A DNA stretch of 32,000 bases from NCBI GenBank assembly GCA_958369225.1, contig CATXID010000001.1, positions 597,295 to 629,294 of the forward strand. Reading direction: 5' to 3'. This document shows, piece by piece, positions 1 to 32,000 of this stretch. Under the pieces are notes generated by a model. That model ran no database searches. It worked only from the letters and a program-made list of their open reading frames with translations, and was not told where the DNA came from. Numbering within the stretch: the first letter of the stretch is position 1; each line of letters starts with the position of its first letter. The stretch comes from an uncultured Collinsella sp. (GTDB taxonomy: Bacteria; Actinomycetota; Coriobacteriia; Coriobacteriales; Coriobacteriaceae). The position numbers and the translations under genes were made by a program.

Positions 1-1877
1 CCGCACAGATCATGTTTAGGCAGGTCTTCGAAAACGCCAAGGTGACGGTTGGCAAAAACGTTTTTGACGTTGAGGAATATCTGGACGACACCCGTTTTAA
101 CAGCGCGTCGGGGCTGGCGCTGCGCGTTATTTCTGGTGTGGATGGCGCCCCGATCCCTTCGCGCGAGGACCTGCTCCTTAGCTCTAGCAGGGGAGAGGCC
201 ATTGTGGCGCTCGATGCCCAGCAGGATTATTACGACTGTCTGTATCAGTCGGCATGTATTGAGCAGTATCTCAATAGCCGTCAGGCAGACAATCACAGCG
301 AAGTGGTGGCTTCGATCTTGCGTGGTAAGCAGCAAGAGCGTGTCGCTCTGGATAAGCGTGCCGAGGACCTTATGCGCCAGGCGGTGCTGCATGGAACGTT
401 CTATATCTACGGCAGTGAGTATTCGCCAGTCAAATCGGCGTCTGCCAAGAATATGATCGAGGACTGCGTACGCCAGCTTGTTTCCGTTACGTACAACAAG
501 TTGTCGCTTATTGATAAAAACTACGACAGTGATGTGCAGATCAAGCAAATTCTAACCGCTTACACTCCGGCAATGAATGGGCAAGAGCCTAACGCTGGGG
601 CCATCGAAGCGGTTATGCGCCTGCTGGAAGCTCGCGTTGCCCAACATATGCAGGTAACAATGGGTGAGCTGCTCGAGACGTACCATGCGAAGCCTTATGG
701 TTGGGCGGAAATTGACATTGCCGCCGTGGTTGCAACGCTGCTAGCGCAAAAGCGTGCTCGCCTGCTCTGCGCGGGACAAGCGATTGATCTTAGGGATTCC
801 AAGATCATCGATTATCTGCGAAAGGCTGCTAAGGCACGACAGGCTGTTGTTGAGGCGCGCCAGCAGCTTTCTCGGGCTTCCATATCCAAGGCGCGACAGG
901 CCGTAGAAGAACTGGGCGGCAATCATACTTTGCCGCTCGAAGAGGACAGTCTTGCCGAAGCATGCCGTAAGGAGCTTGAGGGGCGCCGCGACGGCTTAAC
1001 GGGTCTTCTTTCGGTCGAGTACCTGCGTAACCCCGATTACCCGGGCTACAAAGAGGTCGTGGATGCAAAGAACCTTATCGAGAGCGTATTGCAGAGTGGC
1101 CGCGATGCCGTCGATCTAATTGCGGCAATCGCTGGAAAAGAGAACGAGCTGCGGGATACGGCTGAAGATCTCGAAGACATTGACGAGTTTTTCGGGAGCA
1201 AGGTGACCGTATTCGACAGTGCCTGCGAGATATTCAAGCAAATAGAGAGCGAGCGCGATTACTTTGAGGGCTCCTCGGAAACGCTGAATGCACTTTCTGT
1301 CATCAGGGAAGCAGTTAAGAAACCAAGTCTGAGCCTGCAGTTCCAAAAGCTATCCGAGGCAAACCTAAAGGTGAGAGCTGCCTACAAGGAGCTTTTGGAC
1401 CAAAAGCGTATCGCCATGCTCAATTCTGTCGAGGAGCGCTATAAGGATATCGAAGCGTATGCCCAAAACAAGGGCGTTGCGCTGACGCGCATTGGGGAGG
1501 CGCATAGTGCTCGAAAAGATGAGGTACACAATGCAGCGACGCTGACCGCCCTGGATGCTGTGCCCGTCAAGCTCGATCGTGCTCAGACGACCCTGTACAA
1601 AATGATTGACGATGCCTATGAAGAGGCGAATCGTCCCAAACCGGCAAATACGAGCGTGACGGTAACGACTGATTATTCGGGGGCCACTGCGCCAGGCCTG
1701 CCGAATAAGCCCCAATCTGCACCGGCACCTAGGCGACGTGTTAAATCGGTGAGTCGCAGCATGGTGTTTAGGCCGCTGGAGCTGAGCTCGCAACAGCAGA
1801 TTGATGACTATTTGGATGCCGCGCGCAAAGAGCTACTGCGAAGCCTTGAGGGTAATGACGCCATCCGTTTGGGCTAA
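1..1877 (+). CDS. brxC: C-terminal ~620 aa of a large protein whose 5' end is off-window. Its position directly upstream of pglX fits the BREX ATPase BrxC/PglY.
   Basis: The frame is open from the first bases of the window, with no stop before the ATG at 12. It ends at TAA 1875-1877, 9 nt before the pglX start. The visible part is long and helical with no catalytic motif; the P-loop part would lie upstream. The assignment rests on brxC-pglX synteny only. Confidence 0.55.
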   Translation, partial: AQIMFRQVFENAKVTVGKNVFDVEEYLDDTRFNSASGLALRVISGVDGAPIPSREDLLLSSSRGEAIVALDAQQDYYDCLYQSACIEQYLNSRQADNHSEVVASILRGKQQERVALDKRAEDLMRQAVLHGTFYIYGSEYSPVKSASAKNMIEDCVRQLVSVTYNKLSLIDKNYDSDVQIKQILTAYTPAMNGQEPNAGAIEAVMRLLEARVAQHMQVTMGELLETYHAKPYGWAEIDIAAVVATLLAQKRARLLCAGQAIDLRDSKIIDYLRKAAKARQAVVEARQQLSRASISKARQAVEELGGNHTLPLEEDSLAEACRKELEGRRDGLTGLLSVEYLRNPDYPGYKEVVDAKNLIESVLQSGRDAVDLIAAIAGKENELRDTAEDLEDIDEFFGSKVTVFDSACEIFKQIESERDYFEGSSETLNALSVIREAVKKPSLSLQFQKLSEANLKVRAAYKELLDQKRIAMLNSVEERYKDIEAYAQNKGVALTRIGEAHSARKDEVHNAATLTALDAVPVKLDRAQTTLYKMIDDAYEEANRPKPANTSVTVTTDYSGATAPGLPNKPQSAPAPRRRVKSVSRSMVFRPLELSSQQQIDDYLDAARKELLRSLEGNDAIRLG

Positions 1878-1886
1878 GGGAGAAAC

Positions 1887-4436
1887 ATGGATACGAAAGA
1901 GCTCGAAAAGTTTTGCCCTTGGGCGCGCATCCGTTTAATTGACGAGGTTCGTCAGCGTTGCTATGCCTACGGGCTCGACGATGCGGGGCGTGAAGAATTC
2001 GATCGCGATGCAACCATCGTTAAGGGCACGGTGCTCTCTGCGCTCGAGCGTTCACAACGTTCGGAGCTGTATCGCCGCATAGAGCATGGCGGCTATGCGC
2101 ACTTTTGCGAGGAAATGGCCTACACCTGGTTCAATCGCTTCGCTGCAATACGCTATATGGAAGTACGAGGCTATCTGCCTTGTGGCGTCCGCATGCTAAG
2201 TTCATATTGCGAAACCTCGGGGTACGATAGATTTTCGCCAGACTGCTTGCGTATGCCGACGGAGCTTGATCTGCCGGGCTTAGAGCGCGATCGCGTGTTT
2301 GACCTTGTCGCTGCGGCAGATGATGAGGCGCTGTTCCGTCTTATTTTGGTGGCGCAGATGAACGAGCTCGCCGAGTGCCTGCCCGACATCTTTGGCCGCG
2401 TGGGCACGGCGGATGCGTTACTGCTTCCGACAAGGCTTTTGGACTGCGGCGAAGAAGGTGTACTGTGCGCTCTAGTCGAACGGGTTAAGCGAAGCACGTG
2501 GGAAAACGTTGAGTCCTTGGGCTGGATGTATCAGTTCTACAATTCCGAGGTCAAAGACGCATTCTTTAAATCTAAGGCCAAGGAGACGCCGGACACCATT
2601 GGTCCGGCAACACAGCTATTTACGCCCAGCTGGATTGTGCGCTACATGGTGCAGAATTCCTTGGGGCGCTTGTGGATGCTGAACAATCCGGGAAGTCCCC
2701 TGCGCGACGACATGGAGTACTACATCGAGCCCGATACGGAGCACGAGGACTTCATTAAAATCGAGGGCCCCGAGGATATTTCGCTGTGTGATCCGGCTTG
2801 CGGATCGGGTCACATTCTCGTTTACGCTTTTGAGCTTTTGGCAAAGATGTATTTAGAGCGCGAATACCGCATGCGCGATGTCCCCGGACTCATTCTGTCC
2901 AAGAACCTTCATGGTATGGAAATTGACCCTCGCGCCGCCCAGATTGCGGGGTTGGCGCTGGCTATGTGTGCCCGAGAGATGGATAGACGTTTCTTTAACC
3001 GTGGAGTTCAGGCGGATATTGCCGTGCTCGAGCCGGTTATGCTGGAGGAGGATGACATTCCGCACGGCGCCGCGCTTGCCAAGAAGAAGGACCTCATCGA
3101 TGCTCTATCGCATCTGGGCGAGGTCGGCTCGCTGCTCGCTCCAAGTGAGGGCGACCTTGCCGCACTGCGTGAGACGATCGAGCTCACCGGCACCGATGGT
3201 CTGTTTGACGGTAGTTCTAAAAACAAACTGGAATGTGCCCTTAAGACCTGCGAGATCCTCGCTCGCCGCCACGACTGCGTGGTGGCCAACCCGCCCTACA
3301 TGGGAAGCTCTAGCTTCGGCTCCTTCATGTCTAAGTGGGTCAAGAAGAACTACCCCGACGTGAAGAGCGATTTGTTCTCCAGCTTTGTCGTCCGCATGTT
3401 CAATCTCGCCAAAGACCACGGCGAGTGTGGCGTCATGTCGCCCTTCGTCTGGATGTTCATCGGAAGCTACGAGAAGCTCCGCAACGAGATTATCGACAAC
3501 AGAACGCTGACTTCTCTCATCCAGCTCGAGTACTCGGGTTTCGCTGGTGCGACTGTGCCCATCTGTACCTACACGTTCCACAATTCATTCATCAAGGGCT
3601 ACAAGGGCGGCTATGTGCGCCTTTCGGACTTCGTTGGAGCTTCCGGTCAGGCCCCGAAGGCCCTCGAGGCGATCCGAAATCCCGACTGCGGCTGGTTCTA
3701 CCGTCGCGACGCCGAGACCTTCAAACAGATCCCCGGCACTCCCATAGCCTACTGGGCTAGCGACGCGCTTCTGGATGCGTTTGAAAACGCAAAGCAACTC
3801 AGTGAGTACGGAAAACCGCGTCAAGGGCTTGCTACTGGTGAAAACGCTCGTTTCGTTCGCGAGTGGTGGGAAGTCGATGGTTGTAAGAGCGCCTACTCCT
3901 GTGGGTCTATTCAAGAGTCGATTGAAAGCGCTTGTAAATGGTTCCCCTACAACAAGGGTGGCGATTTCCGTAAATGGTACGGAAATAATAGCGCAGTTGT
4001 TAACTGGGAGAATGACGGATGGGAGATTCGTAATTACAAAGACCAGAATGGTAAATTGCTTTCCAGGCCACAGAATACAAACTGCTTCTTTAGTCCATCG
4101 ATTACCTGGTCGAAGATTTCGAGTGGGTCTATTGCATTTCGCTTTAAGCCTGCTGGCCATGTGTTTGATGTGGCGGGTACAAGCGTTTTTAGCGATCAGA
4201 AATCACTCAAGTATCTTCAGGGAGCGTGCAACAGTTCTGTGATTATGCGCGTCGCGAGCATGCTTTCGCCGACACTCAATTTCGAGGTAGGCCAAATCGC
4301 AACCTACCCGATTATTCAGAACGAAGAGCAGGAGCCGTTGGTCAACAATATGGTTGACTCGTGCCGCAAACTATCAAAAACCGACTGGGACTCGTTTGAA
4401 ACCTCCTGGGATTTCAAACGTAATCCTTTGGTGTAG
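1887..4436 (+). CDS. pglX: BREX N6-adenine DNA methyltransferase PglX, N-terminal 849-aa part (N-terminal helical region, SAM-binding and catalytic domain, and the following domain)
   Basis: SD AAGGGAG precedes ATG 1887. The N-terminal signature EMAYTWFNRFAAIRYMEVRGYLP is typical of PglX and type IIG enzymes. SAM motif I DPACGSGH lies at 2790-2813 and catalytic NPPY (VVANPPYMG) at 3288-3299. The ORF ends ...DWDSFETSWDFKRNPLV at TAG 4434-4436, about 320 aa short of a full-length ~1200-aa PglX. Confidence 0.9.
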   Translation: MDTKELEKFCPWARIRLIDEVRQRCYAYGLDDAGREEFDRDATIVKGTVLSALERSQRSELYRRIEHGGYAHFCEEMAYTWFNRFAAIRYMEVRGYLPCGVRMLSSYCETSGYDRFSPDCLRMPTELDLPGLERDRVFDLVAAADDEALFRLILVAQMNELAECLPDIFGRVGTADALLLPTRLLDCGEEGVLCALVERVKRSTWENVESLGWMYQFYNSEVKDAFFKSKAKETPDTIGPATQLFTPSWIVRYMVQNSLGRLWMLNNPGSPLRDDMEYYIEPDTEHEDFIKIEGPEDISLCDPACGSGHILVYAFELLAKMYLEREYRMRDVPGLILSKNLHGMEIDPRAAQIAGLALAMCAREMDRRFFNRGVQADIAVLEPVMLEEDDIPHGAALAKKKDLIDALSHLGEVGSLLAPSEGDLAALRETIELTGTDGLFDGSSKNKLECALKTCEILARRHDCVVANPPYMGSSSFGSFMSKWVKKNYPDVKSDLFSSFVVRMFNLAKDHGECGVMSPFVWMFIGSYEKLRNEIIDNRTLTSLIQLEYSGFAGATVPICTYTFHNSFIKGYKGGYVRLSDFVGASGQAPKALEAIRNPDCGWFYRRDAETFKQIPGTPIAYWASDALLDAFENAKQLSEYGKPRQGLATGENARFVREWWEVDGCKSAYSCGSIQESIESACKWFPYNKGGDFRKWYGNNSAVVNWENDGWEIRNYKDQNGKLLSRPQNTNCFFSPSITWSKISSGSIAFRFKPAGHVFDVAGTSVFSDQKSLKYLQGACNSSVIMRVASMLSPTLNFEVGQIATYPIIQNEEQEPLVNNMVDSCRKLSKTDWDSFETSWDFKRNPLV

Positions 4437-4964
4437 GTGGTCGCAGTGGGACCTGTAACAATCGATGGTGCAAACTATTACTCATCTCAAGATGTCGCTG
4501 AGCTGTGGGGCGTTAAAGAGGCTACGATCAGGAGATATGCAGAGCCGAAGTCCGGCAAAATTCCTGATTGTATTAAACGTGGCAAATACTGGTATATCCC
4601 CGTAACCGCAATTCGGCCGATTACAAAACCAGTGGCGCAGGGCTTGCTGTGGGGCATCATAGGCGTAAAGAATGACCCTTCTTCCTTTTTAGATTTAAGC
4701 GCGGAAGGAATTGACAATTCTTTACTGGACACCGTTCTTAATGAGCTGCATCGGCAGAATTATTTACTCGTGGACTTTGCTATCGATGATCTTCACGAAA
4801 GACTTGTCCAAGCACGAATTACAGTCAAAGGATTTGAGTTAGTTCGTTATAGGAAGCGTTTCAAAGAGAATTCTCTCGAAGATTTTGATCCTGCCGACGC
4901 TATATCCATTGCTCTGTCTGCCGTTCAAACAGTTATGCAGTTAGCTCAATTCTTTCAGGGATGA
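4437..4964 (+). CDS. Small helix-turn-helix protein (excisionase/MerR-like HTH_17-type N-terminus plus an uncharacterised helical C-terminus), encoded inside the pglX split
   Basis: The N-terminus YYSSQDVAELWGVKEATIRRYAE...GKIPDCIKRGKYWYIP matches the Xis/MerR-like HTH pattern (helix-turn-helix followed by a G-K-x-W/Y-x-I/F wing). There is no internal ATG, so the start must be GTG 4437 or GTG 4446; the latter has AGGTGG 5 nt upstream. The sequence is visibly more AT-rich than its flanks. Confidence 0.7.
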   Translation: MVAVGPVTIDGANYYSSQDVAELWGVKEATIRRYAEPKSGKIPDCIKRGKYWYIPVTAIRPITKPVAQGLLWGIIGVKNDPSSFLDLSAEGIDNSLLDTVLNELHRQNYLLVDFAIDDLHERLVQARITVKGFELVRYRKRFKENSLEDFDPADAISIALSAVQTVMQLAQFFQG

Positions 4965-5138
4965 CGAAACCGACTTTATGACGAGCGGGGCGTGGGCGTG
5001 ATGAGTGATAGCTGGTCGTACTCCTTACATCTTTCTCGCTTTAATAAACGGCTTCATTTGTTGTTACTTCGGCTACTCTGCCGTATCAAAATGTCGCCAC
5101 TTGAGCTGAATTACGGCTCGATTAGATTGGGTGTAAAC

Positions 5139-6107
5139 ATGTCAACACTACTCGCCGATAAATACGAGGCTCGCAAGGCCGAGGTCAATGCTCGCTTTGA
5201 GCAGCTTCGCGCTAACGAGGAGGAGCTCAACCGAATCTTTGCCAAGATCTACAACATGGAGGGCGAGGTGCCCATCGAGGTCGAGGATAAGTACGTGTCG
5301 GTGGCACGCATCTTCGACACCGCCGACGAGATCCCCGAGAGCTATAAGGGCAACAAGTATGTGCGCACCAAGCGCGACGAGATCACCTCGCTCATGAGCT
5401 ATGCCGTGGGCTGCATGTTCGGCCGCTATTCGCTGGACGTGGACGGTCTGGTTCTGGCCGACCAGGGTGCCACGGTCTCTGACTATCTGGCCAAGATGCC
5501 CGATCCCGAGAATGTGACCTTTATGCCAGATAGCGACAACGTGCTGCCTATCACCGATGACGAATACTTTGACGACGACATCGTGCGTTACTTTATCGAC
5601 TTTGTGCGCACCGTGTATGGCGAGGAGACGCTCGAGCAGAACCTGGCCTTTATTGCCGAGGCGCTCGGCGGCAAAGGCACCTCGCGCGAGGTAATTCGCA
5701 CCTACTTTTTGAAGGACTTCTTTAAGGACCACTGCCAGACCTATAAGAAGCGCCCTATTTATTGGCTGTTCGATTCGGGCAAGAAGGGCGGCTTTAGGGC
5801 GTTGGTCTACATGTATCGCTATCGCCCTGATTTGTTGGCGCTGATTCGTACGGGTTATATCCATCCTCAGCAAGAACGTTACCGCAATCGGCTGATGTGG
5901 ATTGCCGACCAGATGGAGGTAAGCGACAGCCGTGATCGTGCTCGTCTTGCTAAGGAACAAAAGCGCATAAGCGACCAAGCTGCCGAGCTCGTGAGCTACG
6001 AGGAGAAGGTCCATCACCTTGCAGACCAAATGATTGAGATTGATTTGGATGACGGCGCTAAGGTTAATTACGCCAAGTTCCAGGACGTCCTCGCCAAAAT
6101 CAAATAG
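5139..6107 (+). CDS. pglX: PglX C-terminal fragment (322 aa)
   Basis: EELNRIFAKIYNMEGEV...EVEDKYVSV and KKRPIYWLFDSGKKGGFRALVYMYRY are the conserved C-terminal blocks of BREX PglX. It is in the same reading frame as 1887-4436. 849 + 322 aa adds up to about a full-length PglX. Recognisable homology starts at the ATG at 5139; the frame is open back to 4965, but that stretch looks non-coding. Confidence 0.85.
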   Translation: MSTLLADKYEARKAEVNARFEQLRANEEELNRIFAKIYNMEGEVPIEVEDKYVSVARIFDTADEIPESYKGNKYVRTKRDEITSLMSYAVGCMFGRYSLDVDGLVLADQGATVSDYLAKMPDPENVTFMPDSDNVLPITDDEYFDDDIVRYFIDFVRTVYGEETLEQNLAFIAEALGGKGTSREVIRTYFLKDFFKDHCQTYKKRPIYWLFDSGKKGGFRALVYMYRYRPDLLALIRTGYIHPQQERYRNRLMWIADQMEVSDSRDRARLAKEQKRISDQAAELVSYEEKVHHLADQMIEIDLDDGAKVNYAKFQDVLAKIK

Positions 6108-6139
6108 CCGTCTGCGTGCTAGAAGTCGAAAGAGCCGCT

Positions 6140-8095
6140 ATGGGATCATTGGTAAACAACAATCAGATCATTCGAATCGATAGCAATCTTCTGCTCGATC
6201 CAGCCATGTGCGATGCGTACATGGACGGTTCCTACCTATGCTTGACCCCCAATGAGTTCAACATCTTGTTTTGTATGGCTCAAAAACCGGGTCATGCATT
6301 TTCTCGCCAAGAGCTGTTTGTTGCGGCATTTGGCCACGATGACCCTAAGTCGCATCGAGTGCTCGATAGCCATATCAAGAACATTCGCAAGAAACTGAAA
6401 GAAGATGCCCGCAACGCTCGTTGGCTTAAGGGCGTTCACGGTTATGGCTATCGTCTCGATTTTGCTCCGGGATTTGAGCCTGAGGTGTGCGTTGGTGAGG
6501 GCGGGCGTGTATTTCGTTCTGCGCATGGCGACCGTGTGCTTGTCGTTGATTCTGAGAACCGTATTGTTCAGCTCGATGGCGAGGAACTCGCGCTTACGCC
6601 AATTGAATATAGTGTCTTGAATGCACTTACGACTAGGTCAAGCGTTGAGATTTCAAATGAGGAACTGTCGCAGATCTCGATGGGCGTTGGCTTCGCCGAA
6701 TCGAATAGAGCTCTAGCTTCGCATGTTAAAAACCTCCGTAAGAAACTGGGAGATGAGGTAAAGAATCCCCTGTGGATTAAAACGGTGCATGGTTTTGGCT
6801 ATCGGTTTTTGGGTGCCGAAGAAACTCCCGAGCCGCATGAAGAGCAAATACTAGATGACACCCTAGTCGAGCTTTCCGAGCAGCTGCAAATGGCGTTTGA
6901 GGCAACGTCCGGTTCCATTCTTTTGTGGCATGACGTTGGGGGCGCGTATGCGGATGTCGTCGGACAGCTTTTGTTGCCCGATGATGTCGTGTTGATTCGC
7001 GAGGATGCTGCTAACAAATTTGAGACCATCCGAGCCATTAACGAACTCGGTTTTGACGAGCGAGCGCTATTCTATCGGTCGTCACCGTGCGTTGTCGATG
7101 CAAATGACTGGTTTGCAGACGTTGAAGCAAGCGCCGAGAGCTTTGTCCCTGAGGCGCATGTTGAGGCGATTGAGACACGAGAAGTCGTCGCCGATGTCGA
7201 TGAATGCGGGCCGGCCGCGGCAGCTCCGCGCGCTGCTGTGGCTGAAGACGTACATCCCCAGCCGTTCCATGGCGAGCATGTTGATACCGGATCTGAAGGC
7301 GTCATGGCCAGTGAGCCAACTCTTCCCAAGCTTGATGAGGATTGGTATCTGCTTTCCCAGTTTGCGGAGCTGGCGGGATGCTCGCCCGACGAAACGCTCA
7401 AGCTGGAATTGTTTGCCTATCAAACGGGGTTCGCGCTTTACGCTGACTGCGCCTGCAGAGGTAGGGGTGTAAGCCAGACAGATTTCTACCTGTCTTTGAT
7501 GCATGGAGCTATCGTCGAGCACGATAGCCTGCCTCAATCCATGTTGAACTGTATGTCCTTTAAAAACATGGTCTATCGAGCCATTAGGTCGGGCGACTTG
7601 CTTGACTACGATGAGTCGAGCTGGATTACGCGCGATGGTCTTAATGAGCTTGATATTAGGGATGCCGATTTGCGCAGCTTTGCTTTGGATGCTATCGAGC
7701 GTGGCGCTGATGACGGCACGCCGTACTTTACCGTGCCGTGGCTTAGGCGCTGCGCATCCGATTTGCCCTTACTCGAGTATGGTCTATCCGATGCATTTTA
7801 CGAAAGCGCCCTCTTGTCGCAGGAGGACTTGTTGGGCCACGGAAACCTTGTGGGCATTAAGCTCTTTGCGCCACGCGGCCATTCCATGAAGGGCCGTGAT
7901 TTTATCCAGGCGGTGGTGGCGCGCGAGATATCGATCGATATCGACGATCTTGTCGGCTTGCTTTCGGAAGAGTACGGCGTAGTGGTTCCGCGTGCACAGC
8001 TCATCCAGATAATTCGTAAGTCGGACTTGTTTTATTCAAGCGCTAGCGAGCGCGTATTTGTTAGCCATGACCAGTTTGTACTAGAAGTGGAGTAA
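6140..8095 (+). CDS. Multidomain protein: two tandem OmpR/PhoB-type winged-helix DNA-binding domains, a PglZ-N-terminal-like domain, an acidic linker and an unknown ~260-aa C-terminal domain
   Basis: wHTH 1 spans ~6167-6463 (LTPNEFNILFCMAQKPGHAFSRQEL...HIKNIRKKL...GYGYRL). wHTH 2 spans ~6536-6814 (LTPIEYSVLNAL...HVKNLRKKL...GFGYRF). There is no receiver domain. Residues encoded at ~6863-7153 parallel the first ~100 aa of the PglZ encoded at 11220 (ILLWHD / IVVWHD, LFYR / LIYR, DWFADVEA / DWLADVEA). ATG 6140 has GAAAGAG upstream; GTG 6116 is an alternative start. Confidence 0.8.
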   Translation: MGSLVNNNQIIRIDSNLLLDPAMCDAYMDGSYLCLTPNEFNILFCMAQKPGHAFSRQELFVAAFGHDDPKSHRVLDSHIKNIRKKLKEDARNARWLKGVHGYGYRLDFAPGFEPEVCVGEGGRVFRSAHGDRVLVVDSENRIVQLDGEELALTPIEYSVLNALTTRSSVEISNEELSQISMGVGFAESNRALASHVKNLRKKLGDEVKNPLWIKTVHGFGYRFLGAEETPEPHEEQILDDTLVELSEQLQMAFEATSGSILLWHDVGGAYADVVGQLLLPDDVVLIREDAANKFETIRAINELGFDERALFYRSSPCVVDANDWFADVEASAESFVPEAHVEAIETREVVADVDECGPAAAAPRAAVAEDVHPQPFHGEHVDTGSEGVMASEPTLPKLDEDWYLLSQFAELAGCSPDETLKLELFAYQTGFALYADCACRGRGVSQTDFYLSLMHGAIVEHDSLPQSMLNCMSFKNMVYRAIRSGDLLDYDESSWITRDGLNELDIRDADLRSFALDAIERGADDGTPYFTVPWLRRCASDLPLLEYGLSDAFYESALLSQEDLLGHGNLVGIKLFAPRGHSMKGRDFIQAVVAREISIDIDDLVGLLSEEYGVVVPRAQLIQIIRKSDLFYSSASERVFVSHDQFVLEVE

Positions 8096-8099
8096 GACA

Positions 8100-9323
8100 A
8101 TGGAAATGGAAAAGTTCATCAACACGGGTATTGCTGAGGGCTGGGTTCGCAAAACCGACAATAGCGAGCGCAAGTTTATTAACGGTCAGAACCAGGATTG
8201 TCCAATTTACGAGGTGCGCGTCGATAAGTTGCATTTCAATGTGCAGAATGGACGAATTGCTACCTTCATTTCGCGCTATCAGGCAGAGCATCCCGAGGGC
8301 CTGCCTCAGGATCAAACGGAGCTCGATAACCTCATTGCGGGTATGGTCGAGGCGGATAACCCCAAGCATCTTAAGACGACCATGTTGGATATTAAAAACA
8401 AGGGCCAACAACAATCTGCGATCATCTTGACCAACGGCGTTGTCATTGACGGTAACCGTCGTTTTACCTGCTTGCGTAAGTTGTCTGCTGCCGAGAACAC
8501 CCTTCGCATGCTGCGCTGCTGTGTGTTCCCCGATACCTATGACGAAAATGCCATTAAGGGCCTTGAGCTCGAGATTCAGCTGGGCGAGGACACCAAACAG
8601 GAATATGATGCCATCTCTCGTCTGGTAGATATCGATAGGTGGGTCAATGAAGGGCGTATGACGGCAGAAGAATATGCCAAGCATGCCAATATGAAGCAGA
8701 GCGAAATGAAGAACAGTCTCGCTCAAATCGATATGTTGAAAGATTTTCTTGAGTTCTGCGAGGCTCCCGGCGCATTTCATATTGCCCAGGACCTTAAGTT
8801 GCAAGGCCCTATCGAGTCGCTTACGACCAGGCTTGGTAAGGTCAAGAACAAGGACGATCGAGAAGAGATTAAAAATGCCGTGTTTGCAAATTTGTTGTGT
8901 CAGACGCTCGGTGACCGCACGCGTGAGGTGCGCGAGTTTATCGATAATTTGATTGATGACGACAAGCTGCGCGAAGAGCAGCTGGATTATACCGTTGAGG
9001 TTTTGGAAAGGCTTGAGGAAAAGCCCGAAGACGTGGTTGTCACTACGGAATATCTTCGCGATACGTTTGGCTCTGACACGCGTTTGAAAGAGGGGATGAA
9101 GGCGTCTAGAACCGTTGCCCGCACGAAGGCCGGCAATCGTAACATCAAAAACGGACAAGTGCGCGCCGTCCGCAACGCACTCTCGAATGTTGGCGAAGTT
9201 GACGTGGAAATACTACACAAACTGGAGCCCGAACAACTTGCCAATATGCAGGATGGGCTGCAGTCCCTTCTTGAGAAAGCCCAGGAAGTTCTCGATGTCG
9301 TCCAAAAAACTCTAGAAGGCTAA
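8100..9323 (+). CDS. ParB/Srx-fold (ParB N-terminal-like) domain protein with a helical C-terminal half
   Basis: KGQQQSAIILTNGVVIDGNRRFTCLRKL is the ParB-N/DndB-like core, with DGNRR at 8448-8462. The upstream block VRVDKLHFNVQNGR resembles the first ParB-N box. The ATG is 4 nt after the preceding stop and has GTGGAG upstream. Confidence 0.75.
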   Translation: MEMEKFINTGIAEGWVRKTDNSERKFINGQNQDCPIYEVRVDKLHFNVQNGRIATFISRYQAEHPEGLPQDQTELDNLIAGMVEADNPKHLKTTMLDIKNKGQQQSAIILTNGVVIDGNRRFTCLRKLSAAENTLRMLRCCVFPDTYDENAIKGLELEIQLGEDTKQEYDAISRLVDIDRWVNEGRMTAEEYAKHANMKQSEMKNSLAQIDMLKDFLEFCEAPGAFHIAQDLKLQGPIESLTTRLGKVKNKDDREEIKNAVFANLLCQTLGDRTREVREFIDNLIDDDKLREEQLDYTVEVLERLEEKPEDVVVTTEYLRDTFGSDTRLKEGMKASRTVARTKAGNRNIKNGQVRAVRNALSNVGEVDVEILHKLEPEQLANMQDGLQSLLEKAQEVLDVVQKTLEG

Positions 9324-9326
9324 GCA

Positions 9327-11204
9327 ATGCGTTTATATCAGCGAGGCGGACAAATCTATCTTGATCCCGAGCCTCTCGATGCCGACTCTCTGCGTCGCAA
9401 TGCTCGCTTTAAGATGACCTGCAGGGCATACGTCAGATGTGTCGTTAAGGGTCATATTTTGCTTGAAGAGATCGGCAACTATACGGAGTTCGAAAAGATT
9501 GTTGGCAAGTTATCGAAGGTTGCCAGCCGTCTTGGTGTGGCGCTATCGGTCGATGAGGACCTTCAGGACGGCTTTACGCAGATTCGCGAACTTGCCGAGC
9601 AACGTTCGCGTTTGGGGAATGAGATCAAACGCGGCGATCACAAGCACGATGCCCATCTCGCAGAGTTCTCGGAGGTCGTCGATGCCGCCATGGTGCGTCC
9701 GCTAAAGGATCGTCAGATGCGCGACGCGTTTTTCTTGGCAACGATGGGACGTGCGGGAAACTTCTCGGTGCCGGGGTCGGGTAAAACGGCGACCGTGCTG
9801 GGTGCATTTGCCTTTTTGGCGGCCCGCAGCATGGTCGATCGCATTATGGTCGTGTGCCCAAAAAACGCATTTGATTCCTGGGCGACGGAGTGGGGACTGT
9901 GCTTTGGTGATAAGCGGCCGCTCAGCTTGTTTACGACGCAAGACGATGCTTACCGAAAGCTTGGTAAGTCTGACCGTCGGAGCTATATTCGCGCTCGTGT
10001 GGGCGGTTGCAATTTGCTGCTTGTGAATTACGAGGCGGCTATTGGCGTTGCCGAGGAACTCAGTAAGGTCGCTGGAAATCGTACGCTTTTGGTGTTCGAC
10101 GAAATCCATCGCGTTAAGCGCGTTGGCGGAAAGCAAGCTAACGCGGCTCTCGTGGTTTCCAAGAGTGCTCCCTATACGTTTGCCCTGACGGGCACGCCAA
10201 TTCCTAACGGATATATCGATATTTACAATATGTTGCACATTCTGTATCCGCGGGAGTATGACAACTTTTTTGGCTTTGAGAAAAGCGAGCTCAAAAATGC
10301 CGAGGACTCGGACATTGAGCTCGTGAACAACAAGCTGCAGCCGTTTTATTGCCGTACGACCAAGGATGACCTAGGCGTCCCGAGGGCTGAGCCCGACGAG
10401 CTTATCAAGGTGTCGTCTGGCGAGCGTACGAATCTACTGCTCGGCGTTATTAAAAACCGTTACCGTCGCAACAAGCTGACCTTGATGCTGCGTGTGCTGC
10501 AGATGGAAAACGATCCGATTGACCTGCTCGAAACGCTTAATCCCGAAGACTATCGTTGGATTATCGAAGAAGACGAGGAGACCGGCGAGGTCGATGCCGT
10601 CGACTACTCCGATAAGATTGTGGGCATGATTCGATCTGCCGGGGCATCGAGCAAACGTGCTCGATGCTGCTCTCTTATTGGCGACTTGGTGGCACAGGGG
10701 CGCTCGGTTATCGTCTGGTGCATTTTCATCAAGAGCATGTCCGATCTTCAGCGCGGTCTGGCTGGTATGGGGATTGAGGCGCGTACGATTAACGGCCAGG
10801 ATGACCTTGTCTGTCGTTCGGCAGACCTGGATGACTTTAGGGCTGGCAAGTTTCCCGTACTCATTACCAATCCTCATACGCTTGCCGAGTCTGTCTCGCT
10901 GCATTCGATTTGTCACGATGCCGTGTACTACGAGTACAGCTTTAATCTGGTTCATTTGCTGCAGTCCCGCGATCGAATCCACCGTTTGGGCCTGCCGCAA
11001 GATCAGCAGACAAGGTACTACTACCTTTCGGAAGATTACGACCTTGGAAAACCCGATCCATGGTCGCTTGACGAGGAAATATATACTCGCCTGCGCGAAA
11101 AAGAGAACACCATGCTCAGGTGTATTGATTCCGAAATACTCGAGACGCAGCCTACCTCTCAAGAGGATTTGGATGCTATTTTCGCCGGTTTGTTTGATGA
11201 CTAG
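9327..11204 (+). CDS. SNF2-family superfamily-2 helicase/translocase (the COG0553-like class to which BrxHII belongs)
   Basis: Motif I VPGSGKTA lies at 9768-9791 and motif II DEIH at 10098-10109. Motif III LTGTPIPNG is SNF2-typical, and the C-terminal helicase lobe has motif VI LLQSRDRIHRLGL. The ATG is 3 nt after the ParB-like stop. Confidence 0.9.
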   Translation: MRLYQRGGQIYLDPEPLDADSLRRNARFKMTCRAYVRCVVKGHILLEEIGNYTEFEKIVGKLSKVASRLGVALSVDEDLQDGFTQIRELAEQRSRLGNEIKRGDHKHDAHLAEFSEVVDAAMVRPLKDRQMRDAFFLATMGRAGNFSVPGSGKTATVLGAFAFLAARSMVDRIMVVCPKNAFDSWATEWGLCFGDKRPLSLFTTQDDAYRKLGKSDRRSYIRARVGGCNLLLVNYEAAIGVAEELSKVAGNRTLLVFDEIHRVKRVGGKQANAALVVSKSAPYTFALTGTPIPNGYIDIYNMLHILYPREYDNFFGFEKSELKNAEDSDIELVNNKLQPFYCRTTKDDLGVPRAEPDELIKVSSGERTNLLLGVIKNRYRRNKLTLMLRVLQMENDPIDLLETLNPEDYRWIIEEDEETGEVDAVDYSDKIVGMIRSAGASSKRARCCSLIGDLVAQGRSVIVWCIFIKSMSDLQRGLAGMGIEARTINGQDDLVCRSADLDDFRAGKFPVLITNPHTLAESVSLHSICHDAVYYEYSFNLVHLLQSRDRIHRLGLPQDQQTRYYYLSEDYDLGKPDPWSLDEEIYTRLREKENTMLRCIDSEILETQPTSQEDLDAIFAGLFDD

Positions 11205-11219
11205 TTTTGAGAGTTTGCC

Positions 11220-13841
11220 ATGAAGCTTGCAGATATTACATCCGAGCTGCTGCATTTGTTTGCAGGTCAGGACGCCGATTGCGGGGGCGCCATTGTTGTA
11301 TGGCATGATCCGTCCGGTGAATTTGAGGATATGCTTGCAGATTTGGAGCTGCCGGGCGTCAGCGTTCTCGTTGATCGCGAGGGTGGTCGGTTTGCTATCA
11401 AGCGTAAGCTCAATGGTGACTTGGGCGGACGTAAGGTGCTTATATATCGTCGCTGCGTAGGGGAGCCGTCTGGCGATTGGCTGGCGGATGTTGAAGCGCG
11501 TTGCGTCCCGTTTGCCGCCGACTATGTTTCTGTGCAGCTACGCGAGATCGGCGCGGTTGATTCGTATGAGATGCGCGCGGCGCTTGAATCCCATAAAGCT
11601 TTTTTTGCCAAGCGCCGCAACGTTATAAAGCTCAACAAGTTGCTACATTCATCGAGAGAAGTCGCTGTTGAGACCGTCGATGAGCTTGAACTTGGCATTT
11701 TGGCTACCTGCTTGGGTGTCAGCGAGCTCGATCCCGCGGCAATCGTATCAGGCTATTTGGCACTCCTGCACGAGGGCAATGCTGATCAGGTGGTTGTCCT
11801 ACTTGCTGAATATGAGATGAATGGCTATTTCTGCGAGCTCATTCGTCATTGGTGTGGTTTTGAGGGGAACGCGCTCGAGCTATCTCGTGTTCCCGAGTTG
11901 CTGGTCCACGTGTTGCTCACCGCCTGCTCACGGTCGGTGACGGGTGGATGTCTGGACGCGCTGTCGGGACGCTTCTCTTCCCAGGCTGTTCACGCCGCGT
12001 TCTGCCGCGCTTGCGTTGATCATTGGGTTCGTGGCGGTAATCGTCTATTGCTGTTGAGTATGACAACGGCGGTAGAGCGTGAGCTTGAGCTTGGAAAGAT
12101 ACTCGCTGACGTTGGTCTTGACTGTATTGCCGGAGCCGACGTCTTTCCCTGCATCGATGCCGCCATTCTGCGCATGCTGTTTGAGCGGGTACGTCTGTCT
12201 GTGGATGCTGCTGATGAGGTTTTGTCGGTCGTCGTCTCTCGTCGCGGATCGCTCTGGTATGAGGAACTTGCCTGCTATTATCGCGGCGTTTCGGCTGCAG
12301 CTCATATGCAGCGTTTTTATCGCGACCATGTAGAGGGTTTTGCGGGCATGGGGGCTTTGGCCCTTTGGGGTTCTTATGTCAGCGATTTCTATCGCATGGA
12401 CGCTTGGTACCGTGAGCTGGTGACAGAGTTCGCCGGTGCCTTTAGAGCGGGGGAGTACGAGCTCGATGAAGACTTCCGCGCCTGCTTTGAGTCGATGGAA
12501 GCTTTGTATAAAGGCTGGTTTCTTAAGGAGCTCTCTCGCCGTTGGGCAAGCGCATCGGGCGACGCATTGGGCTTGCAGGGATATGTGAAAGGTATTCCGC
12601 GTCAGGTTGATTTTGATCTGAGCTACGTTGAGCCCGCGAATCGCCGCGGAAAGCGTATTTGGGTCATCGTATCTGATGCTTTGCGCTATGAGGTTGCTGC
12701 AGAACTCGCCGAGCGTCTTGAGCGCGAGACAAAGGGTCAGTGCGAGCTTGGTGCCGTGCAAGGCGTGTTTCCTTCGATAACCAGATGCGGTATGGCTGCC
12801 TTGTTGCCTCATGGAACGATGCGTTACGAGGCATGCGGAGAGGCAGGATCGGGCTTTGGCGTGCTTGTTGACGGGGGGCGCGTCGATACCATCGAATCCC
12901 GCCAAAAGGTGATTGGCAAGCATTATGAGGGCGCTGTTGCGGTTCGCTATGACCGTTTTGTCGGCGAGATGGACCGTGCCGAACGCAAGAAAGCCGTGGG
13001 AGACGCGAACGTTGTCTATATCTATCACGATCTCATTGATGCCATTGGTGACAAGGCCGCAACCGAGCGCAGGGCGTTTCATGCCTGCGATGAAACAATT
13101 GACGAGTTATCGGTGCTGGTCAAGCTCATTGTGCGTGAGTTTATGTCGTCTCGAATCGTCATTACGGCAGATCATGGGTTTCTGTATACCGCAGAGCCGC
13201 TTGCCGAATATGATCATACGAGTGTTGCGGACGTGGCGGGTGACGTCATTGAGGCTGGACGCCGCTGGGCTGTTGCCTCGAGCGATTCTGAGTCCGATAC
13301 GCTGCTTAAGGTTGCTCTACCCGCTTCTGCTGGTAGCCTCGTGGGCTTTTCGCCACGTGAATGCGTGCGTTTGCGACGTCCCGGCGGAGGCGAGAACTTT
13401 GTCCATGGCGGCATCTCATTGCAGGAGATGTGTGTGCCGGTCTTGACCTTTAGCAATAAGCGCGCCGGAACGCGTGGCTTTGTCGCATCGAGCCCCGTTG
13501 GCTTGTCCCTCGTTACGCAACTTGAATCCATCTCGAATACGTCTTTCTTCCTGGAATTTCTGCAAGATGAGGCGGTGGTCGGCAAGATTCTTCCTGCGAA
13601 CTATGAAGTGTTTGTTGTCGATCGCAGCGGAAACCCTGTAACCGACATTGCAAGAATCGTAGCCGATTTGACTGAAGTCGATGCGAGGGCGCGCCGCTTT
13701 AAGGTAATGCTGACGGTGCGTCCAACCGTTGAACTTGATGAACGCGCGGAGTATGCACTTTGCCTGAAAAACGCGGATAGCGGCGAAGAGCGTGTTCTTC
13801 AGACGCTGCACTTCCATGTTTATCTGGGTCGTGAATGGTAA
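11220..13841 (+). CDS. pglZ: BREX alkaline-phosphatase-superfamily protein PglZ
   Basis: It is 873 aa. The PglZ-domain signature VIVSDALRYEVAAELAERL lies at 12663 onward. The alkaline-phosphatase-like ITADHGF lies at 13161-13181 and is followed by HGGISLQEMCVP. It sits in BREX context. Confidence 0.9.
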   Translation: MKLADITSELLHLFAGQDADCGGAIVVWHDPSGEFEDMLADLELPGVSVLVDREGGRFAIKRKLNGDLGGRKVLIYRRCVGEPSGDWLADVEARCVPFAADYVSVQLREIGAVDSYEMRAALESHKAFFAKRRNVIKLNKLLHSSREVAVETVDELELGILATCLGVSELDPAAIVSGYLALLHEGNADQVVVLLAEYEMNGYFCELIRHWCGFEGNALELSRVPELLVHVLLTACSRSVTGGCLDALSGRFSSQAVHAAFCRACVDHWVRGGNRLLLLSMTTAVERELELGKILADVGLDCIAGADVFPCIDAAILRMLFERVRLSVDAADEVLSVVVSRRGSLWYEELACYYRGVSAAAHMQRFYRDHVEGFAGMGALALWGSYVSDFYRMDAWYRELVTEFAGAFRAGEYELDEDFRACFESMEALYKGWFLKELSRRWASASGDALGLQGYVKGIPRQVDFDLSYVEPANRRGKRIWVIVSDALRYEVAAELAERLERETKGQCELGAVQGVFPSITRCGMAALLPHGTMRYEACGEAGSGFGVLVDGGRVDTIESRQKVIGKHYEGAVAVRYDRFVGEMDRAERKKAVGDANVVYIYHDLIDAIGDKAATERRAFHACDETIDELSVLVKLIVREFMSSRIVITADHGFLYTAEPLAEYDHTSVADVAGDVIEAGRRWAVASSDSESDTLLKVALPASAGSLVGFSPRECVRLRRPGGGENFVHGGISLQEMCVPVLTFSNKRAGTRGFVASSPVGLSLVTQLESISNTSFFLEFLQDEAVVGKILPANYEVFVVDRSGNPVTDIARIVADLTEVDARARRFKVMLTVRPTVELDERAEYALCLKNADSGEERVLQTLHFHVYLGREW

Positions 13842-13868
13842 GTGGGGGCTGAATAGGGAGGCTGCATC

Positions 13869-14090
13869 ATGAAGATCGAAGTTGATGTCGGTCAGCTGCG
13901 CGAGAGTCTGCTCGATCGTGCGGGGAGCGCGACGGCCGCGGGCTTTCCGGCTGCCATGCTCGACGTGATGGATATCGAGGACGAGTCGCCCCAAGAGTTC
14001 CTAGCCCGAGCCGAACGCGAAGGCCTCGACCTCTGCGACTTTGCCGTCGATGATGAGGACGACGGCTATGACACGGACGAGGACTGGTAG
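13869..14090 (+). CDS. 73-aa highly acidic hypothetical protein with C-terminal tail DDEDDGYDTDEDW
   Basis: A strong SD GGGAGG lies 7 nt before ATG 13869. It is co-directional with pglZ and starts 27 nt after the pglZ stop. It is the last ORF before the island boundary. I recognise no domain. Confidence 0.55.
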   Translation: MKIEVDVGQLRESLLDRAGSATAAGFPAAMLDVMDIEDESPQEFLARAEREGLDLCDFAVDDEDDGYDTDEDW

Positions 14091-14110
14091 CCGCGATTGA
14101 ACTTCAACCC

Positions 14111-14205
14111 CATCCCCCTCAATAAGTTGCGGTGGAATAGGGACTGAAATGGCTGTTCAGAAGCCTATTCAGTCCCTATTTCACCGCAACTTATGGGTGG
14201 GGATG
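14111..14205. repeat. ~95-bp imperfect palindromic element with core arm AAGTTGCGGTG(G/A)AATAGGG
   Basis: Left arm ATAAGTTGCGGTGGAATAGGGACTGAA (14122-14148) pairs with right arm TTCAGTCCCTATTTCACCGCAACTTAT (14068+100 = 14168-14194) with one mismatch. The outer extension CCATCCCC.../...GGGGATGG also pairs. The element fills the convergent gap between the acidic ORF and the antiporter gene. A related copy lies at 31933-32000. Confidence 0.8.
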
Positions 14206-14206
14206 G

Positions 14207-15808
14207 CTACGACGCCAGCGTGGCGATGACGGCTTCGTCGCCGGCGTATATGAGGGTGTTGCCGTCGGGAATGATCGTTTGGCCGTCGCGCTTGAGCATC
14301 ACGACGATAAAGGGGTGCTTGCCCTGCGGCACATCGCGCAGGCGCAGCCCCGCCAGGCGACCGTGGGACGTAACGGTGACTTCGCGCAGCGTAACCTCGG
14401 CACGCTCTTCAAACGTTGGCGCGGCCATAACCAGAAGGTCGCCTTCTTCGATGACGGTGTCGCCGTTGGGCAGCACCGGGTGCGCGCCGTCGCGCAGTAC
14501 CAAGACCACCAGCATGTCCGTGGCGCTGCCAATATCGGCGAGCGAGCGTCCGGCAAACGGATGTCCAGCTCCCACCTTGAGCTTGACGAACGACATGCCG
14601 TCCTCGTCGCGGTAATCGTTAAAGGTGCGGCGCACGTCGCCTTCCGCGTCGATCATGTCGAGCTTCTTTGCCACCGCCGGCAGCAGCGAGCCCTGCACCA
14701 CAATGCTCGACACAGCAATCACAAACACCAGGTCAAATAGGTCGTGCCCACCGGGAACGCCGGCTACCACGGCAAAGAGGCTAAATACGACCGAAGCCGC
14801 GCCGCGCAGCCCCGCCCAGCTTACGAGTGCGACCTGGCGAGGGTTCGTCTTAAAGGGTGCCAACAGCATGCCCACGGCGATGGGGCGGCTCACAAAGAGC
14901 ATAAACGCCATGAGTGCCAGGCCCGGTAGCAACATTTGCGGCAGGCGCGCGGGCGTCACGAGCAGGCCGAGCAAGAAGAAGATGGTCATCTCGGCCATCT
15001 CGGTAAGAGTGTCGAAGAAGTGCGCCATCTCGACCTTGCCGGTGATGTCGCTCGCACCCAGCACAATTCCGGCAAGGTACACGGCCAAAAAGCCGTTGCC
15101 ACCCAGATAACTCGGCAGTGCGTAGGCGACGATCGCCACAGCGAACAAGAAGATGGTCTGCGCACCCTCGGCTGTTGCATGTGTGCGTTCGATCAAGCGG
15201 CCCGATGTCCAGCCGATGACAAGGCCCAGGCCCACACCTAGGATGATTTGCTTGGCCAGCAGCACGGGGATGTTAACGTCGCCGCCCGCCGCGAGGGTCG
15301 CGAGCACGGCGGTGAGCATGTAGGCGACGGGATCGTTGGAGCCCGATTCGACTTCGAGCAGCGAGTCGGTGCCGCCCTTTAGCGAAAGACTGTGCTCGCG
15401 CAGCACGCTAAAGACGCTGGCCGCGTCGGTGGATGCCACGACTGATCCCAGCAGCAGGCCGCCGATCCAGTCGAAGCCCAGTACAAAGTGCGCGAACACG
15501 CCCGTGATGCCAGCGGTGATGACGACGCCGAGCGTGCTCAGCAGCACCGCGGGCACAGCGACAGGTTTGGCGCGGTCGATGTTGGTGTTAAAGCCGCCGT
15601 AGAACATGATGAACAGCAGCGCCGTGCTGCAGACGGTTTCGGTGAGCGCATAGTCGCTAAAGTCGATGTGCGCCGGACCGTTGACGCCCAGCAGCATGCC
15701 GAGTGCGATAAAGATGAGCAGGGTGGGGAAGGGGAGCTTTTTGCCGACGGGCTTGATGGTCAGGCACAGAATAATGACGAGCCCGATAAAGAGAAGTATC
15801 TGGTTCAT
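14207..15808 (-). CDS. K+/H+ (cation:proton) antiporter, CPA1/NhaP2-CvrA type, with C-terminal TrkA-C/RCK-C domains
   Basis: It has a multi-TM N-terminus with ASTDAASVF and LLEVESGSNDP motifs. Two TrkA-C-like repeats are present at the C-terminus (DGAHPVLPNGDTVIEEGDLLVMA and DGQTIIPDGNTLIYAGDEAVIA). The ATG has AGGAG upstream. Confidence 0.9.
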   Translation of the reverse strand: MNQILLFIGLVIILCLTIKPVGKKLPFPTLLIFIALGMLLGVNGPAHIDFSDYALTETVCSTALLFIMFYGGFNTNIDRAKPVAVPAVLLSTLGVVITAGITGVFAHFVLGFDWIGGLLLGSVVASTDAASVFSVLREHSLSLKGGTDSLLEVESGSNDPVAYMLTAVLATLAAGGDVNIPVLLAKQIILGVGLGLVIGWTSGRLIERTHATAEGAQTIFLFAVAIVAYALPSYLGGNGFLAVYLAGIVLGASDITGKVEMAHFFDTLTEMAEMTIFFLLGLLVTPARLPQMLLPGLALMAFMLFVSRPIAVGMLLAPFKTNPRQVALVSWAGLRGAASVVFSLFAVVAGVPGGHDLFDLVFVIAVSSIVVQGSLLPAVAKKLDMIDAEGDVRRTFNDYRDEDGMSFVKLKVGAGHPFAGRSLADIGSATDMLVVLVLRDGAHPVLPNGDTVIEEGDLLVMAAPTFEERAEVTLREVTVTSHGRLAGLRLRDVPQGKHPFIVVMLKRDGQTIIPDGNTLIYAGDEAVIATLAS

Positions 15809-16029
15809 GGATGGTGTCCGCTCCTGGGTGGTTTGCGTGGCACGGTCAGTTGTCTGCGGTTATTTGTACCCAAAGATGGTGGGTTTATGGGCTTGGATTG
15901 CGGGCGTGCGCATTTTCGACACGAGACCGCGACGCGAGCGTCGCTGGTTGGGGCGCTGCATCAGACGGCGTGGCGTGAGCGGTGCGGGTTGACGGGCGTG
16001 CGCCGGCGACCGTTGACGGTATGCAACCC

Positions 16030-16058
16030 TTTCCAGCTTTATTGCAACGGAGTACAAT
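16030..16058 (+). promoter_or_regulatory. Candidate sigma-70-type promoter (TTTCCA-17 nt-TACAAT) for the phosphoesterase gene
   Basis: The hexamers and spacing were read from the sequence ~75 nt upstream of ATG 16134. There is no experimental support. Confidence 0.3.
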
Positions 16059-16133
16059 GGGTAACGTTTAAGTTCAACTTGAAGTTTTAGTTGCGGCGCC
16101 GGGCTTCGGCCGTAATGCAGGGAGAGGCGTACC

Positions 16134-16973
16134 ATGGCGATCTATGTGACATCCGATGCTCACGGGCACGTGCGTGCGCTTGACGAGGCCCTGTCCAAGA
16201 TTTCGCTGGCGTCCGACGATACGCTGTACGTGCTGGGCGACATGATCGATCGCGGGCCCGATCCGGTTGGCGTTATTAAGCTCGTGCGCTCGCTGCCCAA
16301 CGCTCGCGTGCTCAAGGGCAATCACGAGCAGATCATGCTCGACGCCATCATTGGCCAAGATCCGCTCGATGCCGAGACATGGGATATCAACGGCGGTTGG
16401 ACTACCCGTCAGCAGCTCAACGATATGGAATTCGAGGCGTACGAGGAGCTCGTGCGTTGGATGGCGACGCTGCCGCTCTACGCAGTGGCCGAGACTGATG
16501 AGCGTCCGTACCTGCTGGTACATGCCGGCATCCAGACCGAGGCGGCGCGGGCGTTTTTGCTTGAACATGGGGTTGATTGTGCCGATGGTGCGGGGGCGGT
16601 GAATGCTGATCGCGAACTGCTGAAGCAGATGCTTGCCGTGCAGTCGTCCGATGACCTGCTGTGGATTCGTCACGGCTATTGGGATGCGCCGACGGGGTTG
16701 CTTTCTGCCGAGGGCAAGGGTCCGGTCGTGGTGAGCGGCCACACGCCAACGGTGTCGCTCGGGCGTTACTGCGAGGTAGGCGGCCTGGCGGGGCTCGACG
16801 AGGAGTCGGGGCGCGGACAGATTGTGCGCCTGGGCGGCGAGGATACCGCCGGCGTGCCCGATCGCATCGATATCGACTGCGCCGCCGCCACCGGCTCCGA
16901 GTTCGGCCGCGTGGGCATCCTGCGCCTGGATGATGGTGCGGAGTTCTACGCGAACATCAACCCGGGCGAATAA
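16134..16973 (+). CDS. Calcineurin-like metallophosphoesterase (Ser/Thr phosphatase / ApaH-PrpE-like)
   Basis: It has SDAHGH, LGDMIDRGPD and KGNHE, the canonical DxH...GDxxDRG...GNHE metallophosphatase motifs. SD GGGAGAGG precedes the ATG. Confidence 0.85.
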   Translation: MAIYVTSDAHGHVRALDEALSKISLASDDTLYVLGDMIDRGPDPVGVIKLVRSLPNARVLKGNHEQIMLDAIIGQDPLDAETWDINGGWTTRQQLNDMEFEAYEELVRWMATLPLYAVAETDERPYLLVHAGIQTEAARAFLLEHGVDCADGAGAVNADRELLKQMLAVQSSDDLLWIRHGYWDAPTGLLSAEGKGPVVVSGHTPTVSLGRYCEVGGLAGLDEESGRGQIVRLGGEDTAGVPDRIDIDCAAATGSEFGRVGILRLDDGAEFYANINPGE

Positions 16974-17101
16974 TCGGTGCAAAGGGTAGCTAATTTGGGA
17001 CGGGGCTTTTTTGGCTACTTTCGAAGAGTAGCGCCTTCTTGCTCGGTAAGCGCTAGAAATGAGGAGCGTCTGCGTCCTCGGCAGCGCGAAAATGCTCGAA
17101 A

Positions 17102-17146
17102 AACCGTCGCAACGGAGTCAAACGACGTCGCGACGGTTCTTTTTTG
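17102..17146 (+). terminator. Rho-independent terminator-like hairpin
   Basis: AACCGTCGC (17102-17110) pairs with GCGACGGTT (17130-17138) and is followed by CTTTTTT. Confidence 0.55.
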
Positions 17147-17158
17147 GCTGCCCGCTGG

Positions 17159-17281
17159 CTAAGTGAGTAGGCTTTTTTGGAAATGCCGAGCAGACGGCAA
17201 ATTTGCCTCAACAAAACCGCAGGTAACTGACTTGTATTTTGCCGGAGTGGTCAGGGATTCGGCAAAAGTCTACTCACTTAG
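17159..17281. repeat. 123-bp unit bounded by 12-bp perfect (18-bp near-perfect) inverted repeats; either a MITE-like element or a large structured RNA
   Basis: CTAAGTGAGTAG (17159-17170) pairs with CTACTCACTTAG (17270-17281). The arms extend with GCTTTT / AAAAGT with one mismatch. Internal hairpins include GCCGagcagaCGGC, GGCAAATTTGCC and TTTTGCCG...CGGCAAAA. Confidence 0.55.
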
Positions 17282-17361
17282 TTTTGCGTGATGCATATTG
17301 TCCGCAATGAGACCCCAGTCGGGGTGATTCCATCGTAAGTTAGCTGCCCCCATTGCACCAA

Positions 17362-18942
17362 TTAGACGCCGTATGGATTGCGGTCGCGTTCGATGCGTTG
17401 GCGGATGTGGGCGTACTCGATTATCAGCAACACCAGCAGTAGGGCCATGACCGCCAGGTAGCTCACCACGGCGCCCATCAGACCCAGCAGCTTAATCAGG
17501 ATCACCGGCAGCACCACGCTTACGGCGAAGCAGATCAGGTAGATCTTGGTGACATCGCCGGCGTGGCGCAACACCGTGATGATGGCGTAGATAAAGTCGA
17601 TTGCCGCGGTGACGCCGCCGGCGACAACCATTAGCAGTGCCAGCGTGCGGTAGCGCTCAAAGTTAAGACCGTACATAAAGCTCATGAGGGGAATGCCGGG
17701 GCCTGCCATAAATGCGGCGCACGCTCCGGTAATGACCACGATTAGTGCCATAACGGCAACAATAATCAGGTCAAAGCGGCGACGCTTACGCGGATTCGCC
17801 CAAATGCTCGACAGACGCAGAAGCTGCGGTTTATAGATAAATCCGATGCTCAGCAAAATAGCCTGCGCCGGAAAGAACAGGGCATTAAAGTACAGCTGAT
17901 ACTTGTAGGCCAGCGTGCCTTCCATCACGAACTTTGGCATGCTCTCGATAAGGTTGAACAGGAACAGCGCACCAAAGAGCGGGGCGCACTGGATAAATAG
18001 GTGACCAGCCTCGCGCAGACTCATGCGGCGTGATTTTTCGGTCTCGAGCAGGGCGAGAGGTGCGGTGACCAGCACGAGCGAGGCGATCGCGGTAACACCC
18101 ATGGCCATAGCCGCGATGGGCATGCTGCGCGTGAGGAACAGCGCCACGCTAAAGACTGCGATGACGCCGGCGGAACGCAGCGTTTGGCTCATGCCGGCCA
18201 AATAGAGCTTGTCGGCCTGCTGCAGGCGGCCCTCGTACACGTCCGCCACGCCGTCGATCACCTTATACAGGTAGACGCCCAAGCCGATCGTGGCCATCTG
18301 TGCATCGTAGCCGCGGGCGCTGCTGTATACCAGGCCGCATGCCAGCGCGAGCGCTCCGCAGAGCCAGCGGTTGAGCTGGTAGGAGGCGAAGGAGGTTTTT
18401 TCGTCGATGTCCGAGACCTGAAAGTTGCGCACGCCGTAGTTGCACGCGATCATGATGAGCGTGCCGGTGACAAAGGCGATGGAGAACTTGCCGGCTTCCT
18501 CGGCGCCCACAAGCTGCGTGGACACAATGGTGAGCAGGGGAAACGTGAAACCCCATACGGCGGTGCCCAGGGTATTCCAAAGGTAGTCGAGACGGGTGGC
18601 GTGATCTTCGTACTCGGCTTCTTGCGTGGAGAAGCCGCCGCCGTAGACAGCGCCGAGCAGGCGGTTCCACCATGCGTTAACCATGCGGTGGATGGGGCCG
18701 GGTTGGCGATCGCGCTCGCGGCGACGGCGTGTGGCCTGGCTGCTGTCGGGACCGCCGGCGTTACGCTGGCTTAGCTCTTGGATTCGTGCGAGCTCCTCGG
18801 CGGTGTGCGATGCGGGGAACAGGCCGTTCTCGATGCGTCCGCCCTGGGCCTTTGCGGTACCGCTGCTCGTTGCGGCGGGGTCGGCGACGCCATTACGGCG
18901 GGCGATGGTGCGGCGGATGCTATCGAGGGGCGTGATGCTCAA
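17362..18942 (-). CDS. Polytopic membrane protein, probably a Wzx/MOP-type oligosaccharide flippase, with a ~100-aa disordered basic N-terminal extension
   Basis: It has about 12 hydrophobic segments. The pattern NTLGTAVWGFTFPLLTIVSTQLVG...GKFSIAF is typical of polysaccharide flippases. The TTG start at 18942 has GAAAGGAA upstream. The function call is tentative. Confidence 0.6.
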   Translation of the reverse strand: MSITPLDSIRRTIARRNGVADPAATSSGTAKAQGGRIENGLFPASHTAEELARIQELSQRNAGGPDSSQATRRRRERDRQPGPIHRMVNAWWNRLLGAVYGGGFSTQEAEYEDHATRLDYLWNTLGTAVWGFTFPLLTIVSTQLVGAEEAGKFSIAFVTGTLIMIACNYGVRNFQVSDIDEKTSFASYQLNRWLCGALALACGLVYSSARGYDAQMATIGLGVYLYKVIDGVADVYEGRLQQADKLYLAGMSQTLRSAGVIAVFSVALFLTRSMPIAAMAMGVTAIASLVLVTAPLALLETEKSRRMSLREAGHLFIQCAPLFGALFLFNLIESMPKFVMEGTLAYKYQLYFNALFFPAQAILLSIGFIYKPQLLRLSSIWANPRKRRRFDLIIVAVMALIVVITGACAAFMAGPGIPLMSFMYGLNFERYRTLALLMVVAGGVTAAIDFIYAIITVLRHAGDVTKIYLICFAVSVVLPVILIKLLGLMGAVVSYLAVMALLLVLLIIEYAHIRQRIERDRNPYGV

Positions 18943-19293
18943 GGCGATTCCTTTCTATTGCTGCGCTCTAGTATAGCCGCGGTGGTATCGACTCGTGTTT
19001 TTGAACAGGTTGTTCAATATATTCGGCGGTGCCATTCAGTAGTCGGCACTTTAGGAACGTCCCTAAGTGCCGGCATCTGGGGACACTCCTTGAATGTTGC
19101 CTGCTCAAGAGTGTCCCCAACGACTAGTCGTTTAAGAACGTCCCCAATGACTAGGCCGCTTGCGTGCGATTTTTGACCGTTGGGCGGGCGCTTCGCCCTT
19201 GCCGCAAAAACGTTTTTGCATATCGGGTACAACGGGCTTTACGTGAGTAAAGTGCGCGCCGCGTCCACGTGTCGCGTTTTTAAAGGAGGCCCC

Positions 19294-20964
19294 ATGCCTG
19301 GTGTTACCCCTGCAGAAGTTCTATCCAACTTTGGCATTACGCTGGTCGAAGATCCCGCCGAGAACCAGCCCCGCCTGCTGGTCGACCTGCCGGCAGCCGA
19401 GCTCGTCGAGCATGCGATTCGCCGCGAAGAGGGCCGTATGGCCTCCAACGGCGCACTCGTGATCGAGACGGGGGAGCGTACCGGACGTTCGCCCAACGAC
19501 CGCTTTATCGTTGACACCCCCGATGTCCACGACAAGATTGCCTGGGGCGCCGTCAACCGCCCGCTGTCCGTCGAAAGCTACGAGGTCATCAAAGCCGGCA
19601 TCGTCGACTATCTCAACGAGCGCGATGTGTTCGTCACCCGCGGCATGGCCGGCGCCGACCGCAACCACACGCGCCGTCTGCTTGTCGCCTGCGAGCGTGC
19701 CAGCCAGGCGCTCTTCATTAAGCAGATGCTCGCCCGCCCGCTCGCCCGCGAAATCGCGCGCACCGGCGAGCCGGATTTCTGCGTGCTCGCCGCGCCGGGC
19801 TACCAGTGCGATCCCGCCATCAAGGGCCTCAACTCCAGCGCCGCCGTGGTCATCAACTTCCAGGAGCGAGTGATTCTGGTCGCTGGCACCGGCTACTCCG
19901 GCGAGATCAAAAAGTCCATCTTCAGCGTCATGAATTACCTGCTGCCCGTCGAGGACGACGTACTGCCCATGCATTGCTCGGCCAGCATGGATCCCGTCAC
20001 GCACGAGACCGCGGTGTTCTTTGGCCTGTCCGGCACCGGCAAGACCACGCTTTCGGCCAACCCCACGCGCCTGCTGATCGGCGACGACGAGCACGGCTGG
20101 TCCGACATGGGCATCTTTAACGTCGAGGGCGGCTGCTACGCCAAGTGCGAGGGCCTGGACGCGTTCCACGAGCCCGAGATCTTCAACGCCGTTCGCTTTG
20201 GCGCCATCTGTGAAAACGTGGTACTCGATGAGAATCGCAAGCCTAACTACGACGACGTCTCGATCACGCACAATACGCGCGTGGCCTACCCCGTCGAGCA
20301 TATCCCCAACGCGTGGACCAAGGGCATGGGCACCACCCCGAGCGTCGTGCTGTTTTTGACCTGCGACGCCTTTGGCGTGCTGCCGCCCATCTCGCGCCTG
20401 ACGGCCGACGCCGCCATGTATCACTTTGTGACGGGCTTTACGGCCAAGATTCCCGGCACCGAGGTCGGCGTCACCGAGCCCACACCCACGTTCTCTTCGC
20501 TGTTTGGCGAGCCGTTTATGCCGCTCGACCCCATGGTCTACGCTAAGATGCTCGGCGAGCGCATCGCCGACGGTCGCACCCGCGTCTATCTGGTCAACAC
20601 CGGCTGGATCGGCGGCGGTTATGGCGTGGGCCATCGCATCGAGCTTGCCTACACGCGCGCCCTGGTGGCCCGTGCCCTCGACGGTACCATCGAGGACAGC
20701 GAGTTCGTGCATGACGATATCTTTAACGTCGACATTCCCACCACGTGCCACGGTGTGCCCGACGGCATTCTGGTGCCGCGCCAGTACTGGCAGAGCACCG
20801 CTCGCTACGACGAGGCAGCGCACAACCTGGCCGTGATGTTCGAGGAGAACTTCGAGAAGAAGTACTCGCACCTGCCCGAGTCCGTCAAGGCCGCCGGCCC
20901 GCACGCCCAGGTGCCCGCTGAGGCCCGTCATCGCGGCCGCGGCCTGCTGGGACTCCGCCACTAG
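19294..20964 (+). CDS. pckA: Phosphoenolpyruvate carboxykinase (ATP)
   Basis: It has TGERTGRSPNDRFIV, the kinase-1a loop FFGLSGTGKTTLS, and LIGDDEHGW. SD AAAGGAGG lies 5 nt before ATG 19294. The ORF-track start at 19180 is an upstream extension. Confidence 0.95.
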   Translation: MPGVTPAEVLSNFGITLVEDPAENQPRLLVDLPAAELVEHAIRREEGRMASNGALVIETGERTGRSPNDRFIVDTPDVHDKIAWGAVNRPLSVESYEVIKAGIVDYLNERDVFVTRGMAGADRNHTRRLLVACERASQALFIKQMLARPLAREIARTGEPDFCVLAAPGYQCDPAIKGLNSSAAVVINFQERVILVAGTGYSGEIKKSIFSVMNYLLPVEDDVLPMHCSASMDPVTHETAVFFGLSGTGKTTLSANPTRLLIGDDEHGWSDMGIFNVEGGCYAKCEGLDAFHEPEIFNAVRFGAICENVVLDENRKPNYDDVSITHNTRVAYPVEHIPNAWTKGMGTTPSVVLFLTCDAFGVLPPISRLTADAAMYHFVTGFTAKIPGTEVGVTEPTPTFSSLFGEPFMPLDPMVYAKMLGERIADGRTRVYLVNTGWIGGGYGVGHRIELAYTRALVARALDGTIEDSEFVHDDIFNVDIPTTCHGVPDGILVPRQYWQSTARYDEAAHNLAVMFEENFEKKYSHLPESVKAAGPHAQVPAEARHRGRGLLGLRH

Positions 20965-20979
20965 CGTCGCCTCAGGCCC

Positions 20980-21020
20980 AAAACCACCACAAAGGGGACG
21001 GGCGCCTTTGTGGTGGTTTT
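20980..21020 (+). terminator. Conserved hairpin family, copy 1 (inverted loop orientation), acting as the pckA terminator
   Basis: AAAACCACCACAAAGG-GGACGGGCG-CCTTTGTGGTGGTTTT. The loop is approximately the reverse complement of the loop in copies 2-4. Confidence 0.8.
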
Positions 21021-21191
21021 ACTCACGCGAATGACTCGGGTTACAATACGCCTGACATATCGCCCCCTTCTCCGGATGGGGGCAGCGTAAGCGCTCTTGT
21101 GGCGGCACCGTAGGACTTTGAAGGTGGCCGCTGTGAGGGCGCTTTTTGTTTAGGCGTCCGGACTCGGGCGTCCGCTATGAAGGGAGAACAT

Positions 21192-21911
21192 ATGAAGAGT
21201 TTCGTTGCCGAGGATTCGTTTTGGGAGCTGTTTCCGCAGGCGGCTATCGGCGTCGTGGTCGTAAAGGGCATGAAGCCCGCGGCTCAGATTCCCCAGGAGG
21301 ACGTGGATGCAATCGCCGCGCTGCTTGACCGCGCCAACATCGATGCGGAGCGCCATCTGACCAGCGATACCATCAGCGAGAACGCGCCGGTCAAGGCATG
21401 GCGCGAGGCCTATCGCCTGTTCAAGACCAAGAAGGGCGCGCGTTGCTCAGTTGAGAACCTGCTCAAGCGCGTGCTCAAAGGCAAGCCGGTCGGCCACATC
21501 ACGCCGGCGGTGGATATCTACAACACGATTTCGTTGACTTATGCGCTGCCCGTTGGCGGTGAGGATTTGCATGCTATTGAGGGCAATCTGCGCCTGACGG
21601 TGACCGACGGCGGCGACGCGTTCTTGCCACTTGGCGAGGAGGCGGATGATCCGACGCTGCCCGACGAGCTTGCCTATATCGACGATGCAGGCGCCGTGTG
21701 CCGCTGCTGGAACTGGCGCGATGGCGTTCGCACGGCGCTGTCCGACGATTCGGCCGATGCGTTCCTGGCGATCGAGTGCGTAGAGCCCGAGCGCATGGGG
21801 GATTGCCAGGCTGCGATCGATCGCCTCGCTGAGCTGCTCGAGCGGTATTTGGGAGCGACGGTTGTCGTTAAGACGCTTGTGACCCGCGACAATCCTTGCG
21901 TGGAGTTGTAG
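21192..21911 (+). CDS. B3/B4 tRNA-binding-domain protein (PheT B3/4-like, COG3382-type)
   Basis: VKAWREAYRLFKTKKGARCSVENLLKRVLKGK...ITPAVDIYNTISLTYALPVGGEDL matches the B3_4 domain pattern. ATG 21192 has GAAGGGAG upstream; ATG 21177 is an alternative start. Confidence 0.75.
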   Translation: MKSFVAEDSFWELFPQAAIGVVVVKGMKPAAQIPQEDVDAIAALLDRANIDAERHLTSDTISENAPVKAWREAYRLFKTKKGARCSVENLLKRVLKGKPVGHITPAVDIYNTISLTYALPVGGEDLHAIEGNLRLTVTDGGDAFLPLGEEADDPTLPDELAYIDDAGAVCRCWNWRDGVRTALSDDSADAFLAIECVEPERMGDCQAAIDRLAELLERYLGATVVVKTLVTRDNPCVEL

Positions 21912-21936
21912 CAACGCCTAAAACTTATTGAGGTTC

Positions 21937-21977
21937 AAACCACCACAAAGGTGCCTGTCCCCTTTGTGGTGGTTTTT
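21937..21977 (+). terminator. Conserved hairpin family, copy 2
   Basis: AAACCACCACAAAGG-TGCCTGTCC-CCTTTGTGGTGGTTTTT lies 25 nt after the stop of the B3/4 gene. Confidence 0.8.
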
Positions 21978-22079
21978 ATGTTGATGGGTTAACAAATCGG
22001 ATATTTGGGTACGGGTGTTGCCTTGTGCGGCTAAGATGTTTACCCGTTAGCATCATGTAAGCGAAAGGCGGTCGTCATC

Positions 22080-22529
22080 ATGCAGCAGAACGACGAGACA
22101 CGTTTTGAGGACTTTGTCGGACTGATCAGCGGCCTCTACAAGGAGATTCAGCGCATCAAGACGTCCGAAGGCGCAAGGCTCGGCCTTAAGGGCTCCGATG
22201 TCATGTGCCTGTACTATCTTGAGCGCAGCAAGGACGGCCTGACTGGCGCCGACCTCGCCCGCATGGCCGGCGTTACCCGTGCCGCCGTTTCGCGCACACT
22301 GGCTCATCTGGAGGAGGGCGGCTACGTCGAGGTTGACGACTCGGGTGATGCGGCCGTCAAGTACCGTGCTCCGGTGCGCCTGACTGCTCTGGGCGGCGAG
22401 AGCATGAGCGAGGCCGATCGCATCATTCGCGATGTGCTCGATACCACCGGCAAGGCCATGGGCGTGGAGCAGCGCGAGCAGATGTATGAGTCGCTGCGCA
22501 CGATCCTCAGCACCCTGCGCGAGATTTAG
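22080..22529 (+). CDS. MarR-family transcriptional regulator
   Basis: It is 149 aa. The winged HTH LTGADLARMAGVTRAAVSRTLAHLEEGGYV is followed by a wing and a C-terminal dimerisation helix. It lies upstream of degV. Confidence 0.85.
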   Translation: MQQNDETRFEDFVGLISGLYKEIQRIKTSEGARLGLKGSDVMCLYYLERSKDGLTGADLARMAGVTRAAVSRTLAHLEEGGYVEVDDSGDAAVKYRAPVRLTALGGESMSEADRIIRDVLDTTGKAMGVEQREQMYESLRTILSTLREI

Positions 22530-22648
22530 AGCCGCGCTGGCACTATCTTTCAGCCAACAACTGCATCGTCCCGTTTGAGCGCGCACGCCGCGCCGTGACA
22601 TTGTTGTCAAAATTCCCTGCGCGAGACCTGCGCAAGAAAGGATTCGCT

Positions 22649-23503
22649 ATGTCCGTCCGCATTATTACCGATTCCGCCAGCGATATGTCTCCGGCGGAGC
22701 ACCCCGCTCTGCGTGTTCTGCCGCTGTCCGTCACCTTTGGCGCCGATGTGTACATGGATGGCGTCGACATCGATCACCAACGCTTTTACGAGATGCTCGT
22801 GGAGCGTGATGAGCTGCCCAAGACCGGTCAGGTCAATCCGTACGCCTTTTCGCAGGCGATTGCCGAGGTTCGTGAGGCCGGCGACGAGGCGGTGATTATT
22901 ACCGTGGGTGCCAAGCTTTCGGGCACCAACCAGAGTGCCCGTACCGCACTTGCCGAGGCGCCGGGCGGCGACGTGTATGTGGTGGATAGCAACAACGTCA
23001 CCCTGGGCGAGCGCGTGCTGGTCGAGTATGCGCTGCGCTTGGTGGACGAGGGCCAGGGCGCGGCTCAGGTTGCGGCGGCTGTCGAGGCCGTTCGCGACCG
23101 CGTGGTGGTCATCGGTTTGCTTGAGACGCTGGAGTACCTGGTGCGCGGAGGCCGCTTGTCTGCTGCGGCCGGCGCCGTGGGTACGCTACTCAACGTGAAG
23201 CCTGTTGTGGCCGCCGAGGATGGCCTGATCGTGCAACTGGGTAAGGCGCGCGGTTCCAAGAACGGTCGTAACCTGCTCAACCAGAAGGTCGAAAAGGCGG
23301 GCGGCATCGACTTTTCCATGCCGCTGGCGCTCGGCTATACGGGCCTTTCGGATGCGGTGCTCAAGAAGTATATCGAGGACAGTGCGGCGCTGTGGGCTGG
23401 CCATGCCGAGAGCGAGCTGCCCATCCACACCATTGGCGCCACTATCGGCACCCACGTGGGCCCCGGCGCCGTAGCCGTAGCCTTCTTCCGCCCCGCCAAC
23501 TAG
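22649..23503 (+). CDS. DegV-family fatty-acid-binding protein
   Basis: It has IITDSASDM, the LSGTNQSA block, LEYLVRGGR and IGTHVGPGAVAVAFF, all DegV hallmarks. ATG 22649 has AGAAAGGA upstream. Confidence 0.9.
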   Translation: MSVRIITDSASDMSPAEHPALRVLPLSVTFGADVYMDGVDIDHQRFYEMLVERDELPKTGQVNPYAFSQAIAEVREAGDEAVIITVGAKLSGTNQSARTALAEAPGGDVYVVDSNNVTLGERVLVEYALRLVDEGQGAAQVAAAVEAVRDRVVVIGLLETLEYLVRGGRLSAAAGAVGTLLNVKPVVAAEDGLIVQLGKARGSKNGRNLLNQKVEKAGGIDFSMPLALGYTGLSDAVLKKYIEDSAALWAGHAESELPIHTIGATIGTHVGPGAVAVAFFRPAN

Positions 23504-23513
23504 CTTTCCGGTC

Positions 23514-23553
23514 AAAACCACCACAAAGGTGCCTGTCCCCTTTTTGGTGGTTT
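23514..23553 (+). terminator. Conserved hairpin family, copy 3
   Basis: AAAACCACCACAAAGG-TGCCTGTCC-CCTTTTTGGTGGTTT has one stem mismatch and lies 10 nt after the degV stop. Confidence 0.8.
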
Positions 23554-23582
23554 ATGCTGGTTTGGGTTGAAGGGAGCGAGCA

Positions 23583-23903
23583 ATGGCGTCTGAGGGCTTT
23601 TTTGAGCGGGTGTACGAGGTGGTCGAGCAGATCCCCGAAGGGATGGTCGCCACGTACGGCCAGGTGGCGCTGCTCGCCGGTCGTCCACGAAGTGCGCGGT
23701 ACGTGGGGTATGCCCTGCATAGCAATCCGCGCCCTGGTCAGATTCCCTGCCATCGTGTGGTGTTTGCCGATGGCCGCATTTGCGAGGGCTTTGCTTTTGG
23801 CGGTCCCGATGCTCAGCGCGAACTTTTGCTGGGGGAGGGCGTGACGTTTAAGGACGACATGCACGTCGACTTGGCCGTCTGTCGCTGGCCAGCAGGGCTC
23901 TAG
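23583..23903 (+). CDS. MGMT/Ogt-family DNA-binding domain protein (methylated-DNA-protein-cysteine methyltransferase C-terminal domain only)
   Basis: It is 106 aa. It has IPEGMVATYGQVA and the active-site-type motif IPCHRVV. SD GAAGGGAG is present. Confidence 0.85.
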   Translation: MASEGFFERVYEVVEQIPEGMVATYGQVALLAGRPRSARYVGYALHSNPRPGQIPCHRVVFADGRICEGFAFGGPDAQRELLLGEGVTFKDDMHVDLAVCRWPAGL

Positions 23904-23919
23904 CGGCTCCGCCGTGGCC

Positions 23920-23960
23920 AAAACCACCACAAAGGTGCCTGTCCCCTTTGTTGTGGTTTT
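23920..23960 (+). terminator. Conserved hairpin family, copy 4
   Basis: AAAACCACCACAAAGG-TGCCTGTCC-CCTTTGTTGTGGTTTT has one stem mismatch and lies 16 nt after the MGMT-like stop. Confidence 0.8.
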
Positions 23961-24137
23961 AGTTTACCGGGGTTAACTTATGGAGAAGGTGTGACGGCGT
24001 ATTTTGCCGTTAGAAAGTAAACCACGGTGAACTATATTGTTTTCAGCAACGGAGCAGGCAATAGGCGATGAAAAAGCCTGCCCTGTTGAGTTTGATTCGC
24101 ATTCCTCCCCTCTGTGCGATTCAACGGTGTACTTCGG

Positions 24138-24177
24138 GAACAGGCCCGCTGGCAACTAACTGCCAGCGGGCCTGTTC
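24138..24177. other. Perfect 17-bp stem hairpin in an orphan intergenic region
   Basis: GAACAGGCCCGCTGGCA-actaac-TGCCAGCGGGCCTGTTC is followed on the + strand by CTGTTTGT. No annotated + strand gene ends here. Confidence 0.6.
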
Positions 24178-24225
24178 CTGTTTGTCGGGGGAGTGCGATG
24201 GACGGAGCCGAACCGGTCGGGTAAC

Positions 24226-24252
24226 AAAAAAGCGGACGCCGTAGCGCCCGCT
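24226..24252 (-). terminator. trpS rho-independent terminator
   Basis: On the minus strand it reads AGCGGGCGC-tacg-GCGTCCGCT followed by TTTTTT. It begins 35 nt after the trpS stop. Confidence 0.65.
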
Positions 24253-24287
24253 CTAAAGCAATCGAAAGCTCAAGCCAGCAGATCGGT

Positions 24288-25337
24288 TTAGTACACCATG
24301 CCCATGGCGTCCTGAACCTCGGCCAGGGTCTGCTCGGCGATCTCGTTGGCGCGGCGATTGCCCTCATGCAGCACGTCCTTCACGTAATCCAGGTCGTTCT
24401 CGTAGCGCTGGCGACGCTCGCGGATCGGGGCGAAGTACTCGTTGACGGCCTCGGTCACGTACTTCTTGAGCTGGCCGGAGCCGCCCATGCCGATCTCCTC
24501 GGCAATCTCGACCTCGGAACGACCGGTGCAGATGGCGGCCGTCGAAAGCAGGCCGGACACGCCGGGGCGGTTCTCGGGATCAAACGTGATCATGCGCTCG
24601 GAGTCGGTCTGGCTCTTCTTGATGCGCTTGGCCGTCTCCTCGGCGGTCATCGAGATGTTGATGGCGTTGCCGTAGCTCTTGCTCATCTTGCGACCGTCAA
24701 GGCCGGGCAGCAGCGGGGTCTCGGACAGCAGCGCTTCGACCTCGGGAAATACCTTGCCGTAGCGGTTGTTAAAGCGGCGTGCGATGGTACGGGTGAGCTC
24801 GATGTGCGGCAGCTGGTCGCGGCCGACGGGAACCACGTTGCCCTTGCAGAACAGGATGTCGCAGGCCTGGTGCACCGGATAGGTGAGCAGAAGGCCGGTG
24901 AGCTCGTGGCCCGAGGCCTCCATCTCGGCCTTAACCGTGGGATTGCGCGCCAGCTCGGCCTCGGAGACCAGCGACAGGAACGGCAGCATGAGCTGGTTGG
25001 CGGCGGGTACGGCGGAGTGCGCGTAGATCATGGTCTTGTCGGGGTCGATACCGCAGGCAAGGTAGTCCATGACCATGTTGTACACGTTGTCCTGGATATG
25101 CTCGGTGGTGTCGCGGTCGGTGATGACCTGGTAGTCGGCGATGAGCACGTTGGTCTTGGCGCCCATGTTCTGCAATTCAACACGTCCCTTGAGGGTGCCG
25201 AAGTAGTGACCCAGGTGCAAGCGTCCGGTCGGGCGGTCGCCGGTGAGCATGGTGAACTTCTCGGGCGTCTTTGCCAGGCCCTCGCGAATGGCGTTGCTCT
25301 TTTGCAGCGCGACTTCGTAGCTGTTCTCGTTTGGCAT
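24288..25337 (-). CDS. trpS: Tryptophan--tRNA ligase
   Basis: It has the class I HIGH-type motif TGRLHLGHYFG, KMSKS (KMSKSYGN), and TrpRS-like length and sequence. SD AAGGAG precedes the ATG. Confidence 0.93.
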   Translation of the reverse strand: MPNENSYEVALQKSNAIREGLAKTPEKFTMLTGDRPTGRLHLGHYFGTLKGRVELQNMGAKTNVLIADYQVITDRDTTEHIQDNVYNMVMDYLACGIDPDKTMIYAHSAVPAANQLMLPFLSLVSEAELARNPTVKAEMEASGHELTGLLLTYPVHQACDILFCKGNVVPVGRDQLPHIELTRTIARRFNNRYGKVFPEVEALLSETPLLPGLDGRKMSKSYGNAINISMTAEETAKRIKKSQTDSERMITFDPENRPGVSGLLSTAAICTGRSEVEIAEEIGMGGSGQLKKYVTEAVNEYFAPIRERRQRYENDLDYVKDVLHEGNRRANEIAEQTLAEVQDAMGMVY

Positions 25338-25515
25338 GATTGCTCCTTACGTATGCGTATTGGTCAAGATGATAACGCGTTTATTGAAGGGGGTGAGGCG
25401 TAAGCAGGAGAGGGGCGAGAAAGGGCGGCTTGCGCGATGGGTACAGAGCTGTGCGACGGGTGCGGCGTGGCTGCGCTTGGCCAGCGGCACCTGAGTGCAT
25501 CCTCGGCAGCTTACC

Positions 25516-26715
25516 CTAGCGCCTGTGGTGGCGCTCTTCCCTACGTTCCTCGGCTGCCTGCTCCTCCTGCTTAAAGGCGGGGTCGTCGGGGGTTACCAGC
25601 TCGTCTTCGTGCGTCCGCTTGTTGTAATGGTGGCGCAGGACGGGCTCAAACAGGTGCAGATGCTTGGCGAAGGCAGCCGAGCCAATGGCGAGCACGACAA
25701 AGATGAGCACGCGCGTGGGCACCTCGACCTGATTGATCGCGGCGGCGCCGGCCGAAAGCATGATGCACCAGGCGTAGATGAGCAGCACGGCCTGCTTCTG
25801 GTTGTAACCCTCTTGGATCAGGCGGTGGTGGATGTGGCCCTTGTCGGCCTGTCCGATGCTAATGTGGGCGCGCTTGCGGCGCACGATGGCGCTGAACGTG
25901 TCGATGATGGGCACGCCGGCTACGATGAGCGGGATGATGAGTGAGGTGAGCGCGGCGGTGCGGCTCACGTTGAGCAGCGATATGGAGCCCAAAGCGAAAC
26001 CCAACAGCAGCGACCCCGAGTCGCCCAAGAAGATGCTCGCGGGGTTGAAGTTGTAATGCAGAAAAGCCACGCACGAGCCAAAGAGCGCGATGGAGAGCGC
26101 AGCGGCGTCGATGCGGCCCGAAAGCATGGCCATCGTGAACATGGTGAACGATGCGATGCCGCAGATGCCGGTGGCCAGGCCGTCGAGGCCGTCGATGAGG
26201 TTGATGATGTTGGTGAACGCCACCAGGTAGATTACGGTGATGGGGTAGGCGAGCCAGCCGAGCACGATCTCGCCAGGGGCAAACGGGTTGACGATGACGC
26301 CGATTTTAAGGCCGCCCACGCAGGCGATAAGCGCGGCGAGCACCTGGCCGGCCAGTTTTTGCTTGGGCTTGAGCTGGAAGACGTCGTCGATCGCGCCGGT
26401 CGCAAAGATCACAGTAAAGGAGAGTGCCAGCACGGGGTAGCTGATGTGCAGGCGCGGGTGCGGCACCAAAACGGGCGGCCAGCCCAGGTACCAGGTGCCC
26501 AGGATCTGCACGATGCAGGCGACGACGAGGCCCAAAAAGACCGCGGTGCCGCCCATGCGCGGGATGGGCTTAGTGTTGATACGGCGCTTGGAGGGATAGT
26601 CGACGGCGTCGAGCTTAATTGCCAGGCGCTTGACCAGGGGCACCGTGAGAAAGGTCGTGATAAAGGCAGCGGCCGCCACGCATAAGTACGGTATGAAGCT
26701 CGTGGATGAAGCCAT
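25516..26715 (-). CDS. MraY-family polyprenyl-phosphate GlcNAc-1-phosphate transferase (WecA/TagO type)
   Basis: It has about 11 TM segments. It carries NLIDGLDGLA, the HHRL block (GHIHHRLIQ) and FLGDSGS, characteristic of glycosyltransferase family 4. Confidence 0.88.
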   Translation of the reverse strand: MASSTSFIPYLCVAAAAFITTFLTVPLVKRLAIKLDAVDYPSKRRINTKPIPRMGGTAVFLGLVVACIVQILGTWYLGWPPVLVPHPRLHISYPVLALSFTVIFATGAIDDVFQLKPKQKLAGQVLAALIACVGGLKIGVIVNPFAPGEIVLGWLAYPITVIYLVAFTNIINLIDGLDGLATGICGIASFTMFTMAMLSGRIDAAALSIALFGSCVAFLHYNFNPASIFLGDSGSLLLGFALGSISLLNVSRTAALTSLIIPLIVAGVPIIDTFSAIVRRKRAHISIGQADKGHIHHRLIQEGYNQKQAVLLIYAWCIMLSAGAAAINQVEVPTRVLIFVVLAIGSAAFAKHLHLFEPVLRHHYNKRTHEDELVTPDDPAFKQEEQAAEERREERHHRR

Positions 26716-26954
26716 GAATCGAAAACCGCCAAGCGTCGAAGGAAAAGGTCAAAGGGCGCTACGCGCAAAAGGGCATAGCTGACCCATGATACTCGACCGA
26801 GGGGGCGCGGGGGTTTGCGCCGTGCGATTATCACGCGCTTACCAGATATTGGGATGTTGGCGGAGGTTCTGCCGAGTGCCGTTGTTGGGTGTCATACGGG
26901 ATCTGCGATGGCAATTCTTGGCAAAATCGGCAAAAGAAAACCACCCCCCACGTT

Positions 26955-26985
26955 ACGAAAATGAACCCACCTAAAACAGGTGGGT
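26955..26985 (-). terminator. Terminator-like hairpin on the minus strand, upstream of the transferase promoter region
   Basis: On the minus strand it reads ACCCACCT-gtttt-AGGTGGGT followed by TCATTTT. No ORF ends here, so it may terminate a small non-coding transcript. Confidence 0.45.
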
Positions 26986-27252
26986 GCCCTCATCGACCGT
27001 TCCAGCGTCCTTAACAACGAAGGATACCTGTACTAAGTACGACTGTGTGGGCTCCCTAAATAAACGCGACGGTTCACCCAGTTGCTCCGCGGGGGGCGGA
27101 ATACCTATATCATAAAGCGGCGCTTTGTTGATTCCAGTCTTGACATTACAAAATTCGTGTCGGACGATTACGGCGCCTTGGGCTTGGAGCCGTCTGTGCG
27201 GTCCGGGCCTTTGCGTTTGAGCTGCTGAATCGTTGTTTTGGAGCATGTTTTT

Positions 27253-28191
27253 ATGCCGACGTCGTTGACCGAACTTTTTTCGCCCGCCTGCCATTTGTGT
27301 CCACGCCGTTGCGGCGCGGCACGCGACGAGGGCGCGCGTGGCGTGTGCGGCGCAGACGACACGCTTAAGGTTGCCCGCGCGGCGCTCCATATGTGGGAGG
27401 AGCCGCCTATCTCGGGCGAGGCCGGCTCGGGCACGATTTTCTTTAGTGGCTGTTCGCTCAAATGCGTCTACTGCCAAAACCACGAGATCTCGACGGGCAA
27501 TTTTGGGCTTGAGATTTCGCCCGAGCGCCTGGTCGAGATTATGTTGGAGCTGCAGGACCAGGGCGCCAACAACATTAACCTGGTGACTGCGACGCATTAT
27601 GCTCACCTGCTGCCGGCCGCGATTGCCGCAGCGCGGGAGCGCGGGCTGGACATCCCGATCGTCTACAACACGAGCGGCTATGAGAGGGCGAGTGCCGTGG
27701 CTGCCCTGGGTGACCTGGTTGATGTGTGGCTCACCGACTTTAAATATGCCGATGCCGGGCTTGCGCAGTCGCTTTCTCATATTAAGGATTACCCGCGCGT
27801 GGCCGTGTCGGGCCTGGCACAGATGGCGCGCGAGATCGAGCGCCGCGGGGGAGAGCTGGTGGACGACGATGGGCTCATGAAGCGCGGTATGATCGTGCGT
27901 CACTTGGTGCTGCCGGGTCATGCTGACGATTCGTGCCGCGTGCTGGACCTGGTGTGGCAGACGGTGGGCGACGTGCCGATTTCGGTCATGAACCAGTACA
28001 CGCCCAATGCACTCATGCGCGAGCAAGGCGGCGAGTTGGCACGTGCCGTGACGCGCGAGGAGTACGAGCAGGTGCTCGACCATGCCGACGACCTGGGCTT
28101 TACGACGATGTTCTGGCAAGAGGGTGGAGCGGTAGACGAGAGCTTTACCCCGGCGTTCGACACCACCGGCGTCCTCACCAGTGCAAAGTAG
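27253..28191 (+). CDS. Radical SAM protein, PflX / pyruvate-formate-lyase-activase-like
   Basis: It has the radical SAM cluster motif GCSLKCVYCQN (CxxxCxxC) and an N-terminal extra Cys cluster CHLCPRRCG...GVCG. GGAGCA lies 9 nt before ATG 27253. Confidence 0.85.
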   Translation: MPTSLTELFSPACHLCPRRCGAARDEGARGVCGADDTLKVARAALHMWEEPPISGEAGSGTIFFSGCSLKCVYCQNHEISTGNFGLEISPERLVEIMLELQDQGANNINLVTATHYAHLLPAAIAAARERGLDIPIVYNTSGYERASAVAALGDLVDVWLTDFKYADAGLAQSLSHIKDYPRVAVSGLAQMAREIERRGGELVDDDGLMKRGMIVRHLVLPGHADDSCRVLDLVWQTVGDVPISVMNQYTPNALMREQGGELARAVTREEYEQVLDHADDLGFTTMFWQEGGAVDESFTPAFDTTGVLTSAK

Positions 28192-28300
28192 TCGTTTGCC
28201 GATGATATTTCTGGGGCGGGGATTAAAAAATCATCGGGAGGATCGCTTGCTCGAAAAGTAGTCAAAAAAGCCCCGTCCCAAAAAGACTGGGTATTGGGCG

Positions 28301-28328
28301 TTGACAGTTGGCGAGCCGTAGGTAAAAT
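28301..28328 (+). promoter_or_regulatory. Candidate tRNA-Ala promoter: TTGACA-16 nt-TAAAAT
   Basis: A consensus -35 lies at 28301-28306 and a near-consensus -10 at 28323-28328, 14 nt before the mature tRNA 5' end. Confidence 0.55.
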
Positions 28329-28341
28329 ATCAACTTGTCCT

Positions 28342-28414
28342 GGGGACGTAGCTCAGTTGGGAGAGCGCTGCCGTCGCATGGCAGAGGCCGAGGGTTCGAC
28401 TCCCTTCGTCTCCA
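28342..28414 (+). tRNA. tRNA-Ala (anticodon CGC)
   Basis: It folds as a 73-nt cloverleaf: acceptor GGGGACG/CGTCTCC with the G3:U70 alanine identity pair, D-arm GCTCAGTTGGGAGAGC, anticodon arm CTGCC-GTCGCAT-GGCAG, and T-arm GAGGGTTCGACTCCCTT. CCA is not encoded. Confidence 0.95.
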
Positions 28415-28430
28415 CCCTTGGATTTGATAA

Positions 28431-28460
28431 GCCGCTGACATTGTGTCGGCGGCTTTTTTT
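28431..28460 (+). terminator. tRNA-Ala rho-independent terminator
   Basis: GCCGCTGACA-ttg-TGTCGGCGGC is followed by TTTTTTT. Confidence 0.75.
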
Positions 28461-28479
28461 AAAAAGAAAGGGCTGTACC

Positions 28480-28956
28480 ATGGCCGAGCTTGAGTCCCAA
28501 CCACTGTCTGCCGAGGAGCGCGCCGAGTTGGAAGAGCTCCGCGCCGAGAAGGCTCGTCGCGAGGCCCAGGAAGAGGCGCGCCGCGAGCGTGAGGAGCTGG
28601 CCGCCTTGCGTGCCGAGCGCAAGAAGGCCGAGGAGGCCGCTGCGAAGGTCGCATCCGAGCCTGCACCCGCGCCCAAGCCCGCCGCCGCGAAGCCCGCGCC
28701 CAAGCCCGCGCCTGCGCCCAAGCCCGCCGCACCCAAACCTCAGCCCAAAAAAGCCGCTCGCCCCAAGCCCGTCGAGCCCAAACCGAGCCGCGACGAGATG
28801 ACCTTTGCCCAGCGCATGGTCACCTCCAAGGAGCCTACGGGCGAGAATGAGATTCCCGGCATGGCTCCGGCTCAAAAAATCATCATCGTGCTCGCCCTCA
28901 TCGCGTTTATCGTCTTTATGGCCTACACAATCACGGGCAGCATGGGCCTGCACTAA
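28480..28956 (+). CDS. 158-aa protein with a charged coiled-coil N-terminus, a Pro/Ala/Lys-rich repeat spacer and a single C-terminal TM anchor
   Basis: ATG 28480 is the first start downstream of the tRNA terminator; the ORF-track start at 28294 would overlap the tRNA. The sequence has AEERAELEELRAEKARREAQEEARREREEL, then (A/P)KPAP repeats, then IIIVLALIAFIVFMAYTI. Confidence 0.6.
   Translation: MAELESQPLSAEERAELEELRAEKARREAQEEARREREELAALRAERKKAEEAAAKVASEPAPAPKPAAAKPAPKPAPAPKPAAPKPQPKKAARPKPVEPKPSRDEMTFAQRMVTSKEPTGENEIPGMAPAQKIIIVLALIAFIVFMAYTITGSMGLH
28662..28785 (+). repeat. Low-complexity in-frame tandem repeats (GCGCCCAAGCCCGC-type, encoding PAPKPA units)
   Basis: GCGCCCAAGCCCGC recurs three times with close variants around it. 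Confidence 0.6.
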
Positions 28957-29038
28957 CCTGTTCGCGCCGGGCTCCATGCCCGCACGTCCGCCTCGCCCAA
29001 CCCTCAGCCTCTGCACAACACATCCGAAAGGTCGCCCC

Positions 29039-30544
29039 ATGGCTTTGACCGACATCTCGCATCCCACCGACATTGCAATGCTCACCGATCTGTACGAGCT
29101 CACTATGGCCCAGGGCCTGTGGGAGAGCGGCAAGGCTAATGAGCAGGGTTGTTTTACCGCGTTTTACCGCGACCATCCCTTCGGCAGCGCGTATGCCGTC
29201 ATGTGCGGCACCGCCGAGCTGCCCGAGCTGGTCGAGAACCTGCGCTTTACGCCCGAGGACATCGACTATCTAGCTTCGCTCCAGGCTCCGGCCGGCGGCG
29301 CGATGTTTAAGCCTGCATTCCTCGACTACCTGCGCAACTTCCGTGCGCACGTGAACATTGACGCCGTGCCCGAGGGCGAGCTCGTGTTTCCGCGCGAGCC
29401 CATGGTGCGCGTCACCGGCCCGTCGTTGGAGTGTCAGCTGCTCGAGACCGCGCTGCTCAACATCGTCGGCTTCCAGACGCTTGTTGCCACCAAGACGGCG
29501 CGCGTGGTACTGGCCGCCGATGGTCGCCCCGTTGCCGAGTTCGGCTTGCGTCGCGCCCAGGGTCCCGATGGCGGTCTGGCCGTCGCCCGCGCAAGCTATG
29601 TGGCCGGCTGCTCCTCTACGTCCAATGTGCTCGCCGGTCGCCGCTACGGTATTCCCGTCTTTGGCACGCATGCGCACAGCTGGGTCATGAGCTTCGATTC
29701 TGAGCTCGAGGCCTTCCGTGCCTTTGCCAAGTCGAGCCCTAAGAACTGCACGCTGCTCATCGACACCTACGATGTGCGTGAGGGCTGCGAGCATGCCATT
29801 ACGGTTGCCAAGGAGATGGAGGCGGTGGGCGAGCGTCTGTCGGCTATTCGCATTGACTCCGGCGACCTCGCCAAGCTCTCCAAGTATGTTCGCGGCCGTT
29901 TTGACGCCGAGGGCCTGCCCTATGTGGGGATTTCGGTCTCCAACGACCTTGACGAGTACACAATCCAGTCGCTGCTCGACCAGGGCGCGCCCATCGATAG
30001 CTTTGGCGTGGGCACCAAGCTCGCGACCTGCTACGATCAGCCTGCGCTGGGCGGCGTGTACAAGCTTTCGGCCCGTCGTGCGAGCGACGCGGAGTCGTGG
30101 ACGCCGGTGGTGAAGCTTTCCGAGCAGCCCTACAAGCGCACGATCCCCGGCGTGCAGCGCGTGCGCCGCTATTACGACGGCTTTGGCGGCCCGGTCTGCG
30201 ACATGATCTATGACGAGGACCATCTAGCAGGGGAGGGCGCCGCGCGCGGCAATACCCTCGTGGCCGTAAACGATGCGGCGCTGGTGACCGATGTGTCCGA
30301 GCTCGAGTATCGCGAGCTGCTGGTGCCGATCGTGCGCGATGGCAGTGCGGTGGCTCCGCGTGAGAGCATCGAGGACGCGCGCGAGCGCTGTGCTTGGGCG
30401 CTCGATCATCTGGACGCGGCTTTCAAGCGCTTCCTGTATCCGCAGACCTACGTGGTGGGTATGGAACAAGGACTGGCCCAGGTGCGCGACGAGCTCGTGC
30501 GCAAGAACATGGCCGCGGCTTCGGCCTTCCCCTGGGCAAAATGA
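29039..30544 (+). CDS. pncB: Nicotinate phosphoribosyltransferase
   Basis: It has TDLYELTMAQG, FGLRRAQGPDG, VFGTHAHSWVMSF and IRIDSGDL blocks typical of NAPRTase. ATG 29039 has GAAAGG upstream. The ORF-track start at 28805 overlaps the previous gene. Confidence 0.9.
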   Translation: MALTDISHPTDIAMLTDLYELTMAQGLWESGKANEQGCFTAFYRDHPFGSAYAVMCGTAELPELVENLRFTPEDIDYLASLQAPAGGAMFKPAFLDYLRNFRAHVNIDAVPEGELVFPREPMVRVTGPSLECQLLETALLNIVGFQTLVATKTARVVLAADGRPVAEFGLRRAQGPDGGLAVARASYVAGCSSTSNVLAGRRYGIPVFGTHAHSWVMSFDSELEAFRAFAKSSPKNCTLLIDTYDVREGCEHAITVAKEMEAVGERLSAIRIDSGDLAKLSKYVRGRFDAEGLPYVGISVSNDLDEYTIQSLLDQGAPIDSFGVGTKLATCYDQPALGGVYKLSARRASDAESWTPVVKLSEQPYKRTIPGVQRVRRYYDGFGGPVCDMIYDEDHLAGEGAARGNTLVAVNDAALVTDVSELEYRELLVPIVRDGSAVAPRESIEDARERCAWALDHLDAAFKRFLYPQTYVVGMEQGLAQVRDELVRKNMAAASAFPWAK

Positions 30545-30551
30545 TCCGAAG

Positions 30552-30586
30552 GGGACGGAGGAAAACGGATCATTTTCGTCCGTCCC
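30552..30586 (+). terminator. Hairpin downstream of pncB with no clear U-tract
   Basis: GGGACGGA (30552-30559) pairs with TCCGTCCC (30579-30586). There is additional inner GAAAA/TTTTC pairing. Confidence 0.35.
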
Positions 30587-30646
30587 GCACCAGGTACCCG
30601 GCTGCTCCAGCTCGCCCGAACGCTCGACATTCGATTGGTTTGACCT

Positions 30647-31774
30647 ATGACGACTTCTTATAAAACGATGGTGGTAAAGATCGGCTCGTCCACGGTGGTG
30701 GGTGCCGACGGTAAGGTCAACCGTGCGTTTATCGGTGGCCTGGCCGATCAGGCCGCGGCCTTGCGCAAGCTCGGCTGGCGCTTGGTCGTGGTGAGCTCCG
30801 GCGCCATTGCCTGTGGCTATCCCGTGCTGGGCTTCGACCGCAAACCGGTCGGCGATCTGCCGAGCCTGCAGGCATGCGCTTCTGCCGGTCAGTGCATCAT
30901 CTCGTCGGCCTACGACGAGGAGTTCCATGCGCGTGACCTACTCACCTCGCTCGTGCTGCTCACGCGCCACGACACGGCACGCCGTACGTCTTACCTGCAT
31001 GCGCGCGACGCTTTGCTGCGCCTGGTGGAGCTGGGCGTGGTGCCGGTCGTTAACGAGAACGACACCGTTACCGTCGACGAGATCAAGTTCGGCGACAACG
31101 ACACGCTGGCTGCGCTCGTGAGCTGCCTGGTTTCTGCCGACCTGTGCGTGACGCTTTCGGACATTGACGGCCTCTACACCGCCAATCCGCATGAGGATCC
31201 GACGGCCGAGTTTATCCCGGTCGTGCACAAAATCGATGCCAAGATCATTGCCTCGGCGGGCGATTCTTCGACGTCGGTGGGCACCGGCGGCATGATCACC
31301 AAGATCCGCGCGAGCCGCATTTTGATGACGGCTGGCATTCAGAGCGTGATTTGCTCGGGGGAGGAGCCCGATGCGCTCGTGCGTCTGGCCCGTGGCGAGA
31401 GCGTGGGCACCCTGTTCGATCCGCCAGCGGAGCGCCTGGACATTGCGCCGCGCAAGCTGTGGATTGCGCTGGGCGACAAGGCGCATGGCTCGGTAACGGT
31501 TGACGACGGTGCCGCGAAGGCTCTGGTCAGCCGTGGCTCGTCCCTGCTCGCGGTGGGTATTCGCGAGGTCGATGGCGAGTTTGCCGAGGGCGATGTGCTC
31601 GACGTGTGCGGCCCGAGCGGTATGGTCGTCGCCCGCGGTATCGCCGAGGCCGATTCGGACGTGTTGGAGCTTGCAGCCGGACGCCGTCAGGACCAGATTG
31701 CCAACAACCGCCTGCTGGCAGACCTGGCCGAGAAACCCGCGATCCACCGAGATAACTTAATCGTCTTCGCCTAA
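30647..31774 (+). CDS. proB: Glutamate 5-kinase with C-terminal PUA domain
   Basis: It has VVKIGSS, VSSGAI, NENDT and GTGGMxTK amino-acid-kinase motifs. The C-terminal PUA-like region reads GSVTVDDGA...GDVLDV. Confidence 0.93.
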   Translation: MTTSYKTMVVKIGSSTVVGADGKVNRAFIGGLADQAAALRKLGWRLVVVSSGAIACGYPVLGFDRKPVGDLPSLQACASAGQCIISSAYDEEFHARDLLTSLVLLTRHDTARRTSYLHARDALLRLVELGVVPVVNENDTVTVDEIKFGDNDTLAALVSCLVSADLCVTLSDIDGLYTANPHEDPTAEFIPVVHKIDAKIIASAGDSSTSVGTGGMITKIRASRILMTAGIQSVICSGEEPDALVRLARGESVGTLFDPPAERLDIAPRKLWIALGDKAHGSVTVDDGAAKALVSRGSSLLAVGIREVDGEFAEGDVLDVCGPSGMVVARGIAEADSDVLELAAGRRQDQIANNRLLADLAEKPAIHRDNLIVFA

Positions 31775-31932
31775 CCAATTGACGCTGCAAACGCCCCTAA
31801 GCGGCAATCTGACGTTCAATCGTCGGGCATGACCAAAAGGTCAATGCCCTCCTTTTTCACGTCACCTTGCTCGCTTAGGGACATTTTCGCTTTCCGTCCT
31901 CTACCTGCGATGTCCGTAACGTCGGCATATCG

Positions 31933-32000
31933 TAAGTTGCGGTGAAATAGGGATGGTTTGGCGGCTTTAAAGCCTTTAACAGCCCCTATTTCACCGCAAC
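31933..32000. repeat. Second copy of the AAGTTGCGGTGAAATAGGG palindromic element, truncated by the window edge
   Basis: Left arm TAAGTTGCGGTGAAATAGGG lies at 31933-31952 and right arm CCCCTATTTCACCGCAAC at 31983-32000. The centre differs from the copy at 14111-14205 and contains the GGCTTTAAAGCC palindrome. Confidence 0.75.

Follow-up and report, generated by a model that had tools for sequence, protein, structure and literature searches.

The window, the whole 32,000-nt stretch of DNA analysed, comes from a Collinsella species, a gut bacterium, and carries a type-1-like BREX locus with pglX in two parts and a gene for a helix-turn-helix (HTH) protein between them (Table 1). The trio of accessory genes between pglX-C and pglZ also is present in the relative L001; L003 lacks it and has ParE-like genes and BrxL in its place. 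No brxL was found 3´ of pglZ in the window, where housekeeping genes lie. Because brxL is missing there, the system is non-canonical and could be partly inactive.

Table 1. Features of the BREX locus, with positions counted from the first nucleotide of the window
Feature	Position	Strand	Evidence
brxC (pglY), C-terminal 621 codons; gene runs past window start	12..1877	+	Pfam BrxC 4th, wHTH and helical domains; PADLOC BrxC 4e-92
pglX-N, 849 aa	1887..4436	+	PADLOC PglX 7e-279, profile positions 1-869 of 1174
Swappable, hypervariable target-recognition block within pglX-N	3305..4374	+	
Conserved 62-nt hinge (DWDSFETSWDFKRNPLV + stop) between target-recognition block and cargo slot	4375..4436	+	
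Shine-Dalgarno-like AGGTGGT over pglX-N stop codon (putative function)	4435..4441	+	
Slot cargo, gene for 172-aa HTH DNA-binding protein	4446..4964	+	Pfam HTH_17
Non-coding spacer without conserved ORF	4965..5138	+	
pglX-C, 322 aa, begins MSTLLADKYE	5139..6107	+	PADLOC PglX 1e-116, profile positions 876-1170
Second accessory block, pglX-C to pglZ: 659-aa protein (two OmpR-type wHTH), 407-aa protein (no assigned family), 625-aa SNF2-family helicase	6116..11204	+	Pfam Trans_reg_C twice, SNF2-rel_dom + Helicase_C; weak ZorD, DpdE and DrmD profile matches
pglZ, final BREX gene of the locus	11220..13841	+	Pfam PglZ 3e-48; PADLOC PglZ 2.5e-180

A sequence-only reading of this DNA had described the two pglX parts and the insert as a single 4.2-kb reading frame broken by two stop codons. 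Upon re-translation, the coordinates, both stops and the common phase were all correct: positions 1887-6107 make up 1,407 codons in one frame, with TAG 4434-4436 and TGA 4962-4964 as the only stops, and the ORFs at 1887-4436, 4437-4964 and 4992/5139-6107 are in the same phase. The significance given to this continuity did not hold up, since the spacers of relatives are closed and their phases vary. A stop-free 174-nt spacer is obtained in 4.9% of shuffles, and the chance probability of a common phase is 1/3. Relatives that carry this insert have a spacer of 170-178 nt with 3-5 in-frame stops, the one stop-free example being that of the MAG L014, which is identical to the window. Of 66 Collinsella loci, 25 (38%) have the N and C halves in a common frame, as expected by chance, and the common phase of pglX-N and the HTH gene holds in one clade, with a conserved TAG-GTGRTNGYR-RTG junction, but is broken in L099 (stop/start overlap) and L105 (8-nt gap). 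The one open frame across three ORFs and the spacer in this strain is a coincidence. The spacer itself has no Rfam match, no terminator and a fold z-score of -0.55; its last ~20 nt make up the pglX-C ribosome-binding region (GGGTG 5129-5133).

These comparisons bear directly on the proposal that regulated stop-codon readthrough or recoding yields a PglX-N-HTH or full N-HTH-C fusion. In the window, L001, L003, L007, L008 and L102, the TAG is followed by 9 nt in frame and then the HTH start, as readthrough would require, but the frame is lost in L099 and L105, many other cargo gaps are 7, 8 or 11 nt, and the spacer is closed in relatives. Moreover, the bases after the TAG read as a Shine-Dalgarno sequence (AGGTGAT), and no structure or Rfam element was found. 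With neither the frame relationships nor the stop-free spacers conserved, we consider readthrough highly improbable.

The position of the break was examined with two profile models, which place it at positions 869/876 of a 1,174-position PglX model and at 899/906 of the 1,210-position NCBIfam BREX_1_MTaseX profile (pglX-N, 1-899; pglX-C, 906-1209) and confirm the site first read from the sequence, after the DWDSFETSWDFKRNPLV block and before EELNRIF. pglX-N, which ends ...SWDFKRNPLV-TAG, maps to Salmonella PglX up to approximately residue 885 and to E. coli BrxX up to residue 870, and encodes the N-terminal helical domain, the gamma-class N6-adenine methyltransferase (DPACGSGH, NPPY) and the target-recognition domain (TRD). 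The start of PglX-C is most likely ATG 5139, and the protein matches BrxX residues 891-1195. Modelled alone (AlphaFold), it gave a pLDDT of 93 and a pTM of 0.88, and the model superimposed on the BrxX/PglX structures 9EWZ and 8C45 with a TM of 0.85-0.90, suggesting a complete PglX/BrxX C-terminal domain that is predicted to fold on its own. In the solved E. coli and Salmonella PglX proteins this domain bears a metal site together with DNA- and Ocr-contacting lysines; the reported BrxX metal-site positions 997, 999 and 1012 are Asp in the aligned PglX-C as well as in the BrxX chain. Because published domain borders differ, with specificity residues placed at 684-838 (Went et al.) and R944 assigned to the TRD (Drobiazko et al.), the break may fall inside the TRD by one group's borders and not at a strict TRD/C-terminal domain border.

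We surveyed the best 80 of 501 genome matches. The break codon is identical in all 66 species-level Collinsella/Coriobacteriaceae loci that showed both halves on the fetched stretch, and no fused pglX was found among them. Across loci, PglX-N ends ...SWDFKRxPL[VLI]*, and PglX-C, which has a ribosome-binding site to itself, begins M[SA]TLL.DKYE. The same split is found in at least two further, more distant lineages, in L099, L102 and L105 (PglX-C 65-77% identical to that of the window) and in L094 (55% identical by tblastn, GC 0.49). Of 18 loci checked, 17 have PglX-N (824-856 codons) and PglX-C (322 codons) intact, the exception being L017 with a nonsense codon in PglX-C, which shows that inactivation does occur. 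The dN/dS of PglX-C is 0.07-0.18, and both halves remain whole, with purifying selection at a dN/dS of about 0.1-0.2. Exactly at the break, relatives with a fused PglX (47-64% identical; among them P0015 and P0021) have a linker of 1 to ~45 residues, pointing to a permissive site in a surface linker of variable length. The shared break, separate starts and intact, conserved halves support a functional PglX on two chains, the first of three options offered by the sequence-only reading; stops that are kept, starts that are independent and the lack of fused forms match the stable three-gene arrangement that it had named as its own refutation. Taken together, these features argue for an old and stable split, not a broken or read-through gene.

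The second option, a single-chain PglX with an internal HTH domain inactivated by two nonsense mutations as an off-switch or pseudogene, is exceedingly improbable. It would account for the single phase and the two stops of this strain, and the L017 nonsense codon is a genuine case of a lesion in PglX-C. However, the position of the TAG codon is kept both with HTH proteins that are 45-99% identical and with unrelated cargo, and it overlaps the Shine-Dalgarno sequence of the next gene. No N-HTH-C fusion turned up among the 2,769 relatives of PglX-C, and those fused proteins that were listed measure 1,117-1,283 aa, too short for the insert; relatives have spacers with 3-5 stops and in another phase, and purifying selection is seen on all three genes.

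The gap between the two halves ranges from 601 to 5,496 nt in the 66 loci and holds at least 15 alternative cargo sets, with many uncharacterised genes among them. Cargo in relatives includes AbiLi (1e-85) with AbiLii/RloB, Shedu SduA (5e-70), HEPN RiboL-PSP, SIR2-like and DUF3800 proteins, and a TIR-like protein with Shedu. On this evidence the gap is a hypervariable slot in which accessory defence genes are swapped. That it takes many such cargoes in exchange, the insert being just one, goes beyond the earlier note. The cargo starts 0-12 nt past the PglX-N stop (35 nt in one locus), and in most cargo types the junction reads TAG-GTGAT/GTGGT with the start 6-12 nt downstream. Since the start adjoins the PglX-N stop, which usually overlaps the cargo Shine-Dalgarno sequence, the cargo would share a transcript with PglX-N, and its translation probably would be coupled to that of PglX-N. 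In L094, a 5´ fragment of PglX-C is duplicated and resembles an insertion scar.

As had been pointed out, the HTH ORF of this strain lacks a nearby ATG, leaving GTG 4437 and GTG 4446 as candidate starts. GTG 4446 is most likely, because L007 and L008 have their ATG starts at the aligned position; GTG 4437 is possible. The protein has an N-terminal HTH_17 domain (Xis/MerR-like; 33.7 bits against a Pfam cutoff of 27) together with a core, IRPITKPVAQGLLWGI..VKNDP..FLDLS, that is conserved and what is probably a second winged helix, and its low-confidence structural model (pLDDT 63) has an Xis/BldC-like N-terminus. Homologues fall into 38 clusters with lengths of 108-175 aa (159-175 aa in most) and 45-99% identity in the main group. 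The gene takes the first place behind PglX-N in the window, L001-L010 and L099-L107 and the second in L011, and the family was never met outside the slot in all contexts examined. Domain content and position suggest a regulator or adaptor, not an effector; this is the weakest step of our reading.

In some loci the HTH gene has company: a 1,200-1,250-aa DEAD/DpdF-like helicase follows it in L008, L102 and L105, DUF3800 and a 1,141-aa protein follow it in L099, and in ten Collinsella loci a distant homologue (27-31% identical) precedes a 152-aa ORF. The gene in the window might then be what remains of a two-gene module after deletion of its partner, a regulator lacking its effector beside a 174-nt scar. 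We regard this as rather unlikely, given that several diverged Collinsella lineages retain the HTH-only layout, with a dN/dS of 0.14-0.20 for the HTH gene, and that the spacer has no similarity to the 152-aa partner. Such a loss is compatible with a permanent split around a cargo slot and would alter only how the HTH role is read.

Pairwise comparisons located two regions of exchange. Between the window and L015, positions 3-3304 and 4375-9000 are 92-95% identical in DNA, whereas 3305-4374 gave no blastn match; against L076, L081 and L033, the difference is confined to 4440-5156. Homology breakpoints thus fall at 4374/4375 and 4439/4440. The last 249 aa of PglX-N range from 35% to 100% protein identity among loci, and GC drops from ~0.57 to ~0.45 from roughly 3850. 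The left junction (hinge 4375-4436) is conserved in 30 representative loci with unrelated cargo, HTH cargo is found with at least four TRD types, and a window-like TRD is found beside a different, 221-aa cargo. These combinations indicate that the TRD block (3305-4374) is exchanged independently of the cargo (4440-5138), with recombination on either side of the 62-nt hinge, a likely crossover site, and exchange likely would proceed by homologous recombination in the conserved flanks, namely the methyltransferase end, the hinge and the pglX-C start.

An autonomous mobile element (an IS, a homing-endonuclease-type gene, or an intein or intron relic) landed in pglX would also explain the cassette- or homing-like turnover at one exact site, the insert GC below that of the flanks, the excisionase-like HTH_17 domain and the scar-like duplication in L094. 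Yet we found neither terminal repeats, inverted or direct, nor a target-site duplication, profile searches detected no transposase, integrase or nuclease domain in the 172-aa protein, and the HTH family is seen in the slot alone. Both stops rule out an intein, and breakpoints that match conserved host sequence fit homologous exchange, leaving a mobile element quite improbable.

Overall, we consider it probable that pglX is permanently two genes around an accessory cargo slot, with independent exchange of TRD and cargo. PglX-N (849 aa) would supply the N-terminal domain, methyltransferase and TRD, and PglX-C (322 aa) the complete C-terminal domain. Because the break is at a variable-length surface linker and PglX-C is a complete domain, the two would be predicted to rejoin non-covalently as a functional enzyme. 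The cargo would be translated in coupling with PglX-N, PglX-C would restart from its own ribosome-binding site, and the HTH protein may act on the slot and distal BREX genes, or with PglX itself.

The locus resembles type 1 BREX in the placement of the methyltransferase gene(s) between brxC and pglZ, and type 1 PglX/BrxX (E. coli HS 9EWZ/8ZEK; Salmonella 8C45/8Q56) in domain and motif order: DPACGSGH, NPPY, TRD, C-terminal domain. Together, the N and C parts span the entire BREX_1_MTaseX profile minus 6 positions. Unlike type 1 PglX, for which every solved or studied protein is a single chain, the Collinsella enzyme is on two polypeptides, broken at BrxX 870/872 with other genes between. PglX's C-terminal domain by itself could not be expressed (Went et al.). 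Auxiliary effectors embedded in BREX include PARIS, GmrSD/BrxU, Shedu, HEPN and OLD-ABC/TOPRIM modules (NAR 2026, PMC12839542). Like these, the genes described here are accessory defence genes within a core BREX operon, and AbiL (OLD-type ATPase with RloB), Shedu and HEPN (in relatives) are classes common to both. Unlike these, the embedding site lies within the coding region of pglX, at one fixed codon, and goes together with a split of the enzyme, and the cargo in the window has no nuclease domain; the words "split" and "interrupted" do not occur in that text (PMC12839542).

Phase-variable pglX genes, which switch by simple-repeat frameshifts or by invertible pglX shufflons with a recombinase, similarly place variation on PglX specificity, with the TRD most variable. 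We found no homopolymer or simple repeats in 1887-6107 and no inverted repeats, second pglX copy or recombinase nearby, and without simple or inverted repeats, a second copy or a recombinase we reject the suggested ON/OFF phase variation. Unlike a within-strain switch, the variation here is between strains and by allele exchange.

In the prr/rlo loci (EcoprrI, Campylobacter hsd), the PrrC anticodon nuclease, which is functionally coupled to the restriction complex as its guard, and RloA-H are encoded between Type I hsd genes. The BREX locus shares with these the nesting of variable accessory or abortive-infection genes among methylation-defence subunits, beside the specificity determinant, and RloB-family proteins also occur in the Collinsella slot. 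Type I subunits, however, are naturally separate genes, whereas here a normally single gene is divided.

Profile searches identified the ORFs on either side of the HTH gene as two parts of one PglX. PADLOC placed PglX positions 1-869 in the first ORF and positions 876-1170 in the last, from the ATG at 5139. Against the NCBIfam profile NF033452 (BREX_1_MTaseX, 1,210 positions, curated cutoff 500 bits), PglX-N scored 887.6 bits over positions 1-899 and passed, whereas PglX-C scored 368.7 bits over positions 906-1209, under the cutoff because it corresponds to only a quarter of the model; jointly the halves span the whole profile. PglX-N also matched Pfam Eco57I, N6_Mtase and MmeI_Mtase, and its translation carries motifs I (GxG; DPACGSGHIL) and IV (NPPY; VVANPPYMG) of gamma-class N6-adenine methyltransferases. 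While PglX of BREX type 1 is normally a single chain of ~1,150-1,250 aa, the window has two ORFs of 849 and 322 aa that lie 702 nt apart, with another gene in between.

Features of the window, with the basis of assignment where one was recorded
Feature	Position	Description	Basis
brxC	12-1877	cut by window start	Pfam/PADLOC profiles
pglX-N	1887-4436	849 aa	Pfam/PADLOC/NCBIfam profiles
TRD block	3305-4374	within pglX-N	
Hinge	4375-4436	62 nt, end of pglX-N	
HTH gene	4446-4964	172 aa, cargo of the slot	Pfam/PHROG profiles
Spacer	4965-5138	174 nt	
pglX-C	5139-6107	322 aa, C-terminal domain alone	PADLOC/NCBIfam profiles
Second accessory block	6116-11204	between pglX-C and pglZ; 659-aa, 407-aa and 625-aa proteins	
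pglZ	11220-13841		Pfam/PADLOC profiles
Inverted repeat	14110-14206	directly after pglZ; 45 nt ("perfect-type"), 87% complementary, 7-nt loop	
Core of inverted repeat	13839-13859, 31933-31953	TAAGTTGCGGTGRAATAGGGA; 31933 copy 100% complementary to repeat arm 14173-14193	
Palindromic element	20981-21037, 21937-21993, 23515-23571, 23921-23977	AAACCACCACAAAGG...CCTTTGTGGTGGTTT, 40-57 nt, four copies	
tRNA gene	28342-28414	62 bits	Rfam
Tandem repeats	28636-28725	just 3' of tRNA gene; two of 45 nt, encoding an Ala/Pro/Lys-rich stretch	

Of the type 1 core set (brxA, brxB, brxC, pglX, pglZ and brxL), the window shows brxC, pglX and pglZ. The brxA and brxB genes are expected upstream; the related loci L099 and L102 carry both (L numbers denote loci compared with the window). 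No brxL was found after pglZ (13842-15808), where the next gene encodes a Na+/H+ exchanger on the opposite strand, and the window locus thus is without the canonical sixth gene; BrxL is present in relatives such as L003 and L094. By analogy with helicase-containing BREX subtypes, the SNF2 helicase among the three extra genes between pglX-C and pglZ may stand in for brxL. This 625-aa protein has weak similarity to ZorD, DpdE and DrmD, the 659-aa protein has two OmpR/PhoB-type winged-helix domains and no receiver domain, and the 407-aa protein has no family match. The trio also occurs in L001, with ParE-like small genes instead in L003 and a 1,516-aa Trans_reg_C protein in L102. In L001 and L002 (1-3459), brxC was called as two ORFs of 755+ and 434 aa, which suggests that this BREX gene, too, is split there or else carries a frameshift. 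Elsewhere in the window, the inverted repeat after pglZ may mark the boundary of an island or represent a REP-like element, and the four palindromic copies, all intergenic among housekeeping genes, look like terminator hairpins or REP-like repeats.

Translated in one frame, 1887-6107 comprises 1,407 codons with TAG 4434-4436 and TGA 4962-4964 as the sole stops. The ORFs 1887-4436, 4437-4964 and 4992-6107 share a phase in the ORF list, and the middle ORF has GTG 4437 or GTG 4446 as start candidates and no ATG. The sequence-only reading had described the region in these terms, and its account of the stops, phases and flanking PglX identity was confirmed by translation, the ORF list and profiles. 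The weight that it gave to one continuous frame was not borne out. This continuity is a coincidence rather than meaningful, since 4.9% of shuffles of the 174-nt spacer are likewise free of stops, the chance of a shared phase is one in three, and the spacers of relatives are closed: in loci with the same insert they measure 170-178 nt and contain 3-5 in-frame stops, the window being matched only by the identical MAG L014. The pglX halves lie in a common phase in 25 of 66 Collinsella loci (38%; loci from the best 80 of 501 genome matches). That pglX-N and the HTH gene lie in one phase is due to a conserved junction, TAG-GTGRTNGYR-RTG, in which the stop overlaps a Shine-Dalgarno-like AGGTGAT/AGGTGGT, and the relation is lost elsewhere, with a stop/start overlap in L099 and an 8-nt gap in L105.

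The spacer of the window gave no Rfam match and no terminator, with a fold z-score of -0.55 and promoter-like sites at chance level; an origin as the relic of a 152-aa partner gene was rejected on an empty tblastn search. We also considered whether an intein or homing endonuclease had split the gene. The two stops interrupting the frame speak against this origin, as does the failure of Pfam, PADLOC and NCBIfam profiles to find Hint, LAGLIDADG, HNH or GIY-YIG domains.

A scan with PglX-C, using one genome per species, gave 80 loci (the best 80 of 501 genome matches), all from Collinsella or Coriobacteriaceae, including one Collinsella MAG 100% identical to the window. Among these, all 66 loci showing both halves have pglX split at the same codon and none has a fused pglX. 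Cultured carriers of split pglX include Collinsella sp. wc0529 (L015) and the Collinsella aerofaciens strains of L024, L070 and L078. PglX-C has a ribosome-binding region of its own and invariably starts with M[SA]TLL.DKYE, and the gap between the halves ranges from 601 to 5,496 nt, with six additional loci above 6 kb. Both PglX-N (824-856 codons) and PglX-C (322 codons) were intact in 17 of 18 loci checked. The exception, L017 (6001-6966), is a MAG with the same HTH cargo and a nonsense codon, Q167*, in PglX-C, representing either genuine inactivation of the split enzyme or an assembly error. For PglX-C, dN/dS was 0.07-0.18; the HTH gene had values of 0.14-0.20. Taken on this comparison, two-gene PglX appears to be genus-wide in Collinsella and kept by selection. 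The sequence-only reading had offered three explanations, of which only a functional split PglX survives, given the same-codon split and the largely intact halves. An off-switch created by two nonsense mutations is refuted by the outcome that the reading itself had set against it, a stable same-codon split with no fused form among the 66 loci, and the same outcome disposes of regulated readthrough. Separately, L098 (1-4010, on a contig of 32% GC) was rejected as an empty slot: the 1,005-aa protein encoded 11 nt before its stand-alone 326-aa PglX-C is not PglX-N and lacks similarity to the window BrxC, and PglZ comes after PglX-C. This locus may differ in gene order or contain a cargo of very large size.

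Among 2,769 PglX-C relatives, most full-length matches consist of one chain of 1,150-1,250 aa, and the fused forms nearest in sequence are 60-64% identical. At the position of the break, fused proteins have a linker of one or two to ~45 residues, running from ...HPL[VL] to the first helix of the C-terminal domain; this variability indicates that the split site is naturally permissive and that essentially nothing was removed. The break corresponds to residue 870/872 of Escherichia coli BrxX and ~886 of Salmonella PglX, at about the TRD/CTD border, the exact match depending on the border used because published borders disagree, with one paper placing R944 in the TRD. The PglX-C segment contains the reported BrxX metal-site positions (997, 999, 1001 and 1012); in the alignment, 997, 999 and 1012 are Asp in both proteins and I1001 of BrxX is replaced by Val. 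It also includes BrxX CTD residues that contact DNA and Ocr and, from Salmonella PglX, most of the residues engaged in salt bridges with Ocr. An AlphaFold model of PglX-C alone had a pLDDT of 93 and a pTM of 0.88, and matched solved C-terminal domains with TM scores of 0.85-0.90. Together with the conserved sequence, the model makes it plausible that split PglX is a working enzyme.

Judged from its contents, the gap inside pglX is probably best described as a hypervariable slot for defence genes. Clustering of the gap ORFs gave at least 15 unrelated occupant sets, among them AbiL (AbiLi, 1e-85, with an RloB/AbiLii protein), Shedu SduA (5e-70), a HEPN RiboL-PSP and another HEPN-like protein, SIR2-like proteins, DUF3800, SMC/LmuB-like proteins of 528-896 aa and several families without any annotation, including those of 202, 221, 230, 284 and 306 aa. 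In L094, from a more distant lineage, a TIR-like gene and a Shedu gene occupy the slot, with a 118-aa ORF (5409-5765) between them that duplicates the PglX-C N-terminus (61.5% identity to PglX-C residues 1-104). The duplicate lies upstream of full PglX-C and looks like the scar of a nested insertion, in which a cassette recombined at the start of pglX-C.

DNA comparisons resolved the TRD and the cargo as two independent variable modules: L015 differs from the window only at the TRD (no similarity over 3305-4374; 92-95% identity over 3-3304 and 4375-9000), whereas in L076, L081 and L033 similarity extends up to 4439, is absent over 4440-5156 and returns in pglX-C. The HTH cargo is paired with at least four TRD types, and the window-type TRD also occurs with a 221-aa cargo. 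Cargo and TRD would be exchanged by homologous recombination in conserved flanks, including the 62-nt hinge. We infer that this is the most economical mechanism since whole-window and local repeat searches found no terminal repeats or target duplications, and no transposase or integrase, with the insert. Phase variation of pglX is known. A phase-variable or shufflon-type pglX was rejected here: 1887-6107 contains no homopolymer of six or more nucleotides and no simple repeat of four or more units, and the same searches found no relevant inverted repeats and no second pglX segment.

The HTH protein matched HTH_17 (PF12728) at residues 14-59 above the gathering score (33.7 bits, cutoff 27), and PHROG excisionase and DNA-binding families at 3e-7 to 1e-3. 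Its N-terminus is Xis/MerR/BldC-like, and in the model resembles Pukovnik Xis and BldC. In alignments, HTH_17 is followed by a conserved core (AIRPITKPVAQGLLWGI..VKNDP..FLDLS..GI.N), a segment patterned as a second winged helix and a hydrophobic C-terminal helix. Confidence in the model was low (pLDDT 63), and it had no PDB match at E <= 0.001, only the N-terminal wHTH being suggestive of Xis/MerR/MarR-type folds (not significant). All domains recognised in the protein are DNA-binding; no effector domain was detected with Pfam or PHROG, and neither PADLOC nor NCBIfam gave a match. Despite the excisionase matches, the protein exceeds Xis threefold in size, with an extra conserved region of ~110 aa, and a role as a recombination directionality factor was rejected since the annotated neighbours at 12-13841 include no recombinase and flanking repeats are absent.

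Homologues of the 175-aa ORF are 45-99% identical and nearly all 170-175 aa long, and a profile search extended the family to 38 clusters. Where contexts were available (L001-L010, L099-L107), the gene lies directly 3' of a PglX-N ending in ...SWDFKRxPL[VLI]*; in L011 a DUF2971 gene precedes it. What follows it in other lineages is either a gene for a large DEAD/DpdF-like helicase or DUF3800 and a 1,141-aa protein. An HMM search for remote kinship with other slot cargoes gave only a 168-aa branch typified by L048. The protein could regulate the slot and distal BREX genes by binding DNA, or serve them as an adaptor, as it is exclusive to the slot in the contexts examined, nearly always first in it, coupled to the PglX-N stop and accompanied by partner genes in other lineages. 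It may instead act as the sensor of a two-gene module, the other half being absent from the window.

A speculative and rather improbable extension is that the split evolved as a docking arrangement, in which slot occupants are co-translated with PglX-N and wired to the free CTD, the surface attacked by Ocr and other DNA mimics, guarding or modulating BREX. If so, the split at the TRD/CTD linker would have made a cassette site that is dedicated and driven by recombination. The HTH family, specific to the slot, would then be a BREX component that had gone unrecognised, and about a dozen unannotated cargo families (107 to 306 aa, some larger) would represent new antiphage genes.

The specificity of BREX is set by PglX. 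Proposed roles of its C-terminal domain are the licensing of methylation and contacts with further BREX proteins; the phage inhibitor Ocr binds the surface of this domain, and earlier attempts to express it alone failed. Collinsella PglX-C, naturally separate and predicted to be well folded, offers a ready-made system for dissecting it. The slot itself is a compact, precisely bounded site in which to search for new defence genes, and documents how gut bacteria reshuffle accessory genes and TRD alleles. In genome annotation, a pseudogene label is unsuitable for split pglX calls in Collinsella.

We found no description in the searchable literature of a split PglX or of a fixed-codon split forming a cargo slot, and nothing relevant on BREX in Collinsella or on Collinsella methylomes. 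The genes prrC and rlo are nested among Type I hsd genes, which we regard as the closest functional analogy to the pglX slot. Within BREX loci, embedded accessory or backup effectors are documented, among them PARIS, Shedu, HEPN and OLD-ABC modules (PMC12839542). The window cargo shares with these its position within the core locus but lacks an effector domain, whereas other occupants of the slot (AbiL, Shedu, HEPN) do fit the description of embedded backup effectors (PMC12839542).

Follow-up and report, generated by a model that had tools for sequence, protein, structure and literature searches.

A probable AbiR-type module fixed between pglX and pglZ in a BrxL-less type 1 BREX lineage of Coriobacteriia

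Background

Three genes lie between pglX and pglZ of a type 1 BREX island, and their position raises the question of whether they are chance passengers or a working part of the system. The window, by which we mean the whole stretch of 32,000 nucleotides from a gut Collinsella that was analysed, begins within brxC, whose 3' part (12..1877, on the + strand like all features described below) is recognised by the Pfam BrxC 4th, wHTH and helical domains and by the PADLOC BrxC model (E 4e-92); a complete brxC, with brxA and brxB upstream, is present in loci L086-L088. Next comes pglX, which is split by an ORF at 4437..4964. Its N-terminal part (1887..4436, 849 aa) covers positions 1-869 of the 1174 in the PglX profile (PADLOC PglX E 7e-279; NCBIfam BREX_1_MTaseX 888 bits; Pfam Eco57I, N6_Mtase and MmeI_Mtase), and its C-terminal part (4992..6107) covers positions 876-1170 (PADLOC PglX E 1e-116) and positions 904-1209 of BREX_1_MTaseX. 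Since homology begins near residue 50 of the latter part, its true start is probably the ATG near 5136.

The first-pass annotation had described three tightly packed co-directional ORFs between pglX and pglZ, foreign to the canonical type 1 set, and its coordinates, strand and gaps are all reproduced. Gene A (6116..8095; 659 aa by ORF call from GTG 6116, with ATG 6140, preceded by GAAAGAG, as the likely start of the 651-aa product reported by gene callers), gene B (8100..9323; 407 aa), gene C (9327..11204; 625 aa) and pglZ of BREX-1 type A (11220..13841; TIGR02687 475 bits; PADLOC PglZ E 2.5e-180), the final gene of the island, follow one another at distances of 4, 3 and 15 nt. The three are real ORFs with no canonical type 1 assignment. 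Their placement directly 3' of pglX was right as to position, but the adjoining gene is a separately encoded C-terminal fragment of pglX. A single transcript of the trio and pglZ is plausible at most, since promoter and terminator scans of the locus gave nothing exceeding shuffled sequence. The locus lies on the chromosome between housekeeping genes, among them those downstream of pglZ, and GC content changes near 14 kb.

Presentation of the hypothesis

We propose, with a probability of about 0.55, that the trio is an AbiR-type module fixed in a BrxL-less type 1 BREX of Coriobacteriia, in which A serves as adaptor, B as a ParB-like DNA clamp or NTPase and C as an SNF2 DNA translocase. The module is probably wired into BREX via BrxB, and its taking the place of BrxL is likewise probable.

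The first line of evidence is the constancy of the arrangement. That the three families are co-conserved in other genomes is borne out strongly: the order A-B-C is constant in about 90 loci, and in every locus with enough flanking sequence the C-terminal module of A is followed by B and C with stops and starts that abut or overlap. Relatives of B, some chromosomal and some plasmid-borne, are present in 212 species-level genomes, and the family comprises at least 1896 clusters at 90% identity (1706 at 50% identity, 340 of them with E<=1e-30); it is nearly absent from viral contigs. Disrupted copies of C (L012, L084) and of B (L032) also exist. The B tree is congruent with the C tree, and in both of them the embedded loci group as one clade, save for a nested stand-alone lineage (L005.2/L025.2). 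The three sub-clades of the embedded clade are mirrored in PglZ, despite PglZ identities of 38-47%. The trio is thus a fixed component of one Coriobacteriia BREX-1 lineage that has co-diverged with pglZ. The full embedded order is brxA-brxB-brxC-pglXN-cargo-pglXC-A-B-C-pglZ.

This does not agree with the earlier suggestion that the pglX/pglZ junction is a landing pad for accessory genes. In this lineage the trio is constant there, and the variable cargo sits inside the split pglX, between an N-terminal part and a C-terminal part that is 70-78% identical across embedded loci. The content of that slot varies even between near-identical loci. In the window it holds a 175-aa HTH_17 ORF (4437..4964; Pfam HTH_17 E 4e-8); across loci the contents comprise HTH_17, an ORF of 220 aa that has an RNSLAH motif and no Pfam family, SIR2 with SNF2, and HEPN with AAA_14.

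Further, brxL was not found at any embedded locus examined, the flanks of which consist of housekeeping genes; it may reside at another place in the genome. With brxL missing from the loci, a point that the first-pass annotation overlooked, the trio reads less as an accessory passenger than as a probable replacement of BrxL. Methylation does not require BrxL, and other BREX types have helicases in its place.

The second line of evidence comes from gene A. The receiver-less double wHTH noted earlier is present: two OmpR/PhoB-type winged-helix DNA-binding domains (6239..6814; aa 42-114 and about 141-233) match Pfam Trans_reg_C (E 3e-38), and NCBIfam response-regulator models align to A by their C-terminal parts only. 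They are followed by a domain (6863..7156; aa 250-347) similar to PglZ's BrxB-binding-type N-terminal domain, and here the earlier claim that A is physically related to PglZ proved correct by three methods. In BLASTP, A matches residues 23-112 of PglZ from its own locus at 35% identity (E 6e-9); HMM matches extend to the N-termini of PglZ proteins, at E 1e-11 to 1e-18, and the PADLOC PglZ model finds A at E 7e-6; in Foldseek, the domain superimposes on residues 1-98 of PglZ in PDB 9zll with a TM of 0.80 and an rmsd of 2.4 A. The matching chain, 9zll_F, belongs to a BrxC:BrxB:PglZ crystal complex; other Foldseek matches are 9nv3_C and 9zn5_B, and all three entries represent the sub-complex of BrxC, BrxB and the PglZ N-terminal domain. 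A motif, DW[LF]AD.EA, is common to this domain and PglZ N-termini. The identity to PglZ N-terminal domains is just 21-38%, with PglZ of the own locus not favoured. In structure, this segment of A copies the PglZ N-terminal domain; the phosphatase or nuclease domain of PglZ is absent from A. The PglZ N-terminal domain binds BrxB (PMC11974810, PMC13326643), and by homology A may do the same. This copy favours, as had been supposed, a trio wired into BREX over a random passenger. In HMM searches the domain is confined to A of the embedded clade and its sister lineage. Its carriers include A of the stand-alone L005.2/L025.2 nested inside that clade, where no BREX gene is visible within 17 kb, so that it does not strictly depend on a BREX locus in cis. 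A ends in a tandem winged-helix module (7328..8092; aa 405-659), which forms the C-terminus of every A in the family (HMM matches in about 80 A proteins). Its AF2 model resembles Rpc5 tWHD, UFL1/DDRGK1, STK19 and SelB WH2-4 in Foldseek.

Gene B is indeed a ParB-fold protein, as originally annotated: its AF2 model (pLDDT 89.4) matches Noc (7nfu), ParB (7bnk and 6sdk), Spo0J (1vz0) and KorB (8qa9), all at a Foldseek probability of 1.0. Its N-terminal NTP-binding-type domain, with NxQNxR and DGNRR, is followed by an HTH domain and then by a long helical region at the C-terminus. The DGNRR motif pointed out earlier is invariant across 54 homologues. Pfam ParBc gave no match to B at threshold, and 14 of 26 B members have weak ddrB-ParB matches.

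Gene C had been called an SNF2 helicase with the Walker A motif GSGKT, and this holds. SNF2-rel_dom (55 bits) and Helicase_C (25.8 bits) both exceed the Pfam cut-offs, motifs I, II, III and VI are legible in the translation (GSGKT, DEIH, TGTP and QSRDRIHR), and the PDB sequence matches are Fft3, ISW1, Ino80 and CHD1. The N-terminal 140 residues are an uncharacterised region, and a nuclease domain is absent. Stand-alone versions bring a nuclease of their own, either a PLD domain fused to C (in 8 systems; PADLOC PbeA E 2e-67) or a Cas4-like gene, whereas the embedded trio has neither a nuclease domain nor a nuclease gene, and has pglZ immediately 3' of it.

The third line of evidence is the company of methyltransferases. 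The B-C pair adjoins a type III Mod/Res pair in one context; in another it has a C5 methyltransferase on one side and a Sau3AI-family endonuclease on the other, and one trio adjoins a DpnII R-M system. The pair is found again and again attached to self-marking systems based on methyltransferases, namely DpnII-type, Sau3AI-type and type III R-M, and BREX. This brings to mind AbiR, a little-studied system of the Lactococcus lactis plasmid pKR223, discovered through its phage-resistance phenotype (AbiRa/Ri, AbiRb/Rii and AbiRc/Riii; Twomey 2000, Yang 2006, via PMC13064643). This three-gene operon encodes a DNA-binding protein of sigma70-like type, one that is ParB-like, and an SNF2 ATPase whose N-terminal domain resembles a restriction endonuclease; it hampers the replication of phage DNA, depends on the LlaKR2I methylase and is toxic without it (PMC13064643). 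The trio resembles AbiR in architecture and context, which, rather than AbiR sequences, are what we compared.

The module could work as follows. A would dock on BrxB, and hence on the BrxC hub, through its PglZ-like domain as PglZ does, its winged helices holding DNA and recruiting B and C. B would load onto DNA as a nucleotide-gated ParB-type clamp, and C would translocate on DNA that lacks PglX methylation, so that phage replication is blocked or the DNA is handed to the PglZ nuclease. The host would be protected by PglX methylation, as M.LlaKR2I protects it from AbiR. The role of the module would then be that of BrxL, or of BrxHII in other BREX types.

Alternative explanations

The trio may instead be an autonomous AbiR-like defence system nested within the BREX operon that either works without BREX proteins or serves as a back-up layer. 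We consider this rather unlikely. The family is mostly stand-alone: of 80 genome loci, 45 are free of BREX genes within 10 kb and another 9 lie beside a separate BREX locus, members are found on plasmids of Enterococcus and Lactobacillales, a stand-alone lineage is nested in the embedded clade, and other defence systems embedded in BREX, such as PARIS and BrxU, are well documented. On the contrary, an independent system would hardly be expected to do without the nuclease that its PLD-fusion or Cas4-like-gene relatives possess, to co-diverge with pglZ for long while true cargo turns over in another slot, to gain a PglZ N-terminal domain in A, and to be found where brxL is absent at every embedded locus examined.

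It is considerably more doubtful that the trio is a regulatory module, in which A and a KorB-like repressor clamp (B) control transcription of BREX or other genes and C remodels DNA-protein complexes. In its favour are the dedicated regulators, BrxR among them, that many BREX loci possess, the two OmpR/PhoB DNA-binding domains of A, and the presence of the transcriptional repressor KorB among the structural matches of B. However, the wHTH pair is missing in half of the embedded sub-clades (A proteins of 402-434 aa) and the module is retained there; nucleases are fused to C in stand-alone relatives; the AbiR phenotype, toxicity without methylase together with blocked phage DNA replication, is not one of gene regulation; and a transcriptional regulator has no evident need of an SNF2 motor of 625 aa strictly linked to it in one operon.

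Finally, although ParB-family proteins are classical partition proteins, many members reside on conjugative or mobilizable plasmids and PGAP labels some of them 'ParB/RepB/Spo0J family partition protein', it is most improbable that the trio serves DNA maintenance on mobile elements (plasmid partition, establishment or inter-plasmid competition) with its BREX position incidental, given an operon without a ParA partner, the consistent linkage of the family to R-M, BREX, TA and Fic genes and nucleases, the chromosomal place of the window locus between housekeeping genes and the phage-resistance phenotype from which AbiR is known.

Comparison with known systems

The statement that the trio is no named defence system stands in part. 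No PADLOC v2, Pfam or NCBIfam defence family covers A or B, PADLOC v2 gives no AbiR match for any A, B or C protein, and a 2026 BREX survey contains no description of the trio; but the stand-alone relatives are built like AbiR as a 2026 review describes it.

Three systems with similar parts were ruled out as identifications. PbeA-like PLD domains of the HKD-SF2 helicase-nucleases occur on C of the 8 stand-alone systems mentioned above, but the trio has no CxC ABC ATPase or DndE and is not Pbe. In Dpd (DpdB-DpdE), too, a ParB-like ATPase and an SNF2 helicase go together, but the trio has no TGT/DpdA and no DpdB model match and is not Dpd. BrxU, an enzyme of the GmrSD type found inside BREX, has a ParB fold as well; B lacks an HNH/DUF1524 domain and is not GmrSD.

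With the ParB/Noc/KorB clamps B shares the fold over about 250 residues, including the N-terminal nucleotide-binding and HTH domains, and it keeps an invariant box I-like NxQNxR, box II-like GNRR and box III-like E..Q. It differs in having no ParA partner, in its long C-terminal helical region and in box II, where DGNRR stands against GERRxR and, by manual alignment, the catalytic Glu seems to be Asn and the third Arg is missing; CTPase or clamp behaviour of B is uncertain.

BrxHII is the SNF2 helicase of BREX types 3 and 5. Like BrxL and BrxHII, which are ATP-driven BREX-associated DNA motors not needed for methylation, C is an SNF2 ATPase in a BREX locus, one that lacks brxL. Its matches to PDLC02504 (labelled BrxHII; E 0.006) and PDLC02500 (described as BrxHI; E 4.8e-6) are both weak, with the C-terminal lobe alone aligned, and it scores higher against ZorD than against the BrxHII models. 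Unlike BrxL and BrxHII, C has an obligatory ParB-like partner and an adaptor, and is located between pglX and pglZ, not 3' of pglZ. The duplicated brxC of BREX type 5 is not seen in window-type loci.

As for AbiR, stand-alone relatives of the trio share its architecture (A with Sigma70_r4 and RNA_pol_A_CTD, ParB-fold B, PLD-SNF2 C) and adjoin DpnII-type or Sau3AI-type R-M; AbiR itself needs a partner methylase, and its block of phage DNA replication is of the same phenotype class as BREX. In the window, A has two OmpR wHTH domains and the PglZ N-terminal-like domain instead of the sigma-4/alpha-CTD region, which embedded A proteins have lost, C has no nuclease domain, and the module stands inside a BREX operon, with PglX as its presumed methylase partner.

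Organisation of the locus and its BREX type

All genes of the locus read on the forward (+) strand. The 3' part of brxC (12-1877) is followed by an N-terminal part of pglX (1887-4436; PglX profile positions 1-869 of 1174), a 175-aa HTH_17 ORF (4437-4964) and a C-terminal part of pglX (4992-6107; profile positions 876-1170). Then come the three genes of interest, A (6116-8095), B (8100-9323) and C (9327-11204), and finally pglZ (11220-13841). Only 4 nt separate A from B, 3 nt B from C and 15 nt C from pglZ. The ATG at 6140 is the probable start of gene A, whose product has 651 aa according to gene callers. On contigs with an exactly identical PglX N-part the full order is brxA-brxB-brxC-pglXN-HTH17-pglXC-A-B-C-pglZ, flanked by an aminotransferase gene on one side and a cation antiporter gene on the other.

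The type 1 set, BrxA, BrxB, BrxC, PglX (in two parts) and a type A PglZ, is thus complete in one locus. A type 5 assignment does not hold, since the SNF2 protein C matches BrxHI/BrxHII weakly and partially and brxC is single, not duplicated as brxC/pglY. There is no brxL in any embedded locus examined (that is, with A-B-C inside the BREX operon), as judged at the level of the locus: none within 10 kb on either side in L086-L088 and L001-L004, none 3' of pglZ in L027 and L029, and none in the remainder of the window. A copy could still lie elsewhere in the genome.

The GC content is 46-56% in the BREX island and 60-64% in the flanking housekeeping genes. The step at the island edge (about 13,850-14,200), beyond which lie genes for the antiporter, PEPCK, DegV, NAPRTase and glutamate kinase, suggests that the island was acquired horizontally. 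The DNA comes from a Collinsella species, and a genome scan found a B identical (100%) to that of the window in locus L006. A promoter and terminator scan of the locus gave a signal no higher than that of shuffled sequence, and the cassette had no megablast match among plasmids.

The split pglX and its changing cargo

PglX is made as two polypeptides, cleanly split at profile positions 869/876. The C-part looks functional and not like a pseudogene: diverged loci share the split, and the conservation of this part is unusually high (70-78% identity). The first-pass annotation had regarded the junction of pglX and pglZ as a plausible landing pad for accessory genes. In this lineage it is not; the cargo changes instead between the two parts of pglX, even where the loci have B proteins of about 98% identity or more. 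Where the window has the HTH_17 ORF (4437-4964), the near-identical locus L006 has a 220-aa ORF with an RNSLAH (HEPN-like) motif (6228-6890 of that locus), L027 has SIR2 and a 977-aa SNF2 protein (2049-7009), and L028 has HEPN_RiboL-PSP and AAA_14/DUF4143 genes (2634-5749). The slot inside pglX is the fast-turnover landing pad of the lineage. We also considered an invertible shufflon at the split and dropped the idea, since a repeat search around it gave no convincing inverted repeats.

Two loci, L027 (8100-8768) and L032 (8103-8771), carry an additional 222-aa ORF without a Pfam family, placed after the pglX C-part and before a short A without the wHTH domains. This ORF may be a substitute for the wHTH domains that are fused to A in Collinsella.

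The three proteins

Protein A combines two winged helices of the OmpR/PhoB type with a roughly 100-aa domain resembling the PglZ N-terminus, a disordered linker and a C-terminal module of 255 aa. The two Trans_reg_C domains are recognised with E 3e-38 and there is no receiver domain. Protein A is therefore not an OmpR/PhoB response regulator, and the NCBIfam models of such regulators cover only their C-terminal thirds, with scores far under the cut-offs. Nor is it a member of the PglZ family, since it has no PF08665 catalytic domain and only the N-terminal domain of about 100 aa is common to both. The domain shares 35% identity with the N-terminal end of the adjacent PglZ (E 6e-9). In an AF2 model covering residues 240-659 of A (pLDDT 80.5) it superposes on PglZ residues 1-98 of 9zll_F, from the crystal complex of Acinetobacter BrxC:BrxB:PglZ (TM 0.80, rmsd 2.4 A), and it also matches Salmonella PglZ (9nv3). 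The C-terminal module, as modelled, resembles tandem winged-helix arrays such as Rpc5 tWHD, UFL1/DDRGK1, STK19 and SelB WH2-4. In PglZ, residues 1-96/98 form the domain that binds BrxB; BrxB and the PglZ-NTD dock as a pair on the AAA+ domain of BrxC (PMC11974810, PMC13326643).

Across loci, the PglZ-like domain of A shares 21-38% identity with PglZ N-terminal domains and is no closer to the PglZ encoded beside it than to others. For this reason we reject a recent origin of the domain from the PglZ N-terminus, be it by duplication or by gene conversion; it is an old paralogue.

For protein B, family searches gave nothing significant in Pfam, NCBIfam or PADLOC, the sole signal being a weak ddrB-ParB match. 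Since sequence and profile searches against the PDB also found nothing relevant, we assigned its fold by AF2 and Foldseek. The confident model (pLDDT 89.4) matches Noc, ParB, Spo0J, KorB and pNOB8 ParB (probability 1.0 for 7nfu, 7bnk, 6sdk, 1vz0 and 8qa9) over about 250 columns, which cover both the nucleotide-binding N-domain and the HTH. By this model B has a ParB N-terminal-domain fold together with an HTH DNA-binding domain; viral ParB-like proteins match it likewise. In 54 homologues three motifs are invariant: N47-x-Q-N-x-R52, E156..Q160 and D117-G-N-R-R121, the DGNRR motif named in the first-pass annotation. In a manual alignment this box reads DGNRRFT against GERRxR of ParB, so that the G and RR are kept and the catalytic Glu is replaced by Asn.

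Protein C had been called an SNF2 helicase, and indeed it belongs to the SNF2 ATPases, with intact motifs I, II, III and VI (GSGKT, DEIH, TGTP, QSRDRIHR), with Pfam scores of 55.4 for SNF2-rel_dom (cut-off 24.9) and 25.8 for Helicase_C (cut-off 23.5), and with solved SNF2 remodeller structures among its sequence matches. Orthology with BrxHII is rejected: the matches to the BrxHI and BrxHII models (E 4.8e-6 and 0.006) are weak and partial. The window C carries no nuclease domain.

Conservation and distribution of the family

That the three genes form one module is borne out by their conservation. The order A (C-terminal module)-B-C is found in every locus with enough flank, the genes abut or overlap, the 255-aa winged-helix module stands at the C-terminus of every A protein, and the trees of B and C are congruent. 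In a scan with one genome per species, relatives of B occur in 212 genomes, from Coriobacteriia, many Clostridia, Leptotrichia and one methanogen bin. Profile searches gave at least 1896 B clusters at 90% identity, and an exhaustive search gave 1706 clusters at 50% identity, 340 of them with E<=1e-30. We reject a phage origin of the family, which has a single partial match in 2.9 million viral contigs. It occurs on 71 plasmids (52 from Enterococcus), annotated as 'sigma factor-like HTH DNA-binding protein', 'hypothetical protein' and 'DEAD/DEAH box helicase'.

Decay of the module is possible in some strains: L012 (4692-6570) and L084 (5582-7510) have C in two ORFs, and in L032 (10001-11235) B is truncated and the adjoining end of A disrupted; these could be frameshifts or assembly errors. 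Locus L046, from the bin of a gut methanogenic archaeon (Candidatus Methanomethylophilaceae, 4-8098), has A-B-C on a short contig beside an EF-G-like gene, which could reflect a transfer from bacteria to archaea or a binning error.

The stand-alone relatives, which are not embedded in a BREX operon, look like restriction systems. Their A proteins (660-1635 aa) have two to three RNA_pol_A_CTD domains and a Sigma70_r4 HTH, eight of their C proteins have an N-terminal PLD/HKD nuclease of the PbeA type (PADLOC E 2e-67), and in one locus a Cas4/DUF2779 nuclease gene follows C. The PLD region of a long C protein gave no sequence match in the PDB. In Collinsella, stand-alone trios have a fourth gene, D2, of no recognised family (310-364 aa, with no family match and no PDB match), and occur as tandem pairs. 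This second type of trio, with an A of 1500-1600 aa and D2, lies directly 5' of another trio (L005, L025, L062, L073, L076, L083, L084) or of a different BREX locus (L058, L066, L067, L069, L070, L072, L079-L081), whose BrxC is about 28% identical to that of the window. Together with its neighbour it is a composite defence island.

The embedded trio as a component of BREX

The embedded trio is a derived, fixed component of this BREX lineage; it has lost a nuclease and gained a PglZ N-terminal domain. After reassignment of one locus (L016) on inspection, 25 of 80 genome loci have the trio between the pglX C-part and pglZ, a share that is inflated because the set of 80 is made up of the window protein's nearest relatives. 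Another 45 lack any BREX gene within 10 kb, nine lie directly upstream of a different BREX locus, and in one, which belongs to another B clade, pglZ comes next. On the trees of B and C alike the embedded loci form one clade, with one stand-alone lineage (L005.2/L025.2) nested in it. PglZ mirrors the three sub-clades seen there, with identities down to 38-47%, and this agreement of B, C and PglZ points to a long history of inheritance together with BREX. None of the embedded C proteins has a nuclease domain, and pglZ comes directly next. The PglZ-NTD-like domain is limited to the A proteins of the embedded clade and the stand-alone sister L005.2/L025.2, and no other stand-alone A has it.

The locus that is followed by pglZ outside this clade comes from an uncultured Eggerthella sp. 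(L056, 5-9091). It has a large-type A (split into 390 + 672 aa) without the PglZ-NTD-like domain, B and C of a different clade (30-34% identity to the window B), and directly after them a PglZ gene of 895 aa. Here such a trio would have joined pglZ a second time, independently; the contig ends upstream.

Relation to AbiR and to methylation systems

The closest known system is, in our opinion, AbiR, the phage-resistance system of the lactococcal plasmid pKR223, a link suggested by architecture and context and not by alignment. According to a 2026 review, it encodes a sigma70-like protein (about 820 aa), a protein resembling ParB, for which PDB 5K5D is the match, and a third protein with an N-terminal domain like an ATP-dependent restriction endonuclease and an SNF2/INO80-like ATPase; a ternary complex is confidently predicted, and the system hinders the replication of phage DNA and depends on the LlaKR2I methylase, in whose absence it is toxic (PMC13064643). 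PDB 5K5D is also among the structural matches of the window B. The architecture of the stand-alone A-B-C family is identical to that of AbiR as described. Of the window trio, B and the SNF2 part of C fit, whereas A lacks the sigma-like region and C the endonuclease domain. The first-pass annotation recognised no named system in the trio. This is right insofar as PADLOC gave no AbiR match for any of the three proteins, those from Enterococcus, Lactococcus and Paraclostridium included, and AbiR appears in no model or database name, the source-database names of the family being uninformative; it fails insofar as the stand-alone relatives have the AbiR architecture.

As a general rule, the B-C pair is repeatedly attached to methyltransferase-based self-marking systems. 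On one Collinsella contig a trio abuts a DpnII-type R-M system. An L. plantarum plasmid (L092, 4559-11336) has B and a PLD-SNF2 C between a C5 methyltransferase and a MutH/Sau3AI-family endonuclease with Vsr, and an IS30-like remnant stands where A would be, leaving the pair without an A gene. This arrangement resembles the reported interleaving of AbiR with LlaKR2I, which is an isoschizomer of Sau3AI. In plasmids of L. lactis and other Lactobacillales, a bona fide type III Mod/Res pair precedes B-C, and the stop and start codons overlap; one of these (L. lactis pIBB109_AgSa_3, L091, 4122-12136) has B-C without A in one operon with Mod/Res. The L. lactis plasmid proteins are 36% (B, E 5e-46) and 41% (C, E 2e-135) identical to those of the window, where the methyltransferase in cis is PglX. 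A motif scan, crude and too insensitive, flagged methyltransferases near 10 of 55 stand-alone loci, and tblastn with four specific R-M queries found nothing further.

A possible mechanism and its alternatives

According to the literature, BREX methylation does not need BrxL, and helicases take its place in other BREX types. Our preferred reading, to which we give a probability of roughly 55%, is that an AbiR-type module has been wired into the BREX mechanism. A would dock on BrxB/BrxC by its PglZ-like domain, while its winged helices would bind DNA and hold B and C. B would act as a nucleotide-gated clamp of the ParB type, and C would translocate on DNA that lacks PglX methylation, leading to a replication block or feeding the DNA to the PglZ nuclease. 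The host would be protected by its PglX methylation. The probable exchange of BrxL for a ParB-like/SNF2 pair, and an adaptor with a copy of the domain by which PglZ is tethered to BrxB, suggest that the BrxB-BrxC hub serves generally as a docking platform.

Alternatively, the trio could be an autonomous AbiR-like system that is merely nested in BREX. The stand-alone relatives with the AbiR architecture speak for such autonomy; the shared sub-clades of B, C and PglZ, the PglZ-like domain of A and the missing nuclease domain of the embedded C speak for the wired-in module, and we consider autonomy unlikely. A regulatory or maintenance function, which the winged helices of A and the ParB likeness of B might call to mind, takes up the small remainder.

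Going further than the module wired into BREX, one may tentatively propose that B-C is a portable restriction arm for any methyltransferase-based self-marking system (Sau3AI/DpnII R-M, type III R-M, BREX), that B is the first ParB-type nucleotide-gated sliding clamp in immunity, and that in the BREX of Coriobacteriia the pair is docked on the BrxB-BrxC hub by the duplicated PglZ N-terminal domain, replacing BrxL. We regard this wider proposal as possible, and rather doubtful as a whole. If true, it would offer a genetically simple handle on how recognition of unmethylated sites leads to a replication block in BREX.

Comparison with known systems

Membership in other systems is rejected. The locus lacks the CxC ABC ATPase and DndE of Pbe, the DpdA TGT and DpdB of Dpd, and the DUF262 and HNH/DUF1524 domains of GmrSD/BrxU. 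PADLOC gives no match of any kind for B, and PADLOC v2, Pfam and NCBIfam miss A and B entirely as defence families. The most complete BREX survey describes many embedded nucleases, and helicases that replace BrxL in types 5 and 6, and it contains no ParB-SNF2 module and no Collinsella (PMC12839542). In the literature searched, we found AbiR nowhere tied to BREX. If the link to AbiR holds, AbiR is part of a large family whose members occur in common human-gut Collinsella and Enterococcus plasmids. AbiR itself is known, and mechanistically uncharacterised; what is new here is a BrxL-less lineage of type 1 BREX into which an AbiR-type module is integrated and in which the BrxB-docking domain is duplicated.

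Follow-up and report, generated by a model that had tools for sequence, protein, structure and literature searches.

A second copy of the PglZ N-terminal domain in a type 1 BREX operon

The window analysed here, 32,000 nt of contig CATXID010000001.1 from a Collinsella sp., encodes the N-terminal domain of the BREX protein PglZ (PglZ-N) twice: once on PglZ itself and once on a 651-aa protein, A, the first product of a three-gene module (A-B-C; positions 6140-11204) that is inserted in a type 1 BREX operon (Table 1). On balance, and with modest confidence, A is taken to be a docking adaptor that would take the place of BrxL by coupling the module, with its ParB-like protein B and its SNF2 helicase C, to the BrxB-BrxC hub.

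Table 1. Features of the Collinsella BREX locus (positions in the 32,000-nt window)
Feature	Position	Strand	Evidence or remark
BrxC, C-terminal 621 aa	12..1877	+	Gene start upstream of the window; Pfam BREX_BrxC_4th, wHTH and helical domains
PglX methyltransferase, N-terminal piece, 849 aa	1887..4436	+	NF033452 BREX-1 PglX, positions 1-899/1210, E=1.4e-266
175-aa HTH_17 protein between both pglX pieces	4437..4964	+	Pfam HTH_17, E=4.4e-8
PglX, C-terminal piece, 371 aa	4992..6107	+	NF033452, positions 904-1209, E=2.4e-110
Protein A, 651 aa	6140-8095	+	ORF of the multi-domain first cassette gene
A: first OmpR/PhoB-type winged helix, residues 34-106	6239..6457	+	Pfam Trans_reg_C; PDB matches BaeR, CpxR
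A: second OmpR/PhoB-type winged helix, residues about 133-222	6536..6805	+	NCBIfam VanR and RstA models (133-222)
A: PglZ N-terminal domain paralogue, residues about 239-338	6854..7153	+	BLASTP, PADLOC HMM, hhalign, Foldseek
A: predicted disordered, length-variable linker, residues about 339-393	7154..7318	+	pLDDT <50; gap-rich in alignments A1 and A2
A: C-terminal tandem winged-helix domain, residues about 395-651	7319..8095	+	pLDDT about 90; hallmark of the A family
Protein B, 407 aa, probable ParB/Srx-superfamily	8100..9323	+	IDGNRRFTCLR motif; weak PF18763 matches
Protein C, SNF2-family helicase, 625 aa	9327..11204	+	Pfam SNF2-rel_dom, Helicase_C; GSGKT and DEIH motifs
PglZ N-terminal domain, residues 1-105 (reference copy)	11220..11534	+	Aligned to 9nv3_C, 9zn5_B, 9zll_F
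Rest of PglZ: central region, phosphodiesterase domain, C-terminal domain	11535..13841	+	TIGR02687 BREX-1 PglZ type A, E=3e-142

The genes from brxC to pglZ lie on the same strand and are separated by 0-32 nt, which is consistent with a single operon. The BREX components present are those of type 1, namely, BrxC (the piece in the window spans positions 572-1172 of the NCBIfam BREX_BrxC model), a two-piece PglX matched by the type 1 model, and PglZ of type A (matched by Pfam PglZ at residues 478-660); the PglX and PglZ models of types 5/6 score much lower than those of type 1. BrxA and BrxB were seen in the related loci L004, L001, L042, and L044, the first of which is 99% identical to the window locus and encodes BrxA, a single BrxB, and a full BrxC upstream. 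Each of the loci inspected had one BrxB. The slot between both pglX pieces is variable, as genes other than that for the HTH_17 protein occupy it in related loci. A search for inverted repeats that might make the split pglX phase-variable gave just two short, imperfect pairs, and phase variation of this gene is, thus, without support.

Residues 242-338 of A (6863-7153) are homologous to residues 6-101 of PglZ (11235-11522), the very segments that an earlier note, made from the sequence alone, had set against each other and correctly placed. When whole A was compared with whole PglZ by BLASTP, one significant alignment was obtained (A 258-351 with PglZ 23-112; 35% identity, E=6e-9), every other segment having E>1. 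The PADLOC PglZ model PDLC02547 matched A 244-337 with its positions 5-95 (E=6.9e-6), and a 14-member profile of the A family, compared with the PglZ of the window by hhalign, aligned with its positions 18-99 to PglZ 19-98 (probability 98%, E=1.8e-13). In the AlphaFold2 model of A (residues 235-651), the N-domain had a pLDDT of about 70-84, and its top Foldseek match in the PDB was 9zll_F (target-normalised TM 0.81, rmsd 2.4 A, 96 columns), that is, residues 1-98 of Acinetobacter PglZ in a crystal structure with BrxB and BrxC; two full-length PglZ chains, 9zn5_B and 9nv3_C, were matched as well (probability 1.00). By their N-domains, these three chains of Salmonella and Acinetobacter PglZ also served to align the PglZ of the window. 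The landmarks WHD and DW(F/L)AD(V/L)E, forms of which the earlier note had recognised in both proteins, are invariant or nearly so throughout the A family. Identity is a mere 35% across about 95 residues, which could be taken for a chance likeness of short motifs without common ancestry, but the pairwise, HMM, and profile E-values given above, and the fact that the closest fold in the PDB is PglZ-N itself, already refute such a likeness, which we consider next to impossible. The claim that the locus encodes this domain twice therefore stands, with regard to pairwise alignment, profile comparison, and predicted fold alike.

The copies of the domain on A group in one clade, apart from all PglZ N-domains, which points to an old, maintained paralogue and not to a recent accident. 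The catalytic domain of PglZ (PF08665) was not found in the 651 residues of A, and hhalign aligned residues 19-98 of PglZ alone; thus, A is not a PglZ. The C-terminal domain of A was also considered as a copy of the central region of PglZ, and this was rejected, as aligning the A family with the whole of PglZ by hhalign gave nothing past the N-domain.

Composition and distribution of the A-B-C module

The earlier note had described A as carrying two OmpR-type winged helices without a receiver domain, which agrees with Pfam Trans_reg_C matching A twice (E=3.2e-38) and Response_reg not matching it; NCBIfam response-regulator models matched by their C-terminal parts alone, far below the cut-offs, and the second winged helix matched RstA in the PDB (residues 134-225). 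That these helices were the sole other recognisable parts of A proved incorrect, as the remainder (from residue 395 or so) is a conserved 255-aa tandem winged-helix domain, resembling in Foldseek searches tandem winged-helix arrays, for example, those of UFL1/DDRGK1 and ESCRT-II. Hundreds of ~900-aa proteins with alpha-CTD and sigma-4 modules are matched at their C-termini by the corresponding positions of the A-family profile (130-386). OmpR winged helices are limited to some lineages of A, Collinsella included; in most lineages, the relatives comprise 372-443 aa and do not contain them (P0040-43, P0050-67), and P0045, which is closest to the tandem OmpR module, is encoded by a solo gene without B or C. 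The conserved core of A in the BREX lineage is the PglZ-N-like domain plus the C-terminal tandem winged-helix domain.

In the family, A is followed by the ParB-like protein B (~405 aa) and the SNF2 helicase C (~625 aa): of 105 places, 104 have an ORF bearing the C-terminal domain of A immediately upstream of B, and all of 108 have an SNF2 gene immediately downstream of it. B and C of the window are clear orthologues of their counterparts in free-standing cassettes (in that of L037, 32% identity, E=2e-68, for B; 48% identity over 605 aa for C). An IDGNRRFTCLR motif is invariant in the alignment of the B family (A3), and PF18763 (ddrB-ParB) matches six of eight members below threshold (E=0.02-0.05); B is, from one motif and these sub-threshold matches, a probable member of the ParB/Srx superfamily. 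Searching PDB sequences with B, or with its family profile, yielded no match, and the AlphaFold2 model of B from the single sequence (pLDDT about 37) was unusable. C gave weak and partial PADLOC/NCBIfam matches, to the models of ZorD, PbeA, DpdE, DrmD, and BrxH. In PADLOC v2, B was matched by no model and A by that of PglZ alone, over the N-domain, and a significant system-specific model was found for none of the three proteins, two of which are without Pfam, NCBIfam, or PADLOC identity. Two other notions about B were not supported. It is not a second BrxB that would partner the extra PglZ-N (best E=0.28 in BLASTP against the BrxB of L001), and a phage-borne origin is not indicated by the viral contigs scanned, in which no full-length homologue and only five partial matches (27-35%) to the ParB-like core were found.

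Hundreds of contigs from the gut and the environment carry the A-B-C operon, which occurs in two main settings. Free-standing cassettes, from Firmicutes and gut metagenomes, encode an A of about 850-1600 aa with alpha-CTD HhH pairs and sigma-70 region 4 but without PglZ-N, annotated as 'DNA-directed RNA polymerase subunit alpha C-terminal domain-containing protein' and nothing more; BREX genes are nearby in two of 17 such places with long flanks. When A bears PglZ-N and no alpha-CTD modules, the cassette is situated between pglX and pglZ of type 1 BREX in all 25 places with long flanks, which represent about six diverged lineages only, so that the counts are not independent. In L062, L071, and L108, an A with PglZ-N is fused to alpha-CTD/sigma-4 modules in a tandem-cassette island with a DpnII restriction-modification system, and no BREX gene was found in the visible flanks; hence, PglZ-N on A persists without adjacent BREX. 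Conversely, the cassette adjoins pglZ in L102 and lies just upstream of brxA in L118, and in both A is without PglZ-N, which means that adjacency to BREX does not require this domain.

The latter two loci would suit a module that is co-located with BREX but mechanistically separate, its PglZ-N serving a role other than BrxB binding, for example, nucleic-acid or invader sensing, and the gap between pglX and pglZ being a hot spot for insertions. That this interval carries varied cargo in related loci is in line with such a role, as is the interpretation of PglZ-N by Rakesh and Krishnan as a fast-evolving sensor module; an 'inactive Swi2/Snf2-like' fold in PglZ has been proposed for sensing of nucleic acids or invaders. 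Nevertheless, a separate role is improbable, for BrxB binding is the sole experimentally established function of PglZ-N, the domain is confined to BREX-embedded cassettes among those A without alpha-CTD modules, and its presence on A coincides with the loss of BrxL.

This loss was consistent. BrxL was not found downstream of pglZ in the window, where genes for a Na/H exchanger, PEPCK, and other housekeeping functions follow, and it was absent downstream of pglZ in all 25 loci encoding an A with PglZ-N and no alpha-CTD modules for which at least 2.5 kb of downstream sequence was available. Eight canonical BREX loci from related taxa have BrxL, as does L102, the A of which lacks PglZ-N.

Free-standing cassettes were found in defence islands, adjoining GmrSD, AbiEii, and Macro genes, which makes the A-B-C operon a candidate new defence system. 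Such surroundings, and the islands of the L062 type without visible BREX, are what one would expect if A-B-C were an autonomous system guarding BREX, with PglZ-N as a bait to detect anti-BREX proteins aimed at the PglZ-N/BrxB interface and to trigger a ParB-like/SNF2 effector. Independent systems are known to reside in the pglX-pglZ interval, and Ocr, an anti-BREX protein, is sensed by PARIS. We still regard a guard or decoy as quite unlikely: we know of no phage inhibitor of PglZ-N, no obvious toxic effector domain was recognised in the cassette by Pfam or PADLOC models, and the fact that BrxL is strictly absent is better explained by a BREX component having been replaced than by a guard having been added.

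Possible coupling of A to the BrxB-BrxC hub

In published structures, residues 1-98 of PglZ are the BrxB-binding domain, and BrxC2:(B:Z)1 as well as C2:(B:Z)2 complexes are formed (bioRxiv 10.1101/2025.03.26.645558; PMC13326643); BrxB docks on the BrxC ATPase, and the C2:(B:Z)2 complexes show two BrxB sites per BrxC dimer. Because PglZ-N is a known BrxB binder, a docking adaptor, itself presumably binding BrxB, is the best reading of A. K58, E62, and D88 of Salmonella PglZ are reported BrxB contacts (bioRxiv 10.1101/2025.03.26.645558). The last corresponds to D90 in the PglZ of the window and to D327 in A, and an Asp at this position is conserved in at least 90% of the A family. The other two positions differ in A, K58 corresponding to I297 (with R298 adjacent) and E62 to N301, where the cognate PglZ of the window likewise has Asn.

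As a docking adaptor, A would be the scaffold for the ParB-like protein and the helicase, with an N-terminal half that is exchangeable: in the BREX-embedded lineage, this half would have been replaced by the PglZ-N paralogue, to which the two OmpR-type DNA-binding winged helices would have been added in Collinsella. The tandem winged-helix domain, being the sole part common to all A, most probably holds B and/or C. Via its copy of PglZ-N, A may occupy a BrxB site on the hub, and because a BrxC dimer can carry two BrxB:PglZ units, one could conceive of a mixed complex containing a single PglZ and a single A. The ParB-like/SNF2 translocase module could thereby be brought beside PglX and PglZ and act as a DNA motor, the part played by BrxL in canonical type 1 BREX, which, we infer, is functionally replaced by A-B-C.

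The earlier note had also thought of a docking module, which is in agreement with the BrxB-binding role of PglZ-N, but in addition had envisaged that a 'wHTH protein' recruits BREX to specific DNA. As the OmpR domains are missing in most lineages, the latter cannot be the conserved function, nor is A essentially a wHTH protein. Its C-terminal domain ties it to two obligate downstream partners. Attachment of a helicase module to BREX via PglZ-N is the better-supported reading, and competition with PglZ for BrxB, which the note had raised as well, is a live rival. As a competitor, A would be a regulatory subunit that titrates BrxB from PglZ or switches the hub between methylation and restriction assemblies, and the OmpR winged helices of Collinsella A would add transcriptional or DNA-site control. 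The occurrence of the same domain on A and PglZ with one BrxB per locus accords with this, and OmpR-type domains are classic transcription-factor modules; furthermore, BrxB bound to BrxC excludes a further BrxC subunit, which would make occupancy of the hub limiting. Competition is unlikely all the same, because a pure competitor would not need the co-encoded B and an apparently active helicase, because most family members have no OmpR domain, and because two BrxB sites per BrxC dimer would allow sharing without exclusion.

With regard to how BREX stops phage DNA, and to the roles of BrxL and the BrxB-PglZ-BrxC sub-complex therein, the locus constitutes a natural variant in which BrxL is gone and a ParB-like/SNF2 module with its own copy of the BrxB-docking domain is present, which leads to the testable prediction that BrxB recruits interchangeable effector or motor modules. 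More broadly, although this is rather doubtful, BrxB might be a general socket of BREX into which effector modules plug via PglZ-N copies, A-B-C, with A as a modular DNA-binding scaffold, being a widespread, unnamed defence or DNA-surveillance system of which one lineage was captured by BREX through domain duplication and took over the role of BrxL. If so, no earlier example would exist of an accessory motor that BREX has recruited by duplicating an interaction domain of its core, and there would be a handle on the missing 'motor' step of BREX restriction.

Relation to known systems

In the literature searched on BREX, Collinsella, BrxL-less type 1 loci, and the ParB/SNF2/alpha-CTD combination, no description of the A-B-C arrangement in BREX was found, and a 2026 survey of BREX (PMC12839542) does not mention the cassette. 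Compared with PglZ-N of type 1 BREX (PDB 9zll, 9zn5, 9nv3), the copy on A is homologous in sequence and has the same alpha/beta fold, WHD and DWxADxE motifs, and contact Asp; it differs in being placed between OmpR winged helices and a tandem winged-helix domain instead of being joined to a phosphodiesterase, in residing on a partner of ParB-like and SNF2 proteins, and in forming its own paralogue clade. The free-standing cassettes share with that of the window the C-terminal domain of A, orthologous B and helicase, and gene order, but have alpha-CTD/sigma-4 modules on A instead of PglZ-N and mostly no BREX nearby.

Helicases (BrxHII, or BrxHI with BrxD) stand in for BrxL in BREX types 5/6 and BrxL-less type 1 loci, which, like the present locus, combine a BREX-1-like core (BrxA, B, C, PglX, PglZ) with an SF2 helicase gene. 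The helicase of the window, however, is neither BrxHII nor BrxHI (weak, partial PADLOC matches, E=0.006 and 5e-6), is encoded with two obligate partners between pglX and pglZ, and is accompanied by PglX and PglZ scoring as type 1; an adaptor with a PglZ-N copy is not described in the literature consulted for types 5/6. With DISARM DrmD, Zorya ZorD, and Dpd DpdE, C has the SNF2 core motifs in common, the model matches being weak and partial, and the DGxxR-type motif of B is reminiscent of the ParB/Srx fold of the ParB-like NTPase domains of GmrSD, SspE, and DndB; unlike in those defence proteins, no nuclease domain is fused in the module of the window. Finally, like A-B-C, PARIS (ariAB), which lies in the pglX-pglZ interval of Salmonella BREX, and BrxU, from the BREX island of pEFER, are separate modules inside a BREX operon. 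PARIS and BrxU have no domain in common with the BREX core, whereas A-B-C carries an acquired copy of one of the interaction domains of that core, an argument for physical coupling.

The BREX island and its split pglX

The BREX genes of the window form a single closely packed operon on the + strand, in which three genes, encoding the 651-aa protein A, the probably ParB-like protein B and the SNF2 helicase C, stand between pglX and pglZ.

Genes of the BREX island, with coordinates in the window
Feature	Coordinates	Strand	Basis
BrxC, C-terminal part	12-1877	+	HMM matches
PglX N-piece, 849 aa	1887-4436	+	PglX model positions 1-899
175-aa HTH_17 protein	4437-4964	+	HTH_17 match
PglX C-piece, 371 aa	4992-6107	+	PglX model positions 904-1209
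A, 651-aa protein	6140-8095	+	Family-model searches
B, 407 aa, without family match	8100-9323	+	Family-model searches
C, SNF2 helicase, 625 aa	9327-11204	+	Family-model searches
PglZ type A	11220-13841	+	Family-model searches

GC content is 50-55% over positions 1-14000 and rises to 60-63% in the adjoining housekeeping genes (14001-32000); the first 13.9 kb are thus a horizontally acquired island, the right boundary of which lies near 13.9 kb. On its 3′ side follow genes for a Na/H exchanger, PEPCK, DegV, NAPRTase and other housekeeping proteins; among the annotated genes 3′ of pglZ within the window there is no BrxL. The flank also contains four ORFs of 302-526 aa (16074-16982, -; 17362-18942, -; 24366-25403, +; 26971-28119, -) with zero Pfam matches at E ≤ 0.001, which in this GC-rich DNA may include spurious ones. 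Locus L004, which is 99% identical to the window and stems from a MAG labelled Collinsella sp., carries BrxA, one BrxB and a complete BrxC 5′ of pglX.

The splitting of pglX, here around the HTH_17 gene (1887-6107), recurs in all related loci examined, and, judged from ORF lengths only, pglX is apparently split as well in L025 and L029, two canonical BREX loci of Coriobacteriia. The cargo between the halves differs across loci (ParE toxin-antitoxin, DUF3800, DUF2971, unknowns). A search for inverted repeats that might indicate phase variation of pglX returned none that was convincing.

The PglZ N-domain and the other parts of protein A

An earlier note, made by a model from the sequence alone, had claimed that PglZ's N-terminal domain is encoded twice, once in PglZ (residues 6-101; 11235-11522) and once in A (residues 242-338; 6863-7153). 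Both pairs of coordinates are correct on translation, and homology of the segments was upheld by four independent tests. BLASTP of the whole proteins yielded one significant alignment (A 258-351 with PglZ 23-112, 35% identity, E=6e-9), positions 5-95 of the PADLOC PglZ HMM matched A 244-337 (E=6.9e-6), and the profile alignment that the note had proposed, of the A family (14 members) against PglZ 19-98, gave an hhalign probability of 98% (E=1.8e-13). In the AlphaFold2 model of A 235-651, the PglZ-N copy has a pLDDT of 70-84; the best PDB match in the fold comparison was 9zll_F (TM 0.81, rmsd 2.4 Å), that is, residues 1-98 of Acinetobacter PglZ crystallised with BrxB and BrxC, followed by 9zn5_B and 9nv3_C, both full-length PglZ chains. 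The landmarks WHD and DW(F/L)AD(V/L)E are invariant, or nearly so, among diverged members of the A family. A neighbour-joining tree separates all A-type N-domains from all PglZ N-domains, and nests the N-domain of a fusion protein from BREX-less islands (L062 type) beside the Collinsella OmpR type, which indicates that there was one old acquisition and that the BREX-less form arose secondarily.

Family-model and PDB matches confirmed the two receiver-less OmpR-type winged helices, but these are not the sole other recognisable part of A, contrary to the note: residues ~395-651 form a run of winged-helix units (pLDDT ~90 in the AlphaFold2 model; the C-domain), with a length-variable disordered linker between them and the PglZ-N copy. 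An HMM search run exhaustively over 1.8 billion representative proteins gave 784 relatives. Some twenty 50%-identity clusters among them have the full layout of PglZ-N plus C-domain; most of these measure only 365-460 aa and lack OmpR domains, a few are ~615-620 aa long (P0051, the one checked, has two OmpR domains), and one is 1448 aa. Hundreds of relatives of ~880-950 aa match the C-domain only, at their own C-termini, and in those examined a pair of RNA-polymerase alpha-CTD helix-hairpin-helix domains is accompanied by a sigma-70 region 4 HTH (source annotation merely “alpha C-terminal domain-containing protein”). Most relatives lack the OmpR winged helices, which are, on these domain matches, a lineage-specific addition and not the functional core. 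The closest relatives of the tandem OmpR module (~40% identity) are solo alpha-CTD/sigma-4 proteins (P0044-P0047; L132 9001-11589) with neither a C-domain nor B or C neighbours. These have 862-874 aa; alpha-CTD, sigma-70 region 4 and a pair of OmpR winged helices are joined in them to a C-terminal coiled coil, and their neighbours are an integrase and a type I RM system.

The A-B-C cassette inside and outside BREX

Behind each of three alpha-CTD A proteins looked up come, in this order, a ~403-aa protein without Pfam match and a ~620-635-aa SNF2 helicase, with BREX nearby in 0/3. Window B and C match their partners in one free-standing cassette locus, L037 (32% identity, E=2e-68, and 48% identity over 605 residues, respectively); thus, by sequence comparison, window 6140-11204 is the BREX-embedded form of a free-standing three-gene operon. 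One of the three loci looked up (L038) is part of a defence island, with GmrSD, AbiEii and Macro genes as neighbours. A survey covered 80 metagenomic loci encoding a B homologue, taken as the best 80 among at least 409 matches, together with the loci collected before, all annotated with HMMs built in this analysis; a C-domain-bearing ORF was directly 5′ of B in 104/105 places and an SNF2 gene directly 3′ in 108/108. The motif IDGNRRFTCLR is invariant in B, and six of eight members gave sub-threshold matches to a ddrB-like ParB domain, so a ParB/Srx-like fold is likely. In C, the GSGKT and DEIH motifs are intact; orthology to BrxHI/II, DrmD, ZorD or DpdE was rejected, the matches to those models being weak and partial.

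BREX context was counted only where the upstream sequence reached at least 8 kb and the downstream sequence at least 5 kb. There, A with the PglZ-N copy and without the alpha-CTD module lies within type 1 BREX, between the pglX C-piece and pglZ, in 25/25 cases, and alpha-CTD A without the copy has any BREX gene nearby in only 2/17. None of the 25 embedded loci whose sequence extends at least 2.5 kb beyond pglZ has BrxL, which is present in eight canonical BREX loci from related Coriobacteriia and other taxa; BrxB occurs once per embedded locus. The embedded-locus counts come from roughly six diverged lineages and are not independent events. Protein look-up found the embedded order in four further diverged lineages (L001, L002, L042 and L044), the A proteins of which are 30-43% identical to window A. 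At the usual place of BrxL, L042 (17012-19009) and L002 (12139-14031) have a 630-665-aa protein without Pfam match, which phmmer rejected as BrxL.

A less likely alternative to a functional link is simple co-location, the PglZ-N copy having another role; the counts speak against it, and they have exceptions. In L062 (1-21224), L071 and L108, and in partial form in L046 and L106, two A-B-SNF2 cassettes stand one behind the other; the second A is a fusion (1449-1471 aa) that unites alpha-CTD/sigma-4, PglZ-N and C-domain and is equivalent to P0055. After the second cassette come a DpnII-type RM system and the Na/H exchanger known from the flank of the window island, and the visible flanks contain no BREX genes; this chromosomal site is therefore occupied in these loci by a different island, which has no BREX and yet bears the PglZ-N copy. 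L102 (3-11424) has alpha-CTD A lacking PglZ-N, then B, SNF2 helicase, PglZ and BrxL; here a cassette whose A has no copy of the docking domain adjoins BREX, and BrxL is kept. In L117, L118, L121 and L122, the cassette lies immediately 5′ of BrxA-BrxB-BrxC-PglX, a second type of recurrent adjacency; in L118 (5208-21185) A has ~1580 aa, and a 362-aa unknown gene intervenes.

Proposed docking on BrxB and relation to known systems

The BrxB-binding domain of PglZ comprises residues 1-98 (bioRxiv 10.1101/2025.03.26.645558; PMC13326643). Published structural work places the docking site of BrxB on the AAA+ domain of BrxC, full-length dimers of which bear one or two BrxB:PglZ units each. D88 of Salmonella PglZ, a BrxB contact, aligns with D90 of window PglZ and D327 of A, a position with conservation of at least 90% across the A family; of the two remaining reported contacts A retains neither, and one of them is changed in the cognate PglZ too. 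Because the C-domain alone is common to all A proteins, and B and C are constant, the C-domain probably holds B and/or C, and the N-terminal half would be an exchangeable targeting module (alpha-CTD, sigma-4, OmpR wHTH or PglZ-N). We therefore propose that A docks on BrxB via its PglZ-N copy and would bring a ParB-like/SNF2 motor to the BREX complex, where it would stand in for BrxL, a reading, with binding steps that we infer, which we favour slightly. A less likely possibility is that A and PglZ compete for BrxB, which would have a regulatory effect. A-B-C might also act as guard or decoy, for which embedded PARIS offers an analogue.

Neither the PglZ-N copy as a domain in its own right, nor the C-domain, nor B has a model in Pfam, NCBIfam or PADLOC. 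The cassette was not found in the other literature searched, coverage of which is incomplete, so an earlier description is possible. The 2026 comparative survey of BREX (PMC12839542), which treats the N-domain of PglZ, type 1 loci that lack BrxL and numerous embedded effectors, describes neither an A-B-C cassette nor a PglZ-N paralogue. On the proposed docking of A, the island would be a type 1 BREX that has captured a three-gene SNF2 cassette as its motor module, the cassette being equipped with a second copy of a core docking domain.
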